Part shown: piece after piece, positions 1 through 64,000 of the stretch
Position numbering within the stretch: the first letter of the stretch is position 1
Layout of the letters: each line of letters starts with the position of its first letter
DNA from: Gemmatimonadales bacterium
Lineage (GTDB): Bacteria > Gemmatimonadota > Glassbacteria > GWA2-58-10
Assembly: GCA_024278175.1 (NCBI GenBank)
Contig: JAJRTS010000006.1
Span: 41,036-105,035 of the forward strand
Direction: 5' to 3'
DNA: 64,000 bases
Position numbers and translations under genes: made by a program
The notes under the pieces: model-generated
Databases searched by the model: none
What the model was told of the DNA's origin: nothing
Seen by the model: the letters and a program-made list of their open reading frames with translations, nothing else

Positions 1-821
1 TCGCCACCGGCGGCCGCCCGGACAGGATCGCCGGGCTGGACAATTTCTGCTGGCCCGATCCGGTCGAGTCGATCAAGACGCCCGACGGCCGCTACAAGCT
101 GGCCCAGTTGGTGCGCGCCTGCCAGGCGGTTTACGATTGCTGCACGGCCTGGGGCGTGCCCTGTATCAGCGGCAAGGACAGCATGAAGAACGATTACGGC
201 AGCGGGGAGACGAAAATCTCGATCCCGCCCACACTGCTCTTTACCGCCGTGGGCCTGATCGACGACATCTCACGCGCTGTCACCACCGATTTCAAGCGCC
301 CCGGCGATCTGGTTTACGTGGTGGGCGAAACTTTGCCGGAGCTGGGTTGCAGCGAGTATTTTTCGCTGCTCGGTGCAGTGGGCGGCCAGGTGCCCGTGGT
401 CGATATCGAGCGCTCAAAACTGGCTTTCGAGAAGATGCACGAGGCAATAGCCGCCACTCTGGTGGCCTCCTGCCACGATCTCTCCGATGGCGGCCTGGGA
501 GTCGCTCTGGCGGAGAGCGCACTTGGCGGCGAGTTGGGTGCCAGGGTGGAGATTTCCTCGGTGCCAGGCGCGGAGAACTTCGGCCGCGACGACCTGCTGC
601 TCTTCAGCGAGAGCCAGGGACGGTTCCTGGTCAGTATAAGGCCGGAGAACCGTGGCGAGTTCGAGAGGGTGCTGGGCGGCAAGCTGGCCTGGGGTTGTAT
701 CGGTGAGGTGTGTGATAACGGCCGGCTGGAGATCGAATCGGCCAACATGGTCGGGGGAGCCGCGGTCAGCCTGGAGGTGGAGGAGTTGCGCTCGGCCTGG
801 AGCAGGCCCCTGGACTGGTAG
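1..821 (+). CDS. purL: phosphoribosylformylglycinamidine synthase subunit PurL, C-terminal part (5' end lies outside the window)
   Basis: The frame is open from the window start to the stop at 821. The translation contains the ISGKDSMKN motif and an AIR-synthase-related C-terminal domain typical of PurL. Confidence 0.8.
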   Translation, partial: ATGGRPDRIAGLDNFCWPDPVESIKTPDGRYKLAQLVRACQAVYDCCTAWGVPCISGKDSMKNDYGSGETKISIPPTLLFTAVGLIDDISRAVTTDFKRPGDLVYVVGETLPELGCSEYFSLLGAVGGQVPVVDIERSKLAFEKMHEAIAATLVASCHDLSDGGLGVALAESALGGELGARVEISSVPGAENFGRDDLLLFSESQGRFLVSIRPENRGEFERVLGGKLAWGCIGEVCDNGRLEIESANMVGGAAVSLEVEELRSAWSRPLDW

Positions 822-902
822 GCATAATTTACCAGGCGGGCGGAAAATTATTCCCCTGCCCGTTATGGCGGTTGCTGGCGGTGGCCGGAAGCCGGGCCGG
901 TT

Positions 903-1085
903 TCAGACCTGGATGCTCGAAAGGCCGAGCACGATCAGGAACAGGCCGATAAGCGCGAGGAAATACAGCAGAGACCCGATATTATGGGTTCCCTCCTGCT
1001 TGAAGTCGCGCCACACGTTTTTGATGAATGTGGTCACGGTAGCGGTGCCGTCCGTGCGTTGGTGTATGGAATTGGAAGTGTTCAC
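903..1085 (-). CDS. possible small single-pass membrane protein (60 aa), GTG start
   Basis: The ORF has a hydrophobic C-terminal segment (IGSLLYFLALIGLFLIVLGL) and GC-rich third codon positions. It sits in the purL-purQ spacer on the opposite strand. No clear RBS, so the call is weak. Confidence 0.25.
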   Translation of the reverse strand: MNTSNSIHQRTDGTATVTTFIKNVWRDFKQEGTHNIGSLLYFLALIGLFLIVLGLSSIQV

Positions 1086-1159
1086 GGTTTGCAGTAGCGC
1101 ATTTTTCGTACCAGGTAAAATGACTGATCAATTAATCAAGCAAGTCAGGGAGAGCCTGC

Positions 1160-1942
1160 ATGGCCACACCCAGGGTGATAGTGTTGACGGGGTTCGGGAT
1201 CAATTGCGATTACGAGACCGAGGATGCGTTCAATAGCGCCGGCGCGATGGCGACGCGGGTGCACGTTAACGAGCTGATCAACAATCCTTCGCTGCTGGCC
1301 GGCTACCAGGTGCTGGCCCTGCCGGGCGGGTTCAGTTTCGGTGACGATCTGGGCAGCGGCAAAATACTGGCCAACAAGCTCAAGTACCGTTTAGGCGACG
1401 CTCTGCTGGAGTTCCTGCGGGCGGATAAGCTGGTGATGGGGATCTGTAACGGCTTCCAGGTGCTGGTGCAACTGGGCCTGCTGCCCGGCGGGGTCGAGGG
1501 TGGCCTGCGCCAGAGCGCTACGGTTACGTTCAACGACAGCGGCAAGTTCGAAGACCGCTGGGTGAGTCTGGAGGTCAGCCCGGAGAGTCCCTGCGTGTTT
1601 ACCCGCGGCTTGGAGCGAGTCGAGTTGCCGGTGCGTCACGGCGAGGGGAAATTCTTCAGCGCCGAGGGCGACCGGCTTCAGCGCCTCGCGGACGACCATC
1701 TGGTGACCCTGCGCTACACCAATCCCGACCACACGCGCCCGGCGCGCTACCCTTTCAACCCCAACGGCTCGCTGGACGACATTGCCGGGGTTTGCGACCC
1801 CAGCGGCCGGGTGTTCGGTCTGATGCCGCATCCCGAGGCGTTTACCAGCCGCTGCCATCACCCCCGCTGGACCCGGGAGGGAATAGAGGAGCCGGGGCAG
1901 GGGCTCGTTTTTTTCCAGAACGCTGTCCGCTACTATTGCTGA
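1160..1942 (+). CDS. purQ: phosphoribosylformylglycinamidine synthase I, glutamine amidotransferase PurQ
   Basis: Class-I GATase domain (GICNGFQVL catalytic Cys, HPE). It lies immediately downstream of purL. Confidence 0.85.
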   Translation: MATPRVIVLTGFGINCDYETEDAFNSAGAMATRVHVNELINNPSLLAGYQVLALPGGFSFGDDLGSGKILANKLKYRLGDALLEFLRADKLVMGICNGFQVLVQLGLLPGGVEGGLRQSATVTFNDSGKFEDRWVSLEVSPESPCVFTRGLERVELPVRHGEGKFFSAEGDRLQRLADDHLVTLRYTNPDHTRPARYPFNPNGSLDDIAGVCDPSGRVFGLMPHPEAFTSRCHHPRWTREGIEEPGQGLVFFQNAVRYYC

Positions 1943-1946
1943 GTCC

Positions 1947-2153
1947 AGCGTGTTGAAAAATAATAATATCAGGAAAAAAAGGCTGTCAAGGGCCGTTGCT
2001 AAGCACAATGAATCAGCAACCATTTTTAAAATGTCAAAGCTGATAACAATGGATTGTTCAGTATGTGAGCATAGAAACGGCTTGTCTTGCCCTTGACAGC
2101 CGCACAAACGATAAATTTCATCTTGGGGCGTTGAGGCCTTCTTTCAACGCCCC
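1947..2153 (-). mobile_element. MITE-like repeat, copy 1 (inverted orientation relative to copies 2 and 3)
   Basis: Terminal hairpin ggggcgttgaggccttctttcaacgcccc at 2124-2152. Internal inverted subrepeats ctgtcaagggccgtt (1983-1997) and aacggcttgtcttgcccttgacag (2075-2098). The other end is agcgtgttgaaaaa at 1947. Homologous to 14672-14880 and 24179-24385. Confidence 0.6.
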
Positions 2154-2162
2154 TCCAGCGTC

Positions 2163-2954
2163 GTGCGCGTTCATTTTTCCGCTGAGTTTCCGATGGCTTT
2201 CCCGGCCTGGTTCGATCAAAAATTCGGTCCCCATACAGTGCCGCTTTACCGCGACGAGGTCCGCAACACGGACGCCCAGGTGGAGACCCTGGCCGGCGTG
2301 GCCGGTTCCGCTGCCGCCGGGCCGCTGCTGGACCTGTGTTGCGGCTGGGGCCGTCACGCCCTGGCACTGGCGCGCCGGGGATACCGCGTGGTGGGCCTGG
2401 ACGGATCGAGATATTTCCTTGAAAAACTCTCGGCGGAGATAACGCCCGCTGACCGCCTTCGCCTTGCGCCGGTGCGGGGCGACATGCGTTGCATCCCGTT
2501 GGCGGCCGGTTCGATGGCCTCAGTGTTCCAGATGTACACTTCTTTCGGTTACGGCACGGCCGCCCCGGACGACATGGAAGTGCTCTCTGGTGTTTACCGG
2601 GTGCTCAAGCCCGGCGGTTACTACCTGCTGGACATGATCAACTGGACCTTGGCCCGGCGGGCGTTCGACGGGAATTTCGAGGAGGAGTACGAGGAGTTCG
2701 ACGTGGTGGAGCAGTGCCGGATCGATCCACGGGCGGATCTGCTCAGGATCAAGCGCGCCCTGCTCTACCGCGATGGCCGCAGGCCCCATATCTATGAGTT
2801 CGAGATCAGGATGTTCAGCCGCGCCCGCCTGGCGGCCATGCTGGAGGATGCCGGTTTCCGGGTGGTGGATTTCTGGGGCGATTTCAACCGCGGCAGCTAC
2901 AAAGCGGAGCGAAGTTTGCGCATGATCGCTCTCTGCCGCAAGGAGAGTGGCTGA
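2163..2954 (+). CDS. class I SAM-dependent methyltransferase
   Basis: Motif I LDLCCGWGRHALALARRGYRVVGLD and a post-I acidic motif. The true start is probably the Met at 2193 (MAFPAW). Its stop overlaps the next start (ATGA). Confidence 0.75.
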   Translation: MRVHFSAEFPMAFPAWFDQKFGPHTVPLYRDEVRNTDAQVETLAGVAGSAAAGPLLDLCCGWGRHALALARRGYRVVGLDGSRYFLEKLSAEITPADRLRLAPVRGDMRCIPLAAGSMASVFQMYTSFGYGTAAPDDMEVLSGVYRVLKPGGYYLLDMINWTLARRAFDGNFEEEYEEFDVVEQCRIDPRADLLRIKRALLYRDGRRPHIYEFEIRMFSRARLAAMLEDAGFRVVDFWGDFNRGSYKAERSLRMIALCRKESG

Positions 2955-3811
2955 TGGAACCGGCCAGGATGTTGCTGACCGGGGGAAGCGGTTTTCTGGG
3001 CAGCGTGCTGGCCGTGCTTGCCGCCGCTGCCGGTTACCGGGTCTGGGCCACCCACCTGAGTAACCCCGTCCCGGACCGCCGGGGAGTTACGCCCGTAAAA
3101 ATCAACCTGACCGATTATTCGGCGCTGACCGCGCTGGTACGCGAATCGGCCCCCTCGGTGGTGGTCCACACCGCTTACAGCATGAGCGATTCCGCAATCA
3201 ATGCCGGTTGCAGCGGGGAGTTGGCAGCGGCCTGCGCAGCGCTCGCAAGGCCGCCGTTTTTCCTGTATACTTCCACCGACCTTGTTTTCGATGGCCGCAG
3301 GGGGATGTACTCGGAGCGGGATGAGCCGGGGCCGGTTATCGAATACGGCCGTCAGAAGCTGGCGGCCGAGCGGGCGGTGAGCGCAGCCTTGCCGTCGGCG
3401 GCAATAGTGCGGCCCTCGCTGATCTACGACCTGCGGCGCCTGCCCCTGCACCTGGATTTCGCGCTCAAGGCGCAGCGCGGCGGCCGGACGTTCGAGTTTT
3501 TTGCCGATGAGTTCCGCTCTCCCGTGCACGTGGACGACCTGGCGGCGATGATTGTCGAACTCTGCGGCCGTCGCCTTGGCGGCCTCTGGCACGCCGGAGG
3601 CACCGACAGGGTGGACCGCTGGTGGTTCGGCACCCATCTGCTGCGGGCACTGGGTTACCCCGCAAGCATGGCCCGCCGTGGCAGCAGCGCCGCCAGCGCG
3701 AGCCGCCGTCCCGCGGACTGCTCGCTTTGCTCTGCCAAGGCGGCCGGGCAACTGGATACGGCCTTGCGCGGTGCGGTGGAAGTGCTGGGCAAATTCGATG
3801 GAGAAGGGTGA
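2954..3811 (+). CDS. NAD-dependent epimerase/dehydratase family protein (RmlD-like sugar nucleotide reductase)
   Basis: N-terminal Rossmann motif LLTGGSGFLGS and an SDR-extended fold. It is translationally coupled to the upstream methyltransferase. Confidence 0.7.
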   Translation: MEPARMLLTGGSGFLGSVLAVLAAAAGYRVWATHLSNPVPDRRGVTPVKINLTDYSALTALVRESAPSVVVHTAYSMSDSAINAGCSGELAAACAALARPPFFLYTSTDLVFDGRRGMYSERDEPGPVIEYGRQKLAAERAVSAALPSAAIVRPSLIYDLRRLPLHLDFALKAQRGGRTFEFFADEFRSPVHVDDLAAMIVELCGRRLGGLWHAGGTDRVDRWWFGTHLLRALGYPASMARRGSSAASASRRPADCSLCSAKAAGQLDTALRGAVEVLGKFDGEG

Positions 3812-3816
3812 CGCCT

Positions 3817-4458
3817 ATGGATTCGATGGAGCCGTTTGATTTTAAGCCGCTGGAGCGGGACAAGCAGGACGAGATTGTTCAAAGGATAGAGGCGCAGTTG
3901 GCCGGCGACGATCCTGAGGCCGTGCGCAGGGCGGTGTTGGGCCTGGACTGGCTGGAATCCGGCGAGGAGTTTGTGGAGCCCCTGCTCAGGCTGGCCGCCT
4001 CAGATAATGCGGAGCTGGCGAAAATAGCGCTGGAAGGGTTGGCCCGGATCGGCAGTACCCGGGCAGAGCAGCCGCTGGCCAGGCTGGTGCTGGAGCTGAT
4101 TAGTCACTCCCGACCGGGCCATGACGAGGTCCGCGCCGAGGCGATCCGCTGCCTGGGCAAGGTGGGCGGCCGGCAGTGTCCGCGTTTTCTTGAAGAGTTG
4201 ATTGCCAATCCGGCTCCGGCAAGCGATGGGGACCGGGAGGCGGCGGTGGAGGCGCTGGTTTCGCTGGCCGACAGGGGCGTGGAAGGGGTGGCGGACATTA
4301 TCAGGAAACTGGGCGATAAGGCCGCGGCAGAGCTGGCGAAGTCGCTGCAGGCCGCGCTTTGCGAGTTGAACATCCGGCAGTGGGACGAGAAAGGCTACAT
4401 CACGATCGAGGCTGAGCTTGAGGTCGATGGCGAGGGTGACTCCGGCCAGGATAATTGA
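3817..4458 (+). CDS. HEAT / PBS-lyase-like repeat protein
   Basis: Repeated AVRRAV-LG..G, A..AL..LARIG and AIRCLGKVG units (HEAT_2 / PBS lyase-like). The longer ORF from 3622 is a run-in from the previous gene; Met 3817 follows the upstream stop. Confidence 0.6.
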   Translation: MDSMEPFDFKPLERDKQDEIVQRIEAQLAGDDPEAVRRAVLGLDWLESGEEFVEPLLRLAASDNAELAKIALEGLARIGSTRAEQPLARLVLELISHSRPGHDEVRAEAIRCLGKVGGRQCPRFLEELIANPAPASDGDREAAVEALVSLADRGVEGVADIIRKLGDKAAAELAKSLQAALCELNIRQWDEKGYITIEAELEVDGEGDSGQDN

Positions 4459-4511
4459 AAGCCGTGGAGTGGGGGTGTTGGTACGATTATTGCGCCTGAT
4501 GCGGTTCAGAC

Positions 4512-5549
4512 GTGATTTTGCAGCGATTAACCGATTCGGGGAGGAAACTTTTGCCACAGAAAGAGCGGATGGACCTCAACGGCGCCAGTGTACTGATAAC
4601 CGGCGGCACCGGTTCGTTCGGCCAGCGCTGCTGCCGGGTGCTCACTGAGCGATTCGATCTCTCCCGGCTGATCGTGTTCAGCCGTGACGAGACCAAGCAG
4701 TTCGAAATGATGAGCTGGTTGCGCAACGACAAGGTCCGCTATGTTATCGGTGATGTGCGCGACAAGGCCCGGCTGCTGGAGGTCTCCGGCGGCGTGGACG
4801 TGATTATCCACGCAGCCGCGCTCAAACAGGTGCCCCAGGCAGAGTACAATCCATACGAGTACGTAAAGACCAATATCAACGGTACGCAGAACGTGATCGA
4901 CGTGGCCAGCACGGTAGGGGTCAAGCGCGTTATCACCACCAGCACGGACAAGGCTGTCAACCCGCTGAACCATTACGGAGCCACCAAGCTTTGCGCCGAT
5001 AAGCTGTTTATCTCCGCCAATTTCTACAAATCCGCGGGCGGCACGCTGTTCGCCTGCACGAGGATGGGCAACCTGATCGGCAGCCGGGGCAGTGTGATCC
5101 CGCTTTTCCGCAAGATGAGCACACAGGGCAAGGTCACAATCACCGACCCGGCCATGACCCGCTTCTACCTTACCCTGGACGAGGCGGTGGATTTCGTGCT
5201 GGGCAGGTTATGGGACATGCGCGGCGGCGAGATATTCGTTCCGCGCACCGGTACGATGAAGCTTACGGATCTTGTGGAAGCGGTCGCTCCGGGGGCGGAG
5301 GTCGAGGTGGTGGGGAGCAGGCCGGGGGAGAAACTGGACGAGGAACTGATCAGCCGTCACGAGGCACGCCAGACCGTATCGTTCGACGACTATTTCGCCG
5401 TGCTGCCCGACTACGCGGACGTGGCCGCGTATGCCTCGGCCACCGGCGGCGTCACGTTGCCGGAAGGGTTCGAGTACACCAGCACCAACGCAGACAGGTC
5501 GATCACGATTGAGCGGATGCGGGAGATTCTGCTGCGAGAGGGAATTTAG
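4512..5549 (+). CDS. UDP-N-acetylglucosamine 4,6-dehydratase (PseB/FlaA1/CapD-type polysaccharide biosynthesis protein)
   Basis: Contains VLITGGTGSFG, FSRDETKQFEM, DVRD and the TSTDKAVNPLNHYGATK catalytic YxxxK region typical of short PseB/FlaA1. The start is more likely the Met at 4569. Confidence 0.75.
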   Translation: MILQRLTDSGRKLLPQKERMDLNGASVLITGGTGSFGQRCCRVLTERFDLSRLIVFSRDETKQFEMMSWLRNDKVRYVIGDVRDKARLLEVSGGVDVIIHAAALKQVPQAEYNPYEYVKTNINGTQNVIDVASTVGVKRVITTSTDKAVNPLNHYGATKLCADKLFISANFYKSAGGTLFACTRMGNLIGSRGSVIPLFRKMSTQGKVTITDPAMTRFYLTLDEAVDFVLGRLWDMRGGEIFVPRTGTMKLTDLVEAVAPGAEVEVVGSRPGEKLDEELISRHEARQTVSFDDYFAVLPDYADVAAYASATGGVTLPEGFEYTSTNADRSITIERMREILLREGI

Positions 5550-5688
5550 CAGTGCTCTCCCGGGTGCCACAACACTTCTTATACCCCTCAAGGGGCGTGT
5601 CCCCGCGATGGATTATTGGCGGGTAGCGGATTAGATTACCAGCTATGGCCCGTCGTTACATCTCTTTCAGCCCAGGGTCCTGGAACTC

Positions 5689-6741
5689 ATGAGCGCAGAC
5701 AGGCGACCAGGCGTCCGGCCGCTGACGGTGCTGATGTCGGTTTATAACAGCGAGCGCTTTCTGGCCGAGTCCGTGGAAAGTATTCTGGGCCAGACTTTTA
5801 CGGATTTCGAGTTCGTGATTGTCGATGACGGCTCCAGCGACGGCAGCCGGGAGATAATCGAGCGTTACGCCGCTCTTGACAGCCGGATAGTGGTGCTGGC
5901 CAACGAGGAGAATATCGGCCTGACCCGCTCACTCAACCGTGGCCTGGATGTCGCCCGGGGCCACTACCTGGCCCGTCAGGACGCCGACGACGTCAGTCTG
6001 CCCCAGCGGCTGGCCAGACAGGTGGAATACCTGGACAGACATTTGTCGACAGGCCTGATCTGCAGTGGAATTGAGGTGATAGACTGCAACGGCCGGACCC
6101 TGGCAAGGAAACTCCCCCCGGAGTCCGACAGCGGGATCAAGGCCGGGCTGCTGATCAAGAACCATGTGATCTGGCACACCACCGTGATGGCTCGTCTGGC
6201 TGAGATTCACAAGGCGGGAGGATACGATCCGGCGGTTCGCTATGCGCAGGACTATGATCTGTGGTGGCGGATGGGGCGCTCTACCGGATTCGGTGGCCTG
6301 GGCGAGGCGCTGGTTCGCTGGCGCAGCAATCCGGAGGCAATATCGAGCCGTAGCCGCGAGGAGCAGTTGGAAAGTATGTTCGCCACCTCGCTACGTGCGG
6401 TCCGCGAAAGTCTGGACCCTGGCGAGGCTCTGGACGAAGACGCCTACCACAGGTTCTGGCGGGCATATCATGGCAGCGCCGGAGAGATACGCAGCGGAGA
6501 TATCGACCGTCTGGGACCGCTGTGGAAGCTGCTGGCTGAGCGCAAGGAAGAGTTGCCGGAAACTCTGAAAAATCTGGGAAAAACGGTGCAATACCTGCTT
6601 TCCGCCGGGAAATTCGCCGAGGGCTTCCGGCTTTTCGGTGTTATCAGCAGTACGCTGCCCGGTAGTCCACGCATGAGTGCGTTGGTGCCCGGTCTGTTAA
6701 AGGGGGCGGTTAAGGCCGTTTTACCGGGCGGATTGAAATAG
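5689..6741 (+). CDS. family 2 glycosyltransferase
   Basis: GT-A signature SVYNSERFLAESVESILGQTFTDFEFVIVDDGSSDGS and a DAD motif. Confidence 0.8.
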   Translation: MSADRRPGVRPLTVLMSVYNSERFLAESVESILGQTFTDFEFVIVDDGSSDGSREIIERYAALDSRIVVLANEENIGLTRSLNRGLDVARGHYLARQDADDVSLPQRLARQVEYLDRHLSTGLICSGIEVIDCNGRTLARKLPPESDSGIKAGLLIKNHVIWHTTVMARLAEIHKAGGYDPAVRYAQDYDLWWRMGRSTGFGGLGEALVRWRSNPEAISSRSREEQLESMFATSLRAVRESLDPGEALDEDAYHRFWRAYHGSAGEIRSGDIDRLGPLWKLLAERKEELPETLKNLGKTVQYLLSAGKFAEGFRLFGVISSTLPGSPRMSALVPGLLKGAVKAVLPGGLK

Positions 6742-6777
6742 AAAATATATCTGTGTTGTCGGCGGCCGTGGACAGTA

Positions 6778-8766
6778 TTGCCGGTTACGCTGATCGAAAG
6801 CGATATCTCTAGGAAAGAAGCGATGACCCATTATAATTTCAATACGGAAAAGGAAAAAACGAAACAGGATATTTCAATGCGCGAGGTGATCAAATTCCTG
6901 TTCGCGCAACTCAAGCGCTATCCGTTCAGCCTGACGGCGGTTATTGTTTTCAGCATCATAGCCGCGCTTTGCGAACTGCTCAGTATCGCGCTGTTTCTGC
7001 CTATCCTCGAGAGCTTCCGTCCGGAGGCCGCCTCGCATCTCAGCGACAACCTTCGGATCGGGTTTGTCGCCCATTACCTGGCGCAATTCGACCTGCTGGA
7101 CAAGATCAGAATAATCGCAATTATGCTGCTGGTGGTCGAGAGTGGCAAGGCCATGGCAAGATATACCAGCGGCCGGCTGGGGTATAAGTTCAAGATCAAG
7201 GTGGACAAAAACTTGCGCATGATGTGCTTCCACAGCCTGATGGCCGCCGGGCTGAAGTATATCCACCGGGAAAAGATCGCCAACCTGTTTACGATTATTA
7301 ACAATTTCACCGGGCGTACCAGCCAGGTCGTTTACCTTTTTGTCACCATGGTGCCCGATACGTTTCTGGCGCTTGTCAGCTTTTCGATCCTGCTGTCAAT
7401 TTCGGTGAAAATGACTCTTGTCACCTTTTCCTTCTCGCTGATAACTGTCTGGGCGCTGGGGAGTTTGACTAATCTGACCAAGCGGCTGGGGAAAGAGGCC
7501 AACCGGGCCGCCGTGAGGCTTAACCATACCGGGTTCGAGGTCTTGAGCAGCATGATGTTGATCCGTGTGTTCGCCCGGGAAAAAGATGTCGAGAGCAAAT
7601 TCGAGGCAGCGGTGGACGAGGTGCAGGACAAAGCGTACAAAAAAGGTTTGCTGGAGGCCGCGATCAGCCCGCTGGCCACCACCATGCTGGTGCTGATAGT
7701 GGTTATTCTGCTGATCGTATCGACCTATATCCTGCAGGTGGAGGCCGAGTACTGGCTGGAGATGCTGGGCCTGTTCCTTGTCGTCTTCTCGAGGCTGGGC
7801 GGGCCGCTGGGCCGGATCAACCTTCAGCGGACCCAAATAGTCTCAAGCGCCCATGCAGTGCAGACAGTCAAGGAGTTTATCGACCATCAGGACAAGGAAG
7901 TGCTGGTCGAGGGAGACCGCCGGTTCGATACGCTTAATGATGCAATCGAATTCGAGCACGTGCGGTTCAGTTACGACCAGACCGAGGAAGGAGTGCTCAA
8001 GGACGTGTCTTTCAGGATTCCGCGGGGGAAAATGACCGCCATAGTCGGCGGCTCCGGTTCGGGCAAGTCAACGCTGATTGCGCTTATCTCCCGGCTTTAC
8101 GATGTCGATGCGGGCCGGATTCTGGCCGATGGCGTTCCGCTTCAGGATTTCAAGGCGCGTTCGTGGCGCTCGAAAATCGGCATAGTTACCCAGAACACGA
8201 TCCTGTTCAACGACACGCTGCTGGCCAATATCAAATTTGGTAAGCCCGGGGCAACCATGAGGGAGGTCGAGTCGGCGGTCGCCCAGGCTAACGCCGGGGA
8301 TTTTATCTCGCGGATGAGGGATGGCTACCAGACGCTGCTGGGAGACAGGGGAATCAGGCTCTCGGGGGGGCAGGCCCAGCGGGTCGCCATTGCACGGGCC
8401 ATCCTGATCGACCCGCAGATTCTTCTGCTCGACGAGGCGACCAGCGCCCTGGACACAGTCTCCGAGCGTCAGGTCCAGAAGGCGATCGACCAGGTCAGCC
8501 GCAACAGGACTGTCGTGGTGGTGGCTCATCGCCTTTCCACAATCAGGAACGCGGACAATATCCTTGTGCTCGAAGAAGGCCGGCTTGTCGAGCAGGGGAC
8601 ACACACGGAACTGATTGCGAAGCAGGGCGTTTACTGGAAATACGTTCGCATGCAGGATTTGAACGGAGATGTGGAGCACGGGGCCGGCGGACGGGCCTGC
8701 CAGGGCGACGATGAGTCGGTGGAGGAACCGGAGCCGGACGCGCCGGGTTTTCCCGTTCTCGGTTGA
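6778..8766 (+). CDS. ABC transporter ATP-binding/permease (MsbA-like lipid/glycan exporter)
   Basis: Six-TM N-terminal domain followed by an NBD with Walker A GGSGSGKST, signature LSGGQAQRVAIARA and Walker B LLLDEATSALD. The start may be the Met at 6823. Confidence 0.85.
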   Translation: MPVTLIESDISRKEAMTHYNFNTEKEKTKQDISMREVIKFLFAQLKRYPFSLTAVIVFSIIAALCELLSIALFLPILESFRPEAASHLSDNLRIGFVAHYLAQFDLLDKIRIIAIMLLVVESGKAMARYTSGRLGYKFKIKVDKNLRMMCFHSLMAAGLKYIHREKIANLFTIINNFTGRTSQVVYLFVTMVPDTFLALVSFSILLSISVKMTLVTFSFSLITVWALGSLTNLTKRLGKEANRAAVRLNHTGFEVLSSMMLIRVFAREKDVESKFEAAVDEVQDKAYKKGLLEAAISPLATTMLVLIVVILLIVSTYILQVEAEYWLEMLGLFLVVFSRLGGPLGRINLQRTQIVSSAHAVQTVKEFIDHQDKEVLVEGDRRFDTLNDAIEFEHVRFSYDQTEEGVLKDVSFRIPRGKMTAIVGGSGSGKSTLIALISRLYDVDAGRILADGVPLQDFKARSWRSKIGIVTQNTILFNDTLLANIKFGKPGATMREVESAVAQANAGDFISRMRDGYQTLLGDRGIRLSGGQAQRVAIARAILIDPQILLLDEATSALDTVSERQVQKAIDQVSRNRTVVVVAHRLSTIRNADNILVLEEGRLVEQGTHTELIAKQGVYWKYVRMQDLNGDVEHGAGGRACQGDDESVEEPEPDAPGFPVLG

Positions 8767-8799
8767 GCTTGTTCTTTGTCTTAGGTGGAGTGCCGGAAG

Positions 8800-9873
8800 A
8801 TGCGGATAAGTATTAACGCGCGTAAAATCGATGGGCCCTATGGCGGGGTAAACCAGTTCAGCAACGGCCTGGAAAGCTATTTGACCGGCCACGGCCATCA
8901 CGTCTGCCGGGATCTTCCAGCGGGGCTGGATATAATTCTGGTGGTTGTCTCGCAGTCCAGCGCGGCCACGGCGTCGTATACACCGGAGGAAATCGAGGAC
9001 TACGTTGCGCTCAACCCATTGGCGCATGTGGTGCAAAGGGTTAATACCTGCGACGAGCAGCGCGCGGCCCGCCTTGGTGCGACCGAGGCCATTCTGCGGG
9101 TAAACCGGATCGCCGACTTTACCGTGTTCGTCAGCGCATTCATCCGCGACCTGTACGCCGGGCACGGTCTCGACCTGGGCCGCCCCCACAGCGTGATCCT
9201 CTCCGGTGCGGACGAGGTGGTTTTCAACTCCGAAGGCAGGGCTGATCTGCCTGCCGATGGCAAGCTTGGAATAGTCACTCACCACTGGTCGTCGAACGTG
9301 ATGAAAGGATTCGATACCTACGAAAAACTGGATATGCTGCTGGGACAAAGCCCCTGCGATTCGCTGTTCAGTTTTACATATATCGGCAACATGCCGCCGG
9401 GCTTTCGCTTCAGCAACACCAGAGTGCTGGAGCCTGTCAGCGGCGTAGCCCTTGCGGACTGCCTGAGAAGCCACCACCTGTACCTGACAGCGTCCAGGCA
9501 TGAGCCTGGCGGTAACCATTACATCGAGGCCATGCGTTGCGGCCTGCCCGTGCTGTATCTGCAAAGTGGCTCCAGCTCCGAATACTGCGAGCCGTATGGC
9601 GGGCTGGGTTTTACGCCGTTAAATTTTGAAAGTAAACTGCTCGAGTTCAGGGAAATGGCATCGAAACTGCGGCAAAAGGTATTGGCCTGTCCCTATACAA
9701 CCACCTGGATGTCAACTCAGTATCTGGATCTTTTCAACAGCTTGCTGGCCTCGACTCGCGAGGAGCAGCCAGGGAAACCCTCATGGGTGGCCAGGCTGCG
9801 GGTCGGTAGGAATAAATTGCGAAGATTGACCCGTTACCGCCGTCAACAACTGGCTCGCTTACTGGCCCGCTAG
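8800..9873 (+). CDS. GT4-like glycosyltransferase (Glycos_transf_1-type C-terminal domain)
   Basis: The C-terminal motif HEPGGNHYIEAMRCGLPVLY resembles the GT4 E-x7-E region. It is embedded in the glycan cluster. The N-terminal half is divergent. Confidence 0.5.
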   Translation: MRISINARKIDGPYGGVNQFSNGLESYLTGHGHHVCRDLPAGLDIILVVVSQSSAATASYTPEEIEDYVALNPLAHVVQRVNTCDEQRAARLGATEAILRVNRIADFTVFVSAFIRDLYAGHGLDLGRPHSVILSGADEVVFNSEGRADLPADGKLGIVTHHWSSNVMKGFDTYEKLDMLLGQSPCDSLFSFTYIGNMPPGFRFSNTRVLEPVSGVALADCLRSHHLYLTASRHEPGGNHYIEAMRCGLPVLYLQSGSSSEYCEPYGGLGFTPLNFESKLLEFREMASKLRQKVLACPYTTTWMSTQYLDLFNSLLASTREEQPGKPSWVARLRVGRNKLRRLTRYRRQQLARLLAR

Positions 9874-9887
9874 GCCGGGAAAACACC

Positions 9888-11357
9888 ATGTTCGACGATT
9901 CAGCAAAAATCCAGCAATTGATTGACCGCGATAACCGGATCGGCAAGGTGCGGGTCGCCGGTGACCTGATGCTCGACCGTTACCAGTGGGGACGGGTCGA
10001 ACGGATTTCTCCCGAGGCGCCGGTACCTGTCGTGAGAATCGAAAAGAGGTCCGTCCGGGGCGGGGGAGCCGCCAATGTCGCCCTGAATCTGGTGGAACTG
10101 GGGGCCGATGTGGCGCTGGCCGGATGGGTCGGTGACGACACCGGGGCGGATGAGTTGATCGGGTTGCTTGAAGATAAGGGAGTCGATTGCGCCGCGGTCT
10201 GCCGGCGCGAGGCGCGGACAACGGTGAAAACGAGAGTGTTCGGCGACCATCAGCAGATTGTGCGGCTGGACGACGAGGAGGCCGATTGCCGGATGACTCC
10301 CGAGCAGGAGCAGGCTTTTACAGGCAGCCTGCTGGGTGCGGTGGATGCCCGGACCAGGGTTGTCGTGCTTTCCGATTACGCCAAGGGAACCCTCGGAGGA
10401 TCGTTGTGCAGGCGGGTTATCGAACTGGGAGTGTCCAGGGCGATCCCGGTAATCGCCGACCCTAAAGGATTGGATTTCTCGTGCTACAGGGGCGCCGCCT
10501 ATATTACTCCTAATCTGAAGGAGTTTTGCGCAGCGACGGCGGTGGCGCCGGGCGATGAAGCAGAGTTGATTGCCGCCGCCCGGCGGCTGAGAGAGGATAT
10601 CGGTGTGGAGAATATCCTGATCACCCGCGGTGAGGCCGGGATCGTGCTTGTGGGGGATCGTGTCATTACAGAGTCCGCGGTTGCGCGGGAGGTATACGAC
10701 GTTTCCGGGGCGGGCGACACCGTGGCCGCCTGCCTGGCAGCCGGTCTGCTGGCCGGGATCGAGCTCCCGGATATTCTGCGTCTGGCCAATCTGGCCGCGG
10801 GGATCGTTATCGGCAAGGTCGGGACTACGCCGGTTACGCGGGCTGAATTACAGGGGGCGCTGGCCTCGGCCAACGCGATGGAAATGGGAGAAAAAGTCTG
10901 CTCACCCGGTGAGTTACGCTCAAGGGTGGAGCAGTGGCGGGCGCGGGGGGAGAAAGTGGCGTTCTCCAACGGTTGTTTCGACCTGCTGCACGCCGGGCAC
11001 GTAATTCTGCTCGACAGGGCGCGCGAACAGGCGGACCGCCTGATCGTGGCCCTGAACAGCGACAGCTCGGTGCACAGGCTCAAGGGGGCTGACCGACCGA
11101 TCATCCCGGAAAGCCAGCGGGCCAGGGTAATCGCATCGCTCTCCTGTGTCGATGCGGTGATAGTGTTTGAGCAGGACACCCCGCTGGAGCTGCTTTCCAG
11201 CCTGAAACCGGACGTACTGGTCAAGGGCGACAACTACACGGAGCGCGAAGTGGTGGGCGCCGAGCTGGTCCGGGAATACGGCGGCAAGGTGGTGCGGGTG
11301 CCGGTCCCCCGGGATATCAGTACCGATGGCATCCTCTCCCGGATCGAGAGCCGCTAG
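9888..11357 (+). CDS. hldE: bifunctional D-glycero-beta-D-manno-heptose-7-phosphate kinase / heptose-1-phosphate adenylyltransferase HldE
   Basis: N-terminal PfkB ribokinase-like domain (RVAGDLMLDRYQWG, DVSGAGDT) and C-terminal cytidylyltransferase domain (VAFSNGCFDLLHAGHVILL). Confidence 0.9.
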   Translation: MFDDSAKIQQLIDRDNRIGKVRVAGDLMLDRYQWGRVERISPEAPVPVVRIEKRSVRGGGAANVALNLVELGADVALAGWVGDDTGADELIGLLEDKGVDCAAVCRREARTTVKTRVFGDHQQIVRLDDEEADCRMTPEQEQAFTGSLLGAVDARTRVVVLSDYAKGTLGGSLCRRVIELGVSRAIPVIADPKGLDFSCYRGAAYITPNLKEFCAATAVAPGDEAELIAAARRLREDIGVENILITRGEAGIVLVGDRVITESAVAREVYDVSGAGDTVAACLAAGLLAGIELPDILRLANLAAGIVIGKVGTTPVTRAELQGALASANAMEMGEKVCSPGELRSRVEQWRARGEKVAFSNGCFDLLHAGHVILLDRAREQADRLIVALNSDSSVHRLKGADRPIIPESQRARVIASLSCVDAVIVFEQDTPLELLSSLKPDVLVKGDNYTEREVVGAELVREYGGKVVRVPVPRDISTDGILSRIESR

Positions 11358-11394
11358 GCTGTTTCGATTTCAGCCATGTTAAGCGCTGAATGGA

Positions 11395-12552
11395 ATGCGT
11401 GATGGCGAAAAATGTAAACGTGGGCGCACCATGAGCCTGACTCTTTTTTTTACCGCCGGGACCGGTCTGATCGACTGGGACACGGGCGGCAACCTCGAAC
11501 GCGAACTGGCTCTTTACAGTCGGCTGGGCCAGCGGTTCGGCCCGGTCAATCTGATAACCTACGGCGGCAAGCGCGACAGGCAGTACGCCGGTCGGCTGCC
11601 GGAGTTCAATATCTGCCCGGCACTCTGGCGCAGGCGTCAGGGGCTGACGGCTCTCGAGCTGGCCCTTCGGCACGGCTCCACTCTGGCCCGGACGGACCTG
11701 TTCAAGACCAACCAGATGCGTGGCGCGCAAATCCCGGTCTGGCTAAAGCGCCTGTTCGGCAAGCCATTGATCGTGCGCTGCGGTTTTCTGCACGGCTATT
11801 TTACGGAAAAGCAGACAACCGATCCACTGCTGGTTGCCCGGGCCCATGAACTGGAGCGGCGCGCGTTCCGGGCGGCGGACCTGATTTTCCTGACCTCGGC
11901 GTGGCAGCGAGCTTACGTGCTGGAGCGCTACGGTCTGGATGAAGAGTCGGTCAGTGTCGTGCCCAACTACGTCCAGACCGAACATTTCAGGCCGATGCCG
12001 GACGTACCCAAGCGCTATGACCTGGTGTTTGTCGGCAGGGGAACCGAGCAGAAAAATCTGCCTGAGTTGCTTAGAGCCTTGTGGTTGCTCAAGCGCTCCG
12101 GCCGCGAGGTCCGTGCGCTGCTGGCCGGTTCGTGCAACCGCAACGCACAACTGGCCGAGCTGGTGAAGCGGTACTCTCTGGCCGTGGAGTTTGCCGGGCA
12201 GATACCCACCGCGAGGCTGCCGGAGGTGCTGGGCAGCGCCAGGGCGTTTATTCTGCCCTCGCACTACGAGGGGCACCCCAAGGCGTTGCTGGAGGCGATG
12301 AGTTGCGCTCTGCCGTGTATCGGCACGGATGTGGACGGTATCGGCCAGGAGATAATTCACGGGCAGACCGGCTATCTCTGCCAAACGGATGCCGAGAGTA
12401 TCGCCGAGGCGATCGGTACGGTGCTGGGCGACCGTGAATTGAGCGCAAGGCTTGCAACCGGCGCCAGGGCTGTTGTCGAAAGAGAATTCAGCCTGGAGCG
12501 GGTTGTGGAAATCGAATCCCGGTGGATCAGGAGATTACTCGATGCGTGTTAA
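11395..12552 (+). CDS. GT4 family glycosyltransferase
   Basis: EGHPKALLEAMSCALPCIGTDVDG (E-x7-E) and the GT-B fold. Probable start is the Met at 11431. Confidence 0.8.
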   Translation: MRDGEKCKRGRTMSLTLFFTAGTGLIDWDTGGNLERELALYSRLGQRFGPVNLITYGGKRDRQYAGRLPEFNICPALWRRRQGLTALELALRHGSTLARTDLFKTNQMRGAQIPVWLKRLFGKPLIVRCGFLHGYFTEKQTTDPLLVARAHELERRAFRAADLIFLTSAWQRAYVLERYGLDEESVSVVPNYVQTEHFRPMPDVPKRYDLVFVGRGTEQKNLPELLRALWLLKRSGREVRALLAGSCNRNAQLAELVKRYSLAVEFAGQIPTARLPEVLGSARAFILPSHYEGHPKALLEAMSCALPCIGTDVDGIGQEIIHGQTGYLCQTDAESIAEAIGTVLGDRELSARLATGARAVVEREFSLERVVEIESRWIRRLLDAC

Positions 12553-12587
12553 AGTGGACAGCAACCGATAAGTTGCGGCTCTGGTCA

Positions 12588-12731
12588 ATTATGATGATAT
12601 CGTAAAAAGTCCGCTTTGCCGATGGCAAAGTAGAAAGTTTCAGATACGAGGCGTGTAGATTTTGAGGAGCGAAGCGTACTTGCGCCTGCGCTGCAGTGAC
12701 GAGATAATCTTACGCAACGAAGTAGATGGAA
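12588..12731. repeat. ~140-bp conserved intergenic element, copy A (homolog at 63849-63988)
   Basis: Direct alignment to the window end over about 140 bp: tgatgatWtcRtaaaaagtc, ttgccNNNggcaaagta, gtactt, tgacgagata, cgcaacgaagtagatgga. Confidence 0.6.
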
Positions 12732-13103
12732 GCCATCAATTAATAGAAGTTATTTCAAAACCTCTTAGTAATTGGCTGAAGACAATCGAGTTAGTGGAAT
12801 CGATATTGGTCGATACCCCGTGAAGCTCAGGGCTTGTTTTTTGTGGTGGGGCGGGGTCAGTCCCGGGCCGCATGTCTGAGCCACAGCAAGGGTAGCGTGT
12901 AGTTGTCCCGGATCCCACCGGAGCTGCCGGAAAAAACATTGTCCGGCGTGCGATTCGCTTCCAGCGGGCCAAGCACACGGGAGTGGAGTTTTGCCGATGG
13001 CACACCGCCCGGATTAAAAAAACCACAAGTTTGTGCGAGTTCGGCCCGGAAAAGGCTTTTGCTCTACTTTTGGCCTCAAAAGTAGAAGTACTCTCTCGCT
13101 TTT

Positions 13104-14114
13104 TTGCATAACTTGGGTTTTGAAATAACCTCTAATTCTTCAATGGGTAGCGAGATGCGGAAAAACTTTGCGATCATCGGTGTCGCCGGCTATATCGCGC
13201 CGAAGCACCTGCAGGCGATCAAGCGAACCGGCAACAAGCTGGTGGCGGCGGTTGACCCCCACGACAGCGTGGGCGTGCTGGACAGCTATTTCGATGACGT
13301 GAGTTTCTTCACCGAATTCGAGCGTTTTGACCGGCACATCGAAAAGCAGCGCCGCCAGTCGCCGGACAACCGGATCGACTACGTGAGCATCTGTTCGCCC
13401 AACCATCTCCACGACGCCCATATCCGGTTCGCGCTGCGGGTGGGCGCTCATGCCATCTGTGAGAAGCCGGTGGTGCTCAACCCCTGGAATTGCGATGCCC
13501 TGCTGGAGCTGGAGCAGGAATCCGGCGGCAGGATTTACACGATCCTCCAACTCCGTCTGCATCCTGAGCTTATCGCCATGCGCAAGGAACTCCGGCAGGC
13601 CAGCCAGGGGCGCAGGCACGATGTAGAGCTGACCTACATCACTCCGCGCGGGCTGTGGTATCAGTACTCATGGAAAGGCCAGCGGGAGAAATCAGGAGGC
13701 GTGGCCACCAATATCGGCATTCACATGTTCGACCTGCTGATCTGGATGTTCGGCCCCGTTCAGGGCTGCGAGGTTCACTACGAGGACCCGCGCAGGGTCA
13801 CCGGGCTGCTGGAGCTGGAGCGGGCGAAGGTTAAATGGTTTCTCTCCGTGGATGGCAGAGACCTTCCCGATGGGCCGGACAGCGGCGCGAACGAATCATA
13901 CAGGCTGATCTCGATAGACGGGCGAGAGATCGAGTTCTCGCCCGGTTTCAAGGACCTGCATACCCTTAGTTATCAGGAACTGCTCTCCGGCGGCGGCTTC
14001 GGTATCGAGCAGGCGCGGCCGTCGATTGAACTGTGCAGCACGATCAGAAACAGCCGGGCCACCGGGTTGACCGCCGACTCCCATACGTTGGCCGCTAGGG
14101 CCGCCGGGCGCTGA
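13104..14114 (+). CDS. Gfo/Idh/MocA family oxidoreductase (WbpB/WlbA-like UDP-sugar 3-dehydrogenase)
   Basis: N-terminal Rossmann FAIIGVAGYIAPKHLQAIK and the C-terminal alpha/beta domain of the GFO_IDH_MocA family. Probable start is the Met at 13155. Confidence 0.7.
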   Translation: MHNLGFEITSNSSMGSEMRKNFAIIGVAGYIAPKHLQAIKRTGNKLVAAVDPHDSVGVLDSYFDDVSFFTEFERFDRHIEKQRRQSPDNRIDYVSICSPNHLHDAHIRFALRVGAHAICEKPVVLNPWNCDALLELEQESGGRIYTILQLRLHPELIAMRKELRQASQGRRHDVELTYITPRGLWYQYSWKGQREKSGGVATNIGIHMFDLLIWMFGPVQGCEVHYEDPRRVTGLLELERAKVKWFLSVDGRDLPDGPDSGANESYRLISIDGREIEFSPGFKDLHTLSYQELLSGGGFGIEQARPSIELCSTIRNSRATGLTADSHTLAARAAGR

Positions 14115-14125
14115 AGTGGCCGGTG

Positions 14126-14656
14126 TTATTTCTTGAAGAACGTTTCGTAGGACCCACCGGTGTTCACCCGGATATGCGCCGAGTGCCCCTGCGTTTTCAA
14201 GGCGTCGACCAGGGGAATGGGCGGAAACGAGCTGGTGAGCATGATGGATTCCCCCTCCTCAAGTTCTTTCACGCCGCTGATAACCATGTTAAGCGGATGA
14301 GTTCCGCTCTCGAGCATTTTGTCCGCATCGATAACCTGCTTGACTGTGCACTGGCCCACCCAGAGCGGCTCCTGCCCGGTCTCCCGGGCCGTTGGCTCCT
14401 GCCCGGCGCTCCCGCCCGTCATTTCCGGCAATCCGGCCTCGCGGCGAAGCCTGCCGACCAGCTCAACAACCGGTATGTCCGCCATTTCCGCCGCTTTTTC
14501 CAGGGTGGCTATTTTAGCCACGGTTTTGCGCAGCAGGGGGTTCTGGATTTTCTTGAACACCGGCGCGATTTCTATCAGTACGCTTTCCAGGTCGGGAAAG
14601 TTTTTCAGCAGATCAGCCACCGTGGTCTGCGGGTTAATATCGTTTGTCTCTGCCAT
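14126..14656 (-). CDS. DUF1858 domain protein (hybrid-cluster-protein-associated redox domain)
   Basis: N-terminal ADLLKNFPDLESVL...KTVAKIATLEKAAEMADIPV matches the DUF1858 pattern. A GGAGG RBS lies upstream of the Met at 14656. Partner of the adjacent DUF438 gene. Confidence 0.55.
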   Translation of the reverse strand: MAETNDINPQTTVADLLKNFPDLESVLIEIAPVFKKIQNPLLRKTVAKIATLEKAAEMADIPVVELVGRLRREAGLPEMTGGSAGQEPTARETGQEPLWVGQCTVKQVIDADKMLESGTHPLNMVISGVKELEEGESIMLTSSFPPIPLVDALKTQGHSAHIRVNTGGSYETFFKK

Positions 14657-14671
14657 TACTGCCTCCTGAGT

Positions 14672-14880
14672 GGGGCGTTGAAATAAAACTCTCAACGCCC
14701 TCGAATGAAATATTCTGCCTGGTTAGTTGTCAAGGGCAAAGCAAGCCGTTCCTTTTAAGAAAACTGCTACTCATGTTATTCCAAGTAAGTTACATTGCTT
14801 ACGCCGGCTCTCGGCCAGCAACAGCGAGGAACGGCCCTTGACAACCCAACTCCCATACTTTTGTTATTTTTCAACACGCT
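14672..14880 (+). mobile_element. MITE-like repeat, copy 2, with 7-bp direct repeat CCTGAGT on both flanks
   Basis: Terminal hairpin ggggcgttgaaataaaactctcaacgccc. Internal subrepeats gttgtcaagggcaaagcaagccgtt and aacggcccttgacaac. The end is tttttcaacacgct. CCTGAGT directly abuts both ends. Confidence 0.65.
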
Positions 14881-14889
14881 CCTGAGTAA

Positions 14890-16125
14890 TCAGTCGTTAT
14901 AGCTCAGCAGCCTCTGCTCGCCTTCCAGCTTTCGCAGCGGCGCGATATCCTGCGTCACTTCCAGGGTGCCCAGATACTCGCCCTGTTCGTCGCGCATCGC
15001 AAAGTAGCGGATATGGACGAACATGCCCTGGTGCTGGATCCAGAACTCGGCCACGTCCTGCCGCCCGGCGCGGAAGTCGGAGACGATCCGTTCCACCGTG
15101 TCCACGCTCTTGGGCGGATGGCAGTGCTGCACCTTGCGCCCGATAATCGCCTTGCTGCGCGGGAATACTCTCGAACCGCCCTCGCTGAAAAACGCTACCC
15201 GGTCGTCGGCGTCGACAAAAGTAACGTCCAGCGGCAATGTTTTGAGCATCGCGTCAATCTGCTGGAACGTGAGCGCGCCGGTGCCGAACCGGATCGCGTC
15301 GTTTTCGCCCAGCGAGGCCTCGTGGGACGGTTTGCTCTCCCGTGGAGGGCTGTATTTATTACCGGGCTCCACCAGACACCAGCCGTAGTCCGGGCTTTGG
15401 GTCCAGATTTCTCCCCAGTCGTCGGCGGTCAGGGTCTGCATCGCCATCGGGAACAGAATCTCGGTTTCCTTGAAAATCATCTCCTCCACGGCGGCCAGGG
15501 CCGGTTCCACCACGGCCTCTCCCGCCACTTTCCAGTCTCCGGCCACGGCGTCGCTTTGCTCAAGGGCCTCGCCCAGCACCTTGAGCAACTCCCGCACCTC
15601 GTCGTCCTTGCCCCACATCACCTTGCTGGGACCTGACACTCCATGTCTCTCCAGGAAACTGAACAGCAGGTTTTCCTTGCGTCGGTAGTGCTTCTCCACG
15701 TCCATCAACTCGTTGAAAGCAGCGCGAAGGGCTGTAAGCTGCTTTTCGGGATGAGCGCTGTCGTCCAGGCTGTTTATTTCCTGCAAAGCAGCGCGCATTT
15801 TCGTAACCACCTCGCTCAAGGCGGTGTTTTCCCTGCGCATCGTGTCCACCGGATGGCCCTCGATAATATCCGGGCTGACCGACTCGACCAGCAGGTCGCG
15901 GAGCACCTCGCTGTGAAGGTCGCACATGGACTGGACTTCCTCGATCGGCATGCCCTCGGCGATCAGCGACTGCTCCATCGCGGCGATTTCGCTACTGTCG
16001 GTCTGCTTGACTATCTCGGTCAACTGCTTGCGCACCTCGTCCGGATCGGCGCCCTGGTGTAGGCGCTTGATGATCTTCTTCAGTGTTTCGATCCTGTTGG
16101 CTCTGTTATCGATAAACTCGCTCAT
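14890..16125 (-). CDS. DUF438 / hemerythrin HHE cation-binding / PAS domain protein
   Basis: N-terminal DUF438-like region, central hemerythrin-like H..E motifs, and a C-terminal PAS-like fold. DUF438 is known to co-occur with DUF1858. Confidence 0.6.
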   Translation of the reverse strand: MSEFIDNRANRIETLKKIIKRLHQGADPDEVRKQLTEIVKQTDSSEIAAMEQSLIAEGMPIEEVQSMCDLHSEVLRDLLVESVSPDIIEGHPVDTMRRENTALSEVVTKMRAALQEINSLDDSAHPEKQLTALRAAFNELMDVEKHYRRKENLLFSFLERHGVSGPSKVMWGKDDEVRELLKVLGEALEQSDAVAGDWKVAGEAVVEPALAAVEEMIFKETEILFPMAMQTLTADDWGEIWTQSPDYGWCLVEPGNKYSPPRESKPSHEASLGENDAIRFGTGALTFQQIDAMLKTLPLDVTFVDADDRVAFFSEGGSRVFPRSKAIIGRKVQHCHPPKSVDTVERIVSDFRAGRQDVAEFWIQHQGMFVHIRYFAMRDEQGEYLGTLEVTQDIAPLRKLEGEQRLLSYND

Positions 16126-16237
16126 GAGTAATCTCCATTATTGATTGAAGAAAGCCAGCGATTCTAATACAATATAACAGCGGACACAAGTCCATCAAAG
16201 CCGGAGCATTGCTAAGCGGATTAATCCAGGCACCGGC

Positions 16238-17410
16238 TTGTCACTGGCAGATGTAATATACTCAAATAGCATGGAGATGACAATGATTCGCAAACACGCA
16301 TTAGCACCCCTGCTTTTTCTATTGGGAATCCTGCTGTCGACCGGCGGAGGGGATGCCTCGCCGTTCGACTGGGCGGCTATCCCGGCCGGGGTGTGGGTCG
16401 ATATCCCCACTACCGGCGAGGCCGCGCCGAAAGTGTTCCACGCAGGAGCCACGATTGCTCCCGAGCGCTCCGAAGTGTATTTTTTCGGCTCGGACACGCA
16501 CCATCCAACCGAACTCGAACACGGCGAATCCAACTCGCTGTGGCGGCTGAACCTTGAGACCCTGCGCTGGAGCAAGGACTACGAGCAGGACCCGAAAAGC
16601 AGCTACCGGATTCTTCCCGACTCTCAGACTGTCACCACCAGCGGCCGTCCCTGGGCGATGCACACGTTCGATTGCGTGGAGTGGGACCCTTCCGTGGGGC
16701 GGATCGTGGTGATCAGCCATCCGGTGCATACGCGGTTCAGTCCGGAAAAACGCTTCCCGATGTTTGGCGGAGAGTGGTTCAAGTCGCTGAAAAGTTCTCA
16801 CTGGGAATACAACCCGGAAACAAAGCAGTGGTACCGCTTCAATTTCGATCCGCCGACGCTGTTTGCCAGGGCGATGGTCCTGGACCCGGAGCGCAACCAG
16901 CTTATCGCCACCAGCGGCGACTCCACCTGGGTGTTTGACCGGGCCACTTCCCGCTGGAACCGCTACGGGCGCGGAAGCGTGGGGGGCTGGCACCTGAGCA
17001 TGGTGTATGATACCTACACCGGGCAGGCTCTGCTGCTGGGCCGCAACACCGGCAGCGACACGCTCTACGCCTGGAAGCCGGAGCGCCGGCAATGGCGCAC
17101 CGTTCAGGTTAAGGGACGAGCCATGCCGGCCAACGGCGCGGCGATTGCCTACGATACGAAAAACAACGTGATGCTCTATATCGCCAACGACAACGATAAC
17201 CAGTATAACAACCCCGGCGGCAGGTCGGTCACTTTTATCTACCACTCGGCGGACAGGCGCTGGGAGCGGCTGGCTATCGATTCCCCCGAACTCTATGGAA
17301 TGAACTACCTCACCCAGTACGATCCGGTGCGCAACGTGTTCCTCCATTTCGAGAAATCCCCGGCGGTCACCGGCGAGAGGATCAGGGTTTGGGCTTTGCG
17401 TTACAGATAA
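16238..17410 (+). CDS. secreted Kelch-type / galactose-oxidase-like beta-propeller protein
   Basis: Signal peptide (start probably the Met at 16283) followed by repeated W/Y-rich blades (WRLN, WEYNPETKQWYRF, TWVFDRATSRW). Confidence 0.5.
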   Translation: MSLADVIYSNSMEMTMIRKHALAPLLFLLGILLSTGGGDASPFDWAAIPAGVWVDIPTTGEAAPKVFHAGATIAPERSEVYFFGSDTHHPTELEHGESNSLWRLNLETLRWSKDYEQDPKSSYRILPDSQTVTTSGRPWAMHTFDCVEWDPSVGRIVVISHPVHTRFSPEKRFPMFGGEWFKSLKSSHWEYNPETKQWYRFNFDPPTLFARAMVLDPERNQLIATSGDSTWVFDRATSRWNRYGRGSVGGWHLSMVYDTYTGQALLLGRNTGSDTLYAWKPERRQWRTVQVKGRAMPANGAAIAYDTKNNVMLYIANDNDNQYNNPGGRSVTFIYHSADRRWERLAIDSPELYGMNYLTQYDPVRNVFLHFEKSPAVTGERIRVWALRYR

Positions 17411-17532
17411 GGCGGCGGGGAGTCTGGCTGAACCGCGGGGTCCGGGCGGCGGCATTGCGATTCCGCCGTGTTATAGTAATTGTCAAAATAATTTTCCGAT
17501 TGATTATCTTTCGAAGAGCCGTTCTTTCCCTC

Positions 17533-17610
17533 GTAGGGGCGAGGCATGCCTCGCCCGCAAAGGATACAGCAGGCGCACAGGTTGACGGGCGACACATGTG
17601 TCGCCCCTAC
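17533..17610. promoter_or_regulatory. composite dyad element: two GCGA-nn-CATG-nn-TCGC palindromes nested in a larger inverted repeat
   Basis: ggcgaggcatgcctcgcc at 17538-17555 and gggcgacacatgtgtcgccc at 17587-17606. The outer arms gtaggggcga / tcgcccctac are complementary. Confidence 0.4.
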
Positions 17611-18101
17611 AATTTGCTATAACAAAGGAAGTCTTTCCGTACCATTCTTAGAGTTTTCTTTCCTCTTTAAAAAGAAAAACTTTTGACAACAGCCCTAATC
17701 CGTTGAGCGAGTCATTTTTCAAGCCGATAATATCGGGAGCCTCTAATAATCATCTTTTGGCTGCGCCGCTGCTACGCAACTGCCCGGCTGCGTTTTTGTC
17801 AAAAACCGTCCTCAACATAGCGCTGCTATGTTTCCGGTGGTTTTCTCCTCAGGCCTTGCCGGTGCAGCTTCTCGCTCGGGCTCGTTTCAGTATCTAATTA
17901 TTAGAGTTCCCCTGTCCTCTTGACGGTTGCAGAGAACATTTGCTATTGACCGCCGCCGAAGTTAACATTCATGCGGTGGCGGTTATATTTACCCCTGTCA
18001 GGCCGGTAGACCGTCGCCGGGCCGCATGTTTTCAGGATGAGTTTTTATCAATTGTATCTCAAGTCACAAATAATCAAGACTGAATATGAACCGGAGGACG
18101 G

Positions 18102-19532
18102 ATGAAAAACATCTCGAGACGCGAGTTCGCCCGGATTGGCGGGATGGCCCTTGGTGCGCTCACCACCGCCGCCACTCTCAAGGCGCAACAATACAAGGCC
18201 CAGCCGCCGGCCAAGAAGCGGCCGAATGTGATCTTTTTCATGACCGACGACCAGCGCTGGGACGGGATGAGTATCGCGGGCAACCCTTATTTCCAGACTC
18301 CCAACATGGATCGGATCGGCCACGAGGGCGCCAATTTCACCAACTGTTTTGTCACCAACAGCCTCTGCGGGCCCAGCCGGGCCACCTGCCTGACGGGCAA
18401 GTACTCCCACAACACCGGCGTGCGCCTCAACGAGGGCAGCTTCCCGATCAGCGAGGTCACCTGGCTGGAGGAGACTAAAAAATACGGTTACACCAACGCG
18501 TTTGTCGGCAAATGGCATAACAAGAATTTCGGCCGTGACCGGGGATTCGACTATTATTTCGGCTTCCGCGGCCAGGGCCAGTATATCGACCCGCTGATCC
18601 GGGAAAACGACGGGCCGGAGAAGCAGTACAAGGGCTGGGTGGAGGACATTCTGGCCGATCACACAATCGACTTTATCCGCAAGGCCAGCGAGCAGGGCAA
18701 ACCGTTCGCCATGTGCCACTGGTTCAAAACTCCGCACCAGGGCTGCATACCCGCCAAGCGTCACGAGAACCTTTACAACGATATCGATTTCCCCAAGCCG
18801 CCCACTTTCGACACCGATTACGAGGGCAAACCCCGGGCGGTGGCCGAGGCGGACATGAAGATCGGCGGGCAGGGCGAAACCTCCTACGTGCAGGACTGGA
18901 ACGAGTTCATGCGCGATTACCATCGTGTGCTCAAGGGTGTGGACGAGAACGTGGGCCGGATCCTGGACCTGCTCGATGAGTTGGGGATCGCCGATGACAC
19001 GGTGGTGGTTTTTACTTCCGACAACGGCTATTTCCTCGGCGAGTTCGGCTTTTTCGACAAGCGGCTGATGTACGAGCCGTCCCTGCGGATTCCGCTGGTG
19101 ATCCGCTATCCGCGCATGATCAAGCCGGGCACGGTAGTTGACGAGTTCGCGCTCAATGTCGACTTCGCGCCCACGCTGATGGAGTACATGGGGATGCCCG
19201 TGCCCAAGGCGGTCGATGGCCGCAGCCTGAGGCCCCTGCTGGAGGGCAAACAGGTGCCCGACTGGCGCGAGGACTTTCTCTACGAGTATTACGCCTACCC
19301 GGACTGGCACTACGTGCGGCCCAATAAAGGCGTGCGGAACAAGCGCTGGAAGTACATCCATTACTACGATTTCCCCAAGCACGAGTACGAACTCTACGAC
19401 CTTCAGAACGACCCGCTGGAGGAAGATAACCTCTACGGCAAGCCCGGGTACGAGGAGACGACGCAATACATGGCCGAACGCCTTCGCCAACTGCGGATCG
19501 AGTCCGGCGACCCGGACCTGAAATTTGAGTAG
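18102..19532 (+). CDS. formylglycine-dependent sulfatase (arylsulfatase / GlcNAc-6-sulfatase family), TAT-secreted
   Basis: TAT motif RREFARIG, sulfatase signature C-G-P-S-R (SLCGPSRATCLTGKY), and a GKWH metal-binding region. Confidence 0.85.
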   Translation: MKNISRREFARIGGMALGALTTAATLKAQQYKAQPPAKKRPNVIFFMTDDQRWDGMSIAGNPYFQTPNMDRIGHEGANFTNCFVTNSLCGPSRATCLTGKYSHNTGVRLNEGSFPISEVTWLEETKKYGYTNAFVGKWHNKNFGRDRGFDYYFGFRGQGQYIDPLIRENDGPEKQYKGWVEDILADHTIDFIRKASEQGKPFAMCHWFKTPHQGCIPAKRHENLYNDIDFPKPPTFDTDYEGKPRAVAEADMKIGGQGETSYVQDWNEFMRDYHRVLKGVDENVGRILDLLDELGIADDTVVVFTSDNGYFLGEFGFFDKRLMYEPSLRIPLVIRYPRMIKPGTVVDEFALNVDFAPTLMEYMGMPVPKAVDGRSLRPLLEGKQVPDWREDFLYEYYAYPDWHYVRPNKGVRNKRWKYIHYYDFPKHEYELYDLQNDPLEEDNLYGKPGYEETTQYMAERLRQLRIESGDPDLKFE

Positions 19533-19657
19533 TCCGGCGGCTTGAATTTTTTTACCGATCACTATGTTTTATACGGCTAAAGTATTGTTGACCTGGAAGT
19601 TAAACGAAGAGAACCCATTGCGGCTTGCCGTGGGGTAGTTCATTACCCGGCATAGCA

Positions 19658-19692
19658 TAAAAAAGGGGAGACCGGCGGTTGCCGGTCTCCCC
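19658..19692 (-). terminator. rho-independent terminator of the amidohydrolase gene
   Basis: Perfect hairpin ggggagaccggc-ggtt-gccggtctcccc. It is followed by a T-run on the minus strand (A-run 19658-19664 on the plus strand). Confidence 0.7.
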
Positions 19693-19719
19693 TTAAACTC
19701 TTGCAATCTTGCTTACCTG

Positions 19720-21480
19720 CTATTTCTCGTAGACTGTCCTGCCGTCCACCACTGTCCTGAGCACCTGCGTATCCTTGATCTCCTCCAGCGGGCAACTCAG
19801 GTAATCACGGTCGATCACGATCATGTCGGCCAGCTTGCCCGGCTCGATAGAGCCTTTCAGCTCTTCCTCGAAACTGGCATAGGCGTTGTTGGTCGTGTAG
19901 CAGCGCAGGGCCTGCTCGCGGGTGAGCGCCTCTTCGGGTACAATCACCGTGCCGCGCTCGGTGGTGCGGGTAATCATCGACCACATGGCCAGCCACGGGC
20001 TATAGGGGTTGATCGATTCCATGTCGTCGAGAATCACCATGTGGTCGCTGCCCGCGCTGACCACCACCCCGGCCTCGATCAGCGACTTGTAGGGGTGGAA
20101 CGTCTTGATCCGTTCGGGGCCCAGAATGTGCAGCATGGCGTCGGCATCCTTGTAAAACCAGGCCGGCTGGGCGTCGGCGATTATGTTGAGTCTCGCGGAG
20201 CGCTCAATGGCCTGGGCGGTAAAAAAATTGCCGTGGATAAACGAACAGCGCAGCGGCGCAACCGGGATTTCCTCGTTCACCCGCTCGAACACGTCAAGCA
20301 TCATGTCCACACCCGCGCCGCCGGTAACGTGAGCGGTCACTTTCCAGCCCTCGCCGGCCCCGGCCCGCGCGAACGCGTAGAAATCCTGCTCGCCCATACG
20401 CGGAATTCCCCTGTACTGTGGGTCCGTAACGCCAAAAAGCTCGCGCGCTTTCGGCCCCCAGGGCTCCCGCAGCCAGGCCGTGCCGGTCAGAATGCCCCCG
20501 TCGATCACGTTCTTGAGCGCGCCGATCCGAATCCATTTATCCCCGTGGCCCGTGCTGACCTTGAGGGCATGGAGATTTTGCTGGACTTCCCCGGCGCTGC
20601 GGCCCATGAATTTCACCGGGTTGTAGATGTTAATAAATACGCGGGCCGAGAGCATATCGTTACCGCGCATGTACTGGTAGAGCAGGGTGTCCGCCAGCGA
20701 CATGCCGCCGGAGGTGTAGCTGGTGAACCCGACCGCGTTGTAACGGCCCAGCATCAGTTGCAGGGCCTCGGCCCGCTCGGCGATGGAATATTGGGGTGGA
20801 GCGGGCAGCTTGAGCAACTTGAAAGCAGTAAAGCGAATTTGGCCGTTGAGCCGGCCCGTGTCCGGGTCGCGCAGCAGACCCGGGTTATCCATCTCGTTCG
20901 TGATAGCGCTGGCGCGCATGGCGGCGCTGTTGATCGAGCCGCCGTAGGAACCGTCGAGGAACACCGGGTTGTCCGGGGCCACGCTGTCAAGCTCGGCCAG
21001 GCTGGGCGGGCGAAGTTCGGCCAGGCGGGTGGCGAACAGCTTGTCGTGGATGATCCACTGGCCGCTCTGCCTGCTTGCGGTCATCCGGGTAATCCAGTCG
21101 AGGCACTGAGCGACAGTGCGCGGGTTGTCCAGCGGCATTTCCTTTTCGCTCAGGCTGGCCTTCTCCGGGTGGGCGTGGGCATCTATCAGCCCCGGCAGCA
21201 CAGTGCGGCCACCCAGGTCAACCACGTCCGTTTCCGGCCCGGCCAGCGCCAGGATTTCCTTGTTACCGCCGATGGCCACAAACGTGTCCGCGTGGATCGC
21301 CACGGCCTGCGCAAAATCGAACCCGCTGTTTACCGTTACCACTTTGGCGTTGTGGTAGATCGTATCCGGGGCCGGGCCGGAGGGGCCGCAGGCCGCCACG
21401 GCCAGCAGCGCCGCCAGCAGCAGCACCAGGCTGCCCGAGGAAAAACATTTCGCCGGATTGTTATTACCTGAGAATCGCAT
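19720..21480 (-). CDS. amidohydrolase family protein (Amidohydro_3, metal-dependent hydrolase), lipoprotein-type signal
   Basis: N-terminal signal with a Cys lipobox (LLAVAACG), GLIDAHAHP metal-binding motif, and a C-terminal HGxxxD-like region. Confidence 0.75.
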   Translation of the reverse strand: MRFSGNNNPAKCFSSGSLVLLLAALLAVAACGPSGPAPDTIYHNAKVVTVNSGFDFAQAVAIHADTFVAIGGNKEILALAGPETDVVDLGGRTVLPGLIDAHAHPEKASLSEKEMPLDNPRTVAQCLDWITRMTASRQSGQWIIHDKLFATRLAELRPPSLAELDSVAPDNPVFLDGSYGGSINSAAMRASAITNEMDNPGLLRDPDTGRLNGQIRFTAFKLLKLPAPPQYSIAERAEALQLMLGRYNAVGFTSYTSGGMSLADTLLYQYMRGNDMLSARVFINIYNPVKFMGRSAGEVQQNLHALKVSTGHGDKWIRIGALKNVIDGGILTGTAWLREPWGPKARELFGVTDPQYRGIPRMGEQDFYAFARAGAGEGWKVTAHVTGGAGVDMMLDVFERVNEEIPVAPLRCSFIHGNFFTAQAIERSARLNIIADAQPAWFYKDADAMLHILGPERIKTFHPYKSLIEAGVVVSAGSDHMVILDDMESINPYSPWLAMWSMITRTTERGTVIVPEEALTREQALRCYTTNNAYASFEEELKGSIEPGKLADMIVIDRDYLSCPLEEIKDTQVLRTVVDGRTVYEK

Positions 21481-21596
21481 CGTCGTACCTTCTGGCTTGG
21501 ATTTGCAGAGCTATCACTCCAAAAATGACTACCAATAATAACGGGTCCGGCCCCGCAAGGCCAGACCCGTTTTGGGACTGTGTTTAGCACATGAAG

Positions 21597-22943
21597 CTAT
21601 AGTTTTACCACCTCGTCGATCCGGATCCGGCGGCCGGTGTCGATACTGGTGTAACCGGCGATCCCGATCGCCGAGCTGAGGATACCGGCCCTGAGGCCCG
21701 CGCGCTGGGCCAGGGGATCGGGCATCGAGGGATCGAAAACCATCCTCTTGATCCGCTGGTCCGCTCCGCCGTGCTCGAAAAACTCACCGCGCTGCGGATC
21801 GACCGTGATCACCTTGCTGCCCTTGAAATTATGGGTCAGCCTGATTTCGCTCTCGTGGTCCACCTCCCAGGGCTGGCGATGGAAGTTGCGCATTTCGATG
21901 CGACCCTTGGTGCCGTTGAACACGATCAACTGGCCCTCATAGGGCACGGTGGCGTTGAGGCTGTAGGTGACCAGCACTTTGTTGTCATACCTGACCAGGA
22001 CGCTGTAGGTGTCGGGGATGTTGATCGCATGGCGGAACAGGCAGCCGTCGCGGTAGTAGCCGTCCTGGTCCTCGCAGTCCACGTACAGCTCCATGTACTG
22101 CTTGTTGGTGGTGATGTCCCAGTAAAACTCGCACTGTTTCTTGTACGTGCAGAGGCGGCAGTTGGCGTGACGGAACGGTCCGTTATTGCCGTACTTGTTA
22201 AGCCGGCCGTAGGCGGTCACTTCCACCGGATCGGCGTCGATCCACCAGTTCAGCTGGTCGAAATGATGACTGGCCTTGTGGCAGAGCAGGGTGCCGCTTT
22301 CCTGCTTGAGTCCGTGCCAGCGGCGGAAATAGCTGGCTCCGTGATCCAGGTCCAGGAATTCCTCGTAGTTGACCGAATACAAGTCGCCGATCTCGCCATC
22401 GAGCAGCAGTTCCTTGACTTTCATATCGCTGGCCCCGTGACGGGCGTTGAACGTAACGTCCAGCTTGCGGCCGGTGCGCTTCTGGGTATCGACAATCTGC
22501 TGGGCCTGGTAGTCGTGGGTGCAGAGCGGTTTTTCGCTTATCGGGTCGACCCCGAGTTCCATCGCGCGGCAGACGTACTGGTAATGAGTGGCATCCACCG
22601 TGGTGACGATTACCCGCTCGGGTTTGGTTGTGCGGATCATCTCGTCGAAATCGGTGAACGTGGGGATTTTGCCGCCCATCCAGCGCTGGGCCACCTTGAC
22701 CCTGTCGGGATTGACGTCGCACAGGCCCACCATCTCCACCAACTCGCCGACATCGCGCAGCAGGTTCATCCCCCAGGTGGTGCTGCCCCGGATACCCGTG
22801 CCCACCAGGGCCACCCTGGTTTTGGCCGGAGCGGCGAACGCTCCCATCGGGTTGGTGAGGGCTGCCGCGCCCAGCGCCGCGGCGGCAACCGAGCTGTTAC
22901 GGATAAACTGACGCCGATTGATTGCCTTGGGATCGTCCTGCAT
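21597..22943 (-). CDS. TAT-secreted Gfo/Idh/MocA oxidoreductase (GH109-like)
   Basis: TAT motif RRQFIRNSS, Rossmann VALVGTGIRG, GFO_IDH_MocA N- and C-terminal domains. Confidence 0.7.
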   Translation of the reverse strand: MQDDPKAINRRQFIRNSSVAAAALGAAALTNPMGAFAAPAKTRVALVGTGIRGSTTWGMNLLRDVGELVEMVGLCDVNPDRVKVAQRWMGGKIPTFTDFDEMIRTTKPERVIVTTVDATHYQYVCRAMELGVDPISEKPLCTHDYQAQQIVDTQKRTGRKLDVTFNARHGASDMKVKELLLDGEIGDLYSVNYEEFLDLDHGASYFRRWHGLKQESGTLLCHKASHHFDQLNWWIDADPVEVTAYGRLNKYGNNGPFRHANCRLCTYKKQCEFYWDITTNKQYMELYVDCEDQDGYYRDGCLFRHAINIPDTYSVLVRYDNKVLVTYSLNATVPYEGQLIVFNGTKGRIEMRNFHRQPWEVDHESEIRLTHNFKGSKVITVDPQRGEFFEHGGADQRIKRMVFDPSMPDPLAQRAGLRAGILSSAIGIAGYTSIDTGRRIRIDEVVKL

Positions 22944-23312
22944 GGAGGCCTCCGGAAATGAATGGTTAACAGCTACCGGTAGTTTGAAGTCAGCCGGTCC
23001 AGGCGAGCGCTCATCCACGGCGGGAGTGCGCCTGCCTGCCTGCGGCGGAAGGTGTTTGAACTGGTGGAAAGTAAATATAAATTGTATGGCCGTATGAAAA
23101 TATCTGGAAATGAGTCACTTGTGTCAAGAATGTTAACGAATCGTCAAGTGTTGAGTTTGCCGCGGGGAATAAGAATAACTCCATGCCTGAAAAATATCCG
23201 CGCCGGTTTATCTTGCATTGAACGGGGAGCAGCCGATATTACTATGGAGTGTTTTTGAGGTGCGCCACGTGCGCGACGAATATCTTCTGTCAGAACCAGC
23301 AGAGGAGGAGCG

Positions 23313-24110
23313 ATGGGCTACGGACTGAAAAAATATGGGAAATGGGCGCTCGTAACCGGGGCATCGGCCGGGTTAGGCCGGCATTTCGCCCGCTATATCG
23401 CCGCCGAGGGAGTCAACGTGGCGCTGGTCGCCCGCCGCAGGGAGCGCTTGGATGAGCTGGCCTCCAGCCTGGAGGACGACCACGGGGTCCGTACGCTGGT
23501 GATCGAGCAGGACCTCTCGCGGCCGGAGAGCACGGCCAGGGTCAACGCCGAGTTCGGCGAGCGGGAGTTGGGGCTGCTTGTGCTCAATGCGGGATTTGGT
23601 TATCACGGCGCATACCTTGAGCAGGGAGAGCCGCAGATGGCGGAGATGATCAATCTGAACTGTGTCTCCTACGCTACGCTGGCCCGCAGGTTTCTGCCAT
23701 CGATGGTGGAGCGGGGGCGGGGAGCGCTGATTATGGTCTCCAGCGTGCTGGGCTACTTCCCCGGCCCCTGGAACGCGGTCTACACGGCCACCAAGGCGTT
23801 CGACCTGGCCCTGGGCGAGAGTATCCGCCAGGAGCTTAAAGGCACGGGTGTGGAACTGCTCAATCTGTGCCCGGGCATGACCGACACGGAGTTTCACGAG
23901 GTGGCCAACGAGCAGAACCGCAAGCGTAAAGTGATCCCTGAGCGCCCGATGGACAAGCCGGAAGAGATTGTGGAACTGGCGCTGAAGAGCCTGGGGCGCA
24001 AGGGGACCGTGTACCCGATGCAGGGCCTGCCCGCGGCGCTGATCACCCGCCTGTTGCCCCGTGGCTGGGCGGCCAGGATCGCCGGGAAAGTAATGGAGAT
24101 GGACGACTGA
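23313..24110 (+). CDS. SDR family oxidoreductase
   Basis: TGASAGLG cofactor motif and a catalytic YxxxK (YTATK). Confidence 0.8.
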   Translation: MGYGLKKYGKWALVTGASAGLGRHFARYIAAEGVNVALVARRRERLDELASSLEDDHGVRTLVIEQDLSRPESTARVNAEFGERELGLLVLNAGFGYHGAYLEQGEPQMAEMINLNCVSYATLARRFLPSMVERGRGALIMVSSVLGYFPGPWNAVYTATKAFDLALGESIRQELKGTGVELLNLCPGMTDTEFHEVANEQNRKRKVIPERPMDKPEEIVELALKSLGRKGTVYPMQGLPAALITRLLPRGWAARIAGKVMEMDD

Positions 24111-24135
24111 GCGCTTACGCCCCGCCCCGGGGCGG

Positions 24136-24164
24136 TTGACTTGCCGGTGGGGCCGGTCTATATT
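24136..24164 (+). promoter_or_regulatory. near-consensus sigma70-type promoter TTGACT-N17-TATATT
   Basis: TTGACT at 24136-24141, a 17-nt spacer, and TATATT at 24159-24164. It points toward surE, through MITE copy 3. Confidence 0.5.
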
Positions 24165-24178
24165 CCGCTCTGTTTTAA

Positions 24179-24385
24179 GGGGGCGCTCTCAATAAAACGT
24201 TCAACGCCCTTAAATTAAATATTTCATCCGGGCAAGTTGTCAAGGGCAAGGCAAGCCGTTTTTTACCGGTTCTGCTATTCGTTTTATTTCAAGCAGTTAG
24301 ATTGCTCCCGCCGGCTTTCGGTAGGCATAATCATGAACGGCCCTTGACAACCCCAACATCCATACTTTCGTTTTTTTCAACACGC
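24179..24385 (+). mobile_element. MITE-like repeat, copy 3, flanked by direct repeat TGTTTTA
   Basis: gttgtcaagggcaaggcaagccgtt at 24236-24260, aacggcccttgacaac at 24335-24350, and the end ttttttcaacacgct. TGTTTTA lies immediately before and after the element. Confidence 0.65.
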
Positions 24386-24426
24386 TTGTTTTACCTGTCA
24401 GGCAACCTGATCGCGAAGGGCGCTAA

Positions 24427-25188
24427 GTGGCGGAGAAAATATTTTTATTAACCAACGACGACGGCCACAGGGCGGTGGGATTACGTGTCCTGGCCAATAT
24501 TCTGAAACGGTTCGGCAGGGTAGTGATTGTCGCTCCCGAGACCGAGCAGAGCGCCTGCAGCCACGCGATCACCCTGCACCGTCCACTGCGGATGAAACAG
24601 TTCGCTCCGGAGTGCTACGCCGTGGACGGCACCACCAGCGATTGCGTGCTGCTGGCCAGTCAGCGTCTGCTGGCCGATCGCAAGCCGGACATGGTGTTCA
24701 GCGGAATCAATCACGGGCCGAACCTGGGCGATGACATAACCTACAGCGGCACGGTGGCCGGTGCGTTCGAGGGCAGATTGTTCGGAGTGCGCTCGATGGC
24801 TGTCAGCAGCGGGGACATGGCCCGGTTCGAGGACGAGCGCTGCCTGCGGATGCTGGCCGGGATTATCGAGCGGGCGCTGAGCGAGGATTGGGAGGACGAC
24901 GTTCTGCTCAACGTAAACCTTCCGCCGAGCAACCGGGAACTCAAGGGTGTGAAACTCACCTGCCTGGGACGTAGCCATTACGCCGAGAGCGTTATCGAGA
25001 AAACCGACCCCCGCGGCCAGACTTACTACTGGATAGGCGGGGTCAACTCCGAGTGGTTCGGCGCGCGGAACTCCGATTTCCGCGCGGTGGATAAAGGCTA
25101 TATCAGTGTCACCCCCCTGCATCTTGATTTAACCCACTACCCGAGCCTGAGTAAATTCGGTTCTCTGGAAGCGGGCGGCGAGGACTGA
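24427..25188 (+). CDS. surE: 5'/3'-nucleotidase SurE (GTG start)
   Basis: N-terminal LLTNDDG motif and SurE fold signatures (GINHGPNLG). Confidence 0.85.
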   Translation: MAEKIFLLTNDDGHRAVGLRVLANILKRFGRVVIVAPETEQSACSHAITLHRPLRMKQFAPECYAVDGTTSDCVLLASQRLLADRKPDMVFSGINHGPNLGDDITYSGTVAGAFEGRLFGVRSMAVSSGDMARFEDERCLRMLAGIIERALSEDWEDDVLLNVNLPPSNRELKGVKLTCLGRSHYAESVIEKTDPRGQTYYWIGGVNSEWFGARNSDFRAVDKGYISVTPLHLDLTHYPSLSKFGSLEAGGED

Positions 25189-25222
25189 TCCCGCGGCGTA
25201 GCTTGATCGTAAGGAGGAATAA

Positions 25223-25891
25223 CTGGGCCAGGCAAACGGCAATCAAAACGCTAAACTGGTAGACCTGCTTGCCGGCAGCGGTATCACGGACCGCCGGGTA
25301 CTCGGCGCAATCGGCGCGGTGCCCCGCCATCTGTTCGTGCCAGAGGCGCTGCGGGGCAAGGCTTACGCCAACACCAGCCTGCCGATCGGCGATGGGCAGA
25401 CGATCAGCCAGCCGCTGACAGTGGCCGGGATGTTGCAGATGCTGCGGCTCACGGGGGCTGAGCGCGTGCTGGAAGTGGGTACGGGTAGCGGCTACCAGGC
25501 CGCTCTGCTGGCCCGGCTCTGCGAGCAGGTGTTCACGGTGGAGCGGATCGAAAGCCTGGGCCGCCAGGCGCGCAGAGTGTTGGACAGTCTGGGTATTTTT
25601 AACGTGAACGTGCGTATCGGCGACGGGACGATGGGCTGGAGCCGTTATCAGCCCTACGATGCGATCGTGATCGCCGCGGCGGGTCCCTCGCCGCCCCGCG
25701 TGTTGCTGGAGCAACTGGCTCCCGGCGGCAGGATGGTGATGCCCGAGGGTGGCAGCCAAGGTGCGCGGATAGTGCTGGTGGAGCGGTGTGAGAATGGTTA
25801 TACGCGGACCTCGGGCGGGCAGTGCCGGTTCGTGCCACTGATCGGAAAGGAAGCCTGGAGCGATGAGTCATCGGCAGCAAACGGCGGATAG
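25223..25891 (+). CDS. pcm: protein-L-isoaspartate O-methyltransferase
   Basis: VPRHLFVP and SAM motif I VLEVGTGSGYQAALLA. The ORF tool starts at GTG 25319, but the conserved N-terminal region extends upstream to the stop at 25220. No ATG/GTG/TTG is available there, so a CTG at 25223 preceded by AAGGAGG is the only candidate. The start is uncertain. Confidence 0.75.
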   Translation: MGQANGNQNAKLVDLLAGSGITDRRVLGAIGAVPRHLFVPEALRGKAYANTSLPIGDGQTISQPLTVAGMLQMLRLTGAERVLEVGTGSGYQAALLARLCEQVFTVERIESLGRQARRVLDSLGIFNVNVRIGDGTMGWSRYQPYDAIVIAAAGPSPPRVLLEQLAPGGRMVMPEGGSQGARIVLVERCENGYTRTSGGQCRFVPLIGKEAWSDESSAANGG

Positions 25892-26504
25892 CGGGCGGAT
25901 GGGGAGCAAAAACATTGTCCGTCGTCTATATGACTGGGTACTGCACTGGGCTGAGACCCCCTATGGTCCTGTTGCGCTGTTTGTCAACGCGTTCGCGGAG
26001 AGTTCGTTTTTCCCGCTTCCGCCGGACCCGCTGCTGATAGCCCTTTGTATCGGCAAGCCATCGCGGGCTTTCAGGTTCGCGCTCTGGTGCAGTGTGGCCA
26101 GCGTGCTGGGGGGTGCGGCCGGTTACCTGATCGGCTGGGGAGTGTGGGAGGTGGTGGACCAGTATTTCTATCGCTGGGTGCCCAGTTTCACCCCCGAGGC
26201 TTTCGAGCATATCCGCGCTCTGTACGATAAATGGGATTTCTGGGTGGTGTTAACCGCCGGTTTTACTCCGATTCCCTACAAGCTGATCACGATCGGTGCG
26301 GGTGTGTTCGCGGTCAATTTTCCGGTATTCATGGTTGCCAGCGTGCTCAGCCGTTCGGCGCGGTTTTTTCTGGTAGCCTGGCTGATCCGCCGTTTCGGCC
26401 CCTCGATCACCGGTTTTATCGACCGCTATTTCAACCTGGCCACGCTGGTATTCATGGTGTTGCTGGCAGGCGGGTTCGTCCTGTTCAAGTACGTGCTGCA
26501 CTGA
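25863..26504 (+). CDS. YqaA-family / DedA-VTT domain membrane protein
   Basis: Conserved F.P.P. and VTT-domain pattern (FPLPPDPLLIALCIGKP). Four TM helices. Probable start is the Met at 25899. Confidence 0.6.
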   Translation: MSHRQQTADSGRMGSKNIVRRLYDWVLHWAETPYGPVALFVNAFAESSFFPLPPDPLLIALCIGKPSRAFRFALWCSVASVLGGAAGYLIGWGVWEVVDQYFYRWVPSFTPEAFEHIRALYDKWDFWVVLTAGFTPIPYKLITIGAGVFAVNFPVFMVASVLSRSARFFLVAWLIRRFGPSITGFIDRYFNLATLVFMVLLAGGFVLFKYVLH

Positions 26505-26581
26505 ACGGGGAAATCATCGGGCGCAGGCTTGCCAAAAAGCGGATAGGATTGTATTTTACAGCTCTTTTTCGAAGAAGATGT

Positions 26582-26659
26582 CGGGGCGTAGCGCAGCCCG
26601 GTTAGCGCGCGTGCTTCGGGAGCACGAGGTCGGGAGTTCAAATCTCCCCGCCCCGACCA
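26582..26659 (+). tRNA. tRNA-Pro (anticodon CGG), CCA encoded
   Basis: Cloverleaf: acceptor cggggcg/cgccccg, D-arm gcgc..gcgc, anticodon stem cgtgc/gcacg with loop ttCGGga, T-arm gggag-ttcaaat-ctccc, discriminator A plus CCA. Confidence 0.85.
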
Positions 26660-26667
26660 TAAATATC

Positions 26668-26720
26668 AAGGGTTTGCGAAGATTGCCGGCATCAAAGGCA
26701 TGGAGCGCAACCCTTTTTTT
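26668..26720 (+). terminator. putative terminator after tRNA-Pro
   Basis: agggtttgcg ... cgcaaccct stem followed by tttttttg. The long loop lowers confidence. Confidence 0.4.
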
Positions 26721-26942
26721 GTGCCTATATGTGCCAACTCGGGCCTCTTTCTATTCGTTGTCCTGCTGCGGCAGAAGTTTAACCTTTGAAAAATTGGGCG
26801 ACTGAATTGTGATGAGGGAGTTTTTCAGCTCACTCATTTTTGTGTATCAAAAGAAAATTAAGGGGTTGTTGCTTGTAACTGAATGATATAGTTGCAGATA
26901 TGCCCCTTGTATAAAAAATTTTGGAAAAAGAGTGGGGGAGTG

Positions 26943-26993
26943 TGAGGGGGAGAGAAAAGAACCTTTTTTAAAAGGTTTTGTCTCTCCCCCTCA
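26943..26993. terminator. palindromic hairpin downstream of the MFS gene (putative bidirectional terminator)
   Basis: gagggggagaga...tctctccccctc with an inner aaccttttttaaaaggtt. It lies 3' of the minus-strand gene that ends at 27029. Confidence 0.5.
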
Positions 26994-27028
26994 CTATTCT
27001 TTCAATTCTTTGATTAAATCAAAGGTTT

Positions 27029-28276
27029 CTATTTATCGGAAATAAGCAATGCAAGGCCCGCGGCAACCAGGCAGGCGATTCCCGCCGGAGCAAATGCCAT
27101 TAAGAATGAGCCGGTTGAATCCCTGACAAATCCGCCAAGCATCGGGCCGGCTATTCCTCCAATTCCATAAGCTGTAAAGACAAATGGATAGTTGGATGCA
27201 ACGTTCTTTGTGCCGAATAATTTAGCTGTTGCCACTGGAAACAGTGCAAAGTTGCCTCCAAAGTTAAAGCCAATCAAAGAAGCGTATACTGCAAGCATTA
27301 ACGGCGTTGTTCCCATCTTGTAGAATGTAAGCATCAGGAAACCCTGGATAACACACATGTAAAACAATGACATCTTAGGACCAACCCAGTCAGACACTTT
27401 GCCCCATACGATCCGGCCCAGGCCGTTAAAGATAGCATACCATGCCATTGCGGTTCCCGCGGCGGCTCCGGCGGCCGCCATCGGCAAACCTGAAGCTTGC
27501 AAAGAATCGAGCCCAAATAATTTGATAGTACCAATAACCATCAACCCGGCCATTCCACTAAAGGTAAATATGAGCCAGATTGTCCAGAAACTGGACTTGC
27601 CAAGCATCTTTTTCCAACTGAACTCAATAGATTTTTCAGCCTTTTTCTCTTTTTCAGCCTTTTTTTCAACTGGGCCCTCAACCTGATAGTCGGCAGGAGG
27701 ATCTATCATCCAGATTGAGCCGATAAGAACCATTACCATGAATGCAATTCCGTAATACAGGAAAACACTCTGGACGCCAAGCTTGTCGATCAAGCCAAAC
27801 CACGATCCGGCTACTTTAACCCAGATTGTTGCTCCAAAGCCGAATCCTGCAACCGCGAGACCTGAAACGAGACCTTTCTTGTCGGGAAACCAACTCATGC
27901 CAACAGCGATTGGAACGACATATGCCATGCCGATTCCAGCTCCGCCAATAATTCCTATCGTTATTAATTGGATGATAAAGGAATTACCCAGTAACGCTCC
28001 CAGGATATAACCGGCTCCAAGAGTAATGCCTCCGGCAATTGCTGTCCGGCGCGGGCCTACTCTCTTCATCCTGAGGCCCGAGAAAATCATCACTACGGCA
28101 AATGTAAAAAGCCCGGCGGAAAAAATGGCCTGGGTCTGCGGAGTAGTAAAGTTATAAGGTGCTTCCTTAAGCGCCCTGGTAAAAACCGACCACGCATAAA
28201 TGGCGCCTAAAGCCAGTTGAATCAATATTGCACCAAAAACAACAAACCATCTGTTAATAGTTTTGCTTTGTTCCAT
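27029..28276 (-). CDS. MFS transporter, OFA (oxalate/formate antiporter-like) family
   Basis: Twelve TM helices with a central hydrophilic loop. GC content is markedly lower than the neighbours (about 48%). Confidence 0.75.
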   Translation of the reverse strand: MEQSKTINRWFVVFGAILIQLALGAIYAWSVFTRALKEAPYNFTTPQTQAIFSAGLFTFAVVMIFSGLRMKRVGPRRTAIAGGITLGAGYILGALLGNSFIIQLITIGIIGGAGIGMAYVVPIAVGMSWFPDKKGLVSGLAVAGFGFGATIWVKVAGSWFGLIDKLGVQSVFLYYGIAFMVMVLIGSIWMIDPPADYQVEGPVEKKAEKEKKAEKSIEFSWKKMLGKSSFWTIWLIFTFSGMAGLMVIGTIKLFGLDSLQASGLPMAAAGAAAGTAMAWYAIFNGLGRIVWGKVSDWVGPKMSLFYMCVIQGFLMLTFYKMGTTPLMLAVYASLIGFNFGGNFALFPVATAKLFGTKNVASNYPFVFTAYGIGGIAGPMLGGFVRDSTGSFLMAFAPAGIACLVAAGLALLISDK

Positions 28277-28370
28277 CTGATAGCCCCCTTTTCGTTATCC
28301 AGCTTTCTGGATGTCCGGTTAAGCGCGTGGCTACACTGCAGAAAAAATCAGTCAATTCCTTGATTGCCGC

Positions 28371-30308
28371 CTATTCGTTTCCGCTGCCGGCACTGGCCAG
28401 CGAATCGGCCAGGCGGTAGGCGTGGCGCGCCTGTTCGCCCCGGCCAAGCTCTTCCAGCAGACGGCCCATCAGGCTGTACGTATCCGCTGTCGGTCGAACC
28501 CTGTTGGCCACGGCAACGAAGTCGAGCGCCCGCTCGGGCTGTCGCTTGTCCTGCCAGTAGATCATGGCCAGGCTGAGGCTCGCCGCGTAGAGCTGTTCCA
28601 CGTTCTCGGTGATCAAGCGCTTGTAATGTTCCACCGCCTCATCCGTGCGCCCGGCCTGGAACAGGTTGGCCGCCAGCCGGCCCTCTATCTTGCGCGGATC
28701 AGCGTTGTCGGCCAGCCGGCTTTTCAGCAGTCCTATCGCTTCTTCCATCTTGCCCCTGGAGTAAAGCACTCCCTCCAGGGCCAGGATTATTTCGGTCTGG
28801 TTGGGTCTGTATGCCAATGTTTTGCGCAATAAATTCTCGGCGTCTTCCAGCCGGTTTTGTTCCCTGTAAATATCGCACATGATCAGAATGCTGTTGAAAT
28901 CGATGGGGTTGATCGCAAGGCCCCGGTTGTAGTTGCGCAGCGCCGCCTCGAGATTGTCCATGTTGAAATACGTCCAGCCCAGATTGAAATAGGCATAGGC
29001 ATAGCTGTTGTCGCACTCCACCGCCCGATCCAGGACCTTGCGCGCGGAACTGAAACGATGGGCCTTGTTCAGGCGTGCTCCCAGCAGGTTGTAGTGGAAA
29101 GCGTCCTCCGGGCGAACAGGCGTGGGAAACTCCTCCAGCAGGCTGTCTACCTGCGCCAGGCTGGTTGCCTGCATCAGGTCGCTGGCGAGTGGCTGGAACC
29201 GGTCGTAGCGCAGCTGGCGTTGACGGTAGAGCCACGTATTCCACACCAGGGCCAGCCCGATCGTGGCCAGGGCGATCTCGCGCCTGCGTGGGGCGCTCAG
29301 GCGCCGTTGGACCTCTTGTGCGCCGAATGCGAACGCGGCGAACATTACCGCCGGGGCCAGCAGGTACGTCCATTGTCCGCCTGCCAGCAGGTACGTCAGC
29401 GAACTCAGCGCCAGAAAAGCCGTCGCCAGGAGGGGGCGGAAAAACAGCACGCCAACCACGAACGGCGCCATGCTGATCGCATCAAGCGGCCGTCCGGTTA
29501 CCCAAAAATGCACCACCGCCAGCACGGCCAGAAAACCCGCCAGCGCCACATGCACGCCCCACTTGCGCCAGTTGCCTTTCGACTTGTCCGCGCCCGCGGC
29601 CACGGTCCAGGGGGTAATTTGCGGTCCGTCCACGGCGATCCCCCAGACCAGCAGGGCGATCATCGCAAAATGCCAGAGCTCGTTGGGACTGTACGGCAGC
29701 CATGGGCCCAGGTCATCCAGCTTGAGATGGGTCAGCATGTGGAGCGGGAATAGCAGCGGCAGCGCGAACGCAAGCCGGCCCCGTACGGCGCGATGGCGGA
29801 TCAGCAGGAACACGGCCAGGAAATCCACGGCAACACTGAGCCAGGCCACGATCCCCACGAACGGGGTCTCGACGAAATAGGGGTTCTTGATCGGGAAAAC
29901 CCAGACCCACCACTGCGCCGCGGCCGCCTCCACGGCGTAGGCGACAGCGCCCATCATCAGGCCCGCCAGCCCGATCAGCCGGTAGAGGCCGATTTTAGCC
30001 TGGCCCCGGCGGCCCAGGACCCACTCCGCCGTGCTCCAGCAGAGGTAGAGCGCGAATATCCAGCCGATACACTCCTGCAGCGATGCGTTCCCCAGCCTGA
30101 TCGCCGGCCGCAGGAACAGGTAGGGCAGAGTGTCGCCTTTCAGGAACGTGGTGATTATCCAGAAGATCGTGTTCCCACGCAGCAGACCGAAACCGAAACA
30201 GAGGCCGAAAAAGGCGATTGTAGCACTCCGGCCGCGGTAGCGCCACGAATGCAGGAACATCATCACCAGCAACAGACTGCTCGGAATCAACAACAACAGG
30301 TGCATCAC
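28371..30308 (-). CDS. polytopic membrane protein with C-terminal TPR repeats
   Basis: About 380 aa of multi-TM N-terminal region, followed by five or more TPR units (AYAYFNLGWTYFNMDNLEAALRNYNRGLAINP...). Confidence 0.6.
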   Translation of the reverse strand: MMHLLLLIPSSLLLVMMFLHSWRYRGRSATIAFFGLCFGFGLLRGNTIFWIITTFLKGDTLPYLFLRPAIRLGNASLQECIGWIFALYLCWSTAEWVLGRRGQAKIGLYRLIGLAGLMMGAVAYAVEAAAAQWWVWVFPIKNPYFVETPFVGIVAWLSVAVDFLAVFLLIRHRAVRGRLAFALPLLFPLHMLTHLKLDDLGPWLPYSPNELWHFAMIALLVWGIAVDGPQITPWTVAAGADKSKGNWRKWGVHVALAGFLAVLAVVHFWVTGRPLDAISMAPFVVGVLFFRPLLATAFLALSSLTYLLAGGQWTYLLAPAVMFAAFAFGAQEVQRRLSAPRRREIALATIGLALVWNTWLYRQRQLRYDRFQPLASDLMQATSLAQVDSLLEEFPTPVRPEDAFHYNLLGARLNKAHRFSSARKVLDRAVECDNSYAYAYFNLGWTYFNMDNLEAALRNYNRGLAINPIDFNSILIMCDIYREQNRLEDAENLLRKTLAYRPNQTEIILALEGVLYSRGKMEEAIGLLKSRLADNADPRKIEGRLAANLFQAGRTDEAVEHYKRLITENVEQLYAASLSLAMIYWQDKRQPERALDFVAVANRVRPTADTYSLMGRLLEELGRGEQARHAYRLADSLASAGSGNE

Positions 30309-30361
30309 TCACTCCAGGCTCTATAAATTACCAGCGGCCCCGCGGCGGGCGCCAATCGTGG

Positions 30362-33300
30362 TTAATTCCCCGGGGCTGGCGGCGGCGGCTGTTGCAGGCG
30401 GCGCAGAAGCCGCAGGTATTTATCCGCCTCCTCCGGCCGCCCCATCTTATCATAAGTGAGCGCCAGGTTATTGTAGGCGGTCGGCTGTAGCGGGTTGAGC
30501 TCGATTGAGCGCTTGTAGTATCTCACGCTCTGTTCGTAGTCTCCCCGGTTGGTCAGGATCACGCCCAGGTTCAGACACGCCAGCGGGTTGAACGGGTCTT
30601 TCTCCAGACTGAGGCGGTAGAGCCTCTCGGCCTCGTCGCGGTTGCCGCGCTTCAGCTCCAGGTTGCCGAGGTTGAAAATCGCCGAGCCGTAGTCCGGGCT
30701 GGCGCTGATCGCGCGGCGCAGCAGCTTCTCGGCGGCGGACAAGTCCCCGGCGCGGTAGCGCACCAGGCCCAGGTTCAGCATCGTCTGGGGGCTGGCCGGG
30801 TTAAGCTTGAGCGCCCTGCGGAAGTAGCGTTCGGCCTGGGTTTCCAGCCCCTGGTTGCTGGCGCAGACGCCGAGCTGGAACCAGCTCTGGGCGTGCTCGG
30901 GGATAATCCGGGTTACCTGGCCGAACCACTGCCGCGCGGTTTCCAGCTCCCCACGGGAGTAGTAATATTGACCGAGCTGGTAGCGCACCACGAAATCGCC
31001 GGGGTTTTGCCTGGCGATTGCCAGCAGCGAATCGGCGTCCGGGGCTGGCGGGTTCGCGAAATGACGGATGTAGTCGTCCGCCGGGTTACGGGCGAGCGCC
31101 CTGCGATAAAGGTTGATCGAGGCCGCCGGCTGCTGGAATACCCAAGCGGCGAACTTGCCCTCGTAGAAATCGATCCGCGGCTCGTACCAGTGATTTATCC
31201 TCTCCACGAGCGAGAGCATACTGTCGGCCGGGGCATCGCCTCCGTTCCACTGCGTGTAACCGGTAATCGGCTCCAGGTTGTCGATCATCCAGTGGTAGGT
31301 ATCCATCGGCACCGTGGGGGCCATCGTGCGGCTGAACTCGATCACCGGGCGGCTGTCGGTGTTGAGCGGGGCGTCAGCGGTGAGTTCCCGCAGCTTGCGC
31401 GGCCCCATCATGAACAGCGAGGCCAGCGAGAGCGGATTGTCCAGGAATACCTCGGCCAGATCGGCCCGCACTTTGGGCTGGCCAAGCAGCCGCCGCCAGC
31501 GCGGGTAGTCGATTACGGTTTCCTCGCTGGTGCCCAGCAGGATCACGTTGGCCGGGTTGCACCACCACAGGCTGCTGTTGGGGAAGACTTCCACGAAAGA
31601 GCGCAGCAGGCTCTTGAATTCTCTCAGGGTAAGCCCGTTGGTGGGCAGCCAGGCACAGACAGTGCCGCCGGGCTTGAGGGCGCGACGGCAGAGCTGGTAG
31701 AAATCCATCGTGTAGAGCATCGGACTCAGCTTGGGATGGATCGCGTTGAAGCTGATCACGTCGTACTCTTCATTGCTGGTCAGGATCAGGTTGCGCCCGT
31801 CGTTGAAGACGATTTTTACATTCGGGCTGTCGAGCACCCCGTGGTTCTCCGGCAGGAAAAACTCCGCTGTCGAGGCTTCCTCCGGCACCAGCTCCACGCA
31901 CTCGATCCTCGGCAGGTCGTAGCGGGTGGCGGTGTAGAGCGTGCTGCCGAAGCCGAAACCCACCACCAGCATACTCTTCGGGTCGGGGTGGAACAGGATC
32001 GGCAGGTGGGAGAGCAGCTTGTGGATCACGATATCGTCGAAACCGGTGTAGGCCGTGCTCTCGCCGTTGATATTCAGTTCCCTGTTCCCGTCGGTGTTGC
32101 GCAGCACGGCCACGCTGGCCTCGGTGGTCTCGTTGACGTAGATGATTTCCTTGCCCGTGTTCGGCAGGCTGAAGCGCATTATCGGACCCATCGAGCCGGA
32201 AGCCACTACCCAGACCAGCACGGCTCCCAGCACGGCGGGCCCCGCGATTGCCAGCCGCGCGCGCAGGGGGCCTGGGCCGCTTTCCAGTTTCAGCGCCCAC
32301 AGCGCCAGACCGGCGCCCAGCAGCGAGACAGCCACCAGCGAGCCGCTGATGCCCAGCAGGGGCAGCAGGAACATGCCCGCGGCCAGTGAACCGCCGATCG
32401 TGCCCACCGTGTTGGCCGCGTACAGCTTGCCTACCCCGCGCCCCAGCTCCTCACACCTGGAGATGAACAGCCGGTTGACCACCGGGAACGCCACGCCCAT
32501 CGCCAGCGTGGGGATTCCCAGCACCAGCAGGCAGAGCGAGAACTTGACCAGCGTAACCTGGTTCCAGCTGTTGGCCCCGAACCAGAGGTTGAGTTGCTGA
32601 TAGATCTCAGGCAGACGGCCGATCAGCGGCAGGCTGGCCAGCCCGGCTACCGCGATAACCCATTGCAGCGCGCCGAAAACGAGAAACAGCCTGCGGAATC
32701 TGTCGACCAGGGGAGTGACAGCCAGTGAGCCCAGCGCGATGCCGGTCAGAAAGCAGGTGAGGATGATCGTGAAGGCGTGGGTCGAGAGGCCGACGAAGTA
32801 GATCAGCGCCCGGGTCCAGAGCACCTGGTAGGCCATCGCGGCGAACCCGCTGATCGCGAATAACAGCGGTACCAGGTCGATAGAGCGCTTGGCATAGGCG
32901 GGGCTGTCCGCGCGCTTTTTCTTTTTTTCCACAGTGGTTTGTACGGGCGAGGCGGCCACCAGCACGACCAGGGCCAGTGCGGCGGCGATTAAGTTACCGC
33001 AGGCGGCGATTATCACGCTCACGGTTTCTCCGTAAAGCATGATCAGCCAGAAGCCGGTGGCCAGCGTGCCGATAACCGCGCCAGCCGTGTTGAGACCGTA
33101 GAGCGTACCGATCCGGGCGCCAAGCTCACCGCGCGAGCGCACCAGGTAGCGGCCCACCACGGGCAATGTTCCACCCATCAGCACGGTGGGCGCCAGCATG
33201 ATAGCCGCCCCGAGCAGGAGCCGGACCGAAAACAACAGGATCCCGCTGCTCATGCCCAGGCCGTGAAGGCTCGTGTAAACCCCATCGAGCACCGGCAGCA

Positions 33301-33577
33301 GGCCCAGGCTGATCGCAGCTCCGAGGACGGCGATACCAAGTTCGATCAGCACGTAAAGGCGCAACAGCTTGTCCGAGCGGTCGGCCAGCCGCCCGAACAG
33401 CCAGCTTCCCAGGGCCAGCCCGCCCATGAACACGGCCACCACCGTGCTGACCGCGTGGACCGTGTTGCCGAACACCAGGGCCAGTTTGCGCATCCATAAA
33501 ACCTCGAAAGCCAGACCGCTGGCGCCCGAGAACAGGAAACAGATGTAGAGCAGAACATTGATTCGCTGTCGATTCAT
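30362..33577 (-). CDS. fused MFS / spermidine-synthase-like membrane protein with C-terminal TPR repeats
   Basis: N-terminal 12-14 TM region, a central SpeE-like Rossmann domain (VVGFGFGSTLY...VELVPE...DVISFNAIHP), and a C-terminal TPR array. Start chosen at Met 33577 (MNRQRIN). Confidence 0.65.
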   Translation of the reverse strand: MNRQRINVLLYICFLFSGASGLAFEVLWMRKLALVFGNTVHAVSTVVAVFMGGLALGSWLFGRLADRSDKLLRLYVLIELGIAVLGAAISLGLLPVLDGVYTSLHGLGMSSGILLFSVRLLLGAAIMLAPTVLMGGTLPVVGRYLVRSRGELGARIGTLYGLNTAGAVIGTLATGFWLIMLYGETVSVIIAACGNLIAAALALVVLVAASPVQTTVEKKKKRADSPAYAKRSIDLVPLLFAISGFAAMAYQVLWTRALIYFVGLSTHAFTIILTCFLTGIALGSLAVTPLVDRFRRLFLVFGALQWVIAVAGLASLPLIGRLPEIYQQLNLWFGANSWNQVTLVKFSLCLLVLGIPTLAMGVAFPVVNRLFISRCEELGRGVGKLYAANTVGTIGGSLAAGMFLLPLLGISGSLVAVSLLGAGLALWALKLESGPGPLRARLAIAGPAVLGAVLVWVVASGSMGPIMRFSLPNTGKEIIYVNETTEASVAVLRNTDGNRELNINGESTAYTGFDDIVIHKLLSHLPILFHPDPKSMLVVGFGFGSTLYTATRYDLPRIECVELVPEEASTAEFFLPENHGVLDSPNVKIVFNDGRNLILTSNEEYDVISFNAIHPKLSPMLYTMDFYQLCRRALKPGGTVCAWLPTNGLTLREFKSLLRSFVEVFPNSSLWWCNPANVILLGTSEETVIDYPRWRRLLGQPKVRADLAEVFLDNPLSLASLFMMGPRKLRELTADAPLNTDSRPVIEFSRTMAPTVPMDTYHWMIDNLEPITGYTQWNGGDAPADSMLSLVERINHWYEPRIDFYEGKFAAWVFQQPAASINLYRRALARNPADDYIRHFANPPAPDADSLLAIARQNPGDFVVRYQLGQYYYSRGELETARQWFGQVTRIIPEHAQSWFQLGVCASNQGLETQAERYFRRALKLNPASPQTMLNLGLVRYRAGDLSAAEKLLRRAISASPDYGSAIFNLGNLELKRGNRDEAERLYRLSLEKDPFNPLACLNLGVILTNRGDYEQSVRYYKRSIELNPLQPTAYNNLALTYDKMGRPEEADKYLRLLRRLQQPPPPAPGN

Positions 33578-33844
33578 CCTTTTGACCTGTGAAAATTGTG
33601 CCGAGCGACGCAGGCAATTGCCGGGAAACAGATGGCCTACCGGCTCGAAACTAACAAATCGAACTGCAAATAACAAAATAAAATGGTATGCGCCCCACAC
33701 TGGCCGAGACTCGTGGTTGTTGTTAATATTGCAGAAATGCTTTAAAATTCGGTTGACATTCAAATATAAAAGAGTGGATAAATACTGGTTGTTCGGGTTG
33801 TGACCAGCCTGATTGCAGTATAACAGGAGTAATGTCAGCGATTA

Positions 33845-35737
33845 GTGTGGATCAGGCAGGCCGCGCTGGCTAGAAAACTCATCGGCGGTACTGAATTGTC
33901 AATGTTCGAAAACAGGAAAAAGAAAAAGAAAGGAACCTCCCGGGTATTGGCTCCGCCGTGGGAGAAAATGACACAGTCCGCGGAGGTCAATCTGGGGCCG
34001 GCCAGCAGGGTGGAGCTGGCCAAGGATATTTATACTATCCGTTCGACTGTCAACAATCCGGAATTGGTGCTCAATGAAAAATGGCAGATAATCGGCTACT
34101 CCAGCTCGTTTTTACCGCTCACGGGCAAGGTGACTGATCTGGCCCAGCGGCGAGCCTCGTTGAAGGAGTTTTTGACCGACGAGGATTTCGAGAAAATTCT
34201 CGATTACCAACGGGCGGTGGAGCGTCTGGAGCATTTGCCCTATAACGAGGGCGAACCGTGGGAATTGCGCTACGAGGGTCCGGAGTCGGTTGACAGGATC
34301 GGCGAAACGTGGCTTTGTTCCGCCGGGGAAGACGAGAGCGGGTGGGACATTCTCGGGCAGGGGGGGCGCCGCCGGCTGATCCATCGGGCCAACCTGGAAG
34401 ATTCACGTGACTGCTATGCGATGTACTATCAGGAGTTCGGCAGAGCCGACGAGGATATCCGCCTGGAGTACATTACCCGGACTTCGCCCACCAAGGAGCA
34501 CATCCTGGACGTTTCCGCGGTTATTTCCGGTTCTCCGGGCAGCGTGTCTCACTACCCTGACATCACGGGTTACTCGATCTGCACCGGCTCGGCCTGGAAC
34601 ACGGTGGGGCGCCTGCAGCGGATGTGCGTCGATATAGTTTCCCGCCCGGAAGTACTGAAACCGGCCGCCGCGTACAAGATCCAGATCGAACGCACCGGCG
34701 GCCGGCTGATCAGAAGGCTGACGGATTTGTCCAGTGGCGTGGAGTCCGAGCCGCTGCAAATGATCGATCCTCACGCGCTATACGACTTTACCAATCATGT
34801 GGGATTCACAACCTTTGCCGGCGACCTGGAGATATACGACATTAAACTTTTTACGCGCAAGAGCATGTTCAGCCTCGATCAGTTCAAGCTGACTTTCGAC
34901 ATGGACGTGCAGTTGCGCGACCCGAATCTGGCGGGCAGGGTGTTCAAGCTCAAGATCGGCCGCGATGTGCGGCAGAATATGTCGCTTACCAGGATGATGT
35001 TCGAGGACATCACCGAGCGGGTGAAAATCGAAAACGAGTTGAAACGCAGCCGTCAGCAACTGCGTGAACTGGCACTTCATCTGCAAATGGTACGGGAGCA
35101 GGAGCGGCGGATGATCGCCAGGGAAATTCACGACGAGCTGGGTCAGGATCTCACTGCCCTGCAACTGGATCTGCACGGGATGAAAAAACGGATGCCCGAT
35201 GACATGCCGCAGTTGCAGGCGAAAGCCGATTCGATGTTGCGCCTGATCGATGTTACCAACCGCTCCGTACAGAGGATATCAACCTACCTGCGCCCGGCGT
35301 TGCTGGACGATCTTGGCTTGACCGCGGCGATCGAATGGCAGTTGGAAGAATTTGCCGGACGGACCGGGATTAAATGCGAGCTTCAGATCGAAGCCGATGA
35401 GAGAGGGCTGGAGGATGAGCTCTCCACGGCTATTTTCAGGATATTCCAGGAAACCCTGACCAATATCGCCCGCCATGCCGAGGCAAAGCGCGCCTGGGTC
35501 AGCCTGGTGCGCCAGGGCGGCTGCCTGGTGCTGGAAGTGCGCGACAACGGCAGGGGGATCACCAGAGCGCAGATGGAGCATTCCCGTTCGTTCGGGGTGA
35601 TCGGTATGCGCGAGCGGCTCTATCCGTGGGGCGGGGAGGTTGATTTCCAGGGGGAGCAGGGTAAGGGAACCACCGTGAGGGTAAGCGTCAAGTTGCCCGA
35701 GGACGGAGAAGAAGATGATCAAGATTCTGATAGCTGA
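33845..35737 (+). CDS. cytoplasmic sensor histidine kinase (HisKA_3 + HATPase_c) with an uncharacterized ~400-aa N-terminal domain
   Basis: H-box REIHDELGQDLTALQL (NarX/DegS-type HisKA_3) and GHKL ATPase motifs (RDNGRGI, GVIGMRER). No TM helices. Start possibly Met 33902. Confidence 0.8.
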   Translation: MWIRQAALARKLIGGTELSMFENRKKKKKGTSRVLAPPWEKMTQSAEVNLGPASRVELAKDIYTIRSTVNNPELVLNEKWQIIGYSSSFLPLTGKVTDLAQRRASLKEFLTDEDFEKILDYQRAVERLEHLPYNEGEPWELRYEGPESVDRIGETWLCSAGEDESGWDILGQGGRRRLIHRANLEDSRDCYAMYYQEFGRADEDIRLEYITRTSPTKEHILDVSAVISGSPGSVSHYPDITGYSICTGSAWNTVGRLQRMCVDIVSRPEVLKPAAAYKIQIERTGGRLIRRLTDLSSGVESEPLQMIDPHALYDFTNHVGFTTFAGDLEIYDIKLFTRKSMFSLDQFKLTFDMDVQLRDPNLAGRVFKLKIGRDVRQNMSLTRMMFEDITERVKIENELKRSRQQLRELALHLQMVREQERRMIAREIHDELGQDLTALQLDLHGMKKRMPDDMPQLQAKADSMLRLIDVTNRSVQRISTYLRPALLDDLGLTAAIEWQLEEFAGRTGIKCELQIEADERGLEDELSTAIFRIFQETLTNIARHAEAKRAWVSLVRQGGCLVLEVRDNGRGITRAQMEHSRSFGVIGMRERLYPWGGEVDFQGEQGKGTTVRVSVKLPEDGEEDDQDSDS

Positions 35738-36347
35738 CGACCATCCGATAGTCCGTAAGGGTCTGCGGGAAATACTGACCGAGACCAATGACGTGTTCGA
35801 TGTCCACGAGGCGGAAAACGGCCCGGAGGTACTGGAATTAATGGAGGGCGGGCAGTACGACGTACTGGTGCTGGATATCTCGATGCCCGGCATCAGCGGC
35901 CTGGACGTGCTCAAACAGATTAAAAAGAAGAGCTGCTCGATTCCGATCCTGATTTTGAGCCGCCACCCGGAGCATCAGTACGCGGTGCGCTCGCTACGAG
36001 CGGGCGCCAGCGGATATCTTACCAAGGAAAGCGCACCGCAGGAGCTTTCCAGCGCTATCCGGAAACTGGCCCGGGGCGGTAAGTACGTCAGCGCCTCGAT
36101 GGCCGACCAGTTGCTTGATTACTTCAATGATGATTCCAGCAAAAGGCCCCACGAAAAGCTCTCCGACCGTGAGTTCCAGGTGATGCAGATGATCGCTTCC
36201 GGCAAAACCGTGGGTGAGATTGCCGAGGAGATGCTGCTGAGCGTGAACACGATCAGCACCTACCGGATGCGGGTACTGGAAAAAATGAACCTGGAGAACA
36301 ACGCGCAGATTATGTACTACGCTATGAATGAAGGACTTATCAGCTAA
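35715..36347 (+). CDS. NarL/LuxR-family response regulator
   Basis: REC domain (ADDH, D at VLDISMP, K) and a LuxR HTH (LSDREFQVMQMIASGKTVGEIA). Overlaps the HK stop by 23 nt. Confidence 0.9.
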   Translation: MIKILIADDHPIVRKGLREILTETNDVFDVHEAENGPEVLELMEGGQYDVLVLDISMPGISGLDVLKQIKKKSCSIPILILSRHPEHQYAVRSLRAGASGYLTKESAPQELSSAIRKLARGGKYVSASMADQLLDYFNDDSSKRPHEKLSDREFQVMQMIASGKTVGEIAEEMLLSVNTISTYRMRVLEKMNLENNAQIMYYAMNEGLIS

Positions 36348-36741
36348 GCCCCTCGCCAATTGATTGAACCTCCCTGCAAGCCCCTTTTCGCCTATAGTAC
36401 GAACCACTACAAGCCATTCGGACAAACTGCCCGCTTAAAATAGTAATCCAACGACATATTTTTTTAAGATTGAGTGTTAAATCATTAAATGTCAGGCCGG
36501 TGATGTTGCCCCGGCCCAATCGTCTTTAACGGCGGGAAAGGGAGTGGCGGCATAGACGATACTTTGTGAGCCTCCTAGCTGGAAATTCATATCACCGATC
36601 TTACCGGAATTTACTTTCATTGCGGAATCTCGTGCGGCCAGTGCGGGAAGAAGAAGCCGTGCGCGGATTACTCTCGGTGCCTGTTCGAGGGCCTTTATGC
36701 TGCTGATAATAGCAGGCGGTTTCTGCATATCACGAAAATAG

Positions 36742-37125
36742 GTGCAAATGAGAGTTGTAATCGCCGACGATTCTGAAATCATGCGGGAACATCTGGCGGG
36801 CGCCCTGTCCGGCCTTGAAGGTATCGAAATAGTCGGCAGCGCCGGCAGTGGTGCTCAGGCGCTCGAATCCATCAGAAAATTAAACCCTGACGTAGTGGTG
36901 CTTGACATCAGGATGCCGGGTGGCAGCGGGATCGAGGTCCTGGAGCGGATCAAGCAGGACGCCCGTTGTCCGGTGGTGATCATGTTCACCAACTATCCAT
37001 TTCCCCAATACCGCAAGAAATGCGAACAGGCGGGAGCGGATTTCTTTTTCGAAAAAACCAGCGAATCCCATCTGGTGATTGAAACCCTGGAATCACTGAC
37101 CAGCCGCTTTCGGGCAAGTGGATAA
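36742..37125 (+). CDS. stand-alone CheY-like receiver domain protein
   Basis: REC motifs (IADD, VVLDIRMPGGSG, and the K in FFEK). No output domain. Confidence 0.8.
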   Translation: MQMRVVIADDSEIMREHLAGALSGLEGIEIVGSAGSGAQALESIRKLNPDVVVLDIRMPGGSGIEVLERIKQDARCPVVIMFTNYPFPQYRKKCEQAGADFFFEKTSESHLVIETLESLTSRFRASG

Positions 37126-37407
37126 AGCTGTGGCGATAGCAGCGCCCGGGGCAGTTGGCACCGGTTGTTCCGCCGGCCGTCGCATAACATGAAATCTCCC
37201 GGCGGATAAGAGCCTCGATCGGCGAGAAAAAAACTCGGCACGAAAGGAGGATCGCGGGTTGCAACCACTGCGGGAAGACACACCACCTGGCGCGCTATGG
37301 CCTGTTGGCTATCACCGTGCTGAAAAAAAAAACGATGATAAGGAGGTGAGAGAACCAGCAGAAATCTGAATTGTCCGGTTCAACATCTTCACAATTCTGG
37401 AGGGTGT

Positions 37408-40400
37408 ATGTCCATGAATGGTAAAGCTTACAGCTTAAGAGCCGCACTGCTCGGCCTGACGCTGGCATTGCTGGCAGCCGGTTCGGCTTTCGCCCAGGCG
37501 CTTAACACGGCGAAACTCGAGGGCGTTGTCAGAGATGCCGACACCGGCCAGCCGCTGGCCGGGGTACAGGTCGTGGTCGAGGGGACCCGGCTCGGCAACG
37601 TAACCAACAACGATGGTTACTATTTCATTCTCAACGTGTCTCCAGGCCGGCGTGGCGTCACTTTCAGCTATACCGGTTACCAGAAAACCACGGTTGCCAA
37701 CCAGTTGTTGCTGGCGGGTCAGACTATGACAGTGGATTGCAATCTCAGCTCCACCGTGGTCCAGCTCGAAGGGATCGTGATCGAGGGACAAAACGACATC
37801 CTGATCCCCCGTGACAACACGGCTTCCAAGCAGCGCATCACCAGTGAGAAGCTGACCGGGGCGCCCGCCACCAGGCTGGAAGACCTGATGGTGCTCGAGG
37901 CCGGCGTATCGCTCGGCGGCGAGGGCGGCAAGGCCCGCGGCCTTCGTATCCGCGGCGGCCGTCTGGGCGAGGAGGCGATGGTGGTTGACGGCGTGACGGT
38001 GCGTAACTACACCGCCGACCCCTACCGCACCGGTACTTTCTGGGTTTACACTCAGGAAGAGGGTTCGCTGAGCGAGGACACCACGCCGCTGGAGTTCTCC
38101 ACGAGCGCGGTGGAAGAAGTCGATATTATCACAGGCGGTTTCCAGGCCGAGTACGGTAACGCCCAGAGCGGTATCGTCAATATCGTGACCAAGGAAGGCG
38201 GACCTGATCTCAGGGGTAACGCTCGCTGGACCACCGACGAGGCCAATCCCCGTACCTCCGACTATGGTTACAACCAGCTTACCACCAGCGTGGGCGGCCC
38301 GGTACCGTTGATCCCTCACCTGAACTTCCAACTTACCGGTGAGCTGCAGGGCGTGGAGGATATCAGTCCCACTCACGCCAGCGAGGGTTTCCGCGGAGTA
38401 AACCAGCAGTTTGTCGACCGCCTGAACTGGGCCGTGCGTAACGACCCGGTCTACGGAGATCCCAAGTGGTGGAACGATGCGGGCTACGACGAGCCCCGTC
38501 CCGCCTTTATCCTGAGCGAGATGGTTTCCGCCCGCGAGATCTGGGCCGGGCGGATGGGAGAGGACTTTTTCTCCGGCCATCCCTGGGTTTCGCAGGGAGT
38601 TTACTCTCCGCCCAACCCCGTGCGGATCCCGGATAACTGGCAGGACAGGAACCTGCTCAACGGCAAGCTGACCTATTCGCCGATCCGGGGCCTGAAATTC
38701 TTAATGAGCGAGAACTTCTCCCGCTACCAGCGTCAGTGGCCTTCGGAGTCGGACGCCTACTGGCGTCAGGGCTGGGTAACGCCCGACATGCTCGGCAAGC
38801 GCATGTGGTCCACGCTCAAGGGCGACATGATCGCCGGGCCCGACACGTTTGCCTACGTGCCGATCGGCCTGGGACGGCGCACGCGTACGGGCCAGTTCCT
38901 GGCCGGTGTCAACTGGGACTTCTACCAGAGCGCCGAGCGCAGCGCATCGCTGCAGTTCCGGTTCATGAACATGCGCGTACAGGATATCAACTCCTCGAAC
39001 ATCAAGGAGAACTGGCGGCGTGATCCTCAGTTCCTCACCTTCAACGTGCACGATCTGCCGTTCATGGTCGAGACGTTTCCGGGCAGGGATCACCTGAACA
39101 ATCCCGAGGACGCGGCCTGGTACTATACCGATGGTACCGGCGTGTGGAACCGGGATCATACCTACTGGACTCCGTTCGGCTATTCGACCAACTCGCAGCT
39201 CTACTATCTGAACTACCGTTACCTGCGCGAGGACCAGAACACGTTCAAGCTGGATATGGAGTTCCAGCTCGACCGCCACAACCGGATGAAATTCGGCTGG
39301 CAGGGCACGTTCTTCCAGAACAACCAGTTCCAGGTCCGCCAGCAGCCGCGAATCCTGGACAACGAGTTCGATTACCGTCCGAGACTGTTCGCCGCTTACA
39401 TTCAGAACCGTACCGACCTCGGCGATTTCGTGTTCGACTACGGCCTGCGCTGGGACCAGTTCCAGCCGCGTGACAACTGGGGCTTTCGCAACAACGACCA
39501 GTACGGCGAGCGTTACTTCCCCAAAGACCAGAGCGAGTTATCGCCGCGCTTCAACGTGGCCTTCCCGGTTACCGACAAGGCCCAGATGCGTTTCAGCTAC
39601 GGCGTTTTCACCCAACTGCCCAGCTTCACGTTCATCTTCAGCGGCAATAACCCCGGCGGTCTGGGGTACTCCAGGACTGATGCTTTCGAGGCCGGCCTGA
39701 GTTACCTGCTCTCCGATGAGACGGTGCTGGATTTTACGGGATTCTACCGCGATGCCGACGGCAACGTGTCCTCCGGCTCGTTCTTCCGTGATTATACCCA
39801 GGCCGTTACCGGCCGCTGGGTGCGCGGAATCCAGGGCGCCTTCACCAACAGCGACCGCGCTAACGTGAAGGGTTTCGACCTCACGCTGCGCAAGCGTTTC
39901 AGTAACCACTACTCGCTGAACCTGATCTACACCCTGCAGTTCTCGCGGACCACCGGTTCGAGCTACCAGGCGTCGACCAACGACGGACTGCGGCCCGCGC
40001 GCGAGGACAGGACCCATAAGCTGTCGGCGCACTTGAGCTACATGACCGACGAAGACGTTTTCGCCGGCACCTGGGCCAACAAGGTCTTCAAGAACGTAAG
40101 GGCCTACCTGTTGCCCAGCGTGATGAGCGGCAAGCCCACCGGTGTGTACGTGCCGTATACGGCTGCCAACGCAAGTCTCAACCGCATGCGCGGCCGCTGG
40201 GATTACAACGTCGATCTCAGGCTGAACAAGGAATTTGGCCTGTCCGGCAGAAAAAGGATCAGCTTGTTTGCGGAAGTTTACAACCTGACCAACCGCAAGC
40301 TGCCGCAGCCGTATCCTTCCGGATACACGTTCCAGGGTTATCGGTACGCAACCGGTGGAGTCGAGTACAAGTGGGACACCGCTCCCTCTGATGCAAAATA

Positions 40401-40554
40401 CCTGTTCGTTCGTGATTTCGACGGGGACGGCGTACTCACCATCGATGAAGCGGCCAGGGGCGCAATTGCCGACGCCTTTGCCAGGGCCACGGACAATTTC
40501 AGAGCATGGGGCCTGGCCCGTCAGATCAGAAGCGGTATCGAGTTCACCTTCTGA
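37408..40554 (+). CDS. TonB-dependent-receptor-like outer membrane protein (CarboxypepD_reg + plug + beta-barrel)
   Basis: Signal peptide, carboxypeptidase-regulatory-like domain (GVVRDADTGQPLAGVQVVVEG), plug region, long barrel, and C-terminal aromatic residue (EFTF). Confidence 0.7.
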   Translation: MSMNGKAYSLRAALLGLTLALLAAGSAFAQALNTAKLEGVVRDADTGQPLAGVQVVVEGTRLGNVTNNDGYYFILNVSPGRRGVTFSYTGYQKTTVANQLLLAGQTMTVDCNLSSTVVQLEGIVIEGQNDILIPRDNTASKQRITSEKLTGAPATRLEDLMVLEAGVSLGGEGGKARGLRIRGGRLGEEAMVVDGVTVRNYTADPYRTGTFWVYTQEEGSLSEDTTPLEFSTSAVEEVDIITGGFQAEYGNAQSGIVNIVTKEGGPDLRGNARWTTDEANPRTSDYGYNQLTTSVGGPVPLIPHLNFQLTGELQGVEDISPTHASEGFRGVNQQFVDRLNWAVRNDPVYGDPKWWNDAGYDEPRPAFILSEMVSAREIWAGRMGEDFFSGHPWVSQGVYSPPNPVRIPDNWQDRNLLNGKLTYSPIRGLKFLMSENFSRYQRQWPSESDAYWRQGWVTPDMLGKRMWSTLKGDMIAGPDTFAYVPIGLGRRTRTGQFLAGVNWDFYQSAERSASLQFRFMNMRVQDINSSNIKENWRRDPQFLTFNVHDLPFMVETFPGRDHLNNPEDAAWYYTDGTGVWNRDHTYWTPFGYSTNSQLYYLNYRYLREDQNTFKLDMEFQLDRHNRMKFGWQGTFFQNNQFQVRQQPRILDNEFDYRPRLFAAYIQNRTDLGDFVFDYGLRWDQFQPRDNWGFRNNDQYGERYFPKDQSELSPRFNVAFPVTDKAQMRFSYGVFTQLPSFTFIFSGNNPGGLGYSRTDAFEAGLSYLLSDETVLDFTGFYRDADGNVSSGSFFRDYTQAVTGRWVRGIQGAFTNSDRANVKGFDLTLRKRFSNHYSLNLIYTLQFSRTTGSSYQASTNDGLRPAREDRTHKLSAHLSYMTDEDVFAGTWANKVFKNVRAYLLPSVMSGKPTGVYVPYTAANASLNRMRGRWDYNVDLRLNKEFGLSGRKRISLFAEVYNLTNRKLPQPYPSGYTFQGYRYATGGVEYKWDTAPSDAKYLFVRDFDGDGVLTIDEAARGAIADAFARATDNFRAWGLARQIRSGIEFTF

Positions 40555-40612
40555 ACCCGGCTCGGTCAATTGTGCTACTGAACGTCAGTCTTGAATCGAC
40601 GGGAGAAAGATT

Positions 40613-43600
40613 ATGTTGAAAAACAGTAGAATACTTTTCACTCTGGCCACGATGGCCCTGGTGCTCTGCATGGCTGTGGACGGTTTCGCTCTGCAGACCC
40701 GGACCAGAAAATCCCAGGGTAATAATTTCGGCCTGGAGTTGAACCTCGGTGGCACCGTTTTAGCGGGGACCAGTGAATATCCCCGCGGGTCGGGGAACTC
40801 CATCCCTACTTTCGAGGGTGGCTGGGGGCACTTCCTGGCGGTAGCCAGGGACCTCGATGGCGACGGGTATGCTGAGGACACCCTCTATGGCCGCAGCCGT
40901 GGCCGTACCGTGGGTGGCCGCAGAGCGTCACTTGAAGCGATGGATCTTGTACTGGAAGGTTTCAATGCCGGCCATCGGATGGATCAGTGGATGGGCCGTG
41001 TGGAAAACAACGAGATCTGGAGCTCCCTTGACCCCGACAACCTCACGCGCTGGCCGGCCGAGTTCCGCGAAGGCCGTACGATGAGCGGCGCCCCGATCCT
41101 GTTTGGCCGCGAAACCATCGGCGCCATGCACTCGGACGCCTACAATCGCAGCTATCACGGATCGGTACCGCCTACAGGCGTTTCGCTTGAATACCAGTTC
41201 TATTTCCTCGATTTCGGTGAAAGCAACGATCTGGCTTTCGGCCATCTGTTTATCCGCAACATGAGCGAATACCTGAAATACAACGATAACCAGAGTTTCA
41301 GGGACCAGGTTGCCGCAACTCCCGATGGGCAGGTCTGGGACAGCTTCGCGCTGATGTATGTCGAAAACTACTTCGGTATCGGTTTCAGCACGACCGGGAT
41401 GGATGAAGGCTGGGCTTTCCATCCGGCTCGCGTGATCAAGTGCATGGTCGATCAGGACGGGCTGGAAGACGGTTTCACCAACGGCGGCATGGCTTTCATT
41501 ATCGGTTACACGCCGCTGAAGAATATGGAGTTCAAGGGCGAGACCGCCTACCTGTCCAACACCACCAACTTCCGCTGGAGCGCTGATTTCGGTATCTCGA
41601 AGGCGCTGGACATGGGTACGCGCTCCGATCCCGGGCATACCTTTCGCTGGGCTACCTGCTTGCAGCCGGATGGGACAGAAAGGGACATCTCCGACTTCTA
41701 CGGCGATGAGATCAGCCCCTACACCGGCCGCGCCCTTACCGGCAACCCCGGTGTGATCGTGCCCTCCGATTCCCGTTACAACCAATGGCTGTGGGGCCGC
41801 CAGGCCCGGATCAATTACCATGCCTGGAGCGGACTGCACCAGTTCGGTCCCCGCGATACCACCACCACCGATTTCGCGATCATGGCGGCTTATCCCACTA
41901 ATCCTCCGCTGGTGATGAAGCCCAACGATATCGCCAATATCGACGATCCCGACATCCAGGTCCAGCTCGCTCCTCTGGAGCGGATGCAGGACGTTGCAAA
42001 GATCGTTTACAAGGGCGGATATATTCTGCCTCAGACACCTGTGCCGCCCCCGCTGACTATCGTGCCGGGTGACAGAGAGGTGACGATTACCTGGAGCAAC
42101 GTTAACCTGAACACCCCGGATGAATACTATTATTTCATCCAGGATAATCCCGAAGTCGATCCCGAAGGCGTATACCGGGAGTACGATTTCGAGGGATATC
42201 GTCTTTATCGCAACTATGTGGGACCGAGCGACGCCCATTCCGAATTGATTTATGAATCCAGTCTGGGCGCGGGTGATCTTGCATTCCACTACGTGGACAC
42301 AAGGGACAAGGACGACCCGTACTACAGGATGCGTAACGGGCTAAAGATCTGGTACGCTCTCGTACCTTACGACCTGAACTACGATCCGGCCACGGGGGAC
42401 GAACTCAGCCTGCCTGATCCCGGGCAGTCGAAGGTTTGGAACCGCACGTTCCCGGAAGGTTACTACACGGTTCGGCCGCGCAGCGATGCAAGCAACTTCA
42501 AGCCTGCCGAAGTCGCCTCGATAACCTATCTGCCGAGCGCGGGAGAAGCGATCCAGGTAACTGAGGTGGCGCTGGCCGGTTCCGAGGGTATGATCACCGA
42601 GACCCCGAAGTTTCTCGAGCCTTATACCGACATTGCCGTCGAGGTCGTAAACAGTGAAAGGATAACCTCGGATCAGACGGTTTACCTCGCTGTTACGGGG
42701 ATGGGGCCTCATGGTGGTCTGGCCGGTAGCAGGACCGTGGTCCTGCAAGACGCCGGTGGCACCCTGGTCGATCCGTTCAAACAGAGCATTATGGTCAACG
42801 GCCGCGGCAGGGACTACAATAAAAGTCTTGCCTATTCCGCCGGTATGAGTGGTGACGGTATTTCATACTCGGTCAACATGTCGATCAGCCAGCAGACTAT
42901 TCGGAACATGCAGACCCAGATGGACCTGGGTGGTTACGGTGGTGATGTCTCTTTTGCCACTTACCGCTGGGGTGAAGGCTCGGGCGGACTTGTCTACAAC
43001 AGCGGTGGCTCAAATGCCGCCTACACCAGGGCCGGTGAGTTCAAGGTTACCTGGAGCGCCTCCGGCGGCGGCCTGACCTGTACGGTTCAGGACCTGACCC
43101 ACGGCAAGGCGATCCCCTTCAGCCCGTATATCGATGATGAGAACTGGGGATTCATCGTCGGTGGCGCTACGTATGCGGATATTACCGGAGACGCGGGCCG
43201 TGAATGGGGCGGCCCCAGCAACGTGCTGGTTCCGCAGAGTGAACGCAGCATCATGCTGGCCGAGACAGTCCCTGCCAATAATACGGAGGACTTCTACCTC
43301 TACGTTAACGGGCAGGCCTGGAAGTTCACCAATCTCAGCGCGATGCCGGCCTCCGGCACCGTTATGACGGTGATTACGGCATACGGCAGCTGGAACGGCG
43401 ACGGTACGGCTTTTACCCAGACACCGGAACCGATCTTTCCCGGTGACAAATGGCAAGTCATCATCAAGGCGATGAGTATGAGCACCGATGATATTGACCT
43501 GTCAAAAATCAGGGTCGTGCCGAATCCATACATCGCCAGTTCGATGCTCGATCAGTCCGGCGGCAGCCGCAGGATCGATTTCGTCAACCTGCCGGGCCGC

Positions 43601-43876
43601 TGCACGATCAGGATTTATTCTCTGGGCGGAAATCTGGTCAATGTGCTCAATCACATCGGTTCAGGCCGGACCGGTTGGGGTAACTATACCGACCTGGACA
43701 ACATCCAGCCGGATAACACTCCGCTGGAGTTCACGGGCTACGATAACCACGGCGGCACCGAACCCTGGAACGTGAAAAACCGTTTCGGACAGACTGTAGC
43801 CAGCGGGTTGTATTTCTACCATGTGACGGACGAGCGGGGAGAAACGCACACGGGTAAGTTCTACATCGTCAACTGA
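40613..43876 (+). CDS. large secreted protein of unknown function with a T9SS C-terminal sorting domain
   Basis: Signal peptide. The last ~80 aa (IRVVPNPYI...CTIRIYSLGGNLVNVL...ASGLYFYHVTDERGETHTGKFYIVN) match Por_Secre_tail / type-A CTD architecture. Confidence 0.65.
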   Translation: MLKNSRILFTLATMALVLCMAVDGFALQTRTRKSQGNNFGLELNLGGTVLAGTSEYPRGSGNSIPTFEGGWGHFLAVARDLDGDGYAEDTLYGRSRGRTVGGRRASLEAMDLVLEGFNAGHRMDQWMGRVENNEIWSSLDPDNLTRWPAEFREGRTMSGAPILFGRETIGAMHSDAYNRSYHGSVPPTGVSLEYQFYFLDFGESNDLAFGHLFIRNMSEYLKYNDNQSFRDQVAATPDGQVWDSFALMYVENYFGIGFSTTGMDEGWAFHPARVIKCMVDQDGLEDGFTNGGMAFIIGYTPLKNMEFKGETAYLSNTTNFRWSADFGISKALDMGTRSDPGHTFRWATCLQPDGTERDISDFYGDEISPYTGRALTGNPGVIVPSDSRYNQWLWGRQARINYHAWSGLHQFGPRDTTTTDFAIMAAYPTNPPLVMKPNDIANIDDPDIQVQLAPLERMQDVAKIVYKGGYILPQTPVPPPLTIVPGDREVTITWSNVNLNTPDEYYYFIQDNPEVDPEGVYREYDFEGYRLYRNYVGPSDAHSELIYESSLGAGDLAFHYVDTRDKDDPYYRMRNGLKIWYALVPYDLNYDPATGDELSLPDPGQSKVWNRTFPEGYYTVRPRSDASNFKPAEVASITYLPSAGEAIQVTEVALAGSEGMITETPKFLEPYTDIAVEVVNSERITSDQTVYLAVTGMGPHGGLAGSRTVVLQDAGGTLVDPFKQSIMVNGRGRDYNKSLAYSAGMSGDGISYSVNMSISQQTIRNMQTQMDLGGYGGDVSFATYRWGEGSGGLVYNSGGSNAAYTRAGEFKVTWSASGGGLTCTVQDLTHGKAIPFSPYIDDENWGFIVGGATYADITGDAGREWGGPSNVLVPQSERSIMLAETVPANNTEDFYLYVNGQAWKFTNLSAMPASGTVMTVITAYGSWNGDGTAFTQTPEPIFPGDKWQVIIKAMSMSTDDIDLSKIRVVPNPYIASSMLDQSGGSRRIDFVNLPGRCTIRIYSLGGNLVNVLNHIGSGRTGWGNYTDLDNIQPDNTPLEFTGYDNHGGTEPWNVKNRFGQTVASGLYFYHVTDERGETHTGKFYIVN

Positions 43877-43944
43877 TGAGGACGCGGTGTGAGCAGCTTA
43901 CTTAGCAAGCGTTCTTCCCATTCAAGAGTATATGGAGGTTAGTT

Positions 43945-45156
43945 ATGTTGAGAAAGATGGCATTAAGAGCCATAACGACCGCTGGCGTACTCCTCGCGTT
44001 CGTCGCCTTGCCCCTGCTAGGACAGGGTATCGAGCGTAAGGAATACAACGGTCTGGACAAATATCCCACACAGGGACGCCCGGGCGCCAGCAGCTCCGTG
44101 GGCGTTCGTGCGGCGGAGTTCCTGACCATCCCGGTGGGTGCCCGCGGTATCGGCATGGGCGGCGCCAGTTCGGCGGTGCTTGACGATATTTCCGCGATCT
44201 GGTGGAATCCGGCCGGACTGGGACTGCTCGAGCAGAGCGAAGTGATGTTGACGGTTGTGGACTACACGATGAACCTGTCCTACAGCTATGCCGCATTCGC
44301 CACGCCGATTGCCGATAACGTAATGACCATCGGTGTGTTCGCCGGCTATCTGGACATTCCGGATGAGGAAATCACAACCATCACCAGTCCCAACGGCACA
44401 GGGCAGTACTACAACGCCTACGATTTCCAGATGGGCGCCAGTTTCGCCTACAACCTCTCGGACCGCTTCACGGCCGGGATCAACGTGAAGTACATCCATC
44501 AGGATTTCTTCCAGAACCTTGCCGCCAACGCATTAGGAATCGATGCCGGAGCGATCTATCACACCGAGCTGGCTGACCGTGAAATCCGTTTCGCCTTCAC
44601 GGTCCAGAACCTCGGTACCAACCTCACCATGAGGGGTGAGAACCTGCGGGTCAATGTCGGGCCCGAGCGGCTCAATGGCGGAGTGCCCGACGGTTACGGC
44701 GACTACTCCACTGATCCGTTCGCCCTGGCCACGCGTAATACCCGTGAAGCCTTCCGCGCGACCAACACCTACCGCCTGCCCACCACGGTGAAAATCGCGC
44801 TGGCCTACAACCTCTACACCAGCGAGTCAGCCAACTGGCTGGCCAGCGCGGAGCTCTGGCGCAACAGCAACATCCCGATCAGCTACGCGGTTGGTTCGGA
44901 AGTGAATTATAACTTCACTCCCTTCCTCTCCGGCGCTGTCAGGATGGGCTGGTTGATCCAGACCGATGAGTTCACCGACAGTGCCGACCAACTGGGTTAC
45001 GCCTATCTGGGTGATAATCCCACCTGGCGCGGACTGAGCTTCGGCGGCGGACTCAAGCAGATTTTCGGCAGCAAGGCAGTCAGCTTCAACTACGCCTATC
45101 AGAACAAGGGCCGCCTTTCAGCCGATAACTTCTTCAGTCTGCAGTTTGGATTCTAA
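43945..45156 (+). CDS. PorV/PorQ-family outer membrane protein (T9SS-associated)
   Basis: Signal peptide, the hallmark AAEFLTIPVGARGIGMGGASSAVLDDISAIWWNPAGLG region, and a beta-barrel ending in an aromatic residue (LQFGF). Confidence 0.65.
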   Translation: MLRKMALRAITTAGVLLAFVALPLLGQGIERKEYNGLDKYPTQGRPGASSSVGVRAAEFLTIPVGARGIGMGGASSAVLDDISAIWWNPAGLGLLEQSEVMLTVVDYTMNLSYSYAAFATPIADNVMTIGVFAGYLDIPDEEITTITSPNGTGQYYNAYDFQMGASFAYNLSDRFTAGINVKYIHQDFFQNLAANALGIDAGAIYHTELADREIRFAFTVQNLGTNLTMRGENLRVNVGPERLNGGVPDGYGDYSTDPFALATRNTREAFRATNTYRLPTTVKIALAYNLYTSESANWLASAELWRNSNIPISYAVGSEVNYNFTPFLSGAVRMGWLIQTDEFTDSADQLGYAYLGDNPTWRGLSFGGGLKQIFGSKAVSFNYAYQNKGRLSADNFFSLQFGF

Positions 45157-45254
45157 CGCCTTGGAGGGCGCCCGAAGAAGTTAGCAAAAAAGAGCCGGCC
45201 GCGGAATTCCGCGGCCGGCTTTCTATTATCGCCTTGGATTATTTAAACTCTGCG

Positions 45255-46289
45255 TTATGTGGAAAGCTCCACCTCGCGATGAGCTTTCGCGGCACGGTAG
45301 ATCGTTTCGATCAGCAGCCCGGTCCTGCGGGCTTCCTCGCCGCTGACCGCCGGATCGCGGCCCTCGCGCACCGCCGAGCAGAAATCCTCGATAATCGCTT
45401 CGTGCCCGCTGGTGTCGGTTACCGCCACGCCGCCGGCTCCGGCTCCGCTATGGATCGTCTCGGCGCTCTCCACCTCCGGCCGCTGTACCCCCTCGACGTC
45501 CCAGGCCACTATCTCGTCGTTGACAGTCAGCACGGAGCCGCGCTCGGCGTGAATCTCCAGGCGCACCGGGTAGCCGGGGGCGGTCACCGTGCTGGCCACT
45601 ATCGTGCCGATCATCCCCCCGGCCCAGGTAAGGATCGCCGCGCCGTGGTCCTCCACCTCGATCCCGGTATGGGCCAGCACCCCGGTGGCCGCCTGCACCC
45701 TGGCGGGCAGACCGAAAAACCAGGTGAGCGTGTCCACGTTGTGGCTGGCCTGCTGGATGAACGGCCCGCCGCCATCGACTTCCAGTGTGCCGCGCCAGGG
45801 TGCGCTGTCGTAGTAGTCCTGGCCGCGAAGGAATTTCACGCTCAGGTCGGCGCAATAGAGCTTGCCCAGTGCGCCGTTGTCGAGCAGCTTTTTCATCGCG
45901 ATATTGGCCGGACTCATCCGCCGCTGGAACGCCACGCCCAGCCGAAGGTTGGCCTTGCGGCAGGCGGCGATCATCTCGTCCATCTTCGCGATTGTCACAT
46001 CCAGCGGTTTTTCGGTGAGTACGTGCTTGCCCAGCGCGGCCGCCGCCAGCGTGTCGCGGCAATGCAGACCGTTGGGAGTTGCCAGCATCACGGCGTCGTA
46101 GTCCGTCTCTATCGTATCCAGACTGCCGCCGCTCTCGCCCAGCGAGTGCTCGGCCGCGTAGGCGGCCGCCCGGCCGGTGTCGCGGCTAACCACGCCCACA
46201 ATCTTTGCCCCGGCCACCTTGGCCGTGGCGTTCACGTAAGTTCCCGCGATATTACCTGTCCCTACCAGCACGAATCTGACTGGTTGCAT
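45255..46289 (-). CDS. Gfo/Idh/MocA family oxidoreductase
   Basis: Rossmann VLVGTGNIAG, E-K-P motif (LTEKPL), and a C-terminal domain. Confidence 0.8.
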   Translation of the reverse strand: MQPVRFVLVGTGNIAGTYVNATAKVAGAKIVGVVSRDTGRAAAYAAEHSLGESGGSLDTIETDYDAVMLATPNGLHCRDTLAAAALGKHVLTEKPLDVTIAKMDEMIAACRKANLRLGVAFQRRMSPANIAMKKLLDNGALGKLYCADLSVKFLRGQDYYDSAPWRGTLEVDGGGPFIQQASHNVDTLTWFFGLPARVQAATGVLAHTGIEVEDHGAAILTWAGGMIGTIVASTVTAPGYPVRLEIHAERGSVLTVNDEIVAWDVEGVQRPEVESAETIHSGAGAGGVAVTDTSGHEAIIEDFCSAVREGRDPAVSGEEARRTGLLIETIYRAAKAHREVELST

Positions 46290-46339
46290 TTACCACGCTC
46301 CTTCATAATTATAAACTGGATTAACTCTCGATTTTCAGC

Positions 46340-47200
46340 TCACGCCAGCCTGACCCACTCTTTTTCCGCCGCCTTTATCGCGTCAATCGTGTAGCGCACG
46401 TCCAGCCGGGGCTGGTCGGTGTACTTGGGGAACATCCCCACCACCACGGCGTCGCCCGGCTTGATCCTGGCGAACGCCCAGCGGAACGCTGCGGCCGCTT
46501 CCTCCTGCGATCCTGCCTTGCGGCCGCAACCGAGAATCTTGTAGGCCAGGCACATCCTGCCGGTCTGCTGGATAAAGCGGCAGATGCGTTCCGGGTCGTC
46601 GGGGTGGAACTCCTCCTGCTCGAACTTTCCGCTTACAACCGCGCTCTGGCGGGGTTTGCGGGCCACGTTGTAGAACGGAGTCATGTAGAAATCAATGTCC
46701 CAGCCGGCGTTCTCCACGTAGTCGAAAATCTGGGGGATATGGGCGGCCAGGCCCACCTGAACCCCGTTGTCGCGGATGGTTTTCAGGTAGTCCCGCACGT
46801 CGTCGATTCGCCCCTCGCGCCAGTACTTGTCGGTTTCGGTGCCGTGGAAATAGATCCCCTGCGCGCCGAACGCGGCGATCATTTTGATATTGTGGTGAAT
46901 GTCGTGCATCTCGCTGGCGGTCTGGGCGATAAACTGGATATCCTCACCCCGGCGGTGCAACAGCTCCAGGTAGTGCAGGATCCGATGGTAGTCGCCCCGG
47001 CCCTGGAACGTGTCTATCCCGGCGCGCTTGCAGGCAATCAGCGTGTCGACAATCCGCTCGGCGGAGAAATAGCTCTCCATGTCCCTGTTCATCGGCTCGC
47101 TGAAATGGCTGTTCCAGACAAACGGGTTGCCGCCCACAATCAGGCGGGTCACCCTGTGCGCTCCGAAAGGCACCGTGGGCAGTGCGTATTTATCGCTCAT
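46340..47200 (-). CDS. hypothetical protein
   Basis: A GGAGG RBS lies 9 nt upstream of the Met at 47200. No family recognised from sequence. Confidence 0.5.
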   Translation of the reverse strand: MSDKYALPTVPFGAHRVTRLIVGGNPFVWNSHFSEPMNRDMESYFSAERIVDTLIACKRAGIDTFQGRGDYHRILHYLELLHRRGEDIQFIAQTASEMHDIHHNIKMIAAFGAQGIYFHGTETDKYWREGRIDDVRDYLKTIRDNGVQVGLAAHIPQIFDYVENAGWDIDFYMTPFYNVARKPRQSAVVSGKFEQEEFHPDDPERICRFIQQTGRMCLAYKILGCGRKAGSQEEAAAAFRWAFARIKPGDAVVVGMFPKYTDQPRLDVRYTIDAIKAAEKEWVRLA

Positions 47201-47237
47201 TATCTTTTTCCTCCATGATAGCCGGGTCAGTTTTTGC

Positions 47238-48272
47238 TCAGTTCCCGCCGGTCTCGCCGGGGGGCGAATCGTCACTTACGGAAGGCTCCACGTGAACAGT
47301 AACATCGTACACGTTGCCCAGCTCACTGCAGATAGCCGCCTCCACCGCGCTGGCGATCCGATGGCCTGCCAGCACACTGATCCGCGGGTCGACCTTGATG
47401 TGCAAATCGGCGATTATCTGGCCGCCCAGATAACGGGCGCGCACCTTGTGCAGGCCGAGCACCCCCTCCTGCTCGATCGACACGTCCCAGATACGTTCAA
47501 CCACATGCGGTTCAGGGGCCGTGTCGATTATACCGTGGAATGCGGCGCGTGCTATATCCACGCCTACCTTGCCCACCAGTACCGATACGCCAATCGAGGC
47601 CAGCGGGTCGAGAATAACCAGCGAGGGGTGCAGCCGGGCCAGGGCTATGGCGGCCAGGGTGACCACTGATGTGAGCGCATCGCTGCGATGGTGCCAGGCG
47701 TTGGCCACCAGCGCGCCGCTGCGCAGTTTGCGGCCCAGGCGATGGGTGGCGCGGAACAGCCATTCCTTGGCCGCTATGCTCACCGCGGCGATAGCCAGCG
47801 CCAGAGTCGAGGGCGCTGCCAGCGATGGCTGGCCCAGGGCCTTTACCGACGAGGCCACCATCCAGACGGCGAATGCTATCAGCAGACCGCCCGTAACCAG
47901 CTCGGCCAGCGTCTCGATTTTTTTGTGCCCATAGGGATGGTTGGCGTCGTAGGGCTGGTTACCATAGTAGAGCCCCAGCGCCACCACCGCGTCGGTAGCC
48001 AGATCGCTCAACGAGTGCAGCCCGTCGGCTACCAGCGCCCGGCTGCTGCCGTAGATACCCGCGGTCACCTTGGCGGCGCAGAGCAGGATGTTGATCGCCG
48101 CGCCCAGTGCCGAAATGCGCAGGCCTGACGACGCTGCGCTGCTGTGTCGGCTCTCGCTGCCCATCTTCCTTCCCGCGCTCCCCTGCCTCAGGATGGCCCG
48201 GCGGGGGGGCGAAAGCAGCGGCCTCTCCACCGGAAAGGTGTTGACCGGCAACCGGTTATAAAAATGGCGCAA
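47238..48272 (-). CDS. cation diffusion facilitator family transporter
   Basis: CDF signature (HSLSDLATD...PYGHKKIETL), six TM helices and a C-terminal cytoplasmic domain. The start may be internal (MGSESRH). Confidence 0.8.
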   Translation of the reverse strand: MRHFYNRLPVNTFPVERPLLSPPRRAILRQGSAGRKMGSESRHSSAASSGLRISALGAAINILLCAAKVTAGIYGSSRALVADGLHSLSDLATDAVVALGLYYGNQPYDANHPYGHKKIETLAELVTGGLLIAFAVWMVASSVKALGQPSLAAPSTLALAIAAVSIAAKEWLFRATHRLGRKLRSGALVANAWHHRSDALTSVVTLAAIALARLHPSLVILDPLASIGVSVLVGKVGVDIARAAFHGIIDTAPEPHVVERIWDVSIEQEGVLGLHKVRARYLGGQIIADLHIKVDPRISVLAGHRIASAVEAAICSELGNVYDVTVHVEPSVSDDSPPGETGGN

Positions 48273-48388
48273 CCAGTTGCCGCTACACCGATAAAATGGC
48301 GGATGAGGATGGATTAGTCAAGGGAAGGGCCGGAAGGGAGAACCGGCTTTCGTCATTTCCATGCGCTGATTTCGGGAGTTTGGGCAAC

Positions 48389-49645
48389 TCAGGCAGCTTG
48401 CTCGTTTCGCTCTTTGGCCCGTCGCAGACCGAACACGCCCCAACCGGCCAGCAGCAACACGATCGCCAGGCTGTAGAAAATCCAGCCCATACCCAGCCTG
48501 TCGCCGATCCAGCCGCAAAGGGGCGCCGCCAGCGCGCCGATCCCGAGGTTCAGGCCGAACTTGACCCCGTAGCTGGTGCTGCGCCAGGCCGGGGGAGTGG
48601 CCCGGGCAAGCATCTGGTTTTCCAGCGGCTGACTGGAGAAGAAAAAGAAGAAGAACACGCACATGCCCACGATCAGCGGCCAGCCGCCGAACAGGGTGGC
48701 GATCAGCAGCAGGGGGGCGAACACGGGCACGACCCGGCTGTAAATTTTGAACGGGTCGACTTTGTCCGAGAGATGCCCGCCCCAGATCTGTCCCAGCCCG
48801 CCGACTGTCAGCGAGATCGAGGCGAACAGCCCGCCGGCCACCACCGCGCCCAGCGTTTCCACCTCGAACCGCTCACCGATAAACTTGGGCAGATATGTCA
48901 TCACACCGCGATATACGAAACCGAGCACGATCATGATCCCATAGAGCCACAACAGGGTTCTGCGGGTGCCGGCCGCGATAGAGGGTTTGACAGTGTTGCC
49001 GTGCTCGTCGAGCTCGTGATGAGCGATCCGGATCGGGAAAATCAGCAGGGCCAGGCCACATGCGGCGCTCATCGCCGCCGGAACCACGAACGCGGCCCGC
49101 CAGCCAAAACGCACACCCAACAAGCCGGCCAGAAACGGGCTTACCGCCAAGCCGATACTGCCGAATATCCCGTGGATACCCATCACCAGGCCCTGGCGGC
49201 GCACACCCATCGAGATCAGGCCCAGCCCCGATGGGTGATACATGCTGAGAAACAGCCCCAGTAACGCCAGCGAGCCCGCCAGTTGCCAGAGCGAGTCTGA
49301 AAGGGCGGCAAGCAGGCAACTGGCCGCCGAGCCGAAAAAAAACAGCAGAAAAATGCGGTAGCTGTCCCAGCGGTCGGAGAGAAAACCGGCGGGAAAACTG
49401 CCCACGCCCAGCATCACCAGCCCCGGAAACACCAGCAGCCCTGCCTGGGTCAGGTTCAGGTCGAAACTCACCAGCAGCAGCGGCAGGATACCCGCGTAGA
49501 TCAACTCCATCACGTGCATCATCCCGTGGCCCAGGCCGGTGAACCAGATCACCCGCCGCTCATAGGGAAATTCTCCGCCGCTGGATGCCGCGCACCCGGC
49601 CGCTGCGCCCCCGGACAATTCAACTTCTGTGGTTTTGGAACTCAT
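48389..49645 (-). CDS. MFS transporter
   Basis: Twelve TM helices and MFS loop 2-3 motifs. Confidence 0.75.
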   Translation of the reverse strand: MSSKTTEVELSGGAAAGCAASSGGEFPYERRVIWFTGLGHGMMHVMELIYAGILPLLLVSFDLNLTQAGLLVFPGLVMLGVGSFPAGFLSDRWDSYRIFLLFFFGSAASCLLAALSDSLWQLAGSLALLGLFLSMYHPSGLGLISMGVRRQGLVMGIHGIFGSIGLAVSPFLAGLLGVRFGWRAAFVVPAAMSAACGLALLIFPIRIAHHELDEHGNTVKPSIAAGTRRTLLWLYGIMIVLGFVYRGVMTYLPKFIGERFEVETLGAVVAGGLFASISLTVGGLGQIWGGHLSDKVDPFKIYSRVVPVFAPLLLIATLFGGWPLIVGMCVFFFFFFSSQPLENQMLARATPPAWRSTSYGVKFGLNLGIGALAAPLCGWIGDRLGMGWIFYSLAIVLLLAGWGVFGLRRAKERNEQAA

Positions 49646-49677
49646 TCGCCCTTACCCGCTTCCATCTGCAGTGCGGA

Positions 49678-50387
49678 TCAGAAAGTAAAATACACGCCGA
49701 TTCTGGCCTGGATGATATCCGTGGCCGAGCGGATGGTATCATAGCGGATCGAAGCATTATTGAGCCGCTCGATAGAGCCTCGTTTCAGGTACTCGGCCTC
49801 GCCACCCTTGATATAGCTGAACTTGAGATCCAGCAGCGCCTCGCCCAGGCTCACGGCCGGAGTGGAAACCTTACCCTGCCAGAGCCGGAACTTGAGTCCG
49901 CCGCCGAAGCCGATATTGTAGGTGTAGTCGTTGAAATTGGTGCTTTCGGCAATTGGCTCCGAGGCCAGTCTGCGGTTCTCGATCCTGGTCTTGGTGGCGA
50001 TATAGGTTACCCCGCCGAACACCTCGGCGTAGGGGCGGACCACGCCGTGGCTTCTGCCAACGGAAATACCGGGGCTGAAATGGATCAGGAAGTTGTCGGT
50101 CACCACGTCCACCACCACGTCCGGGATCGTGTAGCTCAGCGGCTCAATGCGCCGTTCGCGGCCGTAGTTGAGGTAGTTGACGTCGAAAAAGACCGTGGCC
50201 TTGATCGGAGAGGGCTCGCCGAAGCTCCAGCCGACCCGTCCGCCGCCACCCCAGGCGAACTCGACCTCGTCCTTGAAATCAGCGGCCGGCCACCCCAGCG
50301 AGAGGCCCAGTCCCGCCTCAAGGCGCGCCGAGGCCAGCGAGGGAATCAACAGAGCGGAAAGCAATAACGGAAGCAGCCTGCGCATCA
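49678..50387 (-). CDS. outer membrane beta-barrel protein (OmpW/porin-like)
   Basis: Signal peptide MMRRLLPLLLSALLIPSLASA, alternating amphipathic strands, and a C-terminal YFTF. Confidence 0.6.
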
Positions 50388-50469
50388 TCGACTCCTGCGG
50401 AAGTGCGTTGGTTGCACGCTCACCAGGTGGTCCGGCGGCGTTCGCATAAAGGAGAAATAATATAGTCGA

Positions 50470-50565
50470 ATCGGTGAATTTGACAAGGCTCAGGGGGCAG
50501 TTGAAGAAAGCTCTCAACGGCCCTGAAAGAAATATTTTCCCGGTTGGCCACCCAGGGGCAAGGCC
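50470..50565. mobile_element. degenerate partial copy of the MITE-like repeat
   Basis: gggggcagttgaagaaagctctcaacggccctgaaagaaatattttcc resembles the terminal hairpin plus the adjacent segment of copies 2 and 3. Confidence 0.35.
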
Positions 50566-50581
50566 GGAGGAGCTATGTGGT

Positions 50582-51529
50582 TCAACGGCGGATGTTGTTC
50601 TGGGTTAAAAGTTTACGGGTGAGCCATTCGATAAAGCGGTCGGTTGTGATCCGCATCCCGATCCGGCAGTTGGCCGCTTTGCTCTCGTCCACCACGGTGA
50701 AGCCCTCAGCGGTTACCCGCACATGGGCCTCGCGGAGCTGGACGAACTCATCGGTGATCGCCATCGCCACCGCCACCGGGTCGAACAGCGTGGGGTCGCG
50801 CCGCTCCGGGTGGGGAAGCGCCCAGAGGGTGTAGAGCGCACAGATCGCGTCTGTCAGCGGCGAGTTGCGGTAGAGCAGTTGCAGGCGGCGTTCCTTGCCG
50901 AACCTGACCATCGTGGTCACATCCAGCCCGGCCAGGGTGATCGGCACGCCGCTGGTCATCAGAAGCTGCGCGCTCGGCACGTCCGCCCGCACGTTCCACT
51001 CGGCGCTGGGGCGGCTGTCGCCGCCGTAGCCCATGTAGAACGAACCGAACATCGCGTAGACTTCCCTGACCAGTTTCCAGGCCCCGGGGTCCTTGCGGAT
51101 CACATCGCCCAGGTTGGTCACCGGCCCCACGCTGATGATCGTTACCTCGCCGGGGTACTTTCTCAGCATGCGGATGATAAAATCAGCGGCCGGCTCGTCG
51201 GTTGGCCGGTAGCGGGCGAAACCGTCGCCCCAATGAAGCTGCGGGGGTGGGCTGGCCTCCGGGCGGGTGGAGCGGCCCACGGCCACGGGGATCGAGTCCT
51301 GGCCGGCCTCCCAAAGCATCCGGCAGCTCAGGCGGCCGCGTCCCTCGGTGGGGCCGTCGCAAACAGTGATTCCCAGCACCTCGAACTCCGGGCTGATCTG
51401 CACCAGCGCCTGGGCGAACGCATCGTCGACATCCCCGCCCAGATCGGTGTCGAAAATGATTTTCCGGCCGGCGAACAGGCTTCCGGCCCAAAGCAAACCG
51501 GCGAACATCAGCAGGGTGAAAAACCTCAT
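50582..51529 (-). CDS. nucleoside hydrolase (IU-NH family), secreted
   Basis: N-terminal signal and the DTDLGGDVDDAFAQAL aspartate cluster. Confidence 0.8.
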   Translation of the reverse strand: MRFFTLLMFAGLLWAGSLFAGRKIIFDTDLGGDVDDAFAQALVQISPEFEVLGITVCDGPTEGRGRLSCRMLWEAGQDSIPVAVGRSTRPEASPPPQLHWGDGFARYRPTDEPAADFIIRMLRKYPGEVTIISVGPVTNLGDVIRKDPGAWKLVREVYAMFGSFYMGYGGDSRPSAEWNVRADVPSAQLLMTSGVPITLAGLDVTTMVRFGKERRLQLLYRNSPLTDAICALYTLWALPHPERRDPTLFDPVAVAMAITDEFVQLREAHVRVTAEGFTVVDESKAANCRIGMRITTDRFIEWLTRKLLTQNNIRR

Positions 51530-51544
51530 CAGGCCTCCGGGGAA

Positions 51545-53416
51545 TTACAGCCATTGGTTGAAAAATTTAACCAGTTCCTCGAACATCTCCGGGGTGAACG
51601 AGTGCTTGCCGGGCGGACGGTAGCCGATCAGGGCTCCGGGCCTTCCCGCGCGCACGTAAGCGGGACGCGCTTTTTCCAGCAGCTCGTCCACGCCCTCCCT
51701 GGGCATCCCGATATCATCGAGCGGGGCGGCGATAAAGTAGGGCCGGGGGGCCTGGGCCGCCACCAGCTCCGGCTGGTCGAAATGCTGAAGGATTCCCGGC
51801 AGCCACCAGTAGTGACCGTGGTAGCCGGGCGTACCGACCGCGAGCATGTGGCGCAGGGTGCCCACTCCGCCGCACAGAGGCGCGGCGGCCGCGAACCGGC
51901 TGTCTGCCGCCGTGCTGTAGAAGGTGGTAATCCTGCCGAAACTCATGCCCGTGCAGCCGATCCGCTCTGGATCGACATCATCAAGGGTGGTCAGGTAACT
52001 GAGCGCCTGGCGGATCTCGTGGGCGTGGATTCCCTGGCTGGTGAAACCTTGAATCAGGGCGGCCTTGCTCTGGTCGCCGCTGTTGAAACCCCGGTCGCCC
52101 AGCCCCCGCTGAGTCATCGCCAGTGTGACATAGCCCCTGCGGGCAAGCTCCGCGGCCCAGCCGATCAATCTGCTGTGTGGCGGTCTGGGTTCCTTGCGGC
52201 CCAACGACACGTACTCGCCGATCCCGAAATCTGGGCGGGTGAGCACAATCCTGTCCCCGCCGGTGCCGGAGAGGCAGATCACCGCGGGCAGTTTTTTGCC
52301 TTTCGCGCCGGTGGGACGGCAGAGGTAGGCCGGTACCCACTGGCCGAAAATGGTGGGCCAGCGCACCTCCTGCCGCGTGTACCCGTCGAACTGCTCCACC
52401 TCGCCTTCCACGGCCTGCACATCCGGTGCGCCGGGATGGATATTCAGCACGGCGCAAAGCTCCTCGCGCACGTTGCTCGGCTGGCCGGGAGCGGCCGCGT
52501 CGATCTTGTCGTAGAATTCATCCCACAGTGGGACCGGCCCGCCGAAAACGTTTTCCACCAGCCCGGTGGCCACCTTGACGGGGCCGAACGTGCGGGAGAA
52601 ATCGAAATTGCCGCGCTCATCGAGCGAGGGCGCCGGGCTCTCTAACCAGTTAAACAGCTCCGGGTGGGCCAGTGCGCCCACGGCCGCAAGATCGGCGATA
52701 TTGAACGGCTCGTCCATCTGCCAGCCGTTGGTCATCATCAGCAGGTTGAGATAGTCTCCCAGCGGGCCCCGGCCCCGCAGCGCACGCTTGCTGTGATGCT
52801 TGGTCTGGATCATCACGTTGTTCCCGCAGGGGATATAGAGCAGCTTGACTCCGGAACTGAACAGCACACGGGCGGCGGTCAGGTCCTGCATCATGTTATG
52901 CTCGCCGCCCTCGCCGTCGGGCCAGTCCACTCCACCGAGCCAGGCGAAAGTCACCCGCCCGGCAATACCCGGATCGAGCAGGATGGCGCTGGCCAGGTTG
53001 GTGGCCGCGCCGATTCCAAGCACCACCAGTTCGCCCTGCCCGGCGGCCTTGCTGCGCTCGATGATGAATTTTACGGCATCGCTGACCACAGGGGTTTTAC
53101 TGTCCGTAAGCGGTTTGTCGGCCCCCATAATCACGGGGATACCCCTGATCCCCGCCAGGCCAATCATGTTGTGGATTTCCAGGAAATTTTTCTCCGAGGT
53201 CCCCGGGCCGTTGTGTACCGAGGTGAACCCCTCGATAGTAAAATGCTCGGGGCTGAGCAGAGCGTAGGCGATCGCATGCTGGTCGTCGCGCTCACAGGCG
53301 GCGTCGGTGTCGATAATAACCCTCACCCTGTGCGGGGCGGCGATCAACAGGGCCGGCAGCAGCAAGGCAAACAGGATAAGCGACAGTCGAGATTTGAAGC
53401 GGACCGGGGAATCCAT
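51545..53416 (-). CDS. fusion protein: nucleoside-hydrolase-like N-terminal domain plus C-terminal alpha/beta-hydrolase (esterase/DLH-like) domain
   Basis: N-terminal IIDTDAACERDDQHAIAYAL. C-terminal GCTGMSFGR (GxSxG nucleophile elbow), a downstream Asp (APLDDIG), and a signal peptide. Confidence 0.6.
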   Translation of the reverse strand: MDSPVRFKSRLSLILFALLLPALLIAAPHRVRVIIDTDAACERDDQHAIAYALLSPEHFTIEGFTSVHNGPGTSEKNFLEIHNMIGLAGIRGIPVIMGADKPLTDSKTPVVSDAVKFIIERSKAAGQGELVVLGIGAATNLASAILLDPGIAGRVTFAWLGGVDWPDGEGGEHNMMQDLTAARVLFSSGVKLLYIPCGNNVMIQTKHHSKRALRGRGPLGDYLNLLMMTNGWQMDEPFNIADLAAVGALAHPELFNWLESPAPSLDERGNFDFSRTFGPVKVATGLVENVFGGPVPLWDEFYDKIDAAAPGQPSNVREELCAVLNIHPGAPDVQAVEGEVEQFDGYTRQEVRWPTIFGQWVPAYLCRPTGAKGKKLPAVICLSGTGGDRIVLTRPDFGIGEYVSLGRKEPRPPHSRLIGWAAELARRGYVTLAMTQRGLGDRGFNSGDQSKAALIQGFTSQGIHAHEIRQALSYLTTLDDVDPERIGCTGMSFGRITTFYSTAADSRFAAAAPLCGGVGTLRHMLAVGTPGYHGHYWWLPGILQHFDQPELVAAQAPRPYFIAAPLDDIGMPREGVDELLEKARPAYVRAGRPGALIGYRPPGKHSFTPEMFEELVKFFNQWL

Positions 53417-53466
53417 TTCGGTTTTCGCTTTTTAAGGTGAATGCCAGGTGTTCCAAAAGCTCAGGG

Positions 53467-53553
53467 GCGCGGGGTGGCATCCTTTTTGCTAAAACGCTGA
53501 AGGGCTGGGAGTTGCGCCGATGGTGCTTACGCAAAAAGGATGCCGCCCCGCGC
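53467..53553. promoter_or_regulatory. 23-bp near-perfect inverted repeat with a ~41-nt spacer
   Basis: gcgcggggtggcatcctttttgc (53467-53489) and gcaaaaaggatgccgccccgcgc (53531-53553). Located between two minus-strand genes. Confidence 0.4.
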
Positions 53554-53715
53554 CTGTCCGGGAGGCCATCCACGTGGGTAGCTCGTGGTAGCTTTCACGG
53601 ATCGGTTTGACACCGGTGCGTTCGTGCTGCTCGAGGATTTTACGGGCGCGGTCGATCCGGTTGAACACGCTTCGGCGCTCATGGGGTTTTATATTGTTCT
53701 TTCGGCGAGAGTCAG

Positions 53716-54390
53716 CTATTTCAGTTCCTTGACCGCAATCTTGCGAAACAACACCTTGCTGCCCTTGCGCCAGTTCTCGCCCGGGTGGACCTGGATCGCT
53801 ATCGCACCGCTGCGGGGTACCACCGGGGTGCCGTCCTCTTGAAGCGCGCCCTGGTAGTCGTTGATTTTCTCCCCGTTGAGCCAGACCTGGATTCTCGGCG
53901 GCTGGCTCTCGATCCGGATCCTCATCGCGTTATAGTCGAACGGGTCCCAGAGGCTGAAACCGCGGTAGCAGTGCTGGGCAAAACCGCCGCCACGAGGGAT
54001 GTAGACCGCGCCGATCTCGCCCTCGGGACGGTGATCGATCGTGATCTGGTAGGAGAGCACGTCGGGCTGCACGCGAAGGAACAGGCCGGAGTCTTGGGGA
54101 TAAGTGGTTTTCACCTCGGCGTAAACCTCGAAATCGCTGTACATTTTCTCGGTGGCCAGCAGGCCGCCCTCACCCTTGGGCCACTGGTCACCGGCAATAG
54201 CCCCGTCGATTACCTCCCACTGGCCGTGGTCGTTGTAGCTGGTCAGCTTGGCCCAGCCATCGAGTGACTTCCCGTCGAATATGTCCACGAAACCGCTGAG
54301 GTCGGTTTCCTGCCCGGCGGCCCGCGAGCTTTGTGCGACAAAGAGTCCGAGTGCCAGGGCCATTGCTACGAGGATCGATGGAATACGCAT
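53716..54390 (-). CDS. DUF1080 (3-keto-disaccharide hydrolase-like, LamG-type jelly-roll) protein, secreted
   Basis: Signal peptide, FDGKSLDGW, and the C-terminal FRKIAVKEL motif typical of DUF1080. Confidence 0.7.
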   Translation of the reverse strand: MRIPSILVAMALALGLFVAQSSRAAGQETDLSGFVDIFDGKSLDGWAKLTSYNDHGQWEVIDGAIAGDQWPKGEGGLLATEKMYSDFEVYAEVKTTYPQDSGLFLRVQPDVLSYQITIDHRPEGEIGAVYIPRGGGFAQHCYRGFSLWDPFDYNAMRIRIESQPPRIQVWLNGEKINDYQGALQEDGTPVVPRSGAIAIQVHPGENWRKGSKVLFRKIAVKELK

Positions 54391-54572
54391 TATTCAAGGT
54401 CTCCCGTGTTGGAATGAGAGTGTAAAATAGTGGCGAATGAGTTATATTGCTGCTATGATAGTTGATGATCAACCGATGTGCAAGATAAAGTACAACGCGC
54501 CTTTCCCCGGTTCATTCCTTCGCTGGAGTCTGGCCGGTTAATCCAGACTGAATTCAATCCAGGAGCCGAAAA

Positions 54573-56807
54573 ATGAGAAGTGGCCTGCTCTCTTTTATGT
54601 TGGCGGTAATTGTGTCGCTATCCTGGGCCGATAGCTCCAGCGCTTTTGTGACTGAGCTTCGCCAGCGCGGATATGCCCTGATTCCCACGCCCCAGCGGGT
54701 GGAGCTTGAGAACGGCGATATAACACTGGGCCCGGGCTGGGCGATTGAGGCCGAGGGCCGTGCCCGGGGAGATATCGCCGTGCGGCGGTTGACAGAGGGT
54801 GCACGGGAGCTGCACGGGCTGGTTTTAGCGGGTAAGGGCGAGGGCAAAATCGTGCTGAAAATAGCCGCTGGGACCGTTAAAGGCACGGATGATCCCGAGC
54901 TGCTTAAGCAGGCCTACAGGCTGACAGCTACGCCGGGCAGGGTGGAAATAACGGGTAACGATGCGCCGGGGCTGTTTTATGGCGTCCAGAGTTTTTTGCA
55001 GCTCCTGCGCCGCAATCCTGACGGCAGTCTCAGTCTGCCGGCGGGCACTATCACCGACTGGCCCGACCTTCAGCTTCGCTTCGCCCACTGGGACACCAAG
55101 CACCACCAGAAAAGAATCGAAACGCTGAAGCGGCTTATCGACTGGCTGGCTTATTTCAAGGTCAACATGATCGGTTTCGAGATGGAGGATAAGTACGAGT
55201 ACCCCAGCCACCCGATTATTGGCGCGCCGGGCGCATACACCAAAGAGCAGATGCAGGAGCTTACCCGCTACGCCCTGGAGCGCCACGTTCAGCTTGTCCC
55301 GGTTATCCAGAGTCCGGCGCACATGGCTTACGTGCTCAAGCACGAAGAGTTCGCCCACCTTCGCGCCGACGGCTGCAACTACCAGATCTGCATGTGTGAC
55401 CCCGAGGCGATCCAACTCATTTTCGACATGTTCGACGACATGATCGAGGCCACGCCGGGAGTGGAGTATTTCCACGTCTCCACCGACGAGGTCTATTTCG
55501 CCGGAACCTGCGACAAGTGCGAGCGGGAGTACAACGAAGAGAACCGCAGCCAGGCCTGGATCGATTTCGTGCTTAAGGCCCACGAGTTTCTTGCCTCCCG
55601 TGGCCGGACGATGCTGGCCTGGGTGGAGTACCCGGTGCTGGCCGAGCATATCCTCCAGTTGCCGCCGGATTTGATCGACGGGGTGATGGGCGGCGACCAG
55701 GATTTCCTCGATATGGAAAAAGCTGTCGGGATCAGGCAACTGGCCTACAGCAGCACCCAGGGCTCGGAGTTCCTGTTCCCCAACCATCTGCCTACAACTT
55801 ACCGTGGCCGCTATACGCGGGGCAGGGTGGAGGGCAACGTGCAAACCGTGCGCAGGGGACTGGCCATGGGGGCCAACCCGATTGGCTCGTTCGCGGCCGC
55901 CTGGGACGACTCCGGCCTGCATGAGGAAACTTTCTGGCTCGGCTGGGCCTCTGTAACCCAGTACGCCTGGACCCACCTGACACCCACTCCGGAGCAGACC
56001 ACGGCCGATTTCATGGATGTGTTTTATGGACCCGGCCATCAGGATATGCTGGAGGTCTACAACCTGCTTGAGCAGGGCGCGCGCTTTTTCGAGGATGGCT
56101 GGGAATCGGTTATCAGCTCCGAGCGCAATCCGGGCTACGGGAACAGTGATGGTAAGGGTATCCATACCGAGCGCTACGACCAGTTGCTGGTGCCGCCCTC
56201 GCTCCCCGATCCTGCCGACCTCGCTATCGAATCCGTGTTCAGCACCAGGTATGCCGGAAGGGTTGAGCAGGCCCGCGCCCTGCTGCCGGAGAGCGACAGG
56301 CTGATCGCTCTGCTGAACCGCAACATGACCAGCCTGTCTCGCAACCGCTACAACCAGGAAGTATATTTGAGTATCGCCCAGCTTGAACGACACTTTATCG
56401 AAACTCTGCTTGAGTTGGACGAGACCGAGCGTTCGCTGATCTCGGCCTCCGAAGCCGCGGCGAAAGGGAATCACGGCCGGGCGGTGAACTATATGGTGGA
56501 GGCCAACAACTCCGTGGCCGCTCTGCTGGAGAGGCGCGAATGGATGTGGAACAACCTGACGGAGGTCTGGGAAAAAAGCCGCTACGAGAAGGGTCGGAGC
56601 GTGGACGGGCGGAAGTTCGTGCACGTGCTTGACGATCTCAAGGACCACTGGGCCGACCGCCGCCGTGGCCTGGACTATATGATGGCCCCGTTCCAGCGCA
56701 TGCAACTGCCCGCCTGGCGCGGCGCTCTGGTGAAAATTATCGACTCCTACGCCGCCGCCCACGGCGTGCCCGTGCGGGGGCTGGCTGTTCCCCGGCTGGA
56801 GGACTGA
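54573..56807 (+). CDS. GH20-like glycoside hydrolase (beta-N-acetylhexosaminidase-type catalytic domain), secreted, paralog 1
   Basis: Signal peptide, an N-terminal GH20b-like domain, and a TIM barrel beginning ITDWPDLQLRFAHWD. Shares the same 744-aa length and domain order with the next gene. Confidence 0.5.
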   Translation: MRSGLLSFMLAVIVSLSWADSSSAFVTELRQRGYALIPTPQRVELENGDITLGPGWAIEAEGRARGDIAVRRLTEGARELHGLVLAGKGEGKIVLKIAAGTVKGTDDPELLKQAYRLTATPGRVEITGNDAPGLFYGVQSFLQLLRRNPDGSLSLPAGTITDWPDLQLRFAHWDTKHHQKRIETLKRLIDWLAYFKVNMIGFEMEDKYEYPSHPIIGAPGAYTKEQMQELTRYALERHVQLVPVIQSPAHMAYVLKHEEFAHLRADGCNYQICMCDPEAIQLIFDMFDDMIEATPGVEYFHVSTDEVYFAGTCDKCEREYNEENRSQAWIDFVLKAHEFLASRGRTMLAWVEYPVLAEHILQLPPDLIDGVMGGDQDFLDMEKAVGIRQLAYSSTQGSEFLFPNHLPTTYRGRYTRGRVEGNVQTVRRGLAMGANPIGSFAAAWDDSGLHEETFWLGWASVTQYAWTHLTPTPEQTTADFMDVFYGPGHQDMLEVYNLLEQGARFFEDGWESVISSERNPGYGNSDGKGIHTERYDQLLVPPSLPDPADLAIESVFSTRYAGRVEQARALLPESDRLIALLNRNMTSLSRNRYNQEVYLSIAQLERHFIETLLELDETERSLISASEAAAKGNHGRAVNYMVEANNSVAALLERREWMWNNLTEVWEKSRYEKGRSVDGRKFVHVLDDLKDHWADRRRGLDYMMAPFQRMQLPAWRGALVKIIDSYAAAHGVPVRGLAVPRLED

Positions 56808-56866
56808 CTTAACAACCTGATCATTATAATATCAAGATAACTCTTTATTGTGGAGAGCGGTAGCTG

Positions 56867-59101
56867 ATGATAACCAGGGTCAATATTCTGTTGAGTGCTC
56901 TGCTGCTTTGCCTTGCGCTGCCGGCTCAGGCCGCAATCACCATGACTCCCACCGACCTTCGCCTGCGGGGCTACAGCCTGGTGCCATCACCCCAGAAAGT
57001 CGAACTCAGGCAGGGCGATGTGGTGATCGACCAGAGCTGGGCGGTAGAGACTGAAGCCGATGGCCTGGCAGCCGGCTGGCTGGAAGAATGGGCGGAAGAC
57101 CTTCACGGGTTAACGCTGGCAGGCACCGGCGATGGCAAAATAACTCTGGCGGTGGACAAGCGGGCCGTGACCGGTGTGGACGATCCGGGTCGTAGCGCAC
57201 AGGCGTACAAGCTGGAAATTTCCGCGAGCCGGGTTACGATTACCGGCAACACTGAGCAGGGGCTGTTCTACGGCGTCCAGAGTTTTTTGCAGCTCCTGCG
57301 CCGTAAGCCCGATGGCCGCCTGTGCGTACCGGCGGGCAGCATTATCGACTGGCCGTCGCTGGAGCTGCGCTTTGTCCACTGGGACACCAAGCACCACCAG
57401 AAACGCCCCGAGACCCTGCGCCTGATAATCGACTGGCTGGCCTTTTTCAAGGTCAACGCGATCGGTTTCGAGATGGAGGACAAGTACGAGTTTCCCAGCC
57501 ATCCGCTGGCAGGTGCGCCGGGCGCTTATACCAAGGAGGAGCTGCAGGCTCTTACCCGCTACGCCCTGAAACGTCATATCCAGCTTGTGCCCCAGATCCA
57601 GGCTCCGGCCCATATGAACTGGCTGCTCAAGTACAAGCAGTACGAGCATCTCAGGGCGGACAATTCCAACTACCAGATGTGCATGTGCGACGAAGAGGGG
57701 ATGGACGTTATCCGTGACCTCTACCAGGACATGATAGACGCCACGCCGGGAGTGAAGTACTTCCACGCCTCCACCGATGAGATTTATTACGCCGGTATCT
57801 GCGACAAGTGCGGCAGGCCGTACAACGACGAGAACCGCAGTCTGTACTGGGTGGAGTACGCAAGCTGGATGCACCGCTGGCTGGCCGAGCGCGGCCGAAC
57901 GATGCTCTGCTGGGTTGAGTATCCCCTGCTGCCGGAGCATATCAGGATGCTGCCCTCGGGCATTATCGACGCGATCACCAACGGCAGCAAGGCCCCTGTC
58001 TGGATCGATGAGATGAACAAGGCGGGGATTCCCCAACTGGCCTATTCCAGCATGCAGGGCTCGGAGTTACTGTTTCCCAACCTGTTCCCGACCACCTACC
58101 GCGGCCGTCGCACCGAGGGCAGGCTGAAGGACGCTTCCACCACGGTACCGCGCGTGCTGGATAAGGGGGCGAACCTGTTGGGTACTTTCTGCGCCAGCTG
58201 GGACGATTCCGGTCTTCACGAGGAAGCGTTCTGGCTTGGCTGGGTGGTTGTCAGCCAGTACGGCTGGAACTATGCCTCGCCCGGTGTGGACCAGGCGGTG
58301 GCGGACTTTATGGATGTGTTCTACGGCCCGGACGCGGGTGAGATGGTGGAAGCCTACAAGCTGCTCGAGCAGGGTGCGCGCTTTTTCGAGGACGGCTGGG
58401 ACCGGGTAAAAAGCAAAGAGCGCGGACCCACCTACGGCAGCAGTGTAGGGCCGTTTCCTTACGACCGCCAGGACCAGACCCTGTCCATGCCCCAGTTGCC
58501 TGAGGGCGAAACCATCCGCGTTACACCCACGTTCGCGGAAAAATACCGCGAGCGGATCGACGGGGCCTGGGAGCAGAAAAGGCTCAACGACTCTCTGGTG
58601 GCCATGCTGATGCGCAACCTGGGCCGGGTGGAGCGCAACCGCTACAACCTGGAAGTGCTGCTCTCGCTGGCGCGCCTGGAGCGCTATTTCATGGATATGC
58701 TTACCACCATGGAGCAGGCGGAAAGCTCCATGGTCGCGGCCTCGGCGGCGGACGCGGAGGGCAAGCACGCCGCGGCCGTGGGACAGCTGGTGGTGGCCTC
58801 GAACAGCGTGGCGTCCCTGCTGGAGCAGGAGAGTGCGATGTGGAGCAACCTGGTCACCGTCTGGGAGAAGAGCCGTTATCCCAAGAACCGCAGCGTGGAT
58901 GGCCGCGAGTTCTTCCATGTGCTGGACGACGTGAAGGACCATTTCGCTGACCGCCGCAAGGGGCTGGACTACATGATGGCCCCGTTCCAGCGGATGGACA
59001 TCCCCGGCTGGAGAGAGCGTCTGGTGAGCTTTATCGACTCCTATGCCGCCGCCCACGGTGTGCCCGTGCAGGGGCTGGCCGTTCCCCGGCTGGAGGACTA
59101 A
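56867..59101 (+). CDS. GH20-like glycoside hydrolase, paralog 2 (tandem duplicate)
   Basis: Co-linear with 54573-56807 (GLFYGVQSFLQLLRR, FKVN.IGFEMEDKYE, identical C-terminal HGVPV.GLAVPRLED). Confidence 0.5.
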   Translation: MITRVNILLSALLLCLALPAQAAITMTPTDLRLRGYSLVPSPQKVELRQGDVVIDQSWAVETEADGLAAGWLEEWAEDLHGLTLAGTGDGKITLAVDKRAVTGVDDPGRSAQAYKLEISASRVTITGNTEQGLFYGVQSFLQLLRRKPDGRLCVPAGSIIDWPSLELRFVHWDTKHHQKRPETLRLIIDWLAFFKVNAIGFEMEDKYEFPSHPLAGAPGAYTKEELQALTRYALKRHIQLVPQIQAPAHMNWLLKYKQYEHLRADNSNYQMCMCDEEGMDVIRDLYQDMIDATPGVKYFHASTDEIYYAGICDKCGRPYNDENRSLYWVEYASWMHRWLAERGRTMLCWVEYPLLPEHIRMLPSGIIDAITNGSKAPVWIDEMNKAGIPQLAYSSMQGSELLFPNLFPTTYRGRRTEGRLKDASTTVPRVLDKGANLLGTFCASWDDSGLHEEAFWLGWVVVSQYGWNYASPGVDQAVADFMDVFYGPDAGEMVEAYKLLEQGARFFEDGWDRVKSKERGPTYGSSVGPFPYDRQDQTLSMPQLPEGETIRVTPTFAEKYRERIDGAWEQKRLNDSLVAMLMRNLGRVERNRYNLEVLLSLARLERYFMDMLTTMEQAESSMVAASAADAEGKHAAAVGQLVVASNSVASLLEQESAMWSNLVTVWEKSRYPKNRSVDGREFFHVLDDVKDHFADRRKGLDYMMAPFQRMDIPGWRERLVSFIDSYAAAHGVPVQGLAVPRLED

Positions 59102-59189
59102 CAAAGGTGGCACAGGTCGGCTCTAATAGCTCTTGCGTACATAGTGCGCAAGAGCTATTATTTTATGAACTAACGTCAAGGGAGGCGTC

Positions 59190-59723
59190 TTGCGAACAAC
59201 AGTGTATTGCCTGGTATCGCTGCTGGGGGCCGTGCTGATACAGGCAGGTTACGGGCAGCAGGCGGCGGAAGAGCAAGTTACCCCCACAGTACGAATCCGG
59301 CAGATAGCGGAGCCAACCGTGCTGCCAACTGACTCGATCACCTCCCTGACGGATACCCGCCCGCCGATTGACGAGTTTGGTACGCCCTACCTGTTGCCCC
59401 ATGAGCACCCGGACCTGCCCACCCATATAGCGGACTGGCTGGACGAGCAGAGGTATGTTATTCCGCAGGGATTAATAACAGAGACAAGCGGACGGATTAA
59501 TGTGGTTGCAGGAGAATTTGCGAATCCAGGGCAGCAAGATATAGCGGTCTGTTGTACTAACCGAGAGACCAGTTCGATTATCATGTTTTGGGGTAGTGCA
59601 ATTGACAGTATTTCCCAAATCGATAAAATGCCTACCAGCACCTTTGAAAGTGACGGGTTCAGTGATATCGAGCTTTTTTGCTGTTCGTACTACATATCCA
59701 AATATGTCGCAGGGTACTCATAA
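59190..59723 (+). CDS. small secreted hypothetical protein (paralog A)
   Basis: Signal peptide. Conserved block DEFGTPYLLP.E.PDLP...WL...YVIPQG ... NPGQQDIAVCCTN ... IMFWG is shared with the next ORF. Low-GC region. Confidence 0.45.
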   Translation: MRTTVYCLVSLLGAVLIQAGYGQQAAEEQVTPTVRIRQIAEPTVLPTDSITSLTDTRPPIDEFGTPYLLPHEHPDLPTHIADWLDEQRYVIPQGLITETSGRINVVAGEFANPGQQDIAVCCTNRETSSIIMFWGSAIDSISQIDKMPTSTFESDGFSDIELFCCSYYISKYVAGYS

Positions 59724-60378
59724 TAAGATTATTGCAATTATGATATCGCTATGTCTCACAGTTGTTGTCTTGGATTTTTCAAATGTGTTTGCAGAAGTCC
59801 AAAACACCATAAGGAAGAACAGGGATCAGCAGGAAAAAGCTTCATCGCATCAGCAGAAGCTTACCATCGATGAATTTAATACTGATTATATTATCCCGGC
59901 TGAATTTCCGGACCTGCCCAGCAAAATCGTGCAATGGCTAACTGCACGGCAATTCGTAATTCCGCAGGGAATCCCGGAGTACATGGTGGATGACGTCTTG
60001 CCCATTAATGCCATCAAAGGTCGGTTTAGGAATCCAAATCAACAGGACTGGGCTGTATATTGTACTAATATAGATAGCGCTTGTATCATCTTGTTTTGGG
60101 AAGGAGATACTATCCAACCTGAGGTTTTATCCAGGGATCCTGATTCGGCTAGTACTTACAAGCCGGATGGCGAAAGCATATCTTGTTGTTTTTTTTATAT
60201 AAGCCCCGCCGGGGTGAAATTAATGCTCAGGCAATATGAATTGCTGAAATCTGATGGTGCTCTTGAACCGCCGCCCATTAACCATGACGGTATTTCTTTT
60301 GGAATATTGGACCAGGCAATTATATATATTTTATACAAATACAAGGGGAAATGGCTGAGCCTCGCTGGAACTGATTAA
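59704..60378 (+). CDS. small secreted hypothetical protein (paralog B)
   Basis: Start at Met 59704 (MSQGTHNKIIAIMISL...), with a signal/TM segment. Shares the DEF.T.Y..P.EFPDLP, VIPQG, NPNQQDWAVYCTN and ILFWEG blocks with paralog A. Confidence 0.45.
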   Translation: MSQGTHNKIIAIMISLCLTVVVLDFSNVFAEVQNTIRKNRDQQEKASSHQQKLTIDEFNTDYIIPAEFPDLPSKIVQWLTARQFVIPQGIPEYMVDDVLPINAIKGRFRNPNQQDWAVYCTNIDSACIILFWEGDTIQPEVLSRDPDSASTYKPDGESISCCFFYISPAGVKLMLRQYELLKSDGALEPPPINHDGISFGILDQAIIYILYKYKGKWLSLAGTD

Positions 60379-60404
60379 TATTTGTCAGTATTGAAAACCA
60401 GATT

Positions 60405-60830
60405 TCAGATATACACGGAACAATGCCAGTGGAGCGGAGTTCCGTGCAATTTAGCAGTCTTAAAGTAGTTTTTCAGCTGGTTTTTTTGCCAGGTTTTCTG
60501 GGCCTCATTCATTTTGTTGTAATTTATATCCACATTCTGGCCCCATCTGTGGTTCTTGTGGCCATCACCGTCCATTTTTCCACCAGTTTTGAATAATCCT
60601 CCCCACGGCAAACTCAGGTCGTTGACCCATAACCTGTTTTGTTCTTCTGTTGTTTCGCCGAAATTACCCGCCTCGTACTGCCTGCCGAACGCATCGGCCA
60701 CGCTCTTGATTGCCGCCACCGGCGGGGGCCTGCCCCAGTGCGAGTCGGGGTGTGCGCCGTCGTTGGTGTAGGTCTCTATGTACGGATGGTCAATAGCGCT
60801 CAGGTTTTCCATGGTCTTGCCAAATTTCAC
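60405..60830 (-). CDS. peptidase M15-like (VanY / endolysin-type zinc peptidoglycan peptidase) domain protein; possibly the 3' part of a frameshifted gene
   Basis: GHKNHRWGQNVDI fits the M15 H-x-x-G-x-A-V-D-I zinc-ligand signature. C-terminal PLHWH fits the E/P-W-H motif. The reading frame stays open for about 30 codons upstream of the annotated GTG and overlaps the end of the next ORF. Confidence 0.45.
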   Translation of the reverse strand: MKFGKTMENLSAIDHPYIETYTNDGAHPDSHWGRPPPVAAIKSVADAFGRQYEAGNFGETTEEQNRLWVNDLSLPWGGLFKTGGKMDGDGHKNHRWGQNVDINYNKMNEAQKTWQKNQLKNYFKTAKLHGTPLHWHCSVYI

Positions 60831-60862
60831 GTCAACGAAAAACGACCGGCTGCCGAACCCCT

Positions 60863-61609
60863 CTATGTTGATCGTAACTTTGAATCTCGAGCAGAAATCA
60901 GTGGCTGGTAAGTTGCGTTCACCGCCAGGCGGCTCCAGGGCAACTTGAATTCCAGGACCGGATTATTGCCGGGTGTTGAGCTGGCGGTAACACCCTGCTG
61001 AACAGTAAACGTACCCACCTGGCCTTGGTTCCGGCCGACAGAGTGGATGTGCCCGCCGTATGCCGCTCCCCGCACGTGCCCGATATCGACTGATGCGTGG
61101 GTACCCTTAAGGCCGGATATTTCCAGTAGCGCACACGGTGGGGCTGATTTTTTTGATGTTCCGCCCGGATGCTTAAGTATGATCGGCTCCAGCCTGTTCC
61201 CGGCATTTATCGCCAACCAGTTGAACATTACGATTGGTTGGTTCGGGCCGTTATCGACTTCCAGCAAAAGGTTGGTGATCGTATCCCGCGTCGTACGCAA
61301 TGTTCTGGAATGAGCGCTTAATTGCCTGGTCTGCTCGTTATTTTTCCCGATTCCTGTTGCCATCCGGCTGAGTTCCTGCGATAAACCGGCGCTTTTGTTG
61401 AGCATGATGCGCGCCGCGCGGTTTATTTTGTCTTTCCCACTGGCAAAGGAACCGCCGGTAGTGTCACTCAGCAGCGTATCGGCTCCGCGTTGCATGTCCT
61501 GCATGACTCTCTTGCTGCTGGAGTCGTTCTTGCCATAGTTTATCATAATACCATCAATTTCGAGCGCTTTGGTCCATATTTGCCTGAATAATTCCATTGC
61601 TCCCCTCAC
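60863..61609 (-). CDS. hypothetical protein; possible N-terminal part of a frameshifted toxin/peptidase gene
   Basis: The ORF ends within the region where the downstream frame is still open (about 90-nt overlap). Contains HASVD...GGHIH. Low-GC region. Confidence 0.35.
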   Translation of the reverse strand: MRGAMELFRQIWTKALEIDGIMINYGKNDSSSKRVMQDMQRGADTLLSDTTGGSFASGKDKINRAARIMLNKSAGLSQELSRMATGIGKNNEQTRQLSAHSRTLRTTRDTITNLLLEVDNGPNQPIVMFNWLAINAGNRLEPIILKHPGGTSKKSAPPCALLEISGLKGTHASVDIGHVRGAAYGGHIHSVGRNQGQVGTFTVQQGVTASSTPGNNPVLEFKLPWSRLAVNATYQPLISARDSKLRST

Positions 61610-61801
61610 GGTGCGCGGATCAGTTTACCTTGCGAATCTTTTCGCGCTTAAAATAACACCGTAAAGGGCGCTTGTCCAGCGCAACTGATTATATAATATT
61701 AACTTAGGCGCATTCTGGTAAAATATTTTTTCTGTGCGGGTGCGCTGAACAGGCAAAAATATCAATTTTGCGCGGTGGGGGCGGCAGGGGGCCAGGAGGC
61801 C

Positions 61802-62923
61802 TTAGTGGCGAAGGTGGCGGATGCCTTCGGAGACCTCGAATATCAGGGTCTGGATGATACTTGCCAGTGGGATCGAGATGATCATGCCGATGATGCCCAG
61901 CATTTTCGCGCCCAGGATAACCGCCAGCAGCACGATCAGCGGATGCACGTTCACCGAGCGGCCCAGCAGCACCGGGACCAGGTAGACGTTATCTACGAGT
62001 TGGGCGAAAGCCAGCACGCACACGATTGCCAGCACCGGCCCCCAGTTCGGCGCCACCGTACCGGCGAACTCCGGGAACTGTGGCAGCAGCACGTATTGCA
62101 CAATCGCGACCAGCAGCACGGGTATCGCGCCGATAGCAGGGCCCAGGTAGGGGATGATGTTAAACAGGCCCACCACTATCGCCAGGAACACCATATAGTA
62201 AAGCGGCTGGAACAGCAGCCCCACCACGAAAAAACCGGCCAGGGCGCACAGGCCCACCACCAGCGACTCGATCAGCTTGGCGCGGATGAAGCTGCCGACG
62301 ATCTGGTTGATTTTCTGGTGGATGTTCAGGCTCATCTCAAAATAGCGGTTCGGCAGGAACCCGATCAGGGCGCGCTTGATCCTGTAACCGTCGAGCAGGA
62401 AAAAGAACAGCGCCAGCGGCACTATCGCCATCCAGGTCAGCACGGTCCCGAAAGTCGCCCCGGTAAACAGCAGCGCCTCGCGAATCTTGTCCTGGGCCAT
62501 GCTCAGCAGCCGCTGGCCGAAATCGAAACGGTCCAGGCCGAAGCTGCTTTCCAGTTCGCCGATCCTGCGGGTGATCTCGTCGTTGATCATGCTGCTGTAA
62601 AAATCGAGGCGGCTGGCGAAATCCTCGTATTCTCCCAGCACCAGATTGCTCAGCAGCATACCCAGCATCACTGCCGTGAACGCCAGTGCAAGCATAACGA
62701 TCAAGATCGCCCAGGAGCGGCCGAGACCGTGGCGTTCGATGTAATCGACCGCCGGCGAGAAGATGAAAACGAAAATCAACGCGAGCAGGAACGAGGAGAG
62801 CAGGCCAGGAATCCAGAGCAGCACGGAGATAAGCAGGATGGCGCAGAACGCCAGCACACCGAGCTTGAACGCGGGCCGGAAGATGAGCGGTGAAGATTTA
62901 CTGCTCTCCAGGGCAATCATCAC
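61802..62923 (-). CDS. AI-2E family transporter (PerM/TqsA-like, formerly UPF0118)
   Basis: Eight TM helices and the conserved C-terminal LGIIGMIISIPL region. ATGA overlap with the upstream gene. Confidence 0.8.
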   Translation of the reverse strand: MMIALESSKSSPLIFRPAFKLGVLAFCAILLISVLLWIPGLLSSFLLALIFVFIFSPAVDYIERHGLGRSWAILIVMLALAFTAVMLGMLLSNLVLGEYEDFASRLDFYSSMINDEITRRIGELESSFGLDRFDFGQRLLSMAQDKIREALLFTGATFGTVLTWMAIVPLALFFFLLDGYRIKRALIGFLPNRYFEMSLNIHQKINQIVGSFIRAKLIESLVVGLCALAGFFVVGLLFQPLYYMVFLAIVVGLFNIIPYLGPAIGAIPVLLVAIVQYVLLPQFPEFAGTVAPNWGPVLAIVCVLAFAQLVDNVYLVPVLLGRSVNVHPLIVLLAVILGAKMLGIIGMIISIPLASIIQTLIFEVSEGIRHLRH

Positions 62924-63654
62924 GTGGCTTGTTCCTCCGCGGCTGTGCTGGAGCGCGCCTCGAGCTGTTGCCGCAGTTCGAGGTTTTGCTCGTTACAATC
63001 GTGGAGGCGCAGGTCGGTGATCCTGAGCCGTTTGACCAGTATCTGCATCATGTTCTGCTGAAGTTTGACTCCCAGCCGGGGGGTGCGGCTGATGATTGAG
63101 ATCAGCTCGCTGCGGAAGAAGCCGATCAGCCGGGTAGGGGCCACCGCCACGGCGGTGGCCGAGCGCGGATGGTCGTCGATCAGTGCCAGCTCACCGAAAA
63201 AGTCCCCGTTCTCCAGCAGAGCGATCTCATGTGCCTCGTCCGTGTTGGGACCGAGGCAGATTCTGATCTTGCCGCTTTCGATCACGTACATACCGGCGCC
63301 CGGCTCACCCTCTACAAAGATGACTTCACCCTCATGGTAGGTGCGCAGATAGACTATTTTCTCCACCTGCTTTATCTCTGATTTGGACAGGCCGCTGAAC
63401 ACCGGGATCCGCCGCAGAACGGCGGCCACCGAGCGCTCGTTGGTTTCTTCCTTGAACACGTTTCCCCATAGGGCGCTGATCCTGCTCAACGCAGCCCTCC
63501 CTGTTCGGTTGCGGGACGAGTGCCGGAGTTGCCGCCGGCGGCTGGACGGTGAATTTTCAATATATCGCGAGCCGGCGGATGGCGCAACAGTATCCCAAAA
63601 GGATGTTGAAAAAAACGGTCGCCATGAGAGTTTCGCCTCCCATCGGTCAGCCAA
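62920..63654 (-). CDS. cyclic nucleotide-binding domain protein
   Basis: cNMP-binding beta-roll (FFGELALIDDHPRSATAVA with the conserved GE...R.A motif). The N-terminal extent is uncertain. Confidence 0.75.
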   Translation of the reverse strand: MADRWEAKLSWRPFFSTSFWDTVAPSAGSRYIENSPSSRRRQLRHSSRNRTGRAALSRISALWGNVFKEETNERSVAAVLRRIPVFSGLSKSEIKQVEKIVYLRTYHEGEVIFVEGEPGAGMYVIESGKIRICLGPNTDEAHEIALLENGDFFGELALIDDHPRSATAVAVAPTRLIGFFRSELISIISRTPRLGVKLQQNMMQILVKRLRITDLRLHDCNEQNLELRQQLEARSSTAAEEQAT

Positions 63655-63848
63655 AGGGGCAATTCCACTGCTCTTGACAGCGAAAAAGATAATAAATTTG
63701 ATTTCAGGTCCGTTGAATGTTTTTCAGGCGGCCAACGGGTCATTCGTTACCCGTCGGCGGTCCAAAATACTTGACATCAGGTACATGGAAGGACTATTTG
63801 GATAAGAGGCATATTGCGCTCTCAATCGGAAAATTCAGCGGCCACTCA

Positions 63849-63988
63849 CGATGATTTCATAAAAAGTCATATTTGCCAACGGCAAAGTAAAAAGCTCCGG
63901 ATGCAAGGCGCGAAAATATCGAGCAATAGAGGTGTACTTAAAGGCACTCCGCAACTGACGAGATATGTAGCGCAACGAAGTAGATGGA
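63849..63988. repeat. ~140-bp conserved intergenic element, copy B (homolog of 12588-12731); may continue beyond the window end
   Basis: Aligned with copy A over its full length, including ttgccaacggcaaagta and cgcaacgaagtagatgga. Confidence 0.6.
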
Positions 63989-64000
63989 CTTTTTACAAAA

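Follow-up and report, generated by a model that had tools for sequence, protein, structure and literature searches.

A low-GC islet in the window (the whole stretch of 64 000 nt of DNA that was analysed) is most likely a chromosomal toxin–immunity module in decay. Its genes probably encode a toxin directed at peptidoglycan and immunity proteins located in the periplasm, in the arrangement known from colicin M and Cmi, its immunity protein. Two small genes lie on the plus strand and converge on a peptidase gene that is split by a frameshift on the minus strand, and the features of the islet are collected in Table 1.

Table 1. Features of the islet and its edges (positions are those of the window)
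Feature	Position	Strand	Remark
Terminator-like palindrome, 17-bp stem and T-run	59124..59160	+	After the second GH20 gene
Small protein gene 1, 177 aa, TTG start	59190..59723	+	Truncated chimera
Crossover zone, conserved segment PPIDE..PDLP..WL..YVIPQ	59339..59468	+	Overlapping blastn alignments to L005 gene a and gene b
Sigma-70-like promoter match TTGACA, 16-nt spacer, TAAAAT, 11/12	59602..59629	+	~75 nt upstream of small gene 2; consensus match only
Small protein gene 2, 224 aa from ATG, intact	59704..60378	+	Putative immunity gene
Peptidase gene 3' part, distal frame, conserved C-terminal module with LAS/MepA-like catalytic domain	60405..60905	-	Stop codon 60405-60407
C-terminal P-L-H-W-H, H-W-H-C-S-V-Y-I, H-x-H motif	60408..60431	-	Sequence motif
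H-x2-H-x6-D motif, H-K-N-H-R-W-G-Q-N-V-D (then I)	60528..60560	-	Aligns to GHASHQTGLDVDI / HQTGLDVD of MepA
Family signature N-D-L-S-L-P-W-G-G	60597..60623	-	Aligns to GDMGMPAGG of MepA
Frameshift site, one G of GG missing	60904..60906	-	Window TACCA-GCCACTG vs TACCAGGCCACTG in L004
Peptidase gene 5' part, proximal frame	60906..61597	-	ATG 61597, alternative GTG 61609
Promoter-like matches, AT-rich leader upstream of the peptidase gene	61650..61722	-	Consensus matches only

The GC content of the islet ranges from 0.41 to 0.56 in 400 nt windows across 59400–61800 and averages 0.479 between 59400 and 61700, against 0.590 for the whole window, in agreement with the low-GC islet described in a sequence-only reading of this DNA. 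The drop starts within the first small ORF, which is 61 % GC at 59190–59450 and 43 % GC at 59451–59723. The terminator-like palindrome is the left edge of the islet, and the same 37 nt element is present in the related loci L001, L004, L005 and L006. The flanks are conserved metabolic genes, and in all relatives the GC content of the islet is consistently below that of its flanks. No integrase was found near the islet and no lysis gene was evident, and a scan of the ten largest ORFs of the window, like inspection of the flanks, revealed no secretion-system genes. The number of promoter-like sites in total showed no excess over the shuffled expectation.

The sequence-only reading had also raised the possibility of a prophage lysis remnant. 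The islet would then descend from a prophage or tailocin, with a leaderless endolysin and phage small proteins. Endolysins are leaderless peptidoglycan hydrolases that include LAS peptidases, and the low GC content of the region would suit such an origin. However, neither the peptidase nor the small proteins gave a significant PHROG match (the only one, at E 0.004, was to a family without known function), and tblastn against 50,697 phage records and 72,556 plasmids returned nothing. The only tRNA found lies at 26.6 kb, with none close to the islet, and the GH20, AI-2E transporter and cNMP-binding flanks recur in four related genomes without phage genes. The partners are lipoproteins in arrays, not holins or spanins. 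We consequently regard a phage origin as very improbable.

Comparison with homologs confirmed that the two minus-strand ORFs, called at 60863–61609 and 60405–60830, represent one gene of ~390 aa that, as sequenced, is split by a 1 nt deletion. The full-length homologs P0001 (389 aa, 83 % identity), P0002, P0004 and P0005 span 99 % of the merged protein and are intact, single uninterrupted ORFs of 387–393 aa, as is the more distant P0021. Relative to L004, L001 and L002, the window has lost one base (GG to G) at ~60905, at the junction motif Y-Q-A-T-D-F-C-S-R-F, with which the conserved C-terminal module begins; the proximal frame as sequenced continues to a stop at 60863. The suspicion of a single gene disrupted by a frameshift was therefore correct. 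The overlap of the two frames that had accompanied it is also present, but measures ~105 nt rather than ~90 nt, with the distal frame open to ~60968.

Two other explanations of the split were weighed. Programmed −1 ribosomal frameshifting, also put forward by the sequence-only reading, would join the two frames and regulate toxin output, and might be read from the frame overlap and the otherwise intact halves. The absence of an X XXY YYZ slippery heptamer at or near 60905, the uninterrupted state of all four full-length homologs and of P0021, and a difference from those homologs of exactly one missing base reduce its probability to almost nothing. An assembly or sequencing error is a far more serious proposition, to which we give somewhat less than an even chance; the organism would then have an intact, functional toxin gene, and the rest of the interpretation would be unchanged. 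The sequence is carried by a single assembly and departs from its homologs by one base of a GG dinucleotide, both halves are otherwise conserved, the catalytic residues are all kept and there are no extra in-frame stops. On the other hand, GG is no long homopolymer, and the islet contains other genuine decay in its chimeric, truncated first small gene. Furthermore, the toxin has been lost outright in L005, and the split seen in a partner gene of one relative recurs in an independent assembly, which shows that decay in these loci is real.

The distal part of the merged protein contains both of the motifs previously pointed out as zinc-ligand sites, H-x-x-G-x-(A/N)-V-D-I and P-L-H-W-H. H342 and D349 are invariant in 76 relatives, and H382 and H384 nearly so. 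From sequence comparisons, the catalytic domain is closest to MepA (MEROPS M74; PDB 1tzp, 1u10) among LAS-type zinc peptidases, and the window family appears to be a divergent sister group of MepA rather than a MepA ortholog. The window protein matched Pfam Peptidase_M74 (PF03411) with E 5e-4 and 20.2 bits, below the gathering score of 25, and the NCBIfam MepA equivalog (NF006947) with E 1e-4 and 21.6 bits against a cutoff of 272; M74 was matched by 38 of the 76 distant relatives (best E 3.8e-9). A deeper family profile of the C-terminal domain, searched against the PDB, retrieved MepA (1tzp/1u10) at E 1.4e-4, VanY-like chains as second best (E 0.09–0.17) and hedgehog LAS proteins, so that the LAS match anticipated for the merged protein was found. 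Neither the full-length peptidase profile nor the small-protein profile found anything meaningful among PDB sequences.

The label 'M15-like' in the sequence-only reading held for the LAS class of zinc peptidases but not for the M15/VanY family itself, as Pfam M15 matched neither the window protein at E <= 1 nor any of the 76 relatives at E <= 0.01. M74 and M15 both belong to MEROPS clan MD. The M15 peptidases (VanY and endolysin type) share with the window protein the LAS superfamily and a zinc site of H-x6-D plus H-x-H, but in the alignments the NDxSLPWGG block of the window protein and the HP-x-(N/S)-H-(W/Y)-G block upstream of it correspond to MepA rather than to VanY. Blocks common to MepA and the window family are (H/Y)-x-G-x-P-x-L, (N/G)-D-M-S/G-L/M-P-x-G-G, H-x2-H-x-x-G-x-x-V-D-I and the C-terminal H-x-H. 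These blocks represent the LAS arrangement of zinc ligands, and by analogy to the residue roles in MepA the H-x-H of the window protein would hold a zinc ligand and the catalytic His; analogy is needed here because the profile alignment to MepA ends before this motif. In the AF2 model of P0001, residues 259–389 have pLDDT < 50, and the LAS fold is consequently assigned from sequence alone.

Unlike MepA, which is a Sec-exported, single-domain housekeeping enzyme without a dedicated neighbour, the window protein is predicted to be leaderless, carries ~230 additional N-terminal residues and is always paired with a small exported protein. It has no hydrophobic N-terminus, with a stop codon just upstream of the start, and signal peptides are mostly absent from the closer peptidase relatives (E < 1e-8). 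The N-terminal part consists of a helical bundle (approximately residues 1–116) and a beta-sandwich (approximately 122–259), neither of which gave an informative match. AF2 predicted the helical bundle confidently, with no disordered translocation segment. A weak PADLOC match to ZorA within this helical region (residues 13–114) was judged non-specific. None of the delivery markers PAAR, VgrG, Rhs, MIX, FIX, WHIX, LXG or ColM was detected in the window protein or the 76 relatives.

The two plus-strand ORFs are homologous, with 44 % identity over 116 aa (E 2e-28), and contain the shared sequence blocks from which they had been taken as paralogs. This description needs amendment for the first ORF, whose homology is clear but which is a truncated chimera of two array genes rather than a simple paralog. 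Its segment 59190–59468 resembles the 5' part of 'gene a' of L005 (89 % nucleotide identity), and 59339–59702 resembles the middle of 'gene b' (93 %). The overlap of these alignments indicates that recombination between paralogs in the crossover zone removed ~650 bp. In addition, ~55 C-terminal codons were lost via a 190 bp deletion, and the lipobox Cys is missing (LIQAGYGQQ). Direct repeats D1, D2 and D5 lie between the window paralogs at a spacing of 499 nt. The mechanical ORF of the second small gene begins at 59596, upstream of the ATG at 59704; the gene is 94 % identical in nucleotide sequence to gene c of L005, the N-terminus of its product is hydrophobic (a signal or an anchor), and the last residues form the family C-terminal motif ...KWLSLAGTD.

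The claim that both small proteins carry signal peptides is supported by hydropathy, which gives hydrophobic N-termini, and by lipoboxes in homologs. Members of the family appear to be mostly lipoproteins, with a signal peptide or lipobox (..AC/GC-G..), and targeting of the partners would match the presumed periplasmic site of toxin action. The family had no Pfam or NCBIfam match. A word-indexed homology search with small protein 2 alone returned only the query itself, and relatives were found via a profile built from syntenic copies.

Relatives of the peptidase are very sparse. Close homologs numbered six among 5.8 billion clusters, and the close-family alignment, scanned against GTDB species-representative genomes, yielded no relative, where a degenerate DNA pattern for NDxSLPWGG was successful; a scan of JGI metagenomes added one further locus. 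The association between the peptidase and the small exported proteins, which the sequence-only reading had offered tentatively, is borne out by a pairing conserved across the leaderless relatives. At 11 loci with ~14 pairs, between which peptidase identity falls to about 20–30 %, the partner lies immediately downstream of a leaderless peptidase and is encoded on the other strand (the window, L001/L074, L002/L003, L004, L006, L008, L049, L075 with three pairs, L076 and L077). The stop-to-stop gap of the convergent pair is 26 nt in the window, 1–17 nt in most relatives and 272 nt in L076. The convergent orientation had been held against the pairing, but all leaderless relatives examined conserve it, and it is known for colicin M.

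Several hallmarks of conflict systems accompany the pairing. Arrays hold 1–5 partner genes, a split partner copy in L001 is reproduced in the independent assembly L074, and stand-alone C-terminal peptidase cassettes in L008 and L075 each have their own partner. In L077 a double partner is fused in tandem, and L005 has a small-gene array without a toxin gene, where a 70 bp 3' stump of the peptidase gene remains; the window chimera is a further example. The adjacent partner type does not simply follow the peptidase C-terminal type: the peptidase 3' ends of the window and L006 are 90 % identical, and the neighbouring small proteins only ~35 %.

These features suggest a mechanism in which the leaderless ~390 aa protein, encoded from 61597 to 60405, would be a MepA-like peptidase that cuts peptide cross-links in the peptidoglycan of competitors, acting in their periplasm once there. 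The small proteins would be exported by Sec to the producer periplasm, where they may block the peptidase. Tail-to-tail encoding, as for Cmi with colicin M, would allow immunity to be expressed independently of the toxin. As sequenced, the 1 nt deletion parts the presumed delivery portion from the catalytic portion, which would render the toxin inactive, and only the toxin-proximal putative immunity gene is intact, the first being a truncated recombinant of two array genes. With the toxin gene broken and one immunity gene intact, the cell probably retains protection and no longer makes the weapon. Several points weigh against the toxin–immunity interpretation: no known delivery marker, secretion-system gene or lysis gene was found in the proteins and regions covered, the catalytic domain scores below the Pfam threshold and has a low-confidence model, partner type does not simply follow peptidase type, and Sec-signal relatives of the peptidase in other phyla have a co-directional partner, an order that would also suit an enzyme–regulator pair.

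Colicin M has a periplasmic immunity protein whose gene lies downstream on the other strand, and low-GC regions harbour the burkhocin M genes (PMC4661593, PMC5821083). The window locus shares this organization, with a putative immunity protein, predicted to face the periplasm, encoded just downstream on the opposite strand in a low-GC region, and probably shares with colicin M, burkhocin M and pyocin M a leaderless modular toxin whose C-terminal domain acts on the cell wall in the periplasm. The components themselves differ. ColM is a lipid II phosphatase (PF14859), a domain for which the Pfam search of the window protein and 76 relatives gave no match, whereas the window catalytic domain is an unrelated LAS peptidase. 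The window partner family, beta-rich and resembling propeller blades, is unrelated to Cmi, which is YebF-like. The window protein showed neither a TonB box nor a receptor-binding domain, although a TonB box was not specifically sought. Colicin M hosts are Proteobacteria, and the window host belongs to an uncultured group related to Ca. Glassbacteria.

Type VI secretion offers a second comparison, as MepA-like domains are predicted toxin domains in 13 T6SS WHIX effectors (PMC12135965). T6SS pairs resemble the window pair, as interpreted here, in that the toxin is a leaderless hydrolase of peptidoglycan and the immunity partner a periplasmic protein, often a lipoprotein, and in their arrays of orphan immunity genes. 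However, T6SS pairs form co-directional operons while the window pair is convergent, and WHIX, PAAR, MIX, FIX, VgrG, Hcp and adaptor were not found in the protein, the 76 relatives and the flanks. Neither the genes called at eight loci nor the ten largest ORFs of the window included Hcp, VgrG, adaptor or T6SS core genes, and the association with T6SS, T7SS or Rhs genes that had been envisaged was not seen.

Peptidase relatives with a Sec signal occur in other phyla, and there the partner is co-directional. Among these Sec-type partners, an FG-GAP-like repeat characterizes one group and a FIMAH domain another. The FG-GAP-like group aligned to the window small-protein family with an hhalign E of 0.0037 (probability 9 %), and one bridging sequence joined the two at E 5e-7, which is suggestive of homology. 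The Sec-exported form was seen in Elusimicrobia, Acidobacteriota, Bacteroidota and other MAGs, and the leaderless form in relatives of Glassbacteria and Gemmatimonadota.

The Sec-type relatives also bear on another explanation, in which the peptidase is an endopeptidase that remodels the cell's own wall, as a housekeeping or a conditional function, and has no inter-bacterial role; this MepA-like enzyme would be governed in the periplasm by the beta-propeller-like small protein, acting as a dedicated regulator, inhibitor or scaffold. In favour of this explanation, MepA is an endopeptidase with a housekeeping function in the periplasm, enzymes of the broader family are exported by Sec and tightly coupled to a co-directional partner, the FG-GAP-like partners are weakly linked to the window small-protein family, and the chromosomal position is conserved. 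Nevertheless, the enzyme of the window clade has no export signal, and the cell's own wall would thus be unreachable by Sec. The variable partner copy number, the chimeras, split copies, stand-alone cassettes and toxin-deleted arrays, the low GC content, the patchy distribution and the dispensability of the enzyme (frameshifted in the window, deleted in L005) likewise argue against a regulated housekeeping enzyme, which we consider unlikely.

Returning to the toxin–immunity interpretation, toxins that degrade peptidoglycan and are countered by immunity proteins in the periplasm are familiar from T6SS effectors, colicin M and pesticin. The family described here is absent from the databases searched, but the system is of an ordinary kind. 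The locus adds a toxin domain family nearest MepA and a partner family without a Pfam or NCBIfam match, and it and its relatives come from barely studied environmental lineages. The strict tail-to-tail order, the arrays and the orphan cassettes form a clean comparative set on how such pairs diversify. For the window itself the practical message is smaller: annotation should fuse both minus-strand ORFs into one frameshifted gene, and should mark the first small ORF as a truncated chimera and the second as the sole intact member.

More tentatively, the locus could belong to an undescribed, phylogenetically widespread module that joins a MepA-like LAS peptidase to a dedicated FG-GAP-like or beta-propeller-blade partner and exists in two forms, one with a Sec-exported enzyme and a co-directional partner, the other with a leaderless, N-terminally variable enzyme and a convergent partner. 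The leaderless form would then be a colicin-like diffusible bacteriolysin in which the N-terminal helical bundle and beta-sandwich form a new uptake or delivery module. This extension is possible but doubtful; if true, the leaderless form would represent a bacteriolysin of uncultured Gram-negative lineages.

The low-GC islet between about 59190 and 61650 proved to be as the earlier sequence-only reading had described it, in its GC drop, its paralogs, its ORFs and its motifs. Mean GC content was 47.9% across positions 59400-61700, against 59.0% for the window, and reached a minimum of 41% in 400-nt windows. The fall begins within the first small ORF, from 61% at 59190-59450 to 43% at 59451-59723, and the GC content of the module was below that of its flanks in every relative. 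The two plus-strand small proteins are paralogs, 44% identical over 116 aa (E 2e-28), and the sequence blocks said to be common to them were present in both on pairwise comparison. The distal minus-strand ORF contains the motifs HRWGQNVDI and PLHWH. The reported overlap of the minus-strand frames exists, although its size is ~105 nt and not the ~90 nt claimed.

Coordinates of the islet, its surroundings and related loci (window positions unless a locus is named)
Feature	Position	Strand	Description
Fusion ORF	30362-33763		1133 aa; MFS-like region, spermine-synthase-like domain, TPR repeats
SusC-like region	37408-43876		TonB-dependent receptor (CarboxypepD_reg, Plug, barrel domains), then 1087-aa ORF without Pfam match
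Tandem GH20 paralogs	54573-56807, 56867-59101		secreted, beta-hexosaminidase-like, 744 aa; directly left of islet
Terminator palindrome	59124-59160		perfect-looking intrinsic terminator; 17-bp stem, 3-nt loop, T-run; directly 3' of second GH20 gene
First small ORF	59190-59723	+	177 aa, TTG start
Second small ORF	59704-60378	+	224 aa; plausible start ATG 59704, mechanical list starts 59596
Distal peptidase ORF	60405-60830	-	frame open upstream to ~60968
Proximal peptidase ORF	60863-61609	-	
Junction motif	60882-60919		Y-x-A-[ST]-D-[VF]-C-x-R-[RF]
Match to L005 gene a	58900-59468		GH20 end and 5' part of gene a; 89%
Match to L005 gene b	59339-59702		middle of gene b; 93%
Match to L005 gene c	59701-60477		gene c and 99 nt downstream; 94%
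Second L004 peptidase fragment	L004 4114-4386		contig end, past small gene; 93% identical to window 60622-60742
L008			peptidase 29% identical, then 277-aa lipoprotein homolog; after it, stand-alone 134-aa catalytic cassette and another convergent small ORF
L049			tail-to-tail pair
L075 (ENA ERZ21869602 ctg92932l)	L075 10001-20120		10-kb cluster; three peptidase/cassette pairs, five small-protein genes
L076			tail-to-tail pair
L077	L077 11496-12797		convergent partner a 433-aa lipoprotein, two tandem small-protein domains fused

GH20 copies occupy the same place in relatives, with one in L002 and two in both L006 and the source contig of L001. The 37-nt palindrome beside the second GH20 gene is also kept in L001, L004, L005 and L006 despite diverged surroundings.

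The homologs show that the two minus-strand ORFs are one frameshifted gene, as had been suspected. Only six clusters among 5.8 billion were matched by the merged protein, and four of these span 99% of it as single ORFs: P0001 (389 aa, 83% identity), P0002 (392 aa), P0004 (393 aa) and P0005 (387 aa), the last from a MAG named Candidatus Glassbacteria. At the junction the homologs read ..TYQATDFCSRFKVTIN..; in the window, ..TYQ and ATDFCSRFKVTIN stand in two different frames. Alignment of the DNA to the related locus L004 revealed a single missing G in a GG at ~60905 (window TACCA-GCCACTG vs L004 TACCAGGCCACTG). Programmed frameshifting, the other option raised by the sequence-only reading, is unlikely because there is no slippery heptamer at this site and no shift in any homolog. 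The window peptidase sequence occurs in one assembly only, and the missing G may be an assembly error as an alternative to a real deletion; as sequenced, the toxin is predicted to be inactive. The frameshift falls inside the junction motif, which opens a C-terminal module common to most relatives; the motif was noted in the window, L008, L049, P0029 and P0035, and many database matches start exactly there. The 3' end of the gene is mosaic: upstream of 60462 its identity to L004 is 91%, but over 60409-60742 it is 90% identical to L006, with which it shares a loop insertion.

The C-terminal part of the merged protein matched Pfam Peptidase_M74 weakly (E 5e-4, 20.2 bits; cutoff 25), as it did the NCBIfam MepA equivalog (E 1e-4). 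An exhaustive profile search retrieved 133 relatives, nearly all aligned over the C-terminal 110-170 residues only. Half of the relatives scanned (38/76) matched Peptidase_M74, with a best E of 3.8e-9. A 40-sequence profile of the domain matched MepA in the PDB (1tzp, 1u10; E 1.4e-4), aligning the MepA segments YFGHPDLV, GDMGMPAGG and GHASHQTGLDVDI with NHYGTPEL, NDMSLPWGG and PHxxHRxGxxVDI of the family; the next PDB matches were VanY-like carboxypeptidases and hedgehog N-domains, all of them LAS proteins. Residues H339, H342, D349, H382 and H384 (P0001 numbering) vary little or not at all in the family, and all are kept in the window copy. The M74 and MepA matches and the conserved residues identify the domain, at the level of sequence, as a LAS metallopeptidase nearest M74, not a MepA ortholog but a divergent sister group. 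The M15-like assignment made earlier was thus right as to the superfamily but not the family, M15 being listed for none of the 76 relatives scanned.

In the AlphaFold2 model of P0001, residues 1-116 form a confident helical bundle (pLDDT about 90) and residues about 122-259 a beta-sandwich; the catalytic domain has pLDDT <50. The window peptidase has no signal peptide, with a stop codon just upstream of its start. The closer relatives are mostly leaderless, and distant relatives usually carry Sec signals.

The small-protein profile found 14 clusters in total, and the family matched no Pfam or NCBIfam family. Most members have a lipobox (..AGCGQQ, ..ACGG, ..LACTSG), which the first window protein and its orthologs lack, reading AGYGQQ or AGSGQQ instead. 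The chromosomal context is shared by L001, L002/L003, L004 and L006, the gene order being cNMP-binding protein, AI-2E transporter, sometimes a BcGHD glycosidase, and the 390-aa gene, followed by one to three opposite-strand small genes and one or two GH20 genes. The convergent orientation had been considered atypical, yet it is the rule in this family: tail-to-tail pairing was found far outside the window clade, in L008, L049, L075, L076 and L077. Within L075, where two full-length leaderless peptidases (401 and 451 aa) accompany a 152-aa stand-alone catalytic cassette, every peptidase or cassette lies tail-to-tail with a small gene, and the cluster resembles a polymorphic-toxin locus that includes orphan modules.

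We compared the window copy with L005, from the sister MAG GCA_054474455.1, in which an array of small genes a, b and c follows GH20. Since the window segments match gene a and then gene b, the first small ORF is a recombinant of L005-type genes a and b, with the crossover in the conserved PPIDE..PDLP..YVIPQ segment (59339-59468). A 190-bp deletion has also cost it about 55 C-terminal codons; the second ORF corresponds to an intact gene c. Downstream of gene c in L005, the peptidase gene survives only as a 70-bp 3' stump bordered by unrelated genes, indicating that the toxin was deleted there. A frameshift splits the second small gene of L001, and the identical split in an independent JGI assembly (L074) shows that decay in these loci is real. 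The second peptidase fragment of L004 points to a cassette that is duplicated or varies between strains, or else to a collapsed assembly of the sister MAG.

These observations make it probable that the islet is a cell-wall-targeting toxin-immunity module. The toxin would be modular and leaderless, carrying a peptidoglycan peptidase at its C terminus, and its partner a dedicated exported protein, always adjoining the peptidase gene. We favour this reading because of that constant pairing, because of the partner arrays, chimeras, pseudogenes, stand-alone toxin cassettes and toxin-deleted array, and because of the low GC content and sparse distribution. The main rival, a self-directed endopeptidase with its regulator, draws on the Sec-type relatives, but we consider it unlikely, given that the window enzyme lacks an export signal, the partner copy number is in flux and the enzyme is dispensable.

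Among these Sec-signal relatives in other phyla, the downstream partner gene is co-directional. L009-L073, GTDB genomes with the NDxSLPWGG pattern, include such peptidases in MAGs of Elusimicrobia, Acidobacteriota, Bacteroidota, Nitrospirota and Verrucomicrobia; almost always the next gene is tightly coupled, lies on the same strand and encodes an exported protein. The partners form two groups: Pfam FIMAH was matched by seven, and in the other (alignment A10), whose proteins contain an FG-GAP-like GDFNGDG repeat, FG-GAP_3 was matched by 5/13. The A10 group aligned collinearly but weakly with the window small-protein family (hhalign E 0.0037, probability 9%), and its HMM matched one window-type member (E 5e-7); homology between the two groups is suggestive only.

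Delivery of the toxin could be either as a colicin-like diffusible protein or as the cargo of a secretion system whose genes lie elsewhere. No known trafficking domain was present in the 76 relatives scanned and no lysis gene was found; the T6SS, T7SS or Rhs neighbourhood proposed for checking did not materialize, since neither the flanks nor the large window ORFs contained secretion genes. A prophage origin, suggested earlier as a lysis remnant, was not supported by PHROGs, phage, plasmid or tRNA searches.

This kind of system is already known. Colicin M and its periplasmic immunity protein Cmi have a documented convergent gene arrangement, as in the window family, and burkhocin M genes lie in low-GC regions, as does the window module (PMC4661593, PMC5821083). 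Some T6SS WHIX effectors are predicted to have MepA-like toxin domains (PMC12135965), which gives the enzymology a precedent. The divergent M74-like toxin domain and its small-protein partner family were absent from Pfam, NCBIfam, PHROGs, PADLOC and the literature searched. In the window islet itself, one partner gene is a remnant and the putative toxin, as sequenced, is inactive.
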